IMG/VR virus record: IMGVR_UViG_3300030106_006575
Direction: 5' to 3' (one strand)
DNA from: an uncultured virus (IMG/VR IMGVR_UViG_3300030106_006575)
Taxonomy: Duplodnaviria > Heunggongvirae > Uroviricota > Caudoviricetes
Length of the DNA stretch: 44,682 nt
Below, in pieces: positions 1 through 44,682 of the stretch. The notes below the pieces were generated by a model. It was not told the origin of the DNA. It was given only the letters and a program-made list of their open reading frames with translations, and did not search any database. The stretch's first letter is position 1, and each line of letters starts with the position of its first letter. Both the position numbers and the translations under genes were made by a program.

Positions 1-2
1 GC

Positions 3-3000
3 TCTACATCAGCAGGGGGCTTGGCGCTAAATGATATGCACCGAGATGTCTACGAGACGAACGAGATTCCAGCACAGGGACCATTTACCGAAAAGTATGT
101 CGGTGGTTGGCCACATCGACACGTCGACTTGAATACATCCAAGGCAGGGAGTATAGACTCTTTAACAAATCGGCTTGAGGGATTCAAAATCACCTTCACT
201 TCAACCAGTGTTTCCGTTGAATCTCAAGACAGTGATAAACCTAATGGAACACTGGCTCTATATCGCAACACAAAAGTGAAGAGCCCTGTCAATATTAGAA
301 ATATTCAGCAACTAACGGGTTCTGGTCAGCTTAATCATATTGGTAACTTCTCAAGGCATTATGAAATAATTCAAACCTCAGACCGCGACATTAACAACAG
401 GGCTTTTGTTAAGCACGAAGGTAAAGGCCCATTCCTTGAGAATAGCAGAGTTAAAAGAAAGGCTCGCGGCACCCTGACCGTAAGCACCCGCGGTATGGCC
501 GGCCTCGGCGAGTTCAAGGACGTTGCAAAACCAAACTTCTATCTCTCTGGTTCATCACATCGCGAGAACAATATTGTATCTCAAGGCAGCAATCAATTTA
601 CCCACAACAACACAACAGATTACGTCATCGTCGAAAGATTCTCGGCCCCTGGTGGACCTGAAACGGCAGGTGACTCAATGGGTGGTGCAGCCCTCGACTT
701 TGGCTCCGCACAGTATTCACCGTACAACAACATTAACTATCGTAACCTGACTGTAAGACTTCCATTAAGAAGGCTTCTCACAGACCACGCCAATCAGTTT
801 GGTCTCAAATCAGATGCATCAACAGCGGAGTGGAACGCTGCTGCCGACGCCCACGACGCCTACAACCCATCAACGGTTAGCTCATTCGACTACAGCGGCA
901 TACCGGCCTTCCACGACGTTAATAGGAACTCTACCCTTCGGTATGAATCTTCAGGCTCTAGAACGGCAGCTGAGACCGTTATAAGGGCACAAACACACGA
1001 CAACTACTGGGTATCCAGAGAGATTCCACAATCTGATACGCAATATGCTTGGATTACAGCCTCGCTTACACACATACCTGGACACCAAACGGTTGTTCTT
1101 GGTCACCCACGCCCTGACGGTATGCACTCAAGCTCCGTGGCGTTTACCTATGCCCTGGCACAAGGTCCGCTTGGCGGGCTCGCAAGCACCGCAAAGACCG
1201 TTGGACCCGGTTTCATTCCGGCATATAACTTTGTTAGTGCGAGTGACGCGGTGAGTAAGAAAGACGGGGTGTGGCTCGGACCAGGCGGCAATGTTTCACA
1301 CGCCATCGCCGGCGGCATTGATAAGCGGAGCGCGAACTCAACTTGTCCTAACAACTTTTTTCCAACTGATTTCGTTGGGATGAACGGCAATCTTCGACAG
1401 ATTATAGATACTGGCTCGTTAATTCTATCCGGTGCAGGATCTCCCTACCACGACGCTCTCCCACAAATCGGCACAGCGCCTTTTTATCAGGCTATCTACC
1501 TGTATGTGAATACTGTATACGGATCTACTACCGGGGATTTCATAACCAGCCTGGCCAATGAAGCCCGCGGCGGCAATGTAGCCGTCCTCAACGCACTCAA
1601 CCTCAACAGGAACGGACCTTACGGATGGCCATCTTGGAAACAAATCAGAACAGGTGAGACTCGTGTCGGTAGATACCTGAGACGAAATAATATCATTTCT
1701 TACAACGAAACCCCGGGTAGTCACTCGGTTACGGAAAACTTTGAAACCATTGCAAGATTTGGAGGACTGAAGAAATACAGAGAGCCAGCATTGGTTTCAG
1801 CATATAGTCCAATCAAGTTTAAGCTTGGGATGAAAGCTTCATATACAGATGTCGGCAATACTGCAACATCTACAGGATTAATGAACGCCGAAGCGACTTA
1901 TGGAAATGAGTTGGTGTTCTTCTCCGATAAAGAGCTTGACGATGCAAAGGGCTTTATTAAATCACAGCCTATTGGATATAAGACAATAACCGATTTTTAC
2001 TTGAGGGGCGGTTTAGAAAATCCCTCATCGCCAGTCGAAAGCTTCGTTGAGTGCACATACAAAGAGATGGTATACCCAAGAGAAGCAAACACATATATGG
2101 ATAAGTCCAGAAAAAGAAACTCGTATGCCAATAACTTCTGGAGAGATAACGAGGAAGATAGAAGAGCACTAGGAAAGAAGAAGACGAACTTTATAGGAAC
2201 AACAGCGGATAGTTTAGACGAAGCAACTGGCTTAGCTCACCGAGGACCCGGGTCAAAGAGAAGTTCGTGGAACCTGGATGGACTATTGTTAAAAACCACA
2301 AGTACAGGTTCGGAAGATTATACGGCAACGCTGACAGGCAGTGAAGTCGGAATCCTGCAAGATTACTCAGCAATATTGCACCACGGATCAAAAAACCTTT
2401 TGACAGCATCTTGTATTTACGCAAGACCACATCTTATGGCTGCGACATCATCTCTTAGGAACCGCACTGGTCCGGACCTTTCTTACACCGGCTCGGCAAA
2501 TCTAGGCTCAGCGCACTTCCCACACGGCAGAATGAAGATCTATGGTGGTATAACCCGATGGGAAGCTGGCGCACAAGCAGGCGTGATTAACGATGAAGGA
2601 ATCTTTGTAAACCGACCTACTGCTCCGTTTTATGATAGCTATGACGATTATGCCGATGACTTGAGATCAATCGCCAAGGATTATTCAATCGTTCCAGAGT
2701 TCAGGATTAGTGAACATATCGAATTCTATATGAATGAAAAACAAGGTAACTTCTTGGCACCAAATCCGAAACTCTTATCTATTTTTGGATGCCCGACTGG
2801 TTCATCGGTGCCACAGAATAGTTCGGAGGATGAATTCTTTAAAGTTTACTCAACATCTGATTTTATGAAGCATTTTGCCGAGATAAAAGATGATCACAAA
2901 GAAATAGCAAATCCAACAGAGATAACTTTGACTTGCAAAGCAGCGATGAAATTTCTCCCCTATAACGGATTCTATCCAGCGGAAAGGACTGTGGAGATCG

Positions 3001-5273
3001 CAACACAATTCTCTAAATCTTATGGACAATATGTGCTTTCTACGGGGGACGACACCGGCAACGAGCAAGCCCGAATGCGCCCCTTAATCGCTCCATTATT
3101 CGCTCCTGGGGTCCTGTTCAACACAATCAAGTCTGGTATCGCTGTAGATTATCCTATGTACACCGGATCATACAAAAGATCCAGACCCGGGACTCAAGAT
3201 ATTTATATGATTGCTACCGCTTCTCACGCCCGACACGATTCTGGCGGGAAGCTGGCTGGCTGGGACATTCGAGTGCCGTTTGAATCTTTGGCTTCGCCAG
3301 AACAATACCTTACTGAGATTCCTTTTCACGATTTAGAAGTACATCCGTCTGCTGCGCTAGATGTGACGGCATCTTGGACCGGTCTTGGCGATGGTTTATA
3401 TAAAATGATGGCGAACAACTTCTTGGCTGAAGTCCCAGAGTTCTTTTTGCCGTCTGGAGAATTCTCTACATTAAAGTCCAGCCCTCAGAGCACATTTAAC
3501 TCTTTTGATACCGGCTCGGTTTATGGTATGAGAATTAAGCTTCGTAAATCATACAATAAAGGTCGAGGCGAAACAGCGTTCACTAAAACTGGTGGAGGTT
3601 TTCATTATCCACAAGATCACTGGACGGATTTCGACTTCGGCGCGACTCTGTTAAGAGAGACCTTTACGATGTATAGTCGACCATCTGCTTTTGGTCCCCC
3701 TGTGTCTGGTCGCCACCCTATAGATGTTAATCAAGATTATGGTGAGGCTAGCAATGCTAGGGTGGATATCGGCGATTCACTAATGGGAGTCAACCCTTCA
3801 TTCACGCCCCCCTATTACGACGGAGAGGCTTGGTGCGACATCTTGTTCCGCCCAAGTTCAAGTTTTGTTACATTATCTGATATTTTAGCAGATTCTAGAA
3901 AAATATATTGGAGATTTGATAGGTTGGGTGAGACGACCGTCCAACAACTCGGCGCCGGGGTCGGATCAAATAATACTCACCCATATGGTAACAATAACAT
4001 TAACAACTTCTCTATGCAGTTAAGTTCTTCTTTCAACTTATTCCAAGAGGTGAAACAACCTACAACGACTTTTGACAAAAAAGGAAATCCTATAACTGTT
4101 TCTACGGGTGAAGAAGGAGAATCAGTCTGGGTAATCCAGCCCAAATTTGAAACTCCAATGTTCAATTTTAGTACCACCGGCTCTCATCCGATAACGAATG
4201 CAGCCGGCAACCTCAATCTACCAGTTAATAACTCCGAATCTATTTCTATTGGTATGTGGCACCAGTTTGGTGTTATCCCAACTGATCCGTCAAAGGGAAT
4301 ATTTTTGGAACTAGCAGATATACCAGAGCTGTTTAGATCAGTCCGAGTGCCGAACTATGTTTCAGGCTCCCTCGGTAGCGGACTTGATACAAACTCTCAC
4401 AAATATGATGATTTGAACTATCAAGGATATTATAACGTTAGTGGAACGGTCTTGTCTCTGCTGGAAATGGTCGATTTCCCAGAAAGGACTATGAAGCTCG
4501 GGAGAACAGCCCAGTCAAAACGCGTTAGTGAAGCCGTTGTGGCAGTGCCTTTCATCGAGGAAGCCGGCGCAAGAGTATTCTTCAATGTTGACCGCAAACT
4601 AGTCACTGATGCAATAGAGAATCCAGCCACAACAACTGCCGGAGAATCAATTAAGAGCATGATTGCCGCAATGAGAAAGTACGTCGTACCACCGACTATG
4701 GACTTTCTTGCATTTCCAGGTCAAGTTGATCCTATATCGATGTATTTCTTTGAGTTTGAATATGACTTCACTCAAGACGACTTGGTTCATATGTGGCAGA
4801 ACTTGATGCCGCCGAGTGGTAAGATTGTCAAGATGGCAGAAGCCAAGGTTAGTCATAGCCTATTATTGAATGAGATATTTGGTAATGTGGCAACAGCAAC
4901 CGGAGAACCGATTAATGATAAGCTTAAGTGGATGGTATTTAAGGTTAAACAAAAGGCTAAGAAAAATTATTATTCCAAAGTTGCTGGCGCTCAAGTCAAT
5001 ATTGACCCAAGATATTCATTTACCTTCAACGTTGGTGGAAGCACTGAAGCCACCATTCTACAGTCGGAGCTAAGTTATAACTGGCCATATGATAACTTCT
5101 CTTTGGTCGAGATGATCAAACTTGAATCAGAAGTTAAATTCGCACCTCTGTCACAAGAAACTGATCCTGCACTAGTTAATCCAAGCAACGCGCAGATAAT
5201 AGCGTCGGGGGTTCAGGCTAACACCGGTTCCGCGGTAAAACAAGCCCCAACAATACCAACAGGGAAAAACTAA
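3..5273 (+). CDS. Very large virion structural protein (baseplate/tail region), 5'-truncated
   Basis: Frame is open from position 3, so the TTG at 21 is probably not the real start. Over 1750 aa, rich in SGS/TGS/TAS. Function inferred from context only. Confidence 0.55.
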   Translation, partial: STSAGGLALNDMHRDVYETNEIPAQGPFTEKYVGGWPHRHVDLNTSKAGSIDSLTNRLEGFKITFTSTSVSVESQDSDKPNGTLALYRNTKVKSPVNIRNIQQLTGSGQLNHIGNFSRHYEIIQTSDRDINNRAFVKHEGKGPFLENSRVKRKARGTLTVSTRGMAGLGEFKDVAKPNFYLSGSSHRENNIVSQGSNQFTHNNTTDYVIVERFSAPGGPETAGDSMGGAALDFGSAQYSPYNNINYRNLTVRLPLRRLLTDHANQFGLKSDASTAEWNAAADAHDAYNPSTVSSFDYSGIPAFHDVNRNSTLRYESSGSRTAAETVIRAQTHDNYWVSREIPQSDTQYAWITASLTHIPGHQTVVLGHPRPDGMHSSSVAFTYALAQGPLGGLASTAKTVGPGFIPAYNFVSASDAVSKKDGVWLGPGGNVSHAIAGGIDKRSANSTCPNNFFPTDFVGMNGNLRQIIDTGSLILSGAGSPYHDALPQIGTAPFYQAIYLYVNTVYGSTTGDFITSLANEARGGNVAVLNALNLNRNGPYGWPSWKQIRTGETRVGRYLRRNNIISYNETPGSHSVTENFETIARFGGLKKYREPALVSAYSPIKFKLGMKASYTDVGNTATSTGLMNAEATYGNELVFFSDKELDDAKGFIKSQPIGYKTITDFYLRGGLENPSSPVESFVECTYKEMVYPREANTYMDKSRKRNSYANNFWRDNEEDRRALGKKKTNFIGTTADSLDEATGLAHRGPGSKRSSWNLDGLLLKTTSTGSEDYTATLTGSEVGILQDYSAILHHGSKNLLTASCIYARPHLMAATSSLRNRTGPDLSYTGSANLGSAHFPHGRMKIYGGITRWEAGAQAGVINDEGIFVNRPTAPFYDSYDDYADDLRSIAKDYSIVPEFRISEHIEFYMNEKQGNFLAPNPKLLSIFGCPTGSSVPQNSSEDEFFKVYSTSDFMKHFAEIKDDHKEIANPTEITLTCKAAMKFLPYNGFYPAERTVEIATQFSKSYGQYVLSTGDDTGNEQARMRPLIAPLFAPGVLFNTIKSGIAVDYPMYTGSYKRSRPGTQDIYMIATASHARHDSGGKLAGWDIRVPFESLASPEQYLTEIPFHDLEVHPSAALDVTASWTGLGDGLYKMMANNFLAEVPEFFLPSGEFSTLKSSPQSTFNSFDTGSVYGMRIKLRKSYNKGRGETAFTKTGGGFHYPQDHWTDFDFGATLLRETFTMYSRPSAFGPPVSGRHPIDVNQDYGEASNARVDIGDSLMGVNPSFTPPYYDGEAWCDILFRPSSSFVTLSDILADSRKIYWRFDRLGETTVQQLGAGVGSNNTHPYGNNNINNFSMQLSSSFNLFQEVKQPTTTFDKKGNPITVSTGEEGESVWVIQPKFETPMFNFSTTGSHPITNAAGNLNLPVNNSESISIGMWHQFGVIPTDPSKGIFLELADIPELFRSVRVPNYVSGSLGSGLDTNSHKYDDLNYQGYYNVSGTVLSLLEMVDFPERTMKLGRTAQSKRVSEAVVAVPFIEEAGARVFFNVDRKLVTDAIENPATTTAGESIKSMIAAMRKYVVPPTMDFLAFPGQVDPISMYFFEFEYDFTQDDLVHMWQNLMPPSGKIVKMAEAKVSHSLLLNEIFGNVATATGEPINDKLKWMVFKVKQKAKKNYYSKVAGAQVNIDPRYSFTFNVGGSTEATILQSELSYNWPYDNFSLVEMIKLESEVKFAPLSQETDPALVNPSNAQIIASGVQANTGSAVKQAPTIPTGKN

Positions 5274-6362
5274 ATGCTTTTTGCAAACAAAAAAGAAGAA
5301 GTCCTCGATATACAGCTTACCCCTCACGGTAGATATTTGCTATCCTTGGGCAAGCTGAAGCCAGTATACTATTCGTTCCACGACAGCAATATTTTGTATG
5401 ATGGAAAATATGCGAGCTTGACTGAGGACACAAAGGATATCGAAGACAGGATCCAACACAACACTCCGCAATCTAAAACTTTAACCACAAGAGTTAGTAG
5501 AGAGAAAAACTTTTCAAGACCACATCTGCCATCTATGACACTATCTCCTGAAGTTAGTCCTGCAACAGCATTGGCGACGGCAAAACAACTAAGTGAGCAA
5601 AAATATTTCTTAACAACACATCCTATAGGATCGTGTTCTCCCGCTACAGATTTAAGTCCCAAGTGGTCCGTGAAACTGTTGAACGGAGAGATATCTGGAT
5701 CAGTGCCTTATATGACTGCGAGTTATCAAACTTTGGGAATCCCGCAGGTTGATGTTGACCTAACTTATAAAGTTGCGATCTTTAGAAATGGAATGGACTC
5801 TAGTCTGCCTATCGATCCAGATCCGGTCCTTTCAAGCAAAGTATACAGCGACGGCACTTATGTTGTCGTTGACCCAGACCACATATTGCTTGAGGTCTTA
5901 GAGGAAAATACGGAATACGATACTTACAATGTTGAGATGGAAGTTTTTGAAGTGTTGCACGAAGAGGTAGCAGGTGCTAATGCCGGCCTGACCGGTGATC
6001 AAAGTTCTCAAGAAGTTCTCCGCCCCCTCTTCTTCGATAAGCAGGTTAGCCAAATACGAAACAATATCTTGTTAGATCGTTCTGAAATGCCTGATCCAAG
6101 CCATACTGCCGTGCCTGTAAATCCTGATGAAATGGTTAATTATTTTTTTAGCGTATTGGCTGATGGGGAAATCGATGTTACGGACTTGAGCATAGCAAAA
6201 GCCGCCCTTAAGACCAAGAACTTGAATGTAACCTTGGATGTGCCAGCTATTCCAGATCCGAGAACAGCGAACTATCGTGCTAGCAGATATGATGTGTACC
6301 TTGCTGGAAATGATGCACCGTGCACAAAGGGTCCGGAGGATACAAAAGAATGTCCCGACTAG
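5274..6362 (+). CDS. Virion structural protein; N-terminus paralogous to 14270..15175
   Basis: LDIQLTPHGRYLLSLGK..YYSFHDSNILYD aligns by eye with LDAVLTDTGRMRMAKG..FAFGDDEIDY; ATG abuts the upstream TAA. Confidence 0.55.
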   Translation: MLFANKKEEVLDIQLTPHGRYLLSLGKLKPVYYSFHDSNILYDGKYASLTEDTKDIEDRIQHNTPQSKTLTTRVSREKNFSRPHLPSMTLSPEVSPATALATAKQLSEQKYFLTTHPIGSCSPATDLSPKWSVKLLNGEISGSVPYMTASYQTLGIPQVDVDLTYKVAIFRNGMDSSLPIDPDPVLSSKVYSDGTYVVVDPDHILLEVLEENTEYDTYNVEMEVFEVLHEEVAGANAGLTGDQSSQEVLRPLFFDKQVSQIRNNILLDRSEMPDPSHTAVPVNPDEMVNYFFSVLADGEIDVTDLSIAKAALKTKNLNVTLDVPAIPDPRTANYRASRYDVYLAGNDAPCTKGPEDTKECPD

Positions 6363-6372
6363 GAGATAATAG

Positions 6373-9300
6373 ATGGCTACTTTAATAATCGATGAGGTAA
6401 TCAGATATACCGATAGGGTCGAAGTGTTTGTAAAAGTTCACGAGACTTCAGGAACGGGCATCCTTGCCAACACTACTAACATTAATGAGCTAATCCCAGG
6501 CGACCTTGACCAATCTGCCCAATTCCCATCAACAGATGATATACTGGGATATGTGAGTTACAATGTTTCTGTATCTACCATACCATCTTTTTTCGCGCCC
6601 GCAGGATTTACACCGCCTAGTTTAACTACGAATACAACAAACTGGGCTGTTATCGATCCTGGTAGCCCTGCTATTCCTCCGAATCAAGCAACTACAGTTG
6701 GCTATAGTCCCTCTGGGGCCCCAATACAAGAGATTCCTTATCCTATGGTATCAGTGGATAGTCCGGTCGGCCCCACGGTTAGCGAATCGGGTTATCTTGA
6801 GGTTGTAGTGACACCAGACATTAATTTTGGACAACTACAAGAAGATTATGGATTTACGATACCTCCTAATCTTGTTCCTTCTCTCAAAGCAAATCTTTTA
6901 AATCTTTCGCCTGTAGCAATCCAGGTTGTTGTTAACGGATTGCCTGTAATCAATAAATATGTTTATACAGATAATTCAAGTGGGCAGATTTACAATGGTC
7001 CTGTCCATTTTCATCCTACTAGTGGGTATATGGCAGGAGCAGTACACACGAGTCAGCCACACGCTTCTCTTACTAGACAGATAATACCAGATATCACGAT
7101 TAAGGATCACACCATAAAAGACGGCATTTTGGGTTTAGACCTTGGAGCTGCCTTAAATATGCATCCTGAAGATGTTTTGGAAAATCTAGGCAATACTACC
7201 GCCGGAAATGCAATAACATACTCACATATCTCGGAGCCTTTAGAATCTAAGCTTCCAGACGGTAAATCTAGATTTTTGTTTTATGCAGATTATCCTAGAT
7301 TGGTGAGATCTGTTAGTCGATACCCCGGCTTTAGCGACATGATGATATATGACTCGGCACTCATCAAAAGTCTAAAAATCTTCCGTTCCAGGGGTACGGA
7401 TAGTACGAACTTGACGCCACTTGGAGTCAGCGTTGTTAGCGATGATACTATGGAAAATCATATAGACGATAGGCAGTTAGTGATTTCTTCGGCTGACAGA
7501 GGCGCCCAAAACCAATCAATGGGTTCGAATATAACAATGCGGTCTTCCAAAGGAAAGCTTGTAGCTGCCAATAGATCAGTAGATAAGAATCTTGACGGAA
7601 GCTTGGAGACTTTGGTCGGATCGATCCAGGAAATAAGCGCTGCCAATCTTCAAAGTTACCGGATATTTTCCGTTGTTGATCACGAGATATCAGAGTTTAC
7701 GAATGGTAAGTATCGATACATACTAGAAATGGAAACAATAGATCCAACCATTCTTTATCTGAATTCAAAACTAAGTTCTATGTGTGCCGTAAAAGACCAA
7801 CTGGAGGATCTTGTAAACTACACTGAAACCTTTCCTGTTTTTGATTATTTGAATAGAAGCTACACTAACAGCTATATGACAAACCACTCTAATACTCACA
7901 ATATCACAATCAACAATGCCATAATTGAAATCTTGGATCTGATAGAGGTGATAACGGGTACGCGAGATGACATGGTGTTAAACTATTTATTGTCTGTTTC
8001 GAATACATTAACCGGCGATCCTGCTGGGCTTGCGATTCTGCTGGAAGTGATGAACTCGTTTGAAAATAAGCTTGTCACGATACTTGGTGATAACCTTGCC
8101 TCAGATAACGCGGGCAATGGTGGTAGCAGCAGTAATACCTGGATAAGTAACGTGTCTAATCCATTTTCTAATATGCTGTTTTTCGAGAAACATTTTGATT
8201 ATCTGGCAAACAAAAATGCCCCTGCAAACTTTGGGTACAACTATCTAGGACCTACATATGGACTATTTCCGATGATTGCTGGAAACACTTATATCTCCAG
8301 GCAAACACAGGAGAGCCGCAAAGTTTATACACCCGCGGGCGCCCAATCAACAGTAATTGAGGGAGCTTTAATATCTCAAGCCAAACAGAATGCTTTAAAT
8401 GCAACATCTGTTGACTATTCGTATATGACACCAGCATCCATTTTGGCTGGCTCTATAGAAATGCCACTCATCGGCGTAAACTCTCAAATATACAACATAG
8501 AGATGTATAGAGAAATAAAAGTAAGACTAATCCAAGCCAACAATGCACTGGTACAGTCTTATAGTCAGAATACTAGCTTGTCTGAAATGTCGGCAGAAAT
8601 GCTTGCTAATATTGGAGTATCTCTATATCAGACCAGTTATACCAGCGACGTAAACCAAACGTATACTGATGATACAACAAGCATTTTTGGATCGAACAAC
8701 TTTAATGAAAATAATATTGAACAAACATTCGATACAGTAAACGTCGGCATTTCTAACCCTTTTATAGCAGAGGCAACCAATATCGTGGCTTCGGCTGTTG
8801 GAAACTTAATTGCTGAGTCCGGGGTTTTCAATCCTGATAGTGTCTACAACCAGGATCAAGAAGTTCAGAATGCCGACAGTCTGGGTACAGCCACATCTGG
8901 GCTTTCGATTGAAAACTTCGACATTACAAAGCAAAATAATCTTTTAAATAATATGTCGACCACTCAGATTGCCCAGCTTCCTCTTGGGGTCAAATCCTTG
9001 GTTCAGGGCAGACAATCATTCACGCTTAAAAACTGGCTGGATCACGATAAAGACTTATTTAGAGATCCTGACCTAAGAGACATATACCGCTTTAACCAAG
9101 GTATGACAGTGAGGGTAGAATATTTAAGTGGACACGGACAAACCAGCCTTGGGCCATCGGTAAAACTTCCCCAATACAACCCTCTGAGTTCGGCTACGTT
9201 GCAACAGATACCACTGGCTAAACCAATGATAGCAAGGCTGAGAGTGATAAATATTCCAGAGATCGCAATTGGCTTCGATGATAACCTAGATGCCGACATA

Positions 9301-9438
9301 TATACGCAAAACTTTTTGATCTCAAATTTGCCGGGTGCACCCTCATTGGCAGCAACAAATATTGTTAGTAGAAGTCAGAACTTGACTAATTATGTTATGG
9401 CACAAATTAACCTTGCCACAAGCTTTGGAGCGTACTAA
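6373..9438 (+). CDS. Large hypothetical virion protein (1021 aa)
   Basis: Long ORF with AGGAG SD at 6361-6365; structural operon context. Confidence 0.5.
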   Translation: MATLIIDEVIRYTDRVEVFVKVHETSGTGILANTTNINELIPGDLDQSAQFPSTDDILGYVSYNVSVSTIPSFFAPAGFTPPSLTTNTTNWAVIDPGSPAIPPNQATTVGYSPSGAPIQEIPYPMVSVDSPVGPTVSESGYLEVVVTPDINFGQLQEDYGFTIPPNLVPSLKANLLNLSPVAIQVVVNGLPVINKYVYTDNSSGQIYNGPVHFHPTSGYMAGAVHTSQPHASLTRQIIPDITIKDHTIKDGILGLDLGAALNMHPEDVLENLGNTTAGNAITYSHISEPLESKLPDGKSRFLFYADYPRLVRSVSRYPGFSDMMIYDSALIKSLKIFRSRGTDSTNLTPLGVSVVSDDTMENHIDDRQLVISSADRGAQNQSMGSNITMRSSKGKLVAANRSVDKNLDGSLETLVGSIQEISAANLQSYRIFSVVDHEISEFTNGKYRYILEMETIDPTILYLNSKLSSMCAVKDQLEDLVNYTETFPVFDYLNRSYTNSYMTNHSNTHNITINNAIIEILDLIEVITGTRDDMVLNYLLSVSNTLTGDPAGLAILLEVMNSFENKLVTILGDNLASDNAGNGGSSSNTWISNVSNPFSNMLFFEKHFDYLANKNAPANFGYNYLGPTYGLFPMIAGNTYISRQTQESRKVYTPAGAQSTVIEGALISQAKQNALNATSVDYSYMTPASILAGSIEMPLIGVNSQIYNIEMYREIKVRLIQANNALVQSYSQNTSLSEMSAEMLANIGVSLYQTSYTSDVNQTYTDDTTSIFGSNNFNENNIEQTFDTVNVGISNPFIAEATNIVASAVGNLIAESGVFNPDSVYNQDQEVQNADSLGTATSGLSIENFDITKQNNLLNNMSTTQIAQLPLGVKSLVQGRQSFTLKNWLDHDKDLFRDPDLRDIYRFNQGMTVRVEYLSGHGQTSLGPSVKLPQYNPLSSATLQQIPLAKPMIARLRVINIPEIAIGFDDNLDADIYTQNFLISNLPGAPSLAATNIVSRSQNLTNYVMAQINLATSFGAY

Positions 9439-12400
9439 GTGAGCTTAACCAAAAAATATATTTATATACATCAGAGCAGCCAGAGTGACAACGCTGCACC
9501 AGATTCCATTCGTAATGCACTCGGGCGCGCCTGGGTTCCAACCACCACCACTGGTATGCAATATGGCTGGGAGCCGCCAGGAGGAACTCCGGAAAGACCA
9601 TTCGAAAATATTGCCTATGGACCAGTCATTAAGTGGGGAACACAACTGTTCAACGGCGTTGTCCTCCCAGCCCGCACGCAGATTTGTTCTGTAAGCCCAA
9701 GTGGGTGGATGTTTAATGATCCCGGCACTGGTCAAAGCCAGTCCACCTCCGCAGAGTATTGTACTCTAGAAGACACCTCCGGATTCACGGGCCTGCTTTG
9801 GGACCACCCATCGCCGGGGGCGGGGACTTATTGGAATTATATGTTCGATGATCATCACAGTTACGGAAACCCAATAGAGATTTTGCAGAAAATAATTAAT
9901 CATAGGCGCATGTGGTACCTTGGAGCATATATGCCGGTTGAGTATGTAGAAACATCGATGGGTGAAGATCCCTTTTTTCCGGCAGCGCATCCTTGCGGGT
10001 ATCGGTTTAATGTTTTGCCTCCAGGACAATATACAAATCCCTCTCAATACGGCCTGTGGCACAACAATGTCAACGGCACATTTGAAGATCCGCCCGGTCC
10101 AGTCAGACTATTCAAAGATTCGTGGTTTCAGATGTCAGCACCGTTCTCCAAAGGAGAATCAGCCAATTATTCGGAAGACCCAGAACAGACTTCCAGAGCG
10201 ATTAGCTCTAACGTGACGTTTAACTATAACTTCTATATGAAAGCCTATGAGCAGGTATTGGCTGGCAATACACCTTTCGGTACTGAATACGCAGCCACCT
10301 ATACGGTGACTGACGCCGAAGGAAATGAGCAGGAATTAGTCACCGGCGCCACCACCGACAGGGGCATTGGTGAGATAACAATCCCTCATTTGTATCTAAC
10401 CGTAAACTCCCCCGGTCCAGTACCATATGCACTATACTTGCAAAACAACGCTTATGACAGGTTTACAGCGTTCGCGGATTTGGTATTGAAAACCGGATAC
10501 AGAGACTTGCTTATACCAGTTAAGCAGCAACCATTTTTACAAGCCTCAAACATATATAGAACACAGTTCCCAATGGATGCTACAGTATCTTTCGGCACCG
10601 ACAGAAACACTTTTGTCGCCGACTCATTGGAAGATTCAAAAATGGATTCTGTTATGCTCCGTCGCCTATCTGAAGTTGAGGAAGGAGCCAGCCCACCCGG
10701 CAACACACTTGCTATGAACCAAGATATGACGTACTCATATTTAAGAAAATACTATGATACGATCAGCGGCGATGCAGCCAATTATGGAACAGTATTCGAA
10801 AGAAGCATACAGACTTTTGATTTCTATGATTGGGTTAAGAGTCTTCCGAATGTTCCACCTTCGTCTGTTCCTTTGCCGGAAGACCACGTTTTCTTAGGTC
10901 TCGCAAATGATTCGGCGGATATGGCTTTGAAATCTGGGCTCTATAACGTAGACTTCTCATTTTTGGCGAATCACATTATCCTGTCAGGCAAGATTAATGA
11001 AATAGCACACAAGCACTTAAGAACATATGAGCAGATGATGTTAGGGCACACCCCGCATTCTGAGACATTGGCATACCGAATATCGAAATATAGAACACAA
11101 GATATAATAGATACAACACAAGATGTTATTGGACTGGTGGCTCTTGTCGATAGCGGTCTGCTTTCTAGTGATCTTGTCAACAGTATTGCACAGGGCTTAA
11201 CCTCCGACACGTCCGCCGCCCAAGAGCTTACCACAGCCCTAAACAACCCGGATAACATAGAACAACTGTTCTCAGTATTTGACACTTTAGGCATAGAGCC
11301 CATCCAGAATGTTTGGATACCGAACTCAAATTCTATCGACATCATTGAATATGTCGACACGCAGGTTAAGTACAACCAGGGCTATACATATATGGTCAAG
11401 GCATATCAGCTTTCAGTTGGAACAGAATATTTCTATTCTAGCTATAATGTATATGATCCGGTGGTGCTTGAGGTTTCCGGCGATGAAAATGCTGCATCCC
11501 CTATAGCTGTGGCCATGACTGAGAACTACTTCGCTGGACCAATTGGAAGCGGCGCCGCGTCATCTAACTTTATCGCAGCGATGAATGCAGCATCCTGGGA
11601 TCAAATTGTCGGAAATGTTGGATACGAGATCATCACCGGCGGTGTTTTGTTCTTCTTCGGCCAATCATATACATCCGAAAGCCCTATTCTAAATATTCTG
11701 ATCAATCTAGGCGGCGGCGCCGGGATGTACGTCCCCCAAATCTACTCTTTTTTGCAAGGAAACAACGCGGCATCTGGTATTACATCGCCACCCGTGGCCA
11801 TAAGCCTAATGTCTCCGTCAATGTTTTCACCTGGCGGAATGCCCGAGATATATATCCACTATGTGATGCCAGACAATAGCCAGCCACCGCCTATTGAAAT
11901 CTACGGCGCCGCGATCACCGGCACCGGACCGCGACAATGGGTGGCCTTCTGGACGTCGCCCGCCGCAGCCGCTGGATCGTATACCCCAACTGCATGTGAC
12001 CAATTCCACGCAACAGTGCTCCAGCTGCAACAAAACATATTATACCATACAGGTCTTGCGGAAGGTCTTAACTTTGGAGCGGGCAGCACGTATGGGTCCA
12101 ACGATGTGCTTCCTGATCCCTCCAACTTGATATCGCCCGCAACGGGGGATTACGGCACAGGCGTAAATTGGGGGGTGCTACCGGTTTACAACGAAAATGG
12201 TCAGATGGCGGGCGTAGAGTATACTATGCAGCCCGGTGGAACTCCTTTTAACACTTTTTATGGTGTCGAAGACGCTGAAGATTGGCTGCTGGGTGGCTCG
12301 ACACAATCGCCCAATAGCTTCGATTTTAGCCCAGGTGGCGGGTTATATACTGAATATTCTTCAACATCTGCTGGGCTCTCTTCCGAACAAGTTTATTTGG

Positions 12401-14196
12401 GTAGCCAACTCAATATTACGGTTGGCTCAGACAGTCCGGGCTATGGTCCCGACCCGGATAGCTACGTTGGCGTGTCAGCAATAAGCACAAGCGAATTGAA
12501 CTGTCCAGATTTGGACATATGTACAAAAACTTTCTTGGTTACAACAATACCATCTTTAAAAGTTCACGAAGTTCCGTATTTTATGTGGTCAGGGAAAGTA
12601 GTGGACTCATTCCCAGTCGGACCCGACGTGGATATTGTACCTTACCGTACAGTAGAGAACGAACTTCTTTTTATGCTTGGGGCCGGTATGGGTGGGTACC
12701 GTGATTACCCGATCCCCATATTCCCCTCAGAACAACAAACATTTGCCGACTTGCTGGACTCACAGAAATCAACAGATGGAAAAGCTGAGTTCCGATCAGA
12801 TGATCCTGTGCAACTTTTTGAAATACTTAGGCTGGAAACACCGCCGAGAAGCTATGCCGATTTCGTTGTCGCTCGCAGAACAACAAAAAATACAGTCAAC
12901 CCAGATTTCGCTCACAAGAAATCAGATGCCACTTCATTCATTGAGCGATTGGAATTAAATCAGAAATATTATTATGTCTTCAGATCTGTGGATATTCACG
13001 GTCACATTTCAAACCCATCTCCAATCTATGAAATAGAAATGGTTGATTCCGGAGGGGCAACTTATCCGTTAATAAATATTTTTGAACCAGAGTTGGAACT
13101 ATCGGTCGATTCTGGCAAGAAAGCTCAACGATTAATACAAATAAGACCTGAGTATCTTCAATCTATTATTAATATGGCAGCATCCACAAATGGAAGCGGG
13201 GATACAGCCGCATCCCTAAACTCACCACAGCTTCAGACTTGCGAACAAGCTGGAGACAATATTGTGCTGGGCACGAGAGATAAAACCTTATGGGGCAAGA
13301 AATTTAAACTTCGACTGACTTCTAATGAAACTATGAGGATGTTGGATATTAATATCAATTTCAAGACAAAACTTATAGAGGATATAACTGAACAGACCGG
13401 AATTGCAAACCCTGAACTGGGCGCCCCAAGCTTTGGTACAGAATCGTCGTCCAACTATGGATCTGGGTATACCGATTCAGCAACCCCCGGACCTTGGGAT
13501 CCGATGCAGCAGTATTCGATGTATGTTGCATCATCAGCAGCTGCCACTGGATTGAACTTGACGGTCAGCCCAACCTTCGCCGGGATTGCGGCGCAGGAGT
13601 TCATAAATTTAGGGTTTACCCCAGGGCAAGTCAACCCAGATACAGGCGAGCTTTACACCTTTGATGAGACAGCGGGTACATGGACGAGCACCGGCGCCCC
13701 TCCACCTGCCGGCGGTTATGCTGGGCCTGGTTCTACTATAATACCCTTCTCAGATTTGACACTATCTGATTGGGCAGCGATTCAAGCAGCGCAAGATATG
13801 GATTATGACGTCATCTCCGGTCCTTATGGCGATTTCTGGCAAAGCACCTGGGACGCCGGCGATGTCAATGAGCTTGATTACGCTATGGACATGGCACCAC
13901 CACCCGAACCACCACCCGAACAACAAGCGCCCTATCATCGACCGCCTCCACCACCTAAACCTCCACCAACAACATCAGAAGATATACCCGACGTCGGATC
14001 ACCCGAATATAACGCATGGAAGCAACAGCAGATAGCTCAAGCGCCACCCCCCGCCAGCGGCCGCTCATCTGCCGGCTCTGGCACCGGCGGATCATCTGGC
14101 GGTTCTGGCGCGCCCACACCACCCCCCAGCGGCTCACCACCAGCTCCTAAAGGCAGCGGCGGTGGCGGCGGCGGCGGAGGCGGAGGCGGATATTAG
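9439..14196 (+). CDS. Large virion protein with FN3/Ig-like segments and a Pro/Gly low-complexity tail
   Basis: GTG start with GGAG at 9427-9430. FN3-like strands VDTQVKYNQGYTYMVKAY and LELNQKYYYVFRSVDIHGHISNPS; poly-Pro and poly-Gly C-terminus. Confidence 0.5.
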   Translation: MSLTKKYIYIHQSSQSDNAAPDSIRNALGRAWVPTTTTGMQYGWEPPGGTPERPFENIAYGPVIKWGTQLFNGVVLPARTQICSVSPSGWMFNDPGTGQSQSTSAEYCTLEDTSGFTGLLWDHPSPGAGTYWNYMFDDHHSYGNPIEILQKIINHRRMWYLGAYMPVEYVETSMGEDPFFPAAHPCGYRFNVLPPGQYTNPSQYGLWHNNVNGTFEDPPGPVRLFKDSWFQMSAPFSKGESANYSEDPEQTSRAISSNVTFNYNFYMKAYEQVLAGNTPFGTEYAATYTVTDAEGNEQELVTGATTDRGIGEITIPHLYLTVNSPGPVPYALYLQNNAYDRFTAFADLVLKTGYRDLLIPVKQQPFLQASNIYRTQFPMDATVSFGTDRNTFVADSLEDSKMDSVMLRRLSEVEEGASPPGNTLAMNQDMTYSYLRKYYDTISGDAANYGTVFERSIQTFDFYDWVKSLPNVPPSSVPLPEDHVFLGLANDSADMALKSGLYNVDFSFLANHIILSGKINEIAHKHLRTYEQMMLGHTPHSETLAYRISKYRTQDIIDTTQDVIGLVALVDSGLLSSDLVNSIAQGLTSDTSAAQELTTALNNPDNIEQLFSVFDTLGIEPIQNVWIPNSNSIDIIEYVDTQVKYNQGYTYMVKAYQLSVGTEYFYSSYNVYDPVVLEVSGDENAASPIAVAMTENYFAGPIGSGAASSNFIAAMNAASWDQIVGNVGYEIITGGVLFFFGQSYTSESPILNILINLGGGAGMYVPQIYSFLQGNNAASGITSPPVAISLMSPSMFSPGGMPEIYIHYVMPDNSQPPPIEIYGAAITGTGPRQWVAFWTSPAAAAGSYTPTACDQFHATVLQLQQNILYHTGLAEGLNFGAGSTYGSNDVLPDPSNLISPATGDYGTGVNWGVLPVYNENGQMAGVEYTMQPGGTPFNTFYGVEDAEDWLLGGSTQSPNSFDFSPGGGLYTEYSSTSAGLSSEQVYLGSQLNITVGSDSPGYGPDPDSYVGVSAISTSELNCPDLDICTKTFLVTTIPSLKVHEVPYFMWSGKVVDSFPVGPDVDIVPYRTVENELLFMLGAGMGGYRDYPIPIFPSEQQTFADLLDSQKSTDGKAEFRSDDPVQLFEILRLETPPRSYADFVVARRTTKNTVNPDFAHKKSDATSFIERLELNQKYYYVFRSVDIHGHISNPSPIYEIEMVDSGGATYPLINIFEPELELSVDSGKKAQRLIQIRPEYLQSIINMAASTNGSGDTAASLNSPQLQTCEQAGDNIVLGTRDKTLWGKKFKLRLTSNETMRMLDININFKTKLIEDITEQTGIANPELGAPSFGTESSSNYGSGYTDSATPGPWDPMQQYSMYVASSAAATGLNLTVSPTFAGIAAQEFINLGFTPGQVNPDTGELYTFDETAGTWTSTGAPPPAGGYAGPGSTIIPFSDLTLSDWAAIQAAQDMDYDVISGPYGDFWQSTWDAGDVNELDYAMDMAPPPEPPPEQQAPYHRPPPPPKPPPTTSEDIPDVGSPEYNAWKQQQIAQAPPPASGRSSAGSGTGGSSGGSGAPTPPPSGSPPAPKGSGGGGGGGGGGGY

Positions 14197-14224
14197 CATT
14201 AACAAATAAATTTATTTTAAGATG

Positions 14225-14254
14225 ACTATTTACATAGTAAAAGAACTATTTATA
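14225..14254 (+). promoter_or_regulatory. Tandem putative late promoters (ACTATTTA x2)
   Basis: ACTATTTA at 14225-14232 and ACTATTTATA at 14245-14254, just upstream of the GAGGAG SD and ATG 14270. Confidence 0.65.
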
Positions 14255-14269
14255 TAGAGGAGAGCATTT

Positions 14270-15175
14270 ATGGCCTTTTTAGATAACAGTGGCGACATTA
14301 TTTTGGACGCCGTTTTAACAGATACTGGAAGAATGAGAATGGCTAAAGGAGACGGCAGTTTCAGGATCGTTTCTTTTGCCTTTGGGGACGACGAGATCGA
14401 TTACTCCAACTATACAGCAGTTACCGCAAGTGGTTACGAGGATTTACAGATCCTTCAAACACCGATATTGGAAGCATATACAAATAACGCTTCTTCAATG
14501 AAATCGAAGTTGATCACTATCGCGGATACGAACCTGCTCTATCTTCCGGTTGTCAAACTTAACGAAGTCTTTTCAAACGATGTTAAACGCTATGCATCAG
14601 ATAACGTGTTCGTGGTGGCAGTTGATAAAGCTACAGCCCGCGATGATTCAAACCTAAACAACGTTGTCGGTATCTTCAACGGAGAGAATCTTGCAGATGC
14701 AAAAAGATTTAGATTGGATCAGGGTATTGACAACTCAAATATTGCGCCATCAACAGGGCTTGCAGGAAGTTTAACAGAAACGCAATACATTATTGAGATA
14801 GATAATCGTTTTGGATCGATTTATTCTCCAGACGGATCCGCAGCAGCCGCGATTTCTTACATTGATGACGATCAAATCGCCAGCTATTATCTAACTCTAG
14901 ACAGTAATCCAAGTTTTATTACAAGCAACACCGTTACAGATGAAGGCGATGCTGCTGCAACACAGACTATCACCGGCGCCCGCGGCACGATTATACAGTT
15001 TAAGATTAAGTCTTCTATTGACTTGCAATCAAGTACGAACTTGTTTACTAAACTTGGCTCGACGAGGACTATTGAAACTGTATCTTGCCGCATCATCGAT
15101 ACTTTTGTCAGGGTAACAGGTCAGCGAACGGGATACAGAGTTGATATTCCAGTCAGATTCATTAAGAAGGTTTAA
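14270..15175 (+). CDS. Virion (baseplate-associated) structural protein
   Basis: N-terminal LTxxGRxxxAxG..FAFGDDE resembles the start of tail-collar/DUF3751-type domains; strong SD. Confidence 0.55.
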   Translation: MAFLDNSGDIILDAVLTDTGRMRMAKGDGSFRIVSFAFGDDEIDYSNYTAVTASGYEDLQILQTPILEAYTNNASSMKSKLITIADTNLLYLPVVKLNEVFSNDVKRYASDNVFVVAVDKATARDDSNLNNVVGIFNGENLADAKRFRLDQGIDNSNIAPSTGLAGSLTETQYIIEIDNRFGSIYSPDGSAAAAISYIDDDQIASYYLTLDSNPSFITSNTVTDEGDAAATQTITGARGTIIQFKIKSSIDLQSSTNLFTKLGSTRTIETVSCRIIDTFVRVTGQRTGYRVDIPVRFIKKV

Positions 15176-15189
15176 TAGGGAAATAACAA

Positions 15190-16290
15190 ATGGCATCTAC
15201 ATACAAAACTTTTAGCAACAACGATTTAGCTACAACTAGGACCCTTCTTCACGAAGTTATTCCTATTACTGGTTCAATCGTTTCCGGAACTTACGTCGAG
15301 GGTACTACCAATGAGACTAACATTAAAAACTATGCTCATGGTATGTTTCAATCAGTTTACGACTATCCGTATCTGAGTTCATCGGCTAATCATATCTTTG
15401 ATATCACTATTGGGTATCCATCCGATTCGTCTTTTTATGATGCATCTGCGATAGCTCAACAAATGCAAGACAAAAAGGTTAACATCTACAACCAAATGGC
15501 ACAAATGCTTGTTGGTTTCGATCACACCGGCGCGATCCGACAGTTTGATCAAGATGGCGACCTGACCGGCGGCTCTAAGATTAAAGAGGCGTTCTTCCTC
15601 TCTTTCGCTCGGTTGCTGACCAAGGATGAAATCCAAAAGAGCACGTTTAGAATGTCGTTTGCAACAGGAGGCGCAAGCCTTGCAACCGGTGATACAAATG
15701 GTGTGCGATTCGCCCACGCCATGACCGTCGGAGATTATGGTGCTGACAGCGCTTATAAAGTCAACTCGCCCGCTGGTGAGTATGGTATCCTATACACAAG
15801 CTCGGCAACCGCTAACGAATCTTCGGGTGTTGGACTGATCTATTATCAAGCAGGAGTTTGTGTCTTGACAGCTTCAGTATTTACCTCGTCGGCCGCGAAT
15901 GACTTTGGGTCGGTATTCGGAACTTCCGCAACTTCCGCTGACACTAGAAATATCAACACTGTTATGTCGGGTACTGCGATTTCTGCATCCGCAGACGGTT
16001 TCCGGGCCCGATTGATTAATGTTGAATTTAATAACACTACAGAACTTAACAGTACAATTTATTTCTGCCGCGCCCAAGCAGGTGACTTTAACTATAGCTC
16101 AAACCCAACTTATCTGAATAGTAGTAAGATTCGAACCAAGGAAGTCTCTTCAGACGCTCCCGTTTCTTATATAACGACCGTTGGGCTGTATTCCGCCGAC
16201 AAAGAGTTGTTGGCTGTTGCTAAGTTATCGGAGCCTCTCAAGAAGACTCCTTCAAACGAGCTTACACTGCGTGTCAGGCTGGACTACTAA
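15190..16290 (+). CDS. Virion (baseplate-associated) structural protein
   Basis: C-terminal YITTVGLYSADKELLAVAKLSEPLKK..LRVRLDY motif; paralogous to the next gene. Confidence 0.6.
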   Translation: MASTYKTFSNNDLATTRTLLHEVIPITGSIVSGTYVEGTTNETNIKNYAHGMFQSVYDYPYLSSSANHIFDITIGYPSDSSFYDASAIAQQMQDKKVNIYNQMAQMLVGFDHTGAIRQFDQDGDLTGGSKIKEAFFLSFARLLTKDEIQKSTFRMSFATGGASLATGDTNGVRFAHAMTVGDYGADSAYKVNSPAGEYGILYTSSATANESSGVGLIYYQAGVCVLTASVFTSSAANDFGSVFGTSATSADTRNINTVMSGTAISASADGFRARLINVEFNNTTELNSTIYFCRAQAGDFNYSSNPTYLNSSKIRTKEVSSDAPVSYITTVGLYSADKELLAVAKLSEPLKKTPSNELTLRVRLDY

Positions 16291-16302
16291 AGGGGGCCGT
16301 GG

Positions 16303-17517
16303 ATGCCCGTATATTTACACAAGTTCGGACCAGACGACATATTTCATAATAGAGTAAAGACTCATCCGCAGTATGAGTTTTTAATCTATGATTCGGTGGT
16401 TTATTATAACAACCGTTCATTGCAGTCTGGTTCGTTCACACCAAGTGTTCCTAATGTTAACCCTGGTTTTGTGAACCTTTATGAGATGAACGTTGACCGT
16501 CTCAAGGGCTCAACTGGGCTTATTCATCCAATGATTATTAAAGGCGGACACCAAGCCATCCTTAAGGTTGGATCAGGTGGAACGCTTACAGACACTGACT
16601 GGATGACACAGTATACATATGGAAGCAAAATAACTGGCTCCTATTCGATGTCAGCCTCTATCTCACGGGATTACTTTGCTGCAAGCGCAGATAGAAAGCG
16701 GGTTGATGCATTAAAGAATACTTTTAACTATTATGTCCCCGTTAGCAAACATTATCAGTTCTCGTCTTCTATGGGAGAGAAGTCAAATCAAGCGCTCAAC
16801 TTAATATCAATCCCATCTATATTCTATGGATCCGCAATCAAGAAGGGCAGCGTAGACTTAAGATTTTATGTTACCGGAACTATGGTCGGACAACTAAGAG
16901 ATATAAACCGTAATGGTGATCTCGTCCAGGTTGCTCCGTATGGTAGCCCCAACTCTGGCTCAGTTGCTGGGGTTGCTCTTTATAACGAAGGCTTTTTATG
17001 CCTCACTGGAGCTTGGTCTATCAATGATCGTGAGTTGAAATATACCGGCGGGACTACTGTTGATGAAGCGAAGTGGTTATATTTTGGCGTCGGAGCTAAT
17101 GATGGTATATCCGGCTCGGCAGGAGAACTCGCCTCTACACAGACCAGATCATCAGCAAGCTTTTATATGGCTTTCTCGGGTACTCATATCGTCCCGAACG
17201 TTACGATGATGGCTCACGCTGAGCGCGGGAAAGTAAACTGGTCAAACAACCCGACATACATTGACTTGGAAAGTAGTGCATCCTTTGCAAACCCACTTAC
17301 AGGTAACTATCAATATGTTGAGAGAGATATAATTATTAAAAATACTGTAAGTGCATCTTTCGCAGAGCCAACAGCAAGTTTTCAAAAAAATACTTATATC
17401 AGCAAAGTTGCAATTTATGATGAATATAAAAATGTTATTGGTATAGCGACTGTTGCAACACCTGTCAAGAAAACTGAAGATAGGGACTTGACATTTAAGC
17501 TTAAACTTGATATATAA
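16303..17517 (+). CDS. Virion (baseplate-associated) structural protein, paralog of 15190..16290
   Basis: Shares NxSxNPTY, GxxxYxxG and the C-terminal YISKVAIYD..IGIATVATPVKK..FKLKLDI with the upstream gene. Confidence 0.6.
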   Translation: MPVYLHKFGPDDIFHNRVKTHPQYEFLIYDSVVYYNNRSLQSGSFTPSVPNVNPGFVNLYEMNVDRLKGSTGLIHPMIIKGGHQAILKVGSGGTLTDTDWMTQYTYGSKITGSYSMSASISRDYFAASADRKRVDALKNTFNYYVPVSKHYQFSSSMGEKSNQALNLISIPSIFYGSAIKKGSVDLRFYVTGTMVGQLRDINRNGDLVQVAPYGSPNSGSVAGVALYNEGFLCLTGAWSINDRELKYTGGTTVDEAKWLYFGVGANDGISGSAGELASTQTRSSASFYMAFSGTHIVPNVTMMAHAERGKVNWSNNPTYIDLESSASFANPLTGNYQYVERDIIIKNTVSASFAEPTASFQKNTYISKVAIYDEYKNVIGIATVATPVKKTEDRDLTFKLKLDI

Positions 17518-17518
17518 T
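17488..17518 (+). promoter_or_regulatory. Sigma70-type promoter for the resolvase (possibly leaderless transcript)
   Basis: TTGACA 17488-17493, 17 nt spacer, TG-n-TATATA(AT) 17508-17518; ATG at 17523 has no SD. Confidence 0.55.
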
Positions 17519-17522
17519 ATAG

Positions 17523-18050
17523 ATGATATTAGGATTAGATATATCCACAAGCATTACCGGCTATACACTTATTGACGAAGATAAAGTAGTTCTTAATGGT
17601 GCTTGGGATACACGGAAATATAAAGATTTTTTTGAAAAGGTGATTCATGTTAAAGCAGGGCTTGACGAGGTTAACGAGCAATACGGAAAAGAGATTGAAG
17701 CTGTTTATATCGAACAGTCGCTACAATCGTTCCGTTCAGGCTTTTCGTCTGCAAAAACTCTTTCAACTTTGTCTCGTTTTAACGGCATCGTGTCTTGGCT
17801 TGTTTTTGATCAATATAAGATCAAGCCAGAGTATATCGCAGCAACCTCAGCCAGAAAACTATGTGGCATTAAAATACCGAGGGGCGAAAAGGCGAAAGCT
17901 GTTGTCTTAAAGTATTTACTTGACAACGAGCCTGGTTTTGTGATAGAGTATACTCGTAATGGCAATCCAAAACCAGAGTCTTATGATAGGGCAGATTCAT
18001 TGGTGATCGCTAAAGCGGGGGTAATATGCGAGAGGAAAAGCTCAAAATAA
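17523..18050 (+). CDS. ruvC: RuvC-like Holliday junction resolvase
   Basis: RNase H-fold acidic motifs ILGLDIS, VYIEQ and DRADSLVIA. Confidence 0.8.
   Translation: MILGLDISTSITGYTLIDEDKVVLNGAWDTRKYKDFFEKVIHVKAGLDEVNEQYGKEIEAVYIEQSLQSFRSGFSSAKTLSTLSRFNGIVSWLVFDQYKIKPEYIAATSARKLCGIKIPRGEKAKAVVLKYLLDNEPGFVIEYTRNGNPKPESYDRADSLVIAKAGVICERKSSK
17920..17949 (+). promoter_or_regulatory. Possible sigma70-type promoter for primase, inside the resolvase CDS
   Basis: TTGACA 17920-17925, 18 nt spacer, TG-n-TAGAGT 17941-17949. Confidence 0.35.
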
Positions 18051-18955
18051 TTAAGAATGTTCTTGGTCGAGGCTATCACTCGGGACACGAGCATCTTTTT
18101 CATTGTCCATTTTGCGAACATCATAAGATGAAGATGTCCGTCAATGTGGACAAATCTGTTTTTAAGTGTTGGATTTGTGATAAGTCAGGACGCGATCTTG
18201 GCTATATCGTTCGCAAGTTTGGAACACGTATGGATCGAGATGAGTGGTCTAAATATGAAGACAAAGTTGAGATTACAGATTTTGACTTTCTATTTAAGGC
18301 GCCTGATACACCCGTAGAGCAACGAGTTGACTTACCCGAGTCCTTGGTTAGCCTCACCGGTAAAACGCCTTCAGCGACCGCTAAGGTCGCTTTACGGTAC
18401 TTGTCAAAGCGCGGGATCACCAAGGCTGATATTCTCAAATGGAAAATAGGATATTGTCCGGACGGCGAATATGCTGGACGGGTTGTTATTCCATCGTTTA
18501 ACGAGAATGGCTACGCAAACTACTTTATTGCACGTTCATATGGTGATGCTTGGCCACGATATAAGAATCCACCTGCTAGCCGTGATATTGTTTTTAATGA
18601 ATTGTATGTAAACTGGGATGAGGACTTGACAATAGTTGAGGGTGTTTTCGATGCGATCAAGGCTGGCAACGCTATTCCTCTTCTTGGATCGACCTTGCGT
18701 GAAAGCTCTGCTCTTTTTCAGGCGATTGTTAAAAGCGGCAGAAGAGTTTTCTTGGCATTGGACGAAGATGCATCCAAAAAAACAAGAGCCATTTCTAGAA
18801 TGTTTTTGAGATATGGTGTAGAAGTCTACGTGGTTGACACATCTGATATTGAAGATGTTGGTGAGATGTCCAAAGAAGAGTTTGAAACTCGCAAAGAGAA
18901 TGCGGCTTTTATTGAAAAAGATAACTATTTATTGCAAAGGCTCTCTGCTATTTAA
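18026..18955 (+). CDS. DNA primase (zinc finger + TOPRIM)
   Basis: CPFC..CWIC zinc ribbon; GRVVIP; TOPRIM IVEGVFDAI and LALDED. Confidence 0.88.
   Translation: MREEKLKIIKNVLGRGYHSGHEHLFHCPFCEHHKMKMSVNVDKSVFKCWICDKSGRDLGYIVRKFGTRMDRDEWSKYEDKVEITDFDFLFKAPDTPVEQRVDLPESLVSLTGKTPSATAKVALRYLSKRGITKADILKWKIGYCPDGEYAGRVVIPSFNENGYANYFIARSYGDAWPRYKNPPASRDIVFNELYVNWDEDLTIVEGVFDAIKAGNAIPLLGSTLRESSALFQAIVKSGRRVFLALDEDASKKTRAISRMFLRYGVEVYVVDTSDIEDVGEMSKEEFETRKENAAFIEKDNYLLQRLSAI
18924..18954 (+). promoter_or_regulatory. Putative late promoter(s) for the small-protein array
   Basis: ACTATTTA 18924-18931 and GCTATTTA 18947-18954 at the end of primase, before GAGG SD and ATG 18971. Confidence 0.5.
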
Positions 18956-18970
18956 TGAGGAAACATAAAA

Positions 18971-19291
18971 ATGAATATTACCGTAGACAAACTTAGAAAG
19001 ATTATTATAGAAGAGGTGGAAAGAGCCGAAAAATTGGATGAAGCGACATCCACTATGGAATTTCCTAAGACTTCTGGACCCAGAATGGATCTAGGCTCTA
19101 TCGAGCAACCTGTAGAACAAGACAGTCCAGAGTATAAAGACTTCCAAACATTGACAAATATGCGTGCCGGCGCAGAGTCCAAAAATATTGAAGACCCTTA
19201 TTATCAAGGCTTTCTTGATAGTGTTTCAATGGCAGCTTGGAACCTGATGAATTATTTAAGTGCAGTCGACAAATCAAAAGAAGAAGTATAA
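18971..19291 (+). CDS. Small acidic protein with variant leader (MNITVDKLRKIIIEEV); putative internal head protein
   Basis: SD GAGG; leader shared with the downstream genes. Confidence 0.6.
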   Translation: MNITVDKLRKIIIEEVERAEKLDEATSTMEFPKTSGPRMDLGSIEQPVEQDSPEYKDFQTLTNMRAGAESKNIEDPYYQGFLDSVSMAAWNLMNYLSAVDKSKEEV

Positions 19292-19294
19292 ACA

Positions 19295-19675
19295 ATGAAA
19301 ATAACAAAAACACAACTTAAGCAGATTATTAAGGAAGAACTGGAACTTCTTGAGGAAGAGAAGGGAAAACTCCCTCCTAAAGTATTTGCAAAAGCAGCAA
19401 AGATTCGCAAGGAACCTGGCAACGAGGATATGAAACAAGATCAGTCCCTTGCAATCGCAGCTGATATGTTGTTGGAGGATGGGCATACCGATATTCCTTC
19501 TGCACGTCGCAAACTAAAAACTTCTATTGAAGACGCAGCACAAATCTTGGAAGCTCTTGACCAAATGCAAGACGAGGATGAACTTCCTTCTTGGTGGATG
19601 AGCAAGATAACATTAGCCGCAGATTATTTAAATAAGTCCCGTGACTATCTTTTGACATCAGGAGAAACAGAGTGA
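19295..19675 (+). CDS. Small protein with MKITKTQLKQIIKEEL leader; putative internal head protein
   Basis: Leader motif; helical C-terminal domain ELPSWWMSKITLAADYL. Confidence 0.65.
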   Translation: MKITKTQLKQIIKEELELLEEEKGKLPPKVFAKAAKIRKEPGNEDMKQDQSLAIAADMLLEDGHTDIPSARRKLKTSIEDAAQILEALDQMQDEDELPSWWMSKITLAADYLNKSRDYLLTSGETE

Positions 19676-19719
19676 TGAAAATAACAAAAACACAACTTAA
19701 GCAGATTATCAAGGAAGAA
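19295..19719 (+). repeat. 45-nt direct repeat encoding the shared leader (19295-19339 and 19675-19719)
   Basis: atgaaaataacaaaaacacaacttaagcagattat(t/c)aaggaagaa, 44/45 identical; more diverged copies at 19896, 20215 and 20752. Confidence 0.9.
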
Positions 19720-19899
19720 TTAGATTCAATTGCAGAAAACACTGAACCAATGTTAAACATGGCAGTTGGTGACGAGATAGAGGGCCTAATAAACAGGGTT
19801 ACGAAAGCCTATAATACCACAGCCGATGAGGTTATCGCAGCAATCCAAGACAACATCCTTACGCCCGCTCAGAAAGAGGCTATAGGAACATTACAATGA
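19675..19899 (+). CDS. Small protein with MKITKTQLKQIIKEEL leader
   Basis: ATG overlaps the upstream TGA; AGGAG SD; leader motif. Confidence 0.65.
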   Translation: MKITKTQLKQIIKEELDSIAENTEPMLNMAVGDEIEGLINRVTKAYNTTADEVIAAIQDNILTPAQKEAIGTLQ

Positions 19900-20228
19900 A
19901 AATTACAAAATTACAACTCAAAGAGATTATCAAGGAAGAATTAGAAGCCATAAGCGAAGTGGAGTACGACGAGCATGGTCCGATGTACCATGAGCCTGTC
20001 GAGGGCGAGACAACCCCAGACGACGCAGAAGTGCTCGTCCCCGGGTATGGTGGTCTAGAAATAAGGCAGATAAAAAGCAAACTATTCAAAATGCTACAAC
20101 AAGCGGCACAAGATGATTCTTTGTCCACTTTTGATTCGCTTATCCAAAGCGGCGTAATGATGGCGCTTTACGAGACGCTGGCAAAACACAATACACTATC
20201 CCCGGAGGAGCAAAATGAAAATTACTAA
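19896..20228 (+). CDS. Small protein with MKITKLQLKEIIKEEL leader
   Basis: ATGA overlap with upstream gene; AGGA SD; leader motif. Confidence 0.65.
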   Translation: MKITKLQLKEIIKEELEAISEVEYDEHGPMYHEPVEGETTPDDAEVLVPGYGGLEIRQIKSKLFKMLQQAAQDDSLSTFDSLIQSGVMMALYETLAKHNTLSPEEQNENY

Positions 20229-20733
20229 AACAAGGCTCAAGGAAATCATTAAAGAAGAGCTTACAGCAGACCAAGAAGAGAGAAAAAAAGAACTCGAAGA
20301 TGAGCTAAAAGCTCTCGACCATTTGTGAGTGAAGGAAGGAAGGCTGAGTTCAGCCTTGCAAGAGAGATACGGAATCGGAAACGTCGTAGGAAAAGTTCTT
20401 TGGCACTCCTTAAATGAGAACGGCGAGATTGGGGTCTATGATATGAAGTTTGGAAACACTATTGTTCGCAACTTGTTATCTGAGGATATCAAGCCTGAAA
20501 ATATCAACGAGCACACTCACAGCCCAAGACGCGAAGATGATCCTGACCGCGTTGATGAAGACATATCAACATTGGTCGATTTGGCCAACGATCCAGAGAC
20601 AATGAAAATGCTTGCTCAAGCTTTTGTTAAGCTTGCAAAAAATATGGCTCCCGTAGCTGGAGGAGCAGGACTTATAGCTCTTGCCCAAAAGGTACTTAGC
20701 CAGCCAGCACCACAGGAAGATCCTGAAGGCTGA
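20215..20733 (+). CDS. Leader-bearing His-rich protein with in-frame TGA at codon 38; candidate selenoprotein (172 aa)
   Basis: SD GGAGGAG 20204-20210, ATG 20215, MKITKTRLKEIIKEEL..ALDHL, TGA 20326-20328, then the same frame continues as the track ORF 20329..20733, which has no SD; SECIS-like hairpin follows. Confidence 0.6.
20340..20357 (+). promoter_or_regulatory. Candidate bacterial SECIS element
   Basis: AAGGCUG-AGUU-CAGCCUU: perfect 7-bp stem starting 11 nt after the UGA, loop 18 nt after the UGA with G at position 2 followed by U. Confidence 0.6.
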
Positions 20734-20751
20734 TTTCATAAGGGATTTGAA

Positions 20752-21081
20752 ATGAAAATTACAAAAGAGAATCTAGCAAAAATCGCTATGGAAGAACTCA
20801 AAGCCGTTGTGGAGGCACGCCTCCCTCAGTCGGGCTATTCGGATCCGTTAGGCAGCGAACTGGATAAACTGATTCCTATGTTACAAAAGATGGGGATAAA
20901 AGGAAAAGATATTCCCTTGAAGCTGAGGGACTTAGCAGATCATTATGAGTCTGGCGAGTACCAAGTGGTTGGCACTGGTTCGCCGCTTCTCCCTGGTATG
21001 GAGGATTATGCGCCGTCACCCGAAGAGCACATTAGGAAAATGCAAAGATACCTTCAAAGCCTTAAGGAAGGACTTAAATAA
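20752..21081 (+). CDS. Small protein with variant leader (MKITKENLAKIAMEEL)
   Basis: AAGGGA SD; leader motif. Confidence 0.65.
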   Translation: MKITKENLAKIAMEELKAVVEARLPQSGYSDPLGSELDKLIPMLQKMGIKGKDIPLKLRDLADHYESGEYQVVGTGSPLLPGMEDYAPSPEEHIRKMQRYLQSLKEGLK

Positions 21082-21085
21082 CAAA

Positions 21086-21541
21086 ATGAAGTCAATACTT
21101 GAAAATTGGCGCGGGTATATAGCTGAGCAGAAAGAAATAAATACTGTCGGCGATTTACGCAAAGCTATAAAACTTATGAGGCTAAAAGATGCCGGCGGCG
21201 AAGTCGGCAAAAGAGCCGCGTCAGCTTTGGTAGGTATGCTCCCCGGAGGTGGCACTGCCTTAACTCTATTTACTAGTGCTAAGGATTCCTTGGATCTACT
21301 TAAAAAGGTATACGGCGCCGACGATAAGGCAAAGACCGGTACAGGCTTGGATAAATTGAATGTCAACGATCAAGTTTCAGCCATCGTGGACGATCCAATC
21401 GAGGTGGCTTTTCTTAACTATTTAATCAAAGATAAATTTGTTAATGCTCCTGAAGACCAAAGTTTGGAAGACTTTGATGCGACCAAAGGACTTCAGCGGT
21501 ATCTCATCGACAAGTTCGGTGGAACAACAGTTAAAAAATAA
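21086..21541 (+). CDS. Hypothetical protein (MKSILENWRGYIAE start)
   Basis: ATG 21086 with AAGGA SD just after the upstream stop, preferred over 20945 which overlaps the previous gene. Confidence 0.6.
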   Translation: MKSILENWRGYIAEQKEINTVGDLRKAIKLMRLKDAGGEVGKRAASALVGMLPGGGTALTLFTSAKDSLDLLKKVYGADDKAKTGTGLDKLNVNDQVSAIVDDPIEVAFLNYLIKDKFVNAPEDQSLEDFDATKGLQRYLIDKFGGTTVKK

Positions 21542-21543
21542 TC

Positions 21544-21573
21544 CTTGACAGCAGGTCAAGTATATGTTATATT
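21544..21573 (+). promoter_or_regulatory. Sigma70-type promoter with extended -10 and overlapping inverted repeat
   Basis: TTGACA 21545-21550, 17 nt, TG-n-TATATT 21565-21573; CTTGAC-N5-GTCAAG at 21544-21560. Confidence 0.75.
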
Positions 21574-21596
21574 AAGTATTCAAGTAAGGGGTTACT

Positions 21597-24500
21597 TTGA
21601 AGATAGCACATATCGCGGACACTCATATCCGCAACTATAAGTATCATAAAGAGTATCGAGCAATTTTCGATCAGATTTATGACAAATTAAGAGAAGAGAA
21701 AGTTGATTACATTGTCCACTGCGGAGATCTCGCACACACAAAAACTCAACTCTCTCCTGAATATTTTGACTTGGCGACATCGTTCTTAAAGAACGTTGCC
21801 GACATTGCTCCGACCTATATTATTCTCGGGAACCACGATGGTAATCTAAAGAATGAACATAGACAAGATGCAATTACGCCAATCGCAACCGCTCTGAACC
21901 ATCCACAACTGCATCTGTTAAAAGACGCAGGCGAGACTGTGGTTGGCGATGTGGCGTTTAATGTTCTTTCCGTCTTTGACGAGGAGAACTGGGTCAAGCC
22001 ATCAGATGACGAGCGCATCAACATCGCTCTCTATCACGGCTCTGTGTCAGGGGTTAAAACAGACACAGGCTGGGTGATGACGCACGGCGACCACCCTATT
22101 GAAATTTTTGAAGGGCACGACTATGTTATGCTTGGTGACATTCATAAAACGAATCAGATCCTCGATGACGCTGGTCGCGTCCGGTATCCGGGCTCCACTG
22201 TTCAACAGAACTTTGGTGAGACAGACGATAAGGGATTCTTGCTCTGGGATATCCAGAGCAAAGAAGAGTTTACTTGCGAGCATATTGTAATTGAAAACCC
22301 CAAGCCCTTTGTAACAATAAATCTAACCCCCACCGGGCGTATGCCCAAGGGCTTGTCTGTGAAAAAGGGTTCGAGATTGCGGCTCGTTTCCAATAACAAT
22401 CTGTCTCTTGAGGCGATGCGTAAAGCTATAGACGTGGCAAAGCAACGCTTCAAGCCCGATACCATCAATTTCCTTAATCGCGCCGCAGGACAACGGGGCA
22501 ATGTCGAAGAGATTACGGATCGTATTCAGCAAGATGATATGCGAAATCCCGAGATACAAGAGGAGCTTATCAGGGAATACCTTGTGGATTATCAAGCAAG
22601 CGAAGACCTAATGAAAAAGGTGCTCGATCTCAACTCTCAGTATACTAAGAAGGCCGAAGAGGAAGAAGAAATATCAAGAAACATCAAATGGTGCATTAAC
22701 GAACTGAGATGGGATAACTTATTTAATTATGGCGATGACAATCGAATTGATTTTAGCCGCTTGAACGGCACAGTCGGTATTTTCGGCAAGAACTATTCCG
22801 GAAAATCCAGTGTTATCGATAGCTTACTGTATACTTTGTTCAACACTACTTCGAAGAAAGAAAGAAAAAATGTTAACATTATCAATCAAAATAAGGAAGA
22901 AGGCTCCGGAGAGGCTATAATTACTATTGGAGATGAACAATATTATGTTTGTCGCAATTCAAAGAAGTATACCAAACGCCTTAAGGGTGTCGAGACGCTT
23001 GAAGCGAAGACAGATTTGGATTTTTTCAAGCTCGATAGCAACGGCGAAAGGATTAGTTTAAATGGACTTACACGAAACGACACAGACAAAAACATCAGGA
23101 AAGTCTTCGGATCTCTTGATGACTTCCTTCTTACTAGTTTGTCTAGCCAGCTTGATAGTCTTTCCTTTATTAGGGAAGGCAGCACAAAAAGGAAGGAAAT
23201 CTTGGCAAAGTTTCTCGACTTGGAAATCTTCGAAAAGAAATTCAAGTTAGCGAAAGAAGACGCCTCTGATATGAAAGGTGCTCTCAAGCGCCTTGAAGGC
23301 AGAGAGTACGATGCCGAGATAGAAGAAGCCGAAGAAGAGCATGTTGAGTGCGAACAGAATCTGGAACAGCAGAAGATTATATGTGAACGGTTGAAGGGAG
23401 AAGTAGAAAAGTTCGTTTCGGATATAGCCGAGATTGATACCAAAATTGAATCCATTCCGGCAGAGGTTATCGATATTGCACAAGTTAGAATCGACATTAG
23501 GGACAAACGAGCTAACTTAGCCGCAGCGCAGAAAAGGCTTAAGCAAGACAAGGGAGACTTAAAAGATAAAAAAGATCTTGTTGTAAAGATTAATGAGTTT
23601 CTTAAGAACTACGATATAGATGATCTGAAAACCAAAGAAGCAAAATCTGAGGACCTGTCATATACAATCGATGGCTTGCGTACTGATTTAAGCCAGATAG
23701 AAAAGAAGATCGCTTCTCTTGATGATCCAGGGTTCCTAAAGGGCTGCAAGTGTCTTCACGAAGCAGAGGAAGCTTTAGGGCGGAAACCTATTATTGAAGA
23801 TAAGATAGGAGAGCTTTCTAAGGAGCACGCTGACCTGGATCCTGTTGCTATTGAGAAGAACCTTGAACAATATGATTCTCTAATAACAAAGAAAGATACA
23901 ACAACTAGGTGTATTACGACTACAGAACTTAGGATTGCTCGCAATCAAAATACTATTGGTCGTTTTGGCACCGAGTTGGAAAATCTAAAATCCAAGGAGA
24001 CTTCCTACGAAGATAATAAAGAAGCTATTGAGAATCTCGAAGCTCTTCTGTCTGAAAAGAAAATCCACGGAAATGCCCTCGCCACAAAAAGAGGAGAACT
24101 TGCTACTTGCGAAGAAGAAATTATAAAATATCATAGGCTCGTTGGCTCACTAGAACAGAAGGTTCTGAATATCAAGGAACAGAAAAGCGAATATATCGAA
24201 CTCAGAGAACAATTCGCAGCTTACGACCTTTATATGCGGTGTATGCATCCTAACGGGATTGCCTATGATGTCATTAAGAAGAAGCTTCCTGTTATCAATC
24301 AGGAAATCGCAAAGGTTCTCGCGAATCTTACAACTTTTGAAGTCCTCTTTGAAGAGGATGGAAATAAGCTTGATATTCTCATCAAGCATCCGAAGCACGA
24401 ACCTCGTCCGCTCTCGATGGCTTCGGGTGCCGAGAAGACGATGGCTGCAATGGCCATCCGACTTGCTTTCTTGGCAGTGTCCAATCTACCCGCCAGCAAT

Positions 24501-24692
24501 ATTATGGTATTAGATGAACCCGGCACTGCACTGGACGAGGAACACTTACAATCATTTACCCAGCTTTTGGATATGGTAAAGGTGCATTTTAAAACGATCC
24601 TTCTGATATCTCATTTGGATTCTTTGAAAGATGTTGTCGATATGACCCTTGACATTTCAAAAAAATCGGGTTATGCTTACATCAGCCAGTAA
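21597..24692 (+). CDS. Fused SbcD/Mre11 (gp47-like) phosphoesterase and SbcC/Rad50 (gp46-like) ABC ATPase
   Basis: ADTH, CGDL, GNHD, YHG, GDIH; Walker A GKNYSGKS; coiled coil; signature ASGAEK; Walker B IMVLDEP; ISH loop; TTG start with AAGGGG SD. Confidence 0.92.
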   Translation: MKIAHIADTHIRNYKYHKEYRAIFDQIYDKLREEKVDYIVHCGDLAHTKTQLSPEYFDLATSFLKNVADIAPTYIILGNHDGNLKNEHRQDAITPIATALNHPQLHLLKDAGETVVGDVAFNVLSVFDEENWVKPSDDERINIALYHGSVSGVKTDTGWVMTHGDHPIEIFEGHDYVMLGDIHKTNQILDDAGRVRYPGSTVQQNFGETDDKGFLLWDIQSKEEFTCEHIVIENPKPFVTINLTPTGRMPKGLSVKKGSRLRLVSNNNLSLEAMRKAIDVAKQRFKPDTINFLNRAAGQRGNVEEITDRIQQDDMRNPEIQEELIREYLVDYQASEDLMKKVLDLNSQYTKKAEEEEEISRNIKWCINELRWDNLFNYGDDNRIDFSRLNGTVGIFGKNYSGKSSVIDSLLYTLFNTTSKKERKNVNIINQNKEEGSGEAIITIGDEQYYVCRNSKKYTKRLKGVETLEAKTDLDFFKLDSNGERISLNGLTRNDTDKNIRKVFGSLDDFLLTSLSSQLDSLSFIREGSTKRKEILAKFLDLEIFEKKFKLAKEDASDMKGALKRLEGREYDAEIEEAEEEHVECEQNLEQQKIICERLKGEVEKFVSDIAEIDTKIESIPAEVIDIAQVRIDIRDKRANLAAAQKRLKQDKGDLKDKKDLVVKINEFLKNYDIDDLKTKEAKSEDLSYTIDGLRTDLSQIEKKIASLDDPGFLKGCKCLHEAEEALGRKPIIEDKIGELSKEHADLDPVAIEKNLEQYDSLITKKDTTTRCITTTELRIARNQNTIGRFGTELENLKSKETSYEDNKEAIENLEALLSEKKIHGNALATKRGELATCEEEIIKYHRLVGSLEQKVLNIKEQKSEYIELREQFAAYDLYMRCMHPNGIAYDVIKKKLPVINQEIAKVLANLTTFEVLFEEDGNKLDILIKHPKHEPRPLSMASGAEKTMAAMAIRLAFLAVSNLPASNIMVLDEPGTALDEEHLQSFTQLLDMVKVHFKTILLISHLDSLKDVVDMTLDISKKSGYAYISQ

Positions 24693-24699
24693 CTATTTA
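24649..24699 (+). promoter_or_regulatory. Stacked sigma70-type and putative late promoters
   Basis: TTGACA 24649-24654, 17 nt, TATGCT 24672-24677; ACTATTTA 24692-24699; AAGGAG SD. Confidence 0.55.
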
Positions 24700-24715
24700 A
24701 CAAGGAGAGTACAAG

Positions 24716-24913
24716 ATGTCAATTGAAGAAGTAAACAAAGTATTGCAAGTATTTGTCAATGCTATTACACTCGCTCAGCAACGCGGCGCCTATTCGTTGG
24801 AAGAAGCAGCAAATATTTTTGCTGCAATTCAATCTATTAATAATGCTAATAGTGCAGTCGATGCAGCCGCAACTGAGCAAGAAACCCCAGAACAAGAACA
24901 GGAGGAATCATGA
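24716..24913 (+). CDS. Small hypothetical protein (AQQRGAYSLEEAANI motif)
   Basis: Strong SD; helical 65-aa ORF. Confidence 0.6.
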   Translation: MSIEEVNKVLQVFVNAITLAQQRGAYSLEEAANIFAAIQSINNANSAVDAAATEQETPEQEQEES

Positions 24914-25104
24914 CAATGATTAAAGGGGCTCTAGATAAAGGTCTAGAGAAGGTTGTATCACGCAAGCTACTTGTGTGGGCAACCGCAACAGGACTCGCTG
25001 CAACTGGCTTTTTGACCAGTGCAGATTGGGTAACAGTTTCGGCTTTGTACCTAGGTGGTCAATCCGTTGTTGACGCTGTTGTCAAGCTGAAAGGTGGCGA
25101 GTAA
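24910..25104 (+). CDS. Small membrane protein, holin-like
   Basis: SRKLLVW followed by two short hydrophobic segments; GGAGG SD; two possible start Mets (MTM). Confidence 0.45.
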   Translation: MTMIKGALDKGLEKVVSRKLLVWATATGLAATGFLTSADWVTVSALYLGGQSVVDAVVKLKGGE

Positions 25105-25115
25105 GCTTTAGAATT

Positions 25116-25150
25116 AGAGGGGGATCATAGTATGTGGTCTCCCTCTTTTA
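25116..25150 (+). terminator. Probable Rho-independent terminator
   Basis: AGAGGGGGATCA / TGGTCTCCCTCT 12-bp stem (2 GU pairs) followed by a short T run. Confidence 0.6.
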
Positions 25151-25165
25151 TCATTTGGATTATCT

Positions 25166-25552
25166 ATGAAGAAGAAAAAAGACCCAAATTATATTGCCAA
25201 GCTGGAGAAAGCCATATCCGAGAAATATGGATCAGAAGCCGTTGTCAACCCCAGAAGTGGATGGGATGATGAAAAAGAGAAAATCCACCAAGAGCAAATC
25301 GAAAAGTTAAGAGAAAAACAAATTTTATTGGATGATTCCAATGAGAAAGTAGAAGTTAATGGTGTTTTGATACCTAAAAAACTATTTAATAAAGATAGTG
25401 AAAATAGAACTTGCCCCGAATGCAAAGCATATTCTTTCAACTTGAAAGATGATGTATACATGAAAAAATTCCAATGTTGTCATCAATGCTATTTACAGTG
25501 GATTCAAGGCAAGGAAGAGCGCTGGCTATCGGGATGGAGACCAAATAAATGA
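25166..25552 (+). CDS. Hypothetical protein with C-terminal zinc finger
   Basis: CPEC..CCHQC. Confidence 0.6.
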   Translation: MKKKKDPNYIAKLEKAISEKYGSEAVVNPRSGWDDEKEKIHQEQIEKLREKQILLDDSNEKVEVNGVLIPKKLFNKDSENRTCPECKAYSFNLKDDVYMKKFQCCHQCYLQWIQGKEERWLSGWRPNK

Positions 25553-25797
25553 AAGAAGCAAAAAACCCACCTACTCGTTCTGAATCAAGAGATTCACGAG
25601 AAGTACTGAAGGTACTAAACAAGATCGAACGCCATTTGGCTTCATTGGTGTACTACCAACAACCATCTAGATCTTTCGGTGCTTCAATCGAAAAATCTGC
25701 TGCTATGCCATACATTTCCGAAGGAAACGAATCTCGCGAAGAGCTTCGGGCAATGATTGCAGAAGAACTACAAAAAATTATTGAGGAGATTAAATAA
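25549..25797 (+). CDS. Hypothetical protein
   Basis: ATGA overlap, GGAG SD; C-terminal LRAMIAEELQKIIEE resembles the leader helix. Confidence 0.55.
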   Translation: MKEAKNPPTRSESRDSREVLKVLNKIERHLASLVYYQQPSRSFGASIEKSAAMPYISEGNESREELRAMIAEELQKIIEEIK

Positions 25798-26327
25798 TGC
25801 CAACAACACTTGAAATCATTAGAGGTATTTCGCAAGCCGTCGCTAATGGGTACGATGGAGCCTTGGACGATAACGGAGAGCCCGTTTCTATCGGACTCAA
25901 ACGAGAAGAGGGCAATCCAATTGTAGACTCTAGGGTTATGGATGGGTTCAGCGTTAAATTCCACGGCGACATCCTTAAAGTGATGTATCAGTCGGAGATT
26001 AAACTTCGCGATGTTCATAATAAGAACTTTGAATCTGATCTGGAGCAGTCTTGTCAAGATATCGCCAACTTCATTAAGAAAGAATACAAAAAAGTAACCG
26101 GCGACACGCTCTCGCTCACTCCTCAAGGAGATTTTCTGGCACATGTACAGAATACATCAAAGGTCAGAGTTTTTGTTAATGCGTTTAAAGATTACAAGAT
26201 CGGCGGCATTGACGATGTTGAGCCAGTGAAAGGAGAAGCCAAAGACAGCATCGATGCGAAGTTTAAGGACTTCCTTGGTCAAGGTGGATGGGGTACTCGT
26301 CCGGATAACGATAAGCGCAAGGAATAA
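25797..26327 (+). CDS. Hypothetical protein upstream of terminase
   Basis: TAATG coupling at both ends; GAGGAG SD. Confidence 0.6.
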   Translation: MPTTLEIIRGISQAVANGYDGALDDNGEPVSIGLKREEGNPIVDSRVMDGFSVKFHGDILKVMYQSEIKLRDVHNKNFESDLEQSCQDIANFIKKEYKKVTGDTLSLTPQGDFLAHVQNTSKVRVFVNAFKDYKIGGIDDVEPVKGEAKDSIDAKFKDFLGQGGWGTRPDNDKRKE

Positions 26328-27910
26328 TGTCCTATAAATTATCAAAGAAGGAAGCGATAAAGGAAATAGTTAAGTGCGGAAAAGATCCCTCTTACTTTAT
26401 TAATAACTACACAAAGATTTCCCACCCTCTAAAAGGGCTTATATCGTTTAAAACTTATCCATATCAAGATGATCTATTAAAAGATTTTAATGATTATCGA
26501 TTTAATGTCATATTGAAAGCTAGACAGTTAGGTATTTCGACGATCACAGCAGCCTATATTGTTTGGCTTATGCTATTTCACCGAGATAAGAACGTCTTGG
26601 TCATTGCAACTAAATTTCAGACCGCAGCTAACTTGGTTAAGAAGGTTAAGAGTATTATGCAAAACCTCCCACCTTGGCTTAGAATATCAGATATTAAAAT
26701 TGATAACCGCACATCTTTCATTTTGACAAATGGCTCAGAAGTTAAAGCGGCCTCAACGTCTGGCGATGCTGGTCGTTCCGAAGCCTTGTCCTTACTTGTC
26801 ATTGACGAGGCTGCTCACGTTGATGGGCTAGAAGAGTTGTGGACCGGTTTGTATCCTACATTATCAACGGGTGGACGTTGTATCGCTTTGTCGACTCCGA
26901 ATGGTGTTGGTAACTGGTTTCACAAGACTTATATTGAAGCTGAACAAAATGTTAATGACTTTCATCCGGTAAACTTGCCGTGGGATGTACACCCTGATAG
27001 GGATGAGACTTGGTTTGAAAAAGAGACTAGAAATATGTCTCGTAGACAGATCGCCCAGGAGCTTGAATGCAACTTCAACTCTTCAGGCGAGACAGTTATA
27101 CATTCGGAAGATTTAGAAAAACTAGTTTTCGGCATTCAAGAACCAATGTATAAGACTGGATTTGATCGAAATCTTTGGTTATGGTCCCAATATGATCCAG
27201 AATCATCTTATCTGATGGTCGCGGATGTCGCCAGAGGTGACGGTGCCGACTTTTCTGTTTTTCACGTTATTAAAGTAGAAACTATGGAAATCGTAGGCGA
27301 ATACCGAGGTAAACCAAACCTTGAAGAGTTCGCCTCTATACTTGATAATACCGGCAGGGAGTTTGGCAATTGCTTGTTGGTGGTGGAAAATAATAGTTTA
27401 GGTATCTCGATACTTGAAAAATTACAAGACAGAGATTACCCAAATCTTTATTACTCCATAAAGGGTACTCACGAGTATGTTGATAAGGTCCAGGCTGAAT
27501 CAGTCACCAACTCTATACCGGGTTTTACCACTTCTTCAAAGACTCGTCCATTAATCATTGCAAAAATGGAAGAATTCATTCGAAATAAACTAATTACCAT
27601 ATATTCTTCACGCCTCGTGGACGAGTTTAAAACTTTTATATGGAATAACAACAAAGCGGAAGCTATGAGAAGTTATCACGATGACTTAATTATGGCTCTA
27701 TCGATAGGTTGTTGGGTTAGAGATACAGCGCTTACGGTTAATCAGAGAGATTTGGAGTACAAAAAAGCTATGGTTGGTTCAATGATGTTAAATAGTAAAA
27801 CATTCCAGACAACGAACCCTAGTTCAAGAAATGTGCGTCAGGGGCTGACGGATGAGCAAAGAAGTATAAAAGATAATTATAGAGACTTTGTTTGGCTTTT
27901 AAAAGGATAA
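26327..27910 (+). CDS. gp17: Terminase large subunit (T4 gp17-like)
   Basis: YPYQ Q-motif, LKARQLGISTI Walker A, LLVIDEAA Walker B, STPNG coupling motif, nuclease ADVARG and HDDLIMA. Confidence 0.95.
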   Translation: MSYKLSKKEAIKEIVKCGKDPSYFINNYTKISHPLKGLISFKTYPYQDDLLKDFNDYRFNVILKARQLGISTITAAYIVWLMLFHRDKNVLVIATKFQTAANLVKKVKSIMQNLPPWLRISDIKIDNRTSFILTNGSEVKAASTSGDAGRSEALSLLVIDEAAHVDGLEELWTGLYPTLSTGGRCIALSTPNGVGNWFHKTYIEAEQNVNDFHPVNLPWDVHPDRDETWFEKETRNMSRRQIAQELECNFNSSGETVIHSEDLEKLVFGIQEPMYKTGFDRNLWLWSQYDPESSYLMVADVARGDGADFSVFHVIKVETMEIVGEYRGKPNLEEFASILDNTGREFGNCLLVVENNSLGISILEKLQDRDYPNLYYSIKGTHEYVDKVQAESVTNSIPGFTTSSKTRPLIIAKMEEFIRNKLITIYSSRLVDEFKTFIWNNNKAEAMRSYHDDLIMALSIGCWVRDTALTVNQRDLEYKKAMVGSMMLNSKTFQTTNPSSRNVRQGLTDEQRSIKDNYRDFVWLLKG

Positions 27911-27915
27911 GATAA

Positions 27916-29480
27916 ATGGCTAGAAACACAAGAAATCCAAGAAATCCAAGATCAGAATTATTTAAATCTCTGACTAGATTGTTGTCCGGACCCATTGTCA
28001 ACCGTAGAACCCAAACGGGACGACGTATTCGTAGGCATCATATGGATAAATATGCTGCTCGCTTTCAGTCGGCCAGTGGGCAAGAGTTTAAAAAGAGTAG
28101 TTTTAACGTTTTTAAAAATATGCAGCCAGCCGTTGTATCAGGGCATAACCGAACGGAAAGGTATGTTGATTTCGACCAAATGGAGTATACACCAGAAATA
28201 GCATCTGCTTTGGACATATACGCCGATGAAATGACTACACACTCTGCGTTGCAGCCGATGTTGACGATTCGATGCTCTAACGAAGAGATAAAAGCATTAT
28301 TGCAAAGTCTGTATCACGACATCCTAAACATTGAATTCAACCTGTTTGGCTGGTGTCGCTCTATGTGTAAGTATGGCGACTTCTTTTTATATTTAGATAT
28401 CGATGAGAGCTATGGAATCAAAAGCAGCATTGGCTTGCCCATACAGGAAGTAGAACGCATGGAAGGAGAAGATCCAACCAATGCAGACTATATTCAATAT
28501 CAATGGAACACAGCCGGATTAACCTTTGAAAACTGGCAGATGGCACACTTCAGGATTTTGGGTAACGATAAGCACGCCCCATATGGAACGTCCGTATTAG
28601 AGTCCGCCAGACGTATTTGGAGACAGCTGATCTTGCTTGAAGACGCAATGATGGCATATCGTATCGTTCGATCACCAGAACGTCGAGTCTTCTATGTGGA
28701 TGTCGGAAGCATCCCACCGAACGAAGTCGAGCAATATATGCAAAAAGTTATGACTCAAATGAAACGTAACTCAATTGTTGACGAGAGTACGGGACGGGTA
28801 GACCTCCGTTATAACCCTCTAAGCATCGAAGAAGACATTTATATTCCTCAAAGGGGTGGTACAAGCTCAAGAGTTGAAACATTGCCTGGGGGCGCCTTTA
28901 CGGGCGATATAGATGACGTTAAATATCTGAGAGATAAGTTATTTTCAGCCCTTAAGATTCCGGCGTCTTACCTTTCACGAGGCGAGGGATCAGAAGAAGA
29001 TAAGACAACGCTTGCCCAAAAGGACATCAGATTCGCTAGAACGATTCAGAGACTCCAGAGATCAGTTATTTCTGAACTGGAAAAGGTTGGTATCATTCAC
29101 CTATATACATTGGGTTTTCGAAATGATGATTTAATTAACTTTAATCTGTCACTTAATAACCCATCCAAGATTGCAGAACTCCAAGAGCTTGAGCACTGGC
29201 GAACAAAGTTTGATGTTGCTGGAGCCGCAACTGAAGGCTTCTTCAGCAAGCGCTGGGTTGCAGAAAATGTATTCAGCTTATCAGAAGAAGAGATGGTTCG
29301 AATGAAACGAGAACTCTTCCACGACAAGAAATACGACTCTCTACTTGAGAAAGCCGCAGAGAGCGCAGGAGAGGACGCTGCAGCTGCTGGCGGAGGAATC
29401 GAAGGTCTAGGTGACCTTGGAGGAGACGAGCCCGCAGGAGACGACGCAGGGCTTGGTGACGAGCTTGGAGGAGAAGAGGG
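27916..29480 (+). CDS. gp20: Portal protein (T4 gp20-like), runs into an assembly gap
   Basis: EIASALDIYADE, QLILLEDAMMAYRIVRSPERRVFYVDVG, ETLPGG, DDVKYLRDKLFSALKIP, DIRFARTIQRLQ. Confidence 0.93.
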
Positions 29481-29490
29481 NNNNNNNNNN
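29481..29490. other. Assembly gap (10 N)
   Basis: Run of n in the sequence. Confidence 1.
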
Positions 29491-29491
29491 A

Positions 29492-30190
29492 GAACTCCAA
29501 GAGCTTGAGCATTGGGACAAGAAGTTTGCAGTTGCCGGCGCAGCCACGGAAGGATTCTTTTCCCGTCGCTGGGTTGCAGAGCATCTGTTTAGTATGTCCG
29601 ATGAAGAGTTCCTTCGAAATCAAAGAGAGCTATTTTATGATCGTAAGTTTGACGCTTCGCTGGCTGCTGTTGCAGAAGCTATGCAAGAGGAAGCAGCTGG
29701 GCTAGCCGGTCTTGGCGGAGGTGATCTAGACCTCGGCGGAGAGGATCTTGACCTTGGTGGAGAAGACCTTGACCTTGGTGGAGAAGACCTTGACCTTGGT
29801 GGAGAAGAGCCAGATCTCGGTGGCGAGGAAGAGGACGTTCTACTCGCAGCCCCCGGTCGCCGAGAGGACAAGCCATCTTCCGTGTCTAAAGGCAAAGCTT
29901 ATTATCCGGTCAAAGCCGGACGAGACAAACGTTCGGATGGCGCGTATAAACGCCACATGAAAGCCAAAATGGGCGCCAACGTTGGTGACCGAAGGAAGAT
30001 ACATCCTGGCTTAACAGGTTTTGGTGGCTTAGGCGAGCTATCAAAGGGGATGTTTGAGGAACAGGAATCTAGTTATGATGAAAGAGATTTAATGGAAGAG
30101 AACAAAATCCACAAAATCAACAACGAAGTAGCTAACTTGATAAAAGATTTAGAAAACTCGGAGCTTAAGAAAAATGAAATTCAAACATAA
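29492..30190 (+). CDS. Second, divergent version of the portal C-terminus
   Basis: ELQELEHWDKKFAVAGAATEGFFSRRWVAE repeats ELQELEHWRTKFDVAGAATEGFFSKRWVAE from before the gap and continues to a stop overlapping the next gene. Confidence 0.85.
   Translation, partial: ELQELEHWDKKFAVAGAATEGFFSRRWVAEHLFSMSDEEFLRNQRELFYDRKFDASLAAVAEAMQEEAAGLAGLGGGDLDLGGEDLDLGGEDLDLGGEDLDLGGEEPDLGGEEEDVLLAAPGRREDKPSSVSKGKAYYPVKAGRDKRSDGAYKRHMKAKMGANVGDRRKIHPGLTGFGGLGELSKGMFEEQESSYDERDLMEENKIHKINNEVANLIKDLENSELKKNEIQT
29714..29839 (+). repeat. 21-nt tandem repeat, about 6 units (GGEDLDL)
   Basis: ggtggagaagaccttgacctt exact at 29756 and 29777, degenerate at 29714, 29735, 29798 and 29819. Confidence 0.9.
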
Positions 30191-30998
30191 TAAAAAAAGA
30201 AATACCGCTTTTTTGTACGAAACGTTAATCAAAGAATTAACAAAATGTGTTGTTCACAAAGACGATAAGAGGAAAGAGTTTATTGTTAATACGATGAGAC
30301 AATATTTCAATTCTAACGCTCCTCTCGGAAAAGAACTTAGAATATATCGCGATCTCAATGAGACAACCGGTGTGGATCTATATACAGCCGAAAGATTGCT
30401 GTCCGAATCCAAAAAAGATTTTATTTCTATGGACAGAAAACAGGTATTTAATCTGCAAACAAATTTGATAAACGAGATTAATAAAGTACTAGGAAAAGGA
30501 GTTTTTAATAACTTCGTCCCAAACTATAAAAGCTTGGCTACGATCTATCAGATCTTCTTGGATGATAACAGTACAAAGGAACTAATCCTGCTTGAAAGAA
30601 GAGTTCTAACAGGAATGGTATCGAAAGATGAAAAAGCACCATCCAAGGATATGCCGCACGTTAATAACCTGACCCTTACCACATTTATTAAAAACTATAA
30701 TAACAAATACTCAGAAACTATTTCTGAAGAACAGCAGAAGCTTTTAAACAAATATATTTTATCCTTCTCCGATAACGGACTTGAACTCAAAGCATACTTG
30801 AATGAAGAAATATCAAGATTGAAAGAAGAAGTGAAACTCATACAAGAACAAGAAGACCTTTCAGGCGATGAAGACTTGAAAGGAAGATTTGGCGAACTCG
30901 AAAGCTTGCTGGAGTCGTTTGGCAACCATAAGGTCGACCAGAAGATGATAACCAAAGTTTTAAAAATACAAAAGCTTGTTAAGGAGAACCATGAGTAA
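30174..30998 (+). CDS. Hypothetical helical protein in the head module
   Basis: 274-aa ORF between portal and protease, overlapping both neighbours. Confidence 0.6.
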   Translation: MKFKHNKKRNTAFLYETLIKELTKCVVHKDDKRKEFIVNTMRQYFNSNAPLGKELRIYRDLNETTGVDLYTAERLLSESKKDFISMDRKQVFNLQTNLINEINKVLGKGVFNNFVPNYKSLATIYQIFLDDNSTKELILLERRVLTGMVSKDEKAPSKDMPHVNNLTLTTFIKNYNNKYSETISEEQQKLLNKYILSFSDNGLELKAYLNEEISRLKEEVKLIQEQEDLSGDEDLKGRFGELESLLESFGNHKVDQKMITKVLKIQKLVKENHE

Positions 30999-31549
30999 TG
31001 TCAGTCTCTATTAAAATAGGGAAGCCTGAGCCTGTCGAACTAAAAAAAGAAATTCCTGTTGCCAAAGTTGAACTTAATATAAGAAAAACTTTGGACGGCG
31101 ATATTATGATTTTTGACCACGCCGACATAGACATCATTGTGATGAAAAACAAAAACAAGATTGTCGCATTTCCAAAAGATATTATGTCTGAGGTGGTTTA
31201 CGGCGCCCAGGATCGGTTATTTAAGTTTTTAATGCAGAAAGGATTGGTCCGTATAGACTCTGTTGTTGGTGGATCCGTATATGGATCACTTCAGGCGGAT
31301 CTTCTACAATCAGAAGACTGGAACAACGTTCGATTGGCAATCATAAATATTGAAAAGTGGATCGACTCGGAGCGACCTTACTTTGAGTTCGAGGAAGAAT
31401 TCGAAGATATGCTAGCAGATCGCCTTACCGATCCCGATGATGATGAATCTACAGAGTTGGGCGAAGTGCCGCACGACGATTCAAAGGGATCATTGCGCCC
31501 AGGATACAACTACGGGCCTTATTGGCAGAACTACGCCTATCAGGAATAG
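30998..31549 (+). CDS. Hypothetical protein
   Basis: TAATG coupling; acidic C-terminus. Confidence 0.6.
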   Translation: MSVSIKIGKPEPVELKKEIPVAKVELNIRKTLDGDIMIFDHADIDIIVMKNKNKIVAFPKDIMSEVVYGAQDRLFKFLMQKGLVRIDSVVGGSVYGSLQADLLQSEDWNNVRLAIINIEKWIDSERPYFEFEEEFEDMLADRLTDPDDDESTELGEVPHDDSKGSLRPGYNYGPYWQNYAYQE

Positions 31550-31557
31550 AGGTTAAA

Positions 31558-31866
31558 ATGGACTTACTTTGGTTTGCGCTCGCCTGTTACGGCTTGACAT
31601 TCCTTGTCGTATACGCGAGCATATTTAATAGTATAAGACCTTCAAAAGAATGGCTAGGTGGTTTTGGAAAACTATTCCATTGTCCTTTGTGCTTTGGCTT
31701 TCACTCTGGCTGGTTTTTGTTTGTCATAAACGGATGGACAGAACTATTTACTTTTGACTATACCATTGCAAACTTTCTAATTTGCGGGTGTGTCGGCGCC
31801 GCCACTTCGTACCTTCTTTCAATGATGGTTGGAGATGAAGGCATAAGAATCGACAAAGGAGACTGA
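31558..31866 (+). CDS. Small membrane protein with CxxC (DUF1360-like)
   Basis: GAGG SD before ATG 31558; hydrophobic helices with GKLFHCPLCFGF. Confidence 0.6.
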   Translation: MDLLWFALACYGLTFLVVYASIFNSIRPSKEWLGGFGKLFHCPLCFGFHSGWFLFVINGWTELFTFDYTIANFLICGCVGAATSYLLSMMVGDEGIRIDKGD

Positions 31867-31867
31867 G

Positions 31868-31918
31868 ATGAAACGTAGAAACATTCCAAGAGTTCGTCGC
31901 TGTTGCGCTGGATCCTAG
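31868..31918 (+). CDS. 16-aa basic Cys-Cys mini-ORF MKRRNIPRVRRCCAGS
   Basis: AAGGAG SD at 31856-31861, ATG 31868, TAG 31916-31918; too short for the ORF track. Confidence 0.5.
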   Translation: MKRRNIPRVRRCCAGS

Positions 31919-31920
31919 CT

Positions 31921-31950
31921 CGGGCGGGTAGCGCCCGCTATTTTTGTTTT
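31921..31950 (+). terminator. Terminator-like hairpin immediately upstream of the protease SD
   Basis: CGGGCG-GGTAG-CGCCCG then CTATTTTTGTTTT. Confidence 0.65.
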
Positions 31951-31960
31951 GGAGATTAAT

Positions 31961-32575
31961 ATGGGAAAACAACTTTTAAGAGAATATTACGCCTTGTGTG
32001 AAGGAGGGGTCTGCCAAGACCTTTTGTCTGAGCAAGAAAAGAAAGATATGGCTTCTGGAAAGAAGTTCTACATGACTGGTTGTATGCAGAAGTTTGATAC
32101 CCCAAACGGAAATGGAAGAGTTTATTCCAAGAACATTCTCCAAAGAGAAGTCGAAAACTACTGGAAGCTTGTCAAGGAACGCCGCGCCCTTGGCGAGCTT
32201 GACCATCCAGATGATTCGGTGATCAATCTAAAGAATGCTTCTCACCTTGTCATTGACATGTGGTGGGATGGCGAAGCCTTAATGGGTAAAGTTGAGATTC
32301 TTGATACTCCATCTGGGCAAATTTTAAAACAACTTGCTAATTCAGGAGTCACTCTAGGTATTTCTTCTCGTGGGCTTGGCTCGGTTAGAGAAGAGAGGGG
32401 CACAACAATCGTTGAGGATGATTTCCAACTAATTTGTTTTGACTTCGTTTCAGAGCCTTCAACACCCGGTGCCTTTATGCATACAAAGAAAAGTATGTAT
32501 GAACACAAAGAACCAAACATTTTTACAAAAGCAGATAAGCTTTATAGATCGTTAAACGATATCTTGAGAGATTAG
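31961..32575 (+). CDS. gp21: Prohead core protease (T4 gp21-like)
   Basis: NGNGRVY, ALGELDHP, ILDTPSG, GISSRGLGS, DFVSEPSTPGA; GGAG SD at 31951-31954. Confidence 0.93.
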   Translation: MGKQLLREYYALCEGGVCQDLLSEQEKKDMASGKKFYMTGCMQKFDTPNGNGRVYSKNILQREVENYWKLVKERRALGELDHPDDSVINLKNASHLVIDMWWDGEALMGKVEILDTPSGQILKQLANSGVTLGISSRGLGSVREERGTTIVEDDFQLICFDFVSEPSTPGAFMHTKKSMYEHKEPNIFTKADKLYRSLNDILRD

Positions 32576-32583
32576 AGAGACAA

Positions 32584-33015
32584 ATGAAAAGATCAGAATT
32601 AAAAAAATTAATAAAACCCATCGTTAAGGAGTGTGTCCAAGAGGCGCTTCTTGGCGAAGGGATATTATCCAATATTGTATCAGAAGTTGCACAAGGAATG
32701 GGAAACCAGTTTCTTGTTGAACACAAAGAAAAAGTTGTTCCAACTATGTCGAACGAAAATAGCGTTCAGATGGAGGCTATGACAGCCAGGAAGAGAGATC
32801 AACTTAAAGAGTATAAACAACAACTTTTAGATCAAATCGGCGCCGACGCCTACGGTGGCGTCGACTTATTCGAGGGAACCAAACCCTCCGCCCCAGAGTT
32901 GTCTGCAACACAGACAGCAAGCCCACTATCATCGCAAGATCCAGGAGATCCAGGCGTTGATATATCAGGAATTATGGCTTTGGGTGGAAAAAATTGGAAA
33001 GCTCTGATGGGCTAA
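32584..33015 (+). CDS. Hypothetical head-module protein with leader-like N-terminal helix
   Basis: MKRSELKKLIKPIVKECVQE resembles the LKxIIKEEL leader. Confidence 0.6.
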   Translation: MKRSELKKLIKPIVKECVQEALLGEGILSNIVSEVAQGMGNQFLVEHKEKVVPTMSNENSVQMEAMTARKRDQLKEYKQQLLDQIGADAYGGVDLFEGTKPSAPELSATQTASPLSSQDPGDPGVDISGIMALGGKNWKALMG

Positions 33016-33025
33016 ACTATTTATA
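33016..33025 (+). promoter_or_regulatory. Putative late promoter
   Basis: ACTATTTATA, 17 nt before ATG 33043. Confidence 0.65.
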
Positions 33026-33042
33026 GGAAAGAGGAGTAAATC

Positions 33043-33555
33043 ATGGGAGATAAAACAGGAGCATTTGCGGACCACTTAGCGGCCGGCGAAGGATTGATTC
33101 ACCGTCGTCACAACAGTTGGGGTCGCACACGAAGTCCAAAGAATTTAACGGGCACCAATGGCATCGCAGTCACTCTAGAGGCGGATACCACTAATTTGCT
33201 GAATGGTACTTCTGGCTATAAAACAACGGGTTATGCAACAGAGAACCAAAGATATTTGCATGTTCTTGTCACGGATCTTCACGATACCGCACCCGCTGCG
33301 TTGACTATATTTGGATATTGTCATGCTTTTGAGAGATGGTTTGAAATACCAGAATCTGAAACCGGAGGCGAGGGGCAGAATACTGCAAACGCTGCCGCCT
33401 CTATAACAGTGGGAGACTCCGGAAGAGCCGTTGCGGCTCAAGTTCCAAGTGATAGAGAGTACCGACGCTATGATATCTGCGGTATTGACAGAGTAGCTTT
33501 CGTGCACGAAGACTCTACCGAAGTCGATGTCTTTGCCGCTTGCAGCACCTTCTAA
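33043..33555 (+). CDS. Hypothetical (probably virion) protein
   Basis: GAGGAG SD; beta-rich 170-aa ORF. Confidence 0.55.
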   Translation: MGDKTGAFADHLAAGEGLIHRRHNSWGRTRSPKNLTGTNGIAVTLEADTTNLLNGTSGYKTTGYATENQRYLHVLVTDLHDTAPAALTIFGYCHAFERWFEIPESETGGEGQNTANAAASITVGDSGRAVAAQVPSDREYRRYDICGIDRVAFVHEDSTEVDVFAACSTF

Positions 33556-33581
33556 ACTGTTGCCATTTAACCCGTTCAACG

Positions 33582-33589
33582 ACTATTTA
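33582..33589 (+). promoter_or_regulatory. Putative late promoter
   Basis: ACTATTTA in the intergenic gap before GAGGTG SD and ATG 33618. Confidence 0.6.
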
Positions 33590-33617
33590 CTATAAGAACG
33601 GATAACAGAGGTGTTAT

Positions 33618-36131
33618 ATGGCTATCAAGCTAAGAGGAAATGAATTTAGGGCGGAGTTCGTTAGGTCACTTAACATTCTTGCGCCTCGAATCTGGCAAGC
33701 GCTTAGCAATACGTCGGCTGCTGTACGAATTGACAACCTGAAGATCGACGGCAGCAAGTGGCTTCGCTTTGGATCGGGATTAACCAATGCAAATCTGTTG
33801 ATCAACACAGACATCGTCGGCGCCGAAAACCCCGCCATCGACCTGTGGGCAGCCGTTGTAATCAGTGTAGAACGAATGGATACCCCTACTGTGCCAACGA
33901 ACGCATACACTGGCATTAGCAACACCCTCAAAAACGAAACGCCTACAGGTGGCACCTCGACTATGTATGGCCATAATGTTCATTTGACTAACAAGCATGC
34001 CGCCGACTCCGGCAGTCTGTTTACCTATGGCGCCCAATATCGGATCTATGGCGACTCAAACGGTAGCCACACTGCGTATGGAGTCAAGGTCGTAATTGAG
34101 GATGACATCGCCACAGCTTATGGATTGCACGTTAAAGTTCACGATGCCACCACAAGCAACACCGGACTCTACCTTAACGTCGAAGACGGCGGCGACGACA
34201 TTAAAATCATAAGCTCTGCCGACATCGGCGACTACTTTAAAATTCAAACCACCACTCACGGTGCAACCACATTCACAACCGTCGATGATGACGCAGCCGC
34301 AGCAAACTTAACTTTCACCATTGATGGCGCAATAAAACTTGATGGACTCGGCGTTGAAATAGAGAATGACTCGACTTCGGGCGCCCCTGCTCTTCTTATC
34401 GACAATGATGACACAGACCAAGTGGCTCTTAGCATCGCCGCTGCCAACATCGACGCAAACGTTATCGACGTAACAGCCGATGCATTAACGACAGCAACCG
34501 CAATTGCCATCTCTACCGATGCAAGAACAACGGGAACAGCGTTAGACATTTCAGACTCAAACACAAGTGACAGCGCAGGAAGCTTGGTCAAGATCGCGCA
34601 GACAGGCGATAGAGCAGGCAGCGCTGCAAGTTACGGCTTGCATATCGATTTCAATACAGTGGCAAATGTAAATGCCAAAGCCTTGTATATCGACTCTGAA
34701 CAGACGACAGGTGTTGTTTTCGAGATTGACGCCACAGAGATTACAACAGGCAAGGGTATCAGCATGGAACTCGCCGACCGAACAACCGGCGTGGGCTTGC
34801 GCATCAGAGACAACGGAACAAGTGACAGTGCAGGCAGCTTGGTCAATATCATCCAAAGCGGCGATAGAGCAGGTTCCGCCGCAAGTGTAGGGCTGAATAT
34901 TGATTTCGATACAACAGCAAATGCAGCCGCCAGAGCCCTTAAAATTGACTCCGAACAGACGACAGGCATTGTTTTCGAGCTTGATGCTGATGCGATAACG
35001 ACAGGGACAGCCCTTGACATCACGGCAGACGCCCTCACGACAGGCGGCATCCTGAATCTTGTTTCCAATTCATCAAGCACAAGCACCAGATCGCTGGTTA
35101 AGATTACTAATGACAACACTGCTGCGACGGGCACAACCTTATTACACCTTAAGCAAGATGCAACCCCGACTGGAGGGGAAAATGCAACGCTTCTTATTGA
35201 TACCAGCGCCACCAGCACCGCACCAACCCTTGAACTTCGAGACTCTTCTGACGGTAACAAATACTCTTCGCTAAACTTCAACCGGTCCGGCGCCACACCC
35301 GCCGATGATATGGGGCTGGGATATATCAACTTTAGGGGTCTCGATGACGGCGCCAACGCCACCACATATGCGCTCATGAGCACTTTCGCCTCCGACATTA
35401 CCCATGGTGACGAAGGCGGTCTGCTTAAATTTGAAGTCTTCGCCGGAGGAACAGCAGGATCTGCCGCATTAAAAGAACTCCTCACCATCGGCGGCGAGGA
35501 CGTTGCAAACTCAACGCCTTGTGCAGTTGTTATCAACGAAGACGGCATCGACTGCGACTTCCGTGTTGAATCAGACGACAACACGCATATGTTCTTTATC
35601 GATGGCAATGACAATACAGTCGCAGCAGGGGGCATCGACGCCACAAACCACAAAGACGGCTTCGCAGTTTTCAATGATTTCAATGTAACAACCTTTGAGA
35701 ACACACTAGCAGATGGACAATTCGGAAGCGCTGAGATATTAAGATATTCACCCGGCGCCAACGATACTTTGACTGATGGACAGATATACTTCCTGCATAC
35801 AGACGGTACTTGGGATTCAGCCGATGCAGATGACGTGGCGACCGGCGCAAGTCAAATGCTTGGTGTTGGGTTGGGAAATGCAAGAGAAGTGGGGGTATTG
35901 ATAAAGGGATTTGTAAGAATTCCATCCACAGAAATACTAAACCTCCCCGGCTCAGGTGCTGTGGATGGTCTGCCACTCTATGTTTCGACAACAGCAGGGC
36001 ATTTTGATTTTACAGCCCCATCTGGAAACGACGATTTCGTTCGCATCGTTGGCTATGCTATCGATGACGACAGTTCCGACGTTCTCGTTTACTTCGATCC
36101 GGACAAGACTTGGGTTAAGGTGACGGCATAA
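33618..36131 (+). CDS. Fibre/spike-like protein with beta-repeats and a C-terminal capsid-cement-like domain
   Basis: Repetitive T/A/D/G-rich strands; C-terminal WDSADAD..LGVGLG..VLIKGFV..LYVSTTAG..TAPSG..VRIVGYA. Confidence 0.55.
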   Translation: MAIKLRGNEFRAEFVRSLNILAPRIWQALSNTSAAVRIDNLKIDGSKWLRFGSGLTNANLLINTDIVGAENPAIDLWAAVVISVERMDTPTVPTNAYTGISNTLKNETPTGGTSTMYGHNVHLTNKHAADSGSLFTYGAQYRIYGDSNGSHTAYGVKVVIEDDIATAYGLHVKVHDATTSNTGLYLNVEDGGDDIKIISSADIGDYFKIQTTTHGATTFTTVDDDAAAANLTFTIDGAIKLDGLGVEIENDSTSGAPALLIDNDDTDQVALSIAAANIDANVIDVTADALTTATAIAISTDARTTGTALDISDSNTSDSAGSLVKIAQTGDRAGSAASYGLHIDFNTVANVNAKALYIDSEQTTGVVFEIDATEITTGKGISMELADRTTGVGLRIRDNGTSDSAGSLVNIIQSGDRAGSAASVGLNIDFDTTANAAARALKIDSEQTTGIVFELDADAITTGTALDITADALTTGGILNLVSNSSSTSTRSLVKITNDNTAATGTTLLHLKQDATPTGGENATLLIDTSATSTAPTLELRDSSDGNKYSSLNFNRSGATPADDMGLGYINFRGLDDGANATTYALMSTFASDITHGDEGGLLKFEVFAGGTAGSAALKELLTIGGEDVANSTPCAVVINEDGIDCDFRVESDDNTHMFFIDGNDNTVAAGGIDATNHKDGFAVFNDFNVTTFENTLADGQFGSAEILRYSPGANDTLTDGQIYFLHTDGTWDSADADDVATGASQMLGVGLGNAREVGVLIKGFVRIPSTEILNLPGSGAVDGLPLYVSTTAGHFDFTAPSGNDDFVRIVGYAIDDDSSDVLVYFDPDKTWVKVTA
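34563..35010 (+). repeat. Internal 255-nt (85-aa) duplication in the fibre gene
   Basis: TSDSAGSLVKIAQTGDRAGSAAS..IDSEQTTG starting 34563 and TSDSAGSLVNIIQSGDRAGSAAS..IDSEQTTG starting 34818. Confidence 0.85.
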
Positions 36132-36715
36132 TGGCAAAGTTGATATTTAAAGAAAGGGAGCTTGTCTTCAAGGACGACCGCATTATCTTAAAGGAAAGCG
36201 ATCTAGACCCTGAAATGGAAACAGAAGTGATGATGTCTTGGGAAGACCCTTTAATGAAACGACACGCTGAAGTCGTTTGTGAAAACGGCGGAGACATATT
36301 AGAAATTGGATTCGGTATGGGAATAGCAGCAAACTATATTCAAGAGTTGAATCCAAACTCTCATACGATTATTGAACCACACCCACAGATACTAGAGAAA
36401 TTAAGAGAATGGGCGACAGATAAGCCAAATGTTAATATCATCGAGGATGAATGGTATAAAATAAAAGAACAGCTTGGCAAATATGACGGTATATTTTATG
36501 ATGCTTACGGCGACAATGATTATAAGAAAGTGAAAGAGGTATTGCCAGATATAACAAAAGAAGGCAGCATTCTTACATTTTGGAATAATCGAGGAGAACA
36601 ATCAAATAATCACGAGATTGATGAAAATATTACTTATGAAGAGATTGAAGTAGATCCCCCACAAAATAGTTATTTTAATCATGCAACATATTATTTGCCA
36701 AAGGTGGTTGTGTAA
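36131..36715 (+). CDS. Class I SAM-dependent methyltransferase, GAMT/Rmt2-like
   Basis: VMMSWEDPLM, ILEIGFGMGI (motif I), HTIIEPHP, YDGIFYDAY. Confidence 0.82.
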   Translation: MAKLIFKERELVFKDDRIILKESDLDPEMETEVMMSWEDPLMKRHAEVVCENGGDILEIGFGMGIAANYIQELNPNSHTIIEPHPQILEKLREWATDKPNVNIIEDEWYKIKEQLGKYDGIFYDAYGDNDYKKVKEVLPDITKEGSILTFWNNRGEQSNNHEIDENITYEEIEVDPPQNSYFNHATYYLPKVVV

Positions 36716-37443
36716 TGCCAACAATCTATGCAGCAGACACAGACGGATATCTTTACAATTACACTACTGATACTTGGGTCAATGTTCGCGGTGCGGGAAC
36801 GGCCACTCACGCCGGCGCATCTGTCACCCGCTACTCCCGCGCAATACGGACTTTTCACACTGCCGGCCGCGGCGGCGATACCTATTTTGTTGGTAGGTCT
36901 TTTTTCGCTTTCGACACAAGCGGAATAACAGCAACAGTGGCCTCAGCAACCCTAAAAATATATGGCTTTTCCAACGATGACGCAGGTGGGGTAATTGCTG
37001 TAAAGGCAACAGCACCAGACTTATCCACTGATATCGCCGTCGCTGATTTTGACGCCATCACCGGCTTTTCTGCCGGCAACACAATGAGTGGCAACGTTAC
37101 CGATTATTCGTCAGAGTTGGCAACATGGACAACATCTGGCTACAACGAAATAACTCTAAACGCCCAAGCTCTTTCTGATATGGTATCGGGCGATGTGTTA
37201 AAAATCTGTGTTGTTGAGCATGATCATGATTATTCAAATTCGGCTCCCTCTAATGCTGATTTTGATAATGGGTGTTATTTTTCGGAGTATTCTTCCACTT
37301 CAAGGGACCCCTATATTGATTACACACTCGCCGCCGGCGCCCAAGTCGCCAAAGTCTCGGGCGTTGCAGAGGCTAGCATATCAACAGTTTCGGGTGTTGC
37401 CAACGCAAGCATCGCCAGCATTATAGACGTCGATATGCCGTAG
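36715..37443 (+). CDS. DNRLRE/CBM96-like beta-sandwich virion protein with C-terminal 11-aa repeats
   Basis: RSFFAFDTSGITATVASATLKIY..RDPYIDYT; tail VAKVSGVAEASISTVSGVANASI. Confidence 0.5.
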   Translation: MPTIYAADTDGYLYNYTTDTWVNVRGAGTATHAGASVTRYSRAIRTFHTAGRGGDTYFVGRSFFAFDTSGITATVASATLKIYGFSNDDAGGVIAVKATAPDLSTDIAVADFDAITGFSAGNTMSGNVTDYSSELATWTTSGYNEITLNAQALSDMVSGDVLKICVVEHDHDYSNSAPSNADFDNGCYFSEYSSTSRDPYIDYTLAAGAQVAKVSGVAEASISTVSGVANASIASIIDVDMP

Positions 37444-37461
37444 TAAAAATTTATATTAATG

Positions 37462-37471
37462 ACTAGTTATA
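37462..37471 (+). promoter_or_regulatory. Putative late promoter variant for bS21
   Basis: ACTAGTTATA, one mismatch to ACTATTTATA, 27 nt before GTG 37499. Confidence 0.5.
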
Positions 37472-37498
37472 AACACAACAATCACATTTGGAGTTATT

Positions 37499-37801
37499 GT
37501 GAGCAACAATAGAAATTATAGACACAACAGAAACAACAGGTATAATAGAAATAACAGAAGCCGACGCAATAGATACGTGCCTCCTCCTTGCGGCAAGCGA
37601 GGCAGCAATTTAACAGTTGTTCCACGACATAACGAGAGCCCCGAAAGATTTATTAAAAGGTTTATGAAGAAGTGCAAAAAGCTTAAAATCTTGGAAAACT
37701 ACAGGGAAAGAACCGATTATTACCAGAAACCATCGGAGATTAAGAGGAAGAAAGAAATTCGTCGAAGAAGAGCTATTAAGAAAGCTAGCCAAAAGGAATA
37801 G
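37499..37801 (+). CDS. rpsU: Phage-encoded ribosomal protein bS21 with Arg/Asn-rich N-terminal extension
   Basis: VVPRHNESPERFIKRFMKKCKKLKILENYRERTDYYQKPSEIKRKK fits the bS21 pattern (NES..RF.KK...IL..R..Y.KPS..R.K); GGAG SD at 37490-37493. Confidence 0.85.
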   Translation: MSNNRNYRHNRNNRYNRNNRSRRNRYVPPPCGKRGSNLTVVPRHNESPERFIKRFMKKCKKLKILENYRERTDYYQKPSEIKRKKEIRRRRAIKKASQKE

Positions 37802-37824
37802 ATTCAGTAGCCATTTTTAAAATA

Positions 37825-37855
37825 ACAGGATTTTGTACATCCTGTATACTATTTA
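37825..37855 (+). promoter_or_regulatory. Hairpin followed by putative late promoter for scaffold-capsid genes
   Basis: ACAGGAT-N7-ATCCTGT 37825-37845; ACTATTTA 37848-37855. Confidence 0.6.
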
Positions 37856-37897
37856 TTTGTAAGACGAAACTTATATTTTCTTGCAAGGAAACACAAT

Positions 37898-38950
37898 ATG
37901 TCAACAATGTTAGAACAAGCTTTAGTAGATGCATCAGCACTTAAAGAGGCAGCGTTAAAAAACGCTGAATCTGCTATATTAGAAAGGTATGCTGCCGAAG
38001 TGAAAAACACTATGGATAGCCTTTTGGAGGTGGACGAGGATCTGGACCTACAGATGGCTCCTCCCACACCCGAAGACGAGATACCCGATGCTGCAACGGA
38101 AGGTGAGTCAGCCTGTCCTTGCCCAGATAAGGAGGAGGTTGTAACACTCTCTTTCTCTCTGGACGACCTTAAAGACGCTTACGATGCTCTAGATCCTATG
38201 GAAGAGCCGCAAGACTCTGAGGAGCTTGCAGCCGAGTTCGACGCTGAAGTCGAAGACGAAGAGATTCCTCTAGAACTGCAAGAAGAGGTCGAGATCGATG
38301 AAGAACTTCTCTTTGAATATCCCGAAGAGGCTGAAGAGACAGTTATCGAGGCAAAAGATGAAGAAACCCTTCCTGGAGATGTCGACATCGACAAGCTGGT
38401 TGAGGAAGTTATTGTCGACCTCGCTGGAGATGAACTGACTGGCTGGGCAGGGCGCCCCGGATCAGATATCGAATACGCCAAAGAAATTAGATTAGCACGA
38501 CTTGCTGCGACCGAAGAAAAAGAAAAGGTAGCACAACTTAATGCAGCCATCCAAGAGCTGTCAGAGTCAAGCAAAGCCGTAGCTGATGAAAACAAGAATC
38601 TCAAGCAAATGCTTGTGACCATGAAAGAGAAGCTTGAAGAAGTTAATCTTTCAAATGCAAAATTGCTTTATATGAATCGGACATTGAATAGTCCCTCCCT
38701 GAATGAGCGGCAAAAAACTAAAATTGTCGAATCTATTCAGAATTCTGATTCAGTTGAAGAAGCGAAGGTAATCTATGAAACCCTTCAAAGCGCAGTGGGC
38801 TCTTCCAAGAAGCAGCCAGAATCACTTCGTGAAGCAATCAAGAGACCTTCATTATCCATACCAAGAAGAAGGGGGCAAACTACAGAAAAGCAAGCTATTC
38901 TGAAAGAGCGCTTCCAACGCTTGGCGGGTATTCCAAAAACTGATAAATAA
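37898..38950 (+). CDS. Prohead core/scaffold protein (gp22-like position)
   Basis: Very acidic, coiled-coil, directly upstream of the capsid gene; ends FQRLAGI. Confidence 0.75.
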   Translation: MSTMLEQALVDASALKEAALKNAESAILERYAAEVKNTMDSLLEVDEDLDLQMAPPTPEDEIPDAATEGESACPCPDKEEVVTLSFSLDDLKDAYDALDPMEEPQDSEELAAEFDAEVEDEEIPLELQEEVEIDEELLFEYPEEAEETVIEAKDEETLPGDVDIDKLVEEVIVDLAGDELTGWAGRPGSDIEYAKEIRLARLAATEEKEKVAQLNAAIQELSESSKAVADENKNLKQMLVTMKEKLEEVNLSNAKLLYMNRTLNSPSLNERQKTKIVESIQNSDSVEEAKVIYETLQSAVGSSKKQPESLREAIKRPSLSIPRRRGQTTEKQAILKERFQRLAGIPKTDK

Positions 38951-38982
38951 TCATAATTTAAACAAAAAAGGAGGTGATAAAA

Positions 38983-40851
38983 ATGTCAGTATTAGATAAA
39001 CTAACTGAGGGGATCGTATCTCGCGATCTCCGCCAAGAAGGCGCAGCACTGCTCTCTAAATGGGAAAAGACTGGTCTCCTTGAAGGTCTTGAACAGGATA
39101 ATCTCCGTCAAGGCATGGCACGCTTGCTTGAAAACCAAGCTGCTCAGCTTCTGAAAGAAGCTTCCACAATGGCAGGTGGAAACGTCGAAGGCTTTGCTTC
39201 CGTCGCATTCCCACTCGTCCGTCGTGTTTTCGGTGGTCTTTTGGCCAACGATGTTGTCTCGGTTCAGCCGATGAGTTTGCCCTCGGGTCTCATCTTCTTC
39301 CTTGACTTCACTCACAACACCCAAAACGTTTATGGCGCACCTAACCAATCTGTTTACGGTGGTGGCGTGAAAGGGTTCGAGATCACTGGTGGTGTTAACC
39401 TCGGTTACGAAGGTAACAGAACTGTCGACGCTGCTGGCGGCGACCCGGGCTCGGAACACGATATTGATACCGGTTTCTATAACCTTTCGACAGGCTATTC
39501 TTCCCCAACTGCTTCATTGACAGTCGAGGACGAGCACTGGGACGCTTACGCTCCTGGTGGCGGAACAGGCACGGCTTTGATCGACCTTAACGCTCCTAGC
39601 GAAAACGCGAAGAAAGTTCTTCGTTATGACCCAGATGTTCTTGGTCTTGGTGATGGGCACAGTGCCTATATTATTATGACTGAGTTGAGCCAGTTCGAGA
39701 ATGTTAGCAGTAGTGGATTGTTCTTGAACAAAGGAAACCTCATTATGGTTTCAGCTTCTTTGGGCTCCGGTGAGACAATCATCGAGGCTGGTAGTGCACA
39801 ACAAGTTCGTCGATTGAACGCTCTTGGTAGCTCCAATCATCACCCGGCTGAAGCTGCATGGGATGGAACGGAAACCCAGCTTTACTTGACGTTTGTTGGT
39901 GTTGACGCAGCATTCGGTACCACAGTGGTTGGAGATGCAGCCGACGCTGTTAGCCACGACGTTGTTGTTCATTTCCCGCTTGCGGACAACTTTGCTGGAG
40001 ATCCTCCCGGACGCGCTTCGACCGATCATGTCGGCGTTGTTGCAGCCGCAGATCACTGGGCTCTCGAAAACGAGAACACCATTCCAGAGATCGACATCAA
40101 GGTTGACAGCGTTGCAGTCACCGCGATGACCAAGAAGCTGAAAGCTAAGTGGACTCCGGAATTGGGACAAGATCTCAACGCCTACCACAACTTGGATGCA
40201 GAGGTTGAGTTGACCTCGATTCTCTCTGAGCAAATTGCTCTTGAGATCGATAAGGAAATCCTTAACGACCTGATCTCAGGTGCCACAGCTGGTACATTGT
40301 ACTGGTCACGTTCGCCTGGTTTGTTCGTGAACAAGGAAACTGGTGCTGAAATCGGTGCAACTTCGGCTGCTCCTGACTTCACCGGTACCGTGTCAGAGTG
40401 GTACGAGACTCTCATGGAGACCATCAATGATGTGTCTGCTAGAATCCACCGCAAGACTCTTCGGGGTGGAGCCAACTTCGTGATTTGTTCACCAGAAGTT
40501 GCTTCTATCCTTGAGTTCACTGCTGGCTTCCGTGCAGCCGTCACTGTTGACGATGGTGGATCCATCGGCGCAGTCAAGACTGGTTCTCTCTCCAAGAAGT
40601 TCGATGTTTACGTCGATCCTTACTTCCCACGTCAGGTTATTCTTATCGGACGCAAGGGCGGTAGCTTCCTTGAGAGCGGTTATGTCTACGCTCCATACGT
40701 TCCGTTGCAAGTCACTCCGACTATTTTCGGTGTTGAGGACTTCGTGCCCCGCAAGGGCGTGATGACTCGCTACGCCAAGAAAATGGTTCGTGGCGACATG
40801 TACGGTCTTGTTATCGTTCGCGGTCTGATTGGTGAGTCTGGCGCTAGCTAA
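38983..40851 (+). CDS. gp23: Major capsid protein (T4 gp23-like)
   Basis: LLENQ, PLVRRVF, VQPMSLPSGLIF, KLKAKWTPELGQDLNAYH, EIDKEI, YAPYVPL, GVMTRY; AAGGAGGTGA SD favours ATG 38983. Confidence 0.96.
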   Translation: MSVLDKLTEGIVSRDLRQEGAALLSKWEKTGLLEGLEQDNLRQGMARLLENQAAQLLKEASTMAGGNVEGFASVAFPLVRRVFGGLLANDVVSVQPMSLPSGLIFFLDFTHNTQNVYGAPNQSVYGGGVKGFEITGGVNLGYEGNRTVDAAGGDPGSEHDIDTGFYNLSTGYSSPTASLTVEDEHWDAYAPGGGTGTALIDLNAPSENAKKVLRYDPDVLGLGDGHSAYIIMTELSQFENVSSSGLFLNKGNLIMVSASLGSGETIIEAGSAQQVRRLNALGSSNHHPAEAAWDGTETQLYLTFVGVDAAFGTTVVGDAADAVSHDVVVHFPLADNFAGDPPGRASTDHVGVVAAADHWALENENTIPEIDIKVDSVAVTAMTKKLKAKWTPELGQDLNAYHNLDAEVELTSILSEQIALEIDKEILNDLISGATAGTLYWSRSPGLFVNKETGAEIGATSAAPDFTGTVSEWYETLMETINDVSARIHRKTLRGGANFVICSPEVASILEFTAGFRAAVTVDDGGSIGAVKTGSLSKKFDVYVDPYFPRQVILIGRKGGSFLESGYVYAPYVPLQVTPTIFGVEDFVPRKGVMTRYAKKMVRGDMYGLVIVRGLIGESGAS

Positions 40852-40876
40852 TAGCTAACCCGTCTTACTGAAAGAC

Positions 40877-40910
40877 AAACCCTGCCTTTTTTAAGGCAGG
40901 GTTTTTTTTT
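40877..40910 (+). terminator. Strong Rho-independent terminator after the capsid gene
   Basis: AAACCCTGCCTT-TTTT-AAGGCAGGGTTT plus T run. Confidence 0.92.
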
Positions 40911-40938
40911 ATTACATGTCCTTTTTCAAAGATACGAT

Positions 40939-40948
40939 ACTATTTATA
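40939..40948 (+). promoter_or_regulatory. Putative late promoter
   Basis: ACTATTTATA right after the terminator. Confidence 0.65.
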
Positions 40949-40997
40949 AGTGAAGATGGGTATTGAAGCTCCATCAAATAATAGGAGATTTTTTAAT

Positions 40998-41441
40998 ATG
41001 GCTAAATTAGGAAGATACGCGGCGAACAGGATTAAAATACAAGAAAAAACCGCTGATTATACCATTCAGGTTGCCGAATGCGGTACATTGTTTGTAGTAA
41101 ACCCGACTGCCGATACAACTTTAACTTTGCCAGCCCCATCCGTGGCCGGCAAGGGTTGGTGGGTTGAGGTAATGATCGACGAAGAAGATGGCGGAACAGT
41201 GGACAAAGATGTCAACATTAATGTTGCTGACGGCACCTTTTTTACCGGTCTTTTGACTGCTGCTGATGGCGGCGGTGCATCAATCGGAAACGGCACTTCT
41301 AACGATTTCATTCGTTTTGACGAAGGCGCAGCGACATCAGGCGAGCTGGTTCGCATAGTAAGCTTGGGTGATCGATATGTGGCACACGGTGGTATCGTGG
41401 ACGCAACTGATACTTCATTCGGTGACGCAGCACTAAGTTAA
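40998..41441 (+). CDS. Small beta-rich virion protein (possible head decoration)
   Basis: AGGAG SD at 40983-40987 favours ATG 40998; has its own promoter and terminator. Confidence 0.55.
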   Translation: MAKLGRYAANRIKIQEKTADYTIQVAECGTLFVVNPTADTTLTLPAPSVAGKGWWVEVMIDEEDGGTVDKDVNINVADGTFFTGLLTAADGGGASIGNGTSNDFIRFDEGAATSGELVRIVSLGDRYVAHGGIVDATDTSFGDAALS

Positions 41442-41464
41442 TAAATTACTCATATTTATTAATC

Positions 41465-41500
41465 AAACCCCCTTCCTTTATTGGTTGGGGGTTTTGTTTT
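41465..41500 (+). terminator. Rho-independent terminator
   Basis: AAACCCCC..GGGGGTTT followed by TGTTTT. Confidence 0.75.
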
Positions 41501-41507
41501 ATAAAGA

Positions 41508-41516
41508 ACTATTTAT
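41508..41516 (+). promoter_or_regulatory. Putative late promoter
   Basis: ACTATTTAT immediately after the terminator, before AGGAG SD. Confidence 0.65.
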
Positions 41517-41539
41517 CTATGTAATAGGAGATCGTATGT

Positions 41540-42868
41540 ATGGCAGTCCCAAAGTTAACACCAAGTAGCACTACTAGCGCCGTTGTATTGCCCGCAACTG
41601 GAAGCACAACTGATGTAAAAGCAGCTTTGCCATTTGGAGTATATGATGATGTTGATTTTAAGTTGGGTGCCGCCGCTCAAGTTGCCTACACTTATAAGAA
41701 ACTCGGTGGTGATGTACTGGATATCGAGCTTAAAGCCGATAACGTTTATGCCGCATACGAAGAAGCCTGTTTAGAATACTCATATCAGATTAATATTCAC
41801 CAAGCTAAAAATGTCTTATCTGACTTGCTTGGTATGGCTACTGGAACATTCGATCACAAAGGTGAGCACCAGACTGGCAGCGCTCTAGACTCTGTTAGCG
41901 GATCCTTGGTCAATCTTAAGTATCCAAGATATAAGTTTAGTTATGCTCAAAGAGTTGCAGACGGCTTGGCTGAAGAAGCAGGTGTAGGCGGAAACCTAAT
42001 AGAATATTCGGCTTCCTTTTCATTGGTTAAGGGACAACAAGATTATGATCTGCAACAGATCATCTCCGGTTCTTCGATCACGACCGAGCCAGCTAGTAGC
42101 ACAGAAACTCAATATGGAACCGGAAGTATAGAAAACGCCGCAGGTAGCCTTAAAGCATCGCAACAAGATAGAATGAATCGCAAGTTTAAGATTCGTAGAG
42201 TCTTTTATAAAACACCTGCATCGGTTTGGAGGTTCTACGGCTATTATGGTGGGCTTAATGTAGTTGGAAACCTAAACCATTATGGTCAGTTTGCAGACGA
42301 TACAACGTTCGAACTCATACCGGCTTGGCAGAATAAGCTCCAAGCTATGGCATTCGAGGATCATATGTACACAAGGTTGTCACACTATTCATTCGAGATT
42401 CATAATAATAGGTTAAGACTATTTCCTATACCACAAGCTGAGATACCAAAAGATATGTGGGTCACATTTACAATGCATCGCGATGCGTGGGAAGAGGATT
42501 CAGATAGGAAAACAGGCGTGGCTGGCATCAATAATATGAATACATTGCCGTTCCCTAACGTGCCCTACAAGAACATCAACTCAATAGGTAAGCAGTGGAT
42601 ACGTCGATATGCTTTGGCGCTAACCAAAGAGATCCTGGGGCAAATAAGGGGCAAGTTTACAACGATCCCCATCCCGGGCGAATCGGTTACCTTAAACGCA
42701 TCAGACCTGTTATCTCAAGCAAAAGAGGAACAGGCATCACTTAAAGAAGAACTTAAAACAGTGCTGGATCAGATGACCTATAAAGCTCTGGCGGAGCAAG
42801 ATGCAGCAATGGTTGCCGCCATTGATACTGTCTATCAGGAGATACCGCTTGCAATTTTCCAGGGGTGA
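41540..42868 (+). CDS. Neck/head-tail adaptor protein (gp13-like)
   Basis: KKLGGDVLDIEL, WIRRYALALTKEILGQIRGKF..IPGESVTLN, EELK; position after the capsid gene. Confidence 0.8.
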   Translation: MAVPKLTPSSTTSAVVLPATGSTTDVKAALPFGVYDDVDFKLGAAAQVAYTYKKLGGDVLDIELKADNVYAAYEEACLEYSYQINIHQAKNVLSDLLGMATGTFDHKGEHQTGSALDSVSGSLVNLKYPRYKFSYAQRVADGLAEEAGVGGNLIEYSASFSLVKGQQDYDLQQIISGSSITTEPASSTETQYGTGSIENAAGSLKASQQDRMNRKFKIRRVFYKTPASVWRFYGYYGGLNVVGNLNHYGQFADDTTFELIPAWQNKLQAMAFEDHMYTRLSHYSFEIHNNRLRLFPIPQAEIPKDMWVTFTMHRDAWEEDSDRKTGVAGINNMNTLPFPNVPYKNINSIGKQWIRRYALALTKEILGQIRGKFTTIPIPGESVTLNASDLLSQAKEEQASLKEELKTVLDQMTYKALAEQDAAMVAAIDTVYQEIPLAIFQG

Positions 42869-42873
42869 ACTGA

Positions 42874-43371
42874 ATGTCCGAAAATGAAAAGAAATGGAAA
42901 CAGCCAGCACAGCCCCCTCCTCCCCTGTTTGTCGGGAAGAAGGAGCGCGATCTTGTTAAGCAAGTTAACGATGAGCTTATTGAACGCGTCATTGGACAAC
43001 AGATAGTCTATTATCCAATCGATTTATCAAAGACCGACTATCATTCTTTATATGGCGAGGCCATTACTAAATCCTTTTTGCCTCCCATAAGAATATATGC
43101 CTTGGTCGAGTATGAGGGAATCCAGACAAAGTTCGAATCTAATGTCGGTATGGATAAGCAAGCTTCTATTACGATTCATTTTCACAAGCGAAGATTGACA
43201 GAAGATCAGGATGTTTTTGTTCGTGAAGGAGATTTTGTATTGTATGGAAGCATATATTATGAGATAGTTACTTTGGATGAGCCAAGGCAGATATTTGGGC
43301 AGGTTGATCACAAGATGGAAGTGGTTGCTAAATGTGTGGTTGCAAGAGAGGGACTATTCGATGCCAAGTAA
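42874..43371 (+). CDS. Neck/head closure protein (gp14-like)
   Basis: GQQIVYY, LYGE, REGDFV..YYEI; synteny. Confidence 0.7.
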   Translation: MSENEKKWKQPAQPPPPLFVGKKERDLVKQVNDELIERVIGQQIVYYPIDLSKTDYHSLYGEAITKSFLPPIRIYALVEYEGIQTKFESNVGMDKQASITIHFHKRRLTEDQDVFVREGDFVLYGSIYYEIVTLDEPRQIFGQVDHKMEVVAKCVVAREGLFDAK

Positions 43372-44287
43372 AAAATATAATAGAGAATATACCGAAGTTA
43401 AAGATGCAGACGGAAAGCTTAAAGAAATTACTTTTATGCCCTCCACAATCGAGACTATTGATCAGGCTTTCTTTAACTGGGTTGATGAAACAATGAATCC
43501 TTCTTCGACCACGAACAAGGGGTTTAAAAAGGTGCCTGTTATTTGGGTCACTGCCGAGCGAGCCCATCATATAAAGAAAGATAAAGACATTAGAGATGCG
43601 AACGGTGTTCTCAAATTCCCATTAATGATTGTTAGTAGAGCATCTTTGGTGAAGGATCCAGCGTTTAAAGGCGTGGCTTGGGCTAATATCCCATTGCTAA
43701 ACGATGGATTGAGGGGTGTTCGAGGTGGAGCGATCACTCATTCGAGAAGAATCAACCAAGAAAAGACTTCTAATTTTATAAATGCCGATTCTAGAAGAAA
43801 GTTTGGCACCCTTGGCTCAGCAGCAGTCGGCCATGGACAGGAGAACTTTCCATTCGACAATCCAGGAAAAGTTGTATATGAAACGATTACTGTGCCAATG
43901 CCAACATACGTGGCAGCTACTTATGAAGTTATAGTGCGAACTAACTACCAACAACAACTAAATGAAATAACGACACCATTTATGACAATAACGGGACAGA
44001 TTAATAACTTCTTTATAAAACACGAAGGTCACCGTTTTGAAGGATTCATCCAGCAAGACTTTCAACAAGCAAAAACTATTGTTGGAGATGAAGAGGCTTC
44101 ATACGAGGCAAAAATTGAATTTAAAATATTGGGATATCTCTTGGGTGGTGGCATTAACGACGAGCGCCCAAAGATCGCGATTAGAGAGAACGCAGTTCAG
44201 ATTAGGATGCCTAGAGAGCGTGTTATCGTGGGTGATATACCAGAGCACAATCCCAAGAAAGGTATACGTTCTTTTTATAAAGACTAA
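43361..44287 (+). CDS. Tail completion/terminator protein (gp15-like)
   Basis: KVPVIW..ER, LKFPLM, PMPTYV..YEV; lies between neck and sheath; ATG 43361 preferred. Confidence 0.65.
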   Translation: MPSKKYNREYTEVKDADGKLKEITFMPSTIETIDQAFFNWVDETMNPSSTTNKGFKKVPVIWVTAERAHHIKKDKDIRDANGVLKFPLMIVSRASLVKDPAFKGVAWANIPLLNDGLRGVRGGAITHSRRINQEKTSNFINADSRRKFGTLGSAAVGHGQENFPFDNPGKVVYETITVPMPTYVAATYEVIVRTNYQQQLNEITTPFMTITGQINNFFIKHEGHRFEGFIQQDFQQAKTIVGDEEASYEAKIEFKILGYLLGGGINDERPKIAIRENAVQIRMPRERVIVGDIPEHNPKKGIRSFYKD

Positions 44288-44335
44288 TTTGGCCTTTAGA
44301 CTATACAAATACTATTTATAATGTGAAAGGCTAAA
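44288..44335 (+). promoter_or_regulatory. Putative late promoter flanked by an inverted repeat
   Basis: ACTATTTATA 44311-44320 between TTTGGCCTTT 44288-44297 and AAAGGCTAAA 44326-44335. Confidence 0.6.
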
Positions 44336-44385
44336 TATAAATAGAGCTTTATACCTAAAAAATACGGACTATAGGAGAGCCATAA

Positions 44386-44682
44386 ATGTCATCAGAATTA
44401 GCAAGAAAATTTAGATTTGTATCCCCGGGGATTTTTCTTCGAGAAGTTGATAACTCTCGATTGCCCGCGATAGCAGATGCAGTCGGACCAACAATCATAG
44501 GTCGATATGCCCAAGGTCCAGCAATGAGACCTCAGAAGATTCGTTCATTAGCAGAATTTGTTGAGACGTATGGTAATCCAATCCCAGGATCTTCCGGTGG
44601 CGATGGCTGGCGCGAAGGAAATACGACCGGTCCAACTTACGCTGCTTATGCCGCATTCGCTTGGTTGAATGCTGGTGTGGCT
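44386..44682 (+). CDS. gp18: Tail sheath protein (gp18-like), 3'-truncated
   Basis: My translation: MSSELARKFRFVSPGIFLREVDNS..IIGRYAQGPAMRPQKIRSLAEFVETYGNP, the sheath SPG..E.D / GP..P / F..YG.P pattern; AGGAG SD. Confidence 0.88.
   Translation, partial: MSSELARKFRFVSPGIFLREVDNSRLPAIADAVGPTIIGRYAQGPAMRPQKIRSLAEFVETYGNPIPGSSGGDGWREGNTTGPTYAAYAAFAWLNAGVA

What the first reader, a model, noticed from the sequence alone, without database searches (positions are those of the whole stretch)
20204..20733. Candidate phage-encoded selenoprotein: in-frame TGA plus SECIS-like hairpin in a leader-tagged protein
Seen: SD GGAGGAG and ATG 20215 begin a family leader (MKITKTRLKEIIKEEL) that reaches TGA after only 37 codons (..ALDHL-TGA). 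The frame then stays open for 134 more codons (VKEGRLSSAL..WHSLNENGEIGVYDMKFG..EHTH..). The GTG at 20329 has no SD. A perfect stem AAGGCUG/CAGCCUU with loop AGUU starts 11 nt after the UGA. Established: SelB-bound bacterial SECIS elements lie inside the CDS just 3' of UGA (about 11 nt to the upper stem in E. coli fdhF) with a G, often GU, at the start of a small apical loop. Inference: UGA38 is decoded as selenocysteine, giving a 172-aa protein whose H-x-U, HSL and HxH residues could form a metal or redox site. From memory (unverified), T4-like phage proteins with H-x-C..H(T/S)LxExG..YDxxF..ExHxH exist, which would place Cys opposite this UGA. A late, possibly virion-packaged selenoprotein relying on host Sec machinery would be very unusual; termination would also give a selenium-dependent 37-aa short form.
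Basis: partly seen in the sequence, partly recalled or inferred. Interest (0 to 1): 0.92.

Follow-up and report, generated by a model that had tools for sequence, protein, structure and literature searches.

The report
Ocean phage gene encoding likely selenoprotein
A small gene of an uncultured ocean phage related to T4 has a "stop" codon in its middle that is kept in every relative examined and is followed by the RNA hairpin bacteria use to insert selenocysteine, so it most likely encodes a selenium-containing protein, which I found reported for no bacteriophage.

Summary
ATG 20215, in-frame TGA 20326-20328, an open frame to 20733, and the hairpin AAGGCUG-AGUU-CAGCCUU 11 nt after the UGA are all present.

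The selenocysteine reading is supported by sequence comparison:
- In 96 of 96 distinct relatives with both gene ends visible, the internal codon is TGA. The same genes end in TGA 61, TAA 32 or TAG 3.
- Five subfamilies carry five different hairpin sequences at the same place. The loop starts 18-21 nt after UGA and contains G.
- Within the window's subfamily the stem shows compensatory changes (70 distinct rows; 0 of 500 shuffles reach the score).
- Four distant homologs have Cys at the aligned column, one confirmed as TGT, in a motif H-x-[U/C]-x-x-[H/E]...WH...HxH.
- Three subfamilies, and five members of the window's own, have no start codon directly after TGA.
- "Trp" in the database forms is TGA wherever I could see matching DNA, probably because the gene callers used code 4.

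The phage carries no Sec machinery and its host is unknown, so nothing is proven biochemically. The protein bears the N-terminal leader shared by five neighbouring genes. This scan earlier noted another phage selenoprotein candidate on unrelated DNA.

The parts
20203..20209 (+). Shine-Dalgarno GGAGGAG, 5 nt before the start codon
   Evidence: sequence
20215..20733 (+). Whole gene: 172 codons read through UGA38, plus the terminal TGA stop
20215..20262 (+). N-terminal leader MKITKTRLKEIIKEEL, shared with the neighbouring genes
   Evidence: the same leaders cluster around the homologous gene in the complete relative G001
20263..20319 (+). Lys/Glu-rich helical linker (residues 17-35), variable in length and sequence among relatives
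   Evidence: upstream translations; helix 5-32
20320..20322 (+). His36 (CAT), two residues before the UGA. It is invariant in all subfamilies although the linker before it is not conserved
   Evidence: invariant column H; CA invariant at columns 7-8
20326..20328 (+). In-frame UGA, codon 38, proposed selenocysteine codon
   Evidence: TGA in 96 of 96 distinct relatives; Cys in P0162, P0170, P0182, P0169
20329..20339 (+). 11-nt spacer between UGA and hairpin (GUGAAGGAAGG). Its first codon, GTG, is the start used by standard gene callers for the 134-aa ORF
   Evidence: P0002
20340..20357 (+). SECIS-like hairpin: 5' arm 20340-20346, loop AGUU 20347-20350, 3' arm 20351-20357
   Evidence: 93.5% of cells paired; compensatory changes at 3 of 7 pairs; 0 of 500 shuffles reach the covariation score
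20320..20520 (+). Conserved domain, residues 36-102, predicted as a small five-stranded SH3-like beta-barrel whose first strand (36-44) spans the UGA. Conserved His64 (20404-20406), His100 (20512-20514), His102 (20518-20520)
   Evidence: conservation; AlphaFold2: blocks 41-100 pLDDT 86-95; weak SH3/KOW/Tudor-like matches from model residue 34-40 on
20560..20730 (+). C-terminal helical extension (residues 116-172). Among sequences I read it is shared only with P0003, P0004 and the window-identical P0002; other relatives stop near residue 115 or have unrelated tails
20731..20733 (+). Terminal stop TGA; the next gene's SD and ATG follow at 20752
18971..21081 (+). Cluster of six consecutive small genes with the same kind of N-terminal leader: 18971-19291, 19295-19675, 19675-19899, 19896-20228, 20215-20733, 20752-21081
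31949..32575 (+). Head maturation protease (phrog_207, E 1.5e-54), the candidate enzyme for clipping the leaders

Best explanation
Gene 20215-20733 is one cistron, and its UGA38 is decoded as selenocysteine.

Proposed mechanism: the 18-nt hairpin 11 nt downstream acts as a bacterial-type, in-ORF SECIS. It recruits the host's SelB carrying Sec-tRNA(Sec) to the ribosome paused at UGA. The product is a 172-aa protein with four parts: an N-terminal leader, a Lys/Glu-rich helical linker, a small SH3-like beta-barrel whose first strand carries His36-x-Sec38, and a C-terminal helical tail.

Shown by sequence comparison:
- the UGA is invariant;
- coding constraint runs across it;
- Cys occupies the column in distant homologs;
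- a hairpin is kept at the same distance by compensatory change.

Inferred:
- SelB dependence and a Sec-competent host, because the phage carries none of selA, selB, selC or selD;
- Sec38 together with His36, Glu41 (His in other subfamilies), His64, His100 and His102 forms a metal or redox centre;
- the leader loads the protein into the prohead and is clipped by the gp21-like protease, as in T4 internal proteins;
- when Sec-tRNA is limiting, termination gives a 37-aa leader peptide, and the adjacent AUG/GUG of this subfamily may allow an untagged, Sec-less form.
For: (1) TGA invariance.
- Window plus 28 of 28 IMG/VR loci have TGA.
- 78 of 78 informative metagenome loci have TGA; 80 were kept and 2 are cut before the site.
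- 7 of 7 family loci of two further subfamilies have TGA.
- Counted as distinct genes with both ends visible, 96 of 96 are TGA, while their terminal stops are TGA 61, TAA 32 and TAG 3.
- In the window, 39 ORFs that I picked by hand as the likely genes (the two halves of this gene counted separately) end in TAA 25, TGA 8 and TAG 6. No other real + strand gene has an internal TGA.

(2) Constraint across the UGA.
- His at position -2 is invariant in all subfamilies although the upstream linker is not conserved.
- The codon after TGA is not a start codon in three subfamilies (CTG or CTT, GCG, TTT) or in five members of the window's own (CTA x3, ACA, ATA).
- The AlphaFold2 model runs strand 36-44 through the site.

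(3) Cys homologs.
- P0162, P0170, P0182 and P0169 carry H-x-C-x-x-H at the aligned column.
- L035 confirms TGT.

(4) Hairpin.
- In 70 distinct rows of the window's subfamily, 93.5% of cells pair.
- Pair 29-42: AU 37, GC 30, CG 1, GU 1. Pair 30-41: GC 60, UA 8, AU 1, GU 1. Pair 31-40: CG 66, UG 2, UA 1.
- 0 of 500 shuffles reach the score, and all slid controls are lower.
- The loop codons AGT-TCA almost never vary.
- The other subfamilies have unrelated hairpin sequences at the same place: GGAAGAA-GGG-UUCUUCC, AAGCGGAA-GGA-UUCUGCUU, AGUGGAA-GUC-UUCCACU, and UUGGG-GGUC-CCCAA or ACUUGGG-GGUCA-CCCAAGU.
- The background rate of such a hairpin after TGA is below 2%.
- The one Cys-form DNA lacks it.

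(5) Fit to described bacterial SECIS.
- Passages of PMC4607533 describe a 5-6-bp hairpin a few nt after UGA with an invariant loop G, resembling the minimal E. coli SECIS.
- The field's criteria are in-frame TGA, at least two Cys homologs and a downstream stem-loop (passages of PMC1976440).

(6) No suppressor route on the phage.
- The complete 186-kb relative has only tRNA Lys, Arg, Met, Leu and Ile.
- The sub-threshold tRNA-Sec hits that I checked (6 of 7) are ordinary tRNAs: four tRNA-Leu, one Asn, one Glu.
Against: - There is no biochemical evidence of any kind.
- The host is unknown.
- selD, selA, SelB-wing_3 and tRNA-Sec are absent from 5 of 5 large related contigs, one of them estimated 100% complete, so everything depends on the host.
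- The nearest cultured phages by large terminase infect a Flavobacterium (46.5% identity) and Microcystis (43.6%). A 2006 survey did not detect the Sec-decoding trait in Bacteroidetes or Cyanobacteria (passage of PMC1794560).
- The hairpin is small. For the single window sequence its fold energy is not unusual (z = -1.0).
- Cys forms are the minority: 4 of 19 site-spanning database proteins. Most described selenoprotein families have many Cys homologs.
- Absence of the hairpin in Cys forms rests on a single DNA locus (L035).
- In the window's subfamily an ATG or GTG follows the TGA in 93 of 98 loci, so separate initiation of the downstream part cannot be excluded there.
- No Rfam family matches the hairpin.
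Confidence: 0.8

Rival explanations
1. SelB-independent read-through. UGA38 is read at some efficiency by an ordinary tRNA (near-cognate tRNA-Trp, as in the coat read-through protein of phage Q-beta, recalled), and the hairpin stimulates it. The full-length protein would then carry Trp or another standard residue.
For: - The UGA is conserved and coding continues across it, which this model also explains.
- The phage has no Sec machinery.
- The host may lack it.
- Database translations show W, but this reflects the callers' code, not the DNA.
Against: - Homologs that avoid UGA use Cys (TGT in L035), never TGG. There were 0 TGG among 96 distinct genes and all other loci read.
- The column sits in an H-x-[U/C]-x-x-H motif where Trp is not an equivalent of Cys.
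- The hairpin's size, distance and loop G match described SECIS elements.
- I know of no bacterial hairpin-stimulated UGA read-through other than SECIS (recalled, not searched).
Confidence: 0.1
2. Two cistrons. A 37-aa leader peptide ends at an ordinary TGA stop, and the 134-aa protein starts at the abutting GTG by termination-reinitiation. The hairpin would serve coupling or mRNA stability.
For: - ATG or GTG follows TGA in 93 of 98 loci of the window's subfamily.
- Gene callers start 147 database proteins after the site and list 37-aa leader-only ORFs (P0167, P0179).
- The window has other abutting stop-start junctions at 5271-5276 and 9436-9441.
Against: - Those other junctions use TAA. This site is TGA in 96 of 96, while the same genes' real stops vary.
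- Three subfamilies have no start codon directly after TGA, and two of them have none before the conserved residues of the barrel.
- His at -2 is invariant although it would lie in a different protein.
- Cys forms are single uninterrupted ORFs.
- There is no SD before GTG 20329.
Confidence: 0.06
3. Artefact or decay: a sequencing or assembly error, a recent nonsense mutation (pseudogene), or a genome-wide reassignment of TGA.
For: None beyond the bare presence of an in-frame stop.
Against: - The same TGA appears in contigs of independent studies and in about 100 relatives.
- The downstream domain is strongly conserved.
- TGA ends 8 of the 39 ORFs I picked as likely genes in the window and interrupts no other real gene, so the phage uses the standard code.
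Confidence: 0.01

Closest known systems
Bacterial selenoprotein genes with an in-ORF SECIS read by SelB (prototype E. coli fdhF; the 5-6-bp 'apical' hairpins of epsilon-proteobacterial selenoprotein mRNAs, PMC4607533)
   Same: In-frame UGA, a short hairpin a few nucleotides downstream inside the coding sequence, G in the loop, covariation in the inner 5 pairs, and Cys in homologs at the same column.
   Different: The gene is on a phage genome that has none of selA, selB, selC or selD. The protein family is in no library I searched (Pfam, PHROGs, PDB sequences). Sec forms far outnumber Cys forms. The Sec lies in a His-rich motif rather than a CxxU/UxxC redox motif.
Selenoproteins of eukaryotic viruses (glutathione-peroxidase homologs of fowlpox and molluscum contagiosum viruses; title and abstract of PMC1802603 seen in the search listing; virus names recalled)
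   Same: A virus-encoded selenoprotein that depends on the host's Sec machinery.
   Different: Those are captured host GPx genes with eukaryotic SECIS elements. This is a bacteriophage gene with a bacterial-type SECIS and no cellular homolog found in 185,579 species genomes.
Capsid-targeting sequences of T4 internal proteins (IPI, IPII, IPIII, Alt) clipped by the gp21 prohead protease
   Same: A short shared N-terminal leader on several unrelated small proteins encoded side by side in a T4-like phage that has a gp21-like protease.
   Different: Packaging and cleavage are untested here. The leader sequence differs from T4's. No T4 internal protein is known to contain Sec.
Phage stop-codon recoding: TAG to Gln or TGA to Trp in gut phages (titles and abstracts of PMC9523058 and PMC12386605, seen in the search listing only), and UGA read-through in Q-beta coat/A1 (recalled)
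   Same: A phage gene is translated past a stop codon.
   Different: Here a single codon in a single gene is recoded, with a local RNA signal and Cys homologs. There is no suppressor tRNA on the phage, and TGA is otherwise a normal stop.

Membership tests
Bacterial-type selenoprotein gene (SelB/SECIS-dependent UGA recoding) | In-frame UGA conserved among homologs, with coding constraint on both sides | tested here: met
   96 of 96 distinct genes have TGA, against variable terminal stops. His at -2 is invariant. No start codon directly after TGA in three subfamilies.
Bacterial-type selenoprotein gene (SelB/SECIS-dependent UGA recoding) | Cys at the aligned position in homologs (at least two, the criterion of PMC1976440) | tested here: met
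   P0162, P0170, P0182 and P0169; TGT confirmed in L035. Cys forms are the minority, 4 of 19 site-spanning database proteins.
Bacterial-type selenoprotein gene (SelB/SECIS-dependent UGA recoding) | Stem-loop immediately 3' of the UGA with a G in the apical loop, kept by compensatory changes | tested here: met
   The loop starts 18-21 nt after UGA in five subfamilies. Loops are AGUU, GGG or GGA, GUC, and GGUC(A). bSECISearch itself could not be run; its numeric limits are recalled, not checked.
Bacterial-type selenoprotein gene (SelB/SECIS-dependent UGA recoding) | selA, selB, selC and selD available in the cell where the gene is expressed | not testable with these tools
   The host is unknown. 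The phage side was tested: 0 of 5 related contigs have selD, SelA, SelB-wing_3 or a tRNA-Sec above cut-off, and the complete relative has no UCA-anticodon tRNA.
Bacterial-type selenoprotein gene (SelB/SECIS-dependent UGA recoding) | Selenium actually incorporated at the UGA position | not testable with these tools
   Needs 75Se labelling or mass spectrometry.
Rfam SECIS families | Match to a curated covariance model | tested here: not met
   No SECIS family among 4 chance-level matches at E up to 10 in 20150-20800. Bacterial SECIS are short and diverse, so this weighs little.
T4-type capsid-targeted internal proteins | Shared N-terminal leader on several neighbouring small genes | tested here: met
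   Six consecutive genes at 18971-21081; the same arrangement in G001.
T4-type capsid-targeted internal proteins | Prohead protease of the gp21 type in the same genome | tested here: met
   phrog_207 head maturation protease, E 1.5e-54, at 31949-32575.
T4-type capsid-targeted internal proteins | Leader cleaved and protein found inside the head | not testable with these tools
   Needs virion proteomics.
SH3-like small beta-barrels (FeoA, KOW, Tudor, chromo) | Significant structural match | tested here: inconclusive
   Foldseek best E 0.11 (FeoA 2k5i). VIA best Z 5.7, rmsd 3.3, 64 aligned (4xi6), then many rows at Z 4-5. This shows a common fold only and gives no functional inference.

The most novel reading that the evidence does not exclude
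A widespread family of selenoproteins encoded by T4-like ocean phages. At least 306 relatives were found in one metagenome scan and 426 database proteins in one search. Each is tagged with a head-loading leader, so virions would carry a selenium-containing, His-rich metal or redox protein that may be delivered into the next host. The gene works only in Sec-decoding hosts, which makes its SECIS hairpin a host-range marker. The five hairpin types may track five host SelB specificities.
Probability: 0.45. Interest if true: 0.93.

Novelty: new variant of a known kind. Interest (0 to 1): 0.86.

Why it matters
If true, this extends selenocysteine use to bacteriophages. A virus would rely on its host's SelA, SelB, SelC and SelD and on selenium supply to complete a late protein that is probably packaged in the virion.

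- It gives a sequence-level clue to the hosts of an abundant uncultured phage group, because they must decode Sec.
- It adds a selenoprotein family with a His-rich site rather than a thiol-redox motif.
- It exposes a systematic annotation error. Standard callers split the gene (147 of the 181 database proteins I held start after the site) or translate the TGA as Trp.

It is directly testable with a reporter in a selB-plus versus selB-minus laboratory strain.

Tried and rejected
- **Trp at the site.** I first took the W in fused database proteins as refuting Sec. I rejected this after DNA of the matching subfamilies showed TGA.
- **SD-hairpin-start model.** AAGGAAGG followed by the hairpin would bring a downstream ATG or TTG (window TTG 20356) into range. 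Rejected because that codon is Gln, CTT or TTA in many relatives.
- **Other recoding sites.** No other real + strand gene of the window has an internal TGA. The abutting junctions at 5271 and 9436 are TAA. A second YTGAGTTCAR in the window (30781-30790, minus strand; 8 of 100 shuffles give 2 or more matches) and one in G001 lie in ordinary sequence.
- **Family libraries.** Pfam, PHROGs and the PDB sequence profile gave nothing for the protein. Rfam gave nothing at the hairpin. tblastn against 50,697 GenBank phage records found no match.
- **ESM Atlas.** The recoded protein was not accepted. The natural Cys form P0182 returned only unnamed viral clusters.
- **Fold searches.** Only weak SH3-like barrel matches.
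- **More Cys-form DNA.** P0170, P0169 and P0162 were not found in IMG/VR.
- **Host clues.** The scan of species genomes found only two 15-residue chance matches. No psbA on 5 related contigs.
- **RNA evidence.** One 162-nt contig from a metatranscriptome library bridges the UGA (X20). Contigs cannot show that it is RNA or how it is read, so I draw nothing from it.
- **Papers.** Searches found no report of a bacteriophage selenoprotein. The GOS selenoproteome paper has no occurrence of 'phage' in its text, and none of four family motifs occurs in its 4 supplementary files. Two older papers on the minimal SECIS were not held.
Full report
**What is in the window**

SD GGAGGAG lies at 20203-20209 and ATG at 20215. 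The leader is MKITKTRLKEIIKEEL. TGA at 20326-20328 is codon 38, and a GTG with no SD abuts it.
- The frame stays open for 134 more codons to TGA 20731-20733.
- The perfect hairpin AAGGCUG-AGUU-CAGCCUU lies at 20340-20357 and begins 11 nt after the UGA.
- Folded alone, the 61-nt stretch is not unusual (z = -1.0). Any case must therefore come from comparison.
- The window is part of an uncultured T4-like phage. It carries a large terminase, portal, a gp21-type head maturation protease and a major head protein, plus a primase, a RuvC-like resolvase and a fused SbcD-SbcC.
- The nearest cultured phages by terminase are Flavobacterium phage immuto (46.5%) and Microcystis phage Mel-JY01 (43.6%).
- No whole genome is held for the window, and it has no tRNA genes.

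**The family, and a false lead**

- The 134-aa ORF has 426 database relatives at E up to 0.01. Most are 76-81 aa and start MKEG(R/K)LSS, exactly at the window's GTG.
- A few longer ones carry the leader and show Trp opposite the UGA (...LEHKW-MKEG...).
- DNA says otherwise. All 28 IMG/VR loci and the window have TGA there.
- Of the 80 best metagenome loci (306 relatives found), 78 have TGA and 2 are cut before the site.
- The subfamilies of the W-bearing database proteins have TGA in every matching locus: P0123 (L093/094/098), P0149/P0156 (L026-L034), P0139 (L135-L139), P0157/P0159/P0181 (L141/L142) and P0115 (L103).
- The six W forms of the first list sit on contigs of 1.2 kb or less. The likely cause is metagenomic gene calling under code 4. 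This is my inference from general knowledge and is not tested.
- No TGG, TAA or TAG was seen at the site in any locus.

**Why the TGA is not an ordinary stop**

- Among 96 distinct genes whose two ends are visible, the internal codon is TGA in 96. Their terminal stops are TGA 61, TAA 32 and TAG 3.
- In the window, 39 ORFs that I picked by hand as the likely genes (the two halves of this gene counted separately) end in TAA 25, TGA 8 and TAG 6. The two other abutting stop-start junctions, at 5271 and 9436, are TAA. No other real + strand gene is interrupted by TGA. The phage therefore uses the standard code, and this one codon is special.
- The His two residues upstream of the TGA is invariant in every subfamily, although the linker before it varies freely in length and sequence.
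- In three of the four DNA-checked subfamilies outside the window's own, the codon after TGA is CTG or CTT, GCG or TTT. In five members of the window's own subfamily it is CTA (3), ACA (1) or ATA (1).
- In the GHT-TGA-LTHV and QH(Q/T)-TGA-FHH groups there is no in-frame start before conserved residues of the domain.
- The AlphaFold2 model (82-row alignment, mean pLDDT 82.3, pTM 0.46; blocks 41-100 at 86-95) runs its first beta-strand, residues 36-44, straight through the site.

**Cys homologs**

- A full phmmer scan of 1.84 billion representatives gave 63 hits at E up to 0.001.
- Four of them are uninterrupted proteins with Cys at the aligned column...SHS-C-ATH......GHS-C-ATH......GHA-C-ANH... 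and ...FHA-C-AAH... (P0162, P0170, P0182, P0169).
- P0182 is encoded in IMG/VR locus L035, where the codon is TGT.
- The family motif is H-x-[U/C]-x-x-[H/E] ... (W/H)H(S/T)L ... YD.xF ...
- Cys forms are the minority: 4 of the 19 database proteins that span the site, the other 15 being W-called. This is unusual for selenoprotein families.

**The hairpin**

- In 70 distinct 60-nt rows of the window's subfamily, 93.5% of stem cells pair. Three of seven pairs show compensatory double changes:
  - pair 29-42: AU 37, GC 30, CG 1, GU 1;
  - pair 30-41: GC 60, UA 8, AU 1, GU 1;
  - pair 31-40: CG 66, UG 2, UA 1.
- No shuffle of 500 reaches the covariation score, and every slid control is far lower.
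- Part of this covariation links a synonymous or conservative change in the Lys/Arg or Leu codon to an amino-acid change three codons later (Ala, Thr, Asp or Val). This is hard to explain by protein selection alone.
- The two Ser codons that form the loop are AGT-TCA almost without exception.
- One outlier, L096, has changed both the peptide and the RNA yet still offers a GCGG-UCG-CCGC hairpin.
- The other subfamilies have unrelated sequences that fold at the same place: GGAAGAA-GGG-UUCUUCC, AAGCGGAA-GGA-UUCUGCUU, AGUGGAA-GUC-UUCCACU, and UUGGG-GGUC-CCCAA or ACUUGGG-GGUCA-CCCAAGU. The loop begins 18-21 nt after the UGA and always contains G, usually GU.
- A strict form of such a hairpin follows fewer than 2% of TGA trinucleotides in the window or in a complete relative. 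The one Cys-form locus does not have it.
- This matches what passages of PMC4607533 describe for epsilon-proteobacterial selenoprotein mRNAs: a 5-6-bp hairpin a few nucleotides after UGA, covariation in pairs 1-5, an invariant loop G, and resemblance to the minimal E. coli SECIS.
- The gene also meets the criteria used to call new selenoprotein families in metagenomes (passages of PMC1976440).
- The numeric limits of the bSECISearch consensus, and the GGUC loop of E. coli fdhF, are recalled and were not checked here.

**What decodes it**

- Five large related contigs, one estimated complete at 186 kb, have no selD, SelA, SelB wing domain or tRNA-Sec above cut-off. The sub-threshold tRNA-Sec hits that I checked with ARAGORN (6 of 7) are ordinary tRNAs: four tRNA-Leu(UAA), one Asn and one Glu.
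- The complete relative encodes only tRNA-Lys, Arg, Met, Leu and Ile. So there is no phage suppressor, and decoding must be done by the host.
- The host is unknown. The family is absent from 185,579 species genomes, and there is no psbA on the relatives.
- The cultured phages nearest by terminase infect lineages in which a 2006 survey found no Sec-decoding trait (passage of PMC1794560). This is the main weakness of the reading.
- Marine communities as a whole use Sec widely (passages of PMC2398784 and PMC5029168).

**Errors excluded**

- Contigs from two other studies cover the site with no differing letter (X3 over 20150-20375, X6 over 20150-20643).
- A 99%-identical contig from another assembly has the same TGA-GTG (L043).

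**What the protein may be**

- Residues 36-100 are modelled as a small five-stranded barrel. It gives only weak matches to SH3-like folds such as FeoA, KOW, Tudor and chromo (best Foldseek E 0.11; best VIA Z 5.7, rmsd 3.3, 64 aligned). This says nothing about function.
- No Pfam, PHROG or PDB-sequence match exists.
- The conserved His36, Sec38, Glu41 (His elsewhere), His64, His100 and His102 suggest a metal or redox site. I could not obtain coordinates to test whether they cluster.
- The gene is the fifth of six consecutive small genes with the same N-terminal leader. The same clustering surrounds its homolog in the complete relative, and a gp21-type protease is encoded nearby.
- Because the UGA lies between the leader and the domain, only the Sec-containing read-through product would be tagged. 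Termination would release a 37-aa leader peptide.
- In the window's subfamily the adjacent AUG/GUG might permit an untagged form. These last steps are inference.

**Novelty**

- Three paper searches found selenoproteins of eukaryotic viruses but none of a bacteriophage.
- The GOS selenoproteome paper does not contain the word 'phage', and none of four family motifs occurs in its four supplementary files.
- Most subscription journals are not in the library, so a report could exist that I cannot see.
- This scan earlier noted a different candidate phage selenoprotein on unrelated DNA (e1-6055852). I did not test that note.

**Verdict**

- The selenocysteine reading is the best-supported explanation (about 0.8).
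- Hairpin-assisted read-through with a standard residue (about 0.1) and a two-cistron arrangement (about 0.06) are the rivals.
- The mechanism is a known kind. A phage-borne, leader-tagged, His-rich selenoprotein family is a new variant of it.

Noticed in passing
window 18971-21081: Six consecutive small genes start with nearly the same leader (MNITVDKLRKIIIEEV, then MKITKTQLKQIIKEEL twice, MKITKLQLKEIIKEEL, MKITKTRLKEIIKEEL, MKITKENLAKIAMEEL) but have unrelated bodies. The complete relative G001 has two leader types (MKITKSQLKQIIKEEL and MKKLFENFRNFVNE) in one cluster, and there the homolog of this gene carries the second type.
   Followed up: partly
window 3-14196: Four very large ORFs (1756, 362, 1021 and 1585 aa) have no PHROG match. 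Two junctions (5271-5276 TAA-ATG, 9436-9441 TAA-GTG) are in-frame abutting stop-start pairs with long open frames on both sides. Whether these are separate genes or read-through was not examined.
   Followed up: no
window 21597-24692: A single 1031-aa ORF joins an SbcD-like nuclease (residues 1-362) to an SbcC-like ATPase (186-1030). These are two separate proteins (gp47 and gp46) in T4 (recalled).
   Followed up: no
window 38974-40851: The major head protein ORF is 625 aa, but the best-scoring stretch of its match to the head-protein profile covers only residues 356-603. This suggests a long N-terminal extension or fused domain.
   Followed up: no
database proteins P0007, P0027, P0100, P0103, P0115, P0121, P0123, P0138, P0139, P0149, P0150, P0156, P0157, P0159, P0181: Public protein collections hold translations with Trp where the DNA of matching loci has TGA. 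Those of the first list sit on contigs of 1.2 kb or less, probably because of code-4 gene calling. Such entries can mislead Sec/Cys/Trp comparisons.
   Followed up: partly
L096:457-516: One relative has changed the peptide after the UGA (KLRSPL instead of KLSSAL) and the RNA, yet still offers a 4-bp GCGG-UCG-CCGC hairpin at the same place.
   Followed up: no
window 20351: The only contig from a metatranscriptome library that covers the site (X20, 162 nt, depth 3.1) has T for C at the first base of the 3' arm. This turns the closing G-C pair into G-U and Ser into Leu. It may be a strain variant or an error.
   Followed up: no
P0152 (residues 6404-6442): A 6629-aa database protein has a weak match (E 4.7e-6) to the core of the domain. 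Not examined.
   Followed up: no
window 20346-20375: Logan contigs of two runs break within the hairpin region with a 30-nt overlap, and summed depth doubles there. This is as expected if this nearly invariant stretch is shared by co-occurring related phages.
   Followed up: no
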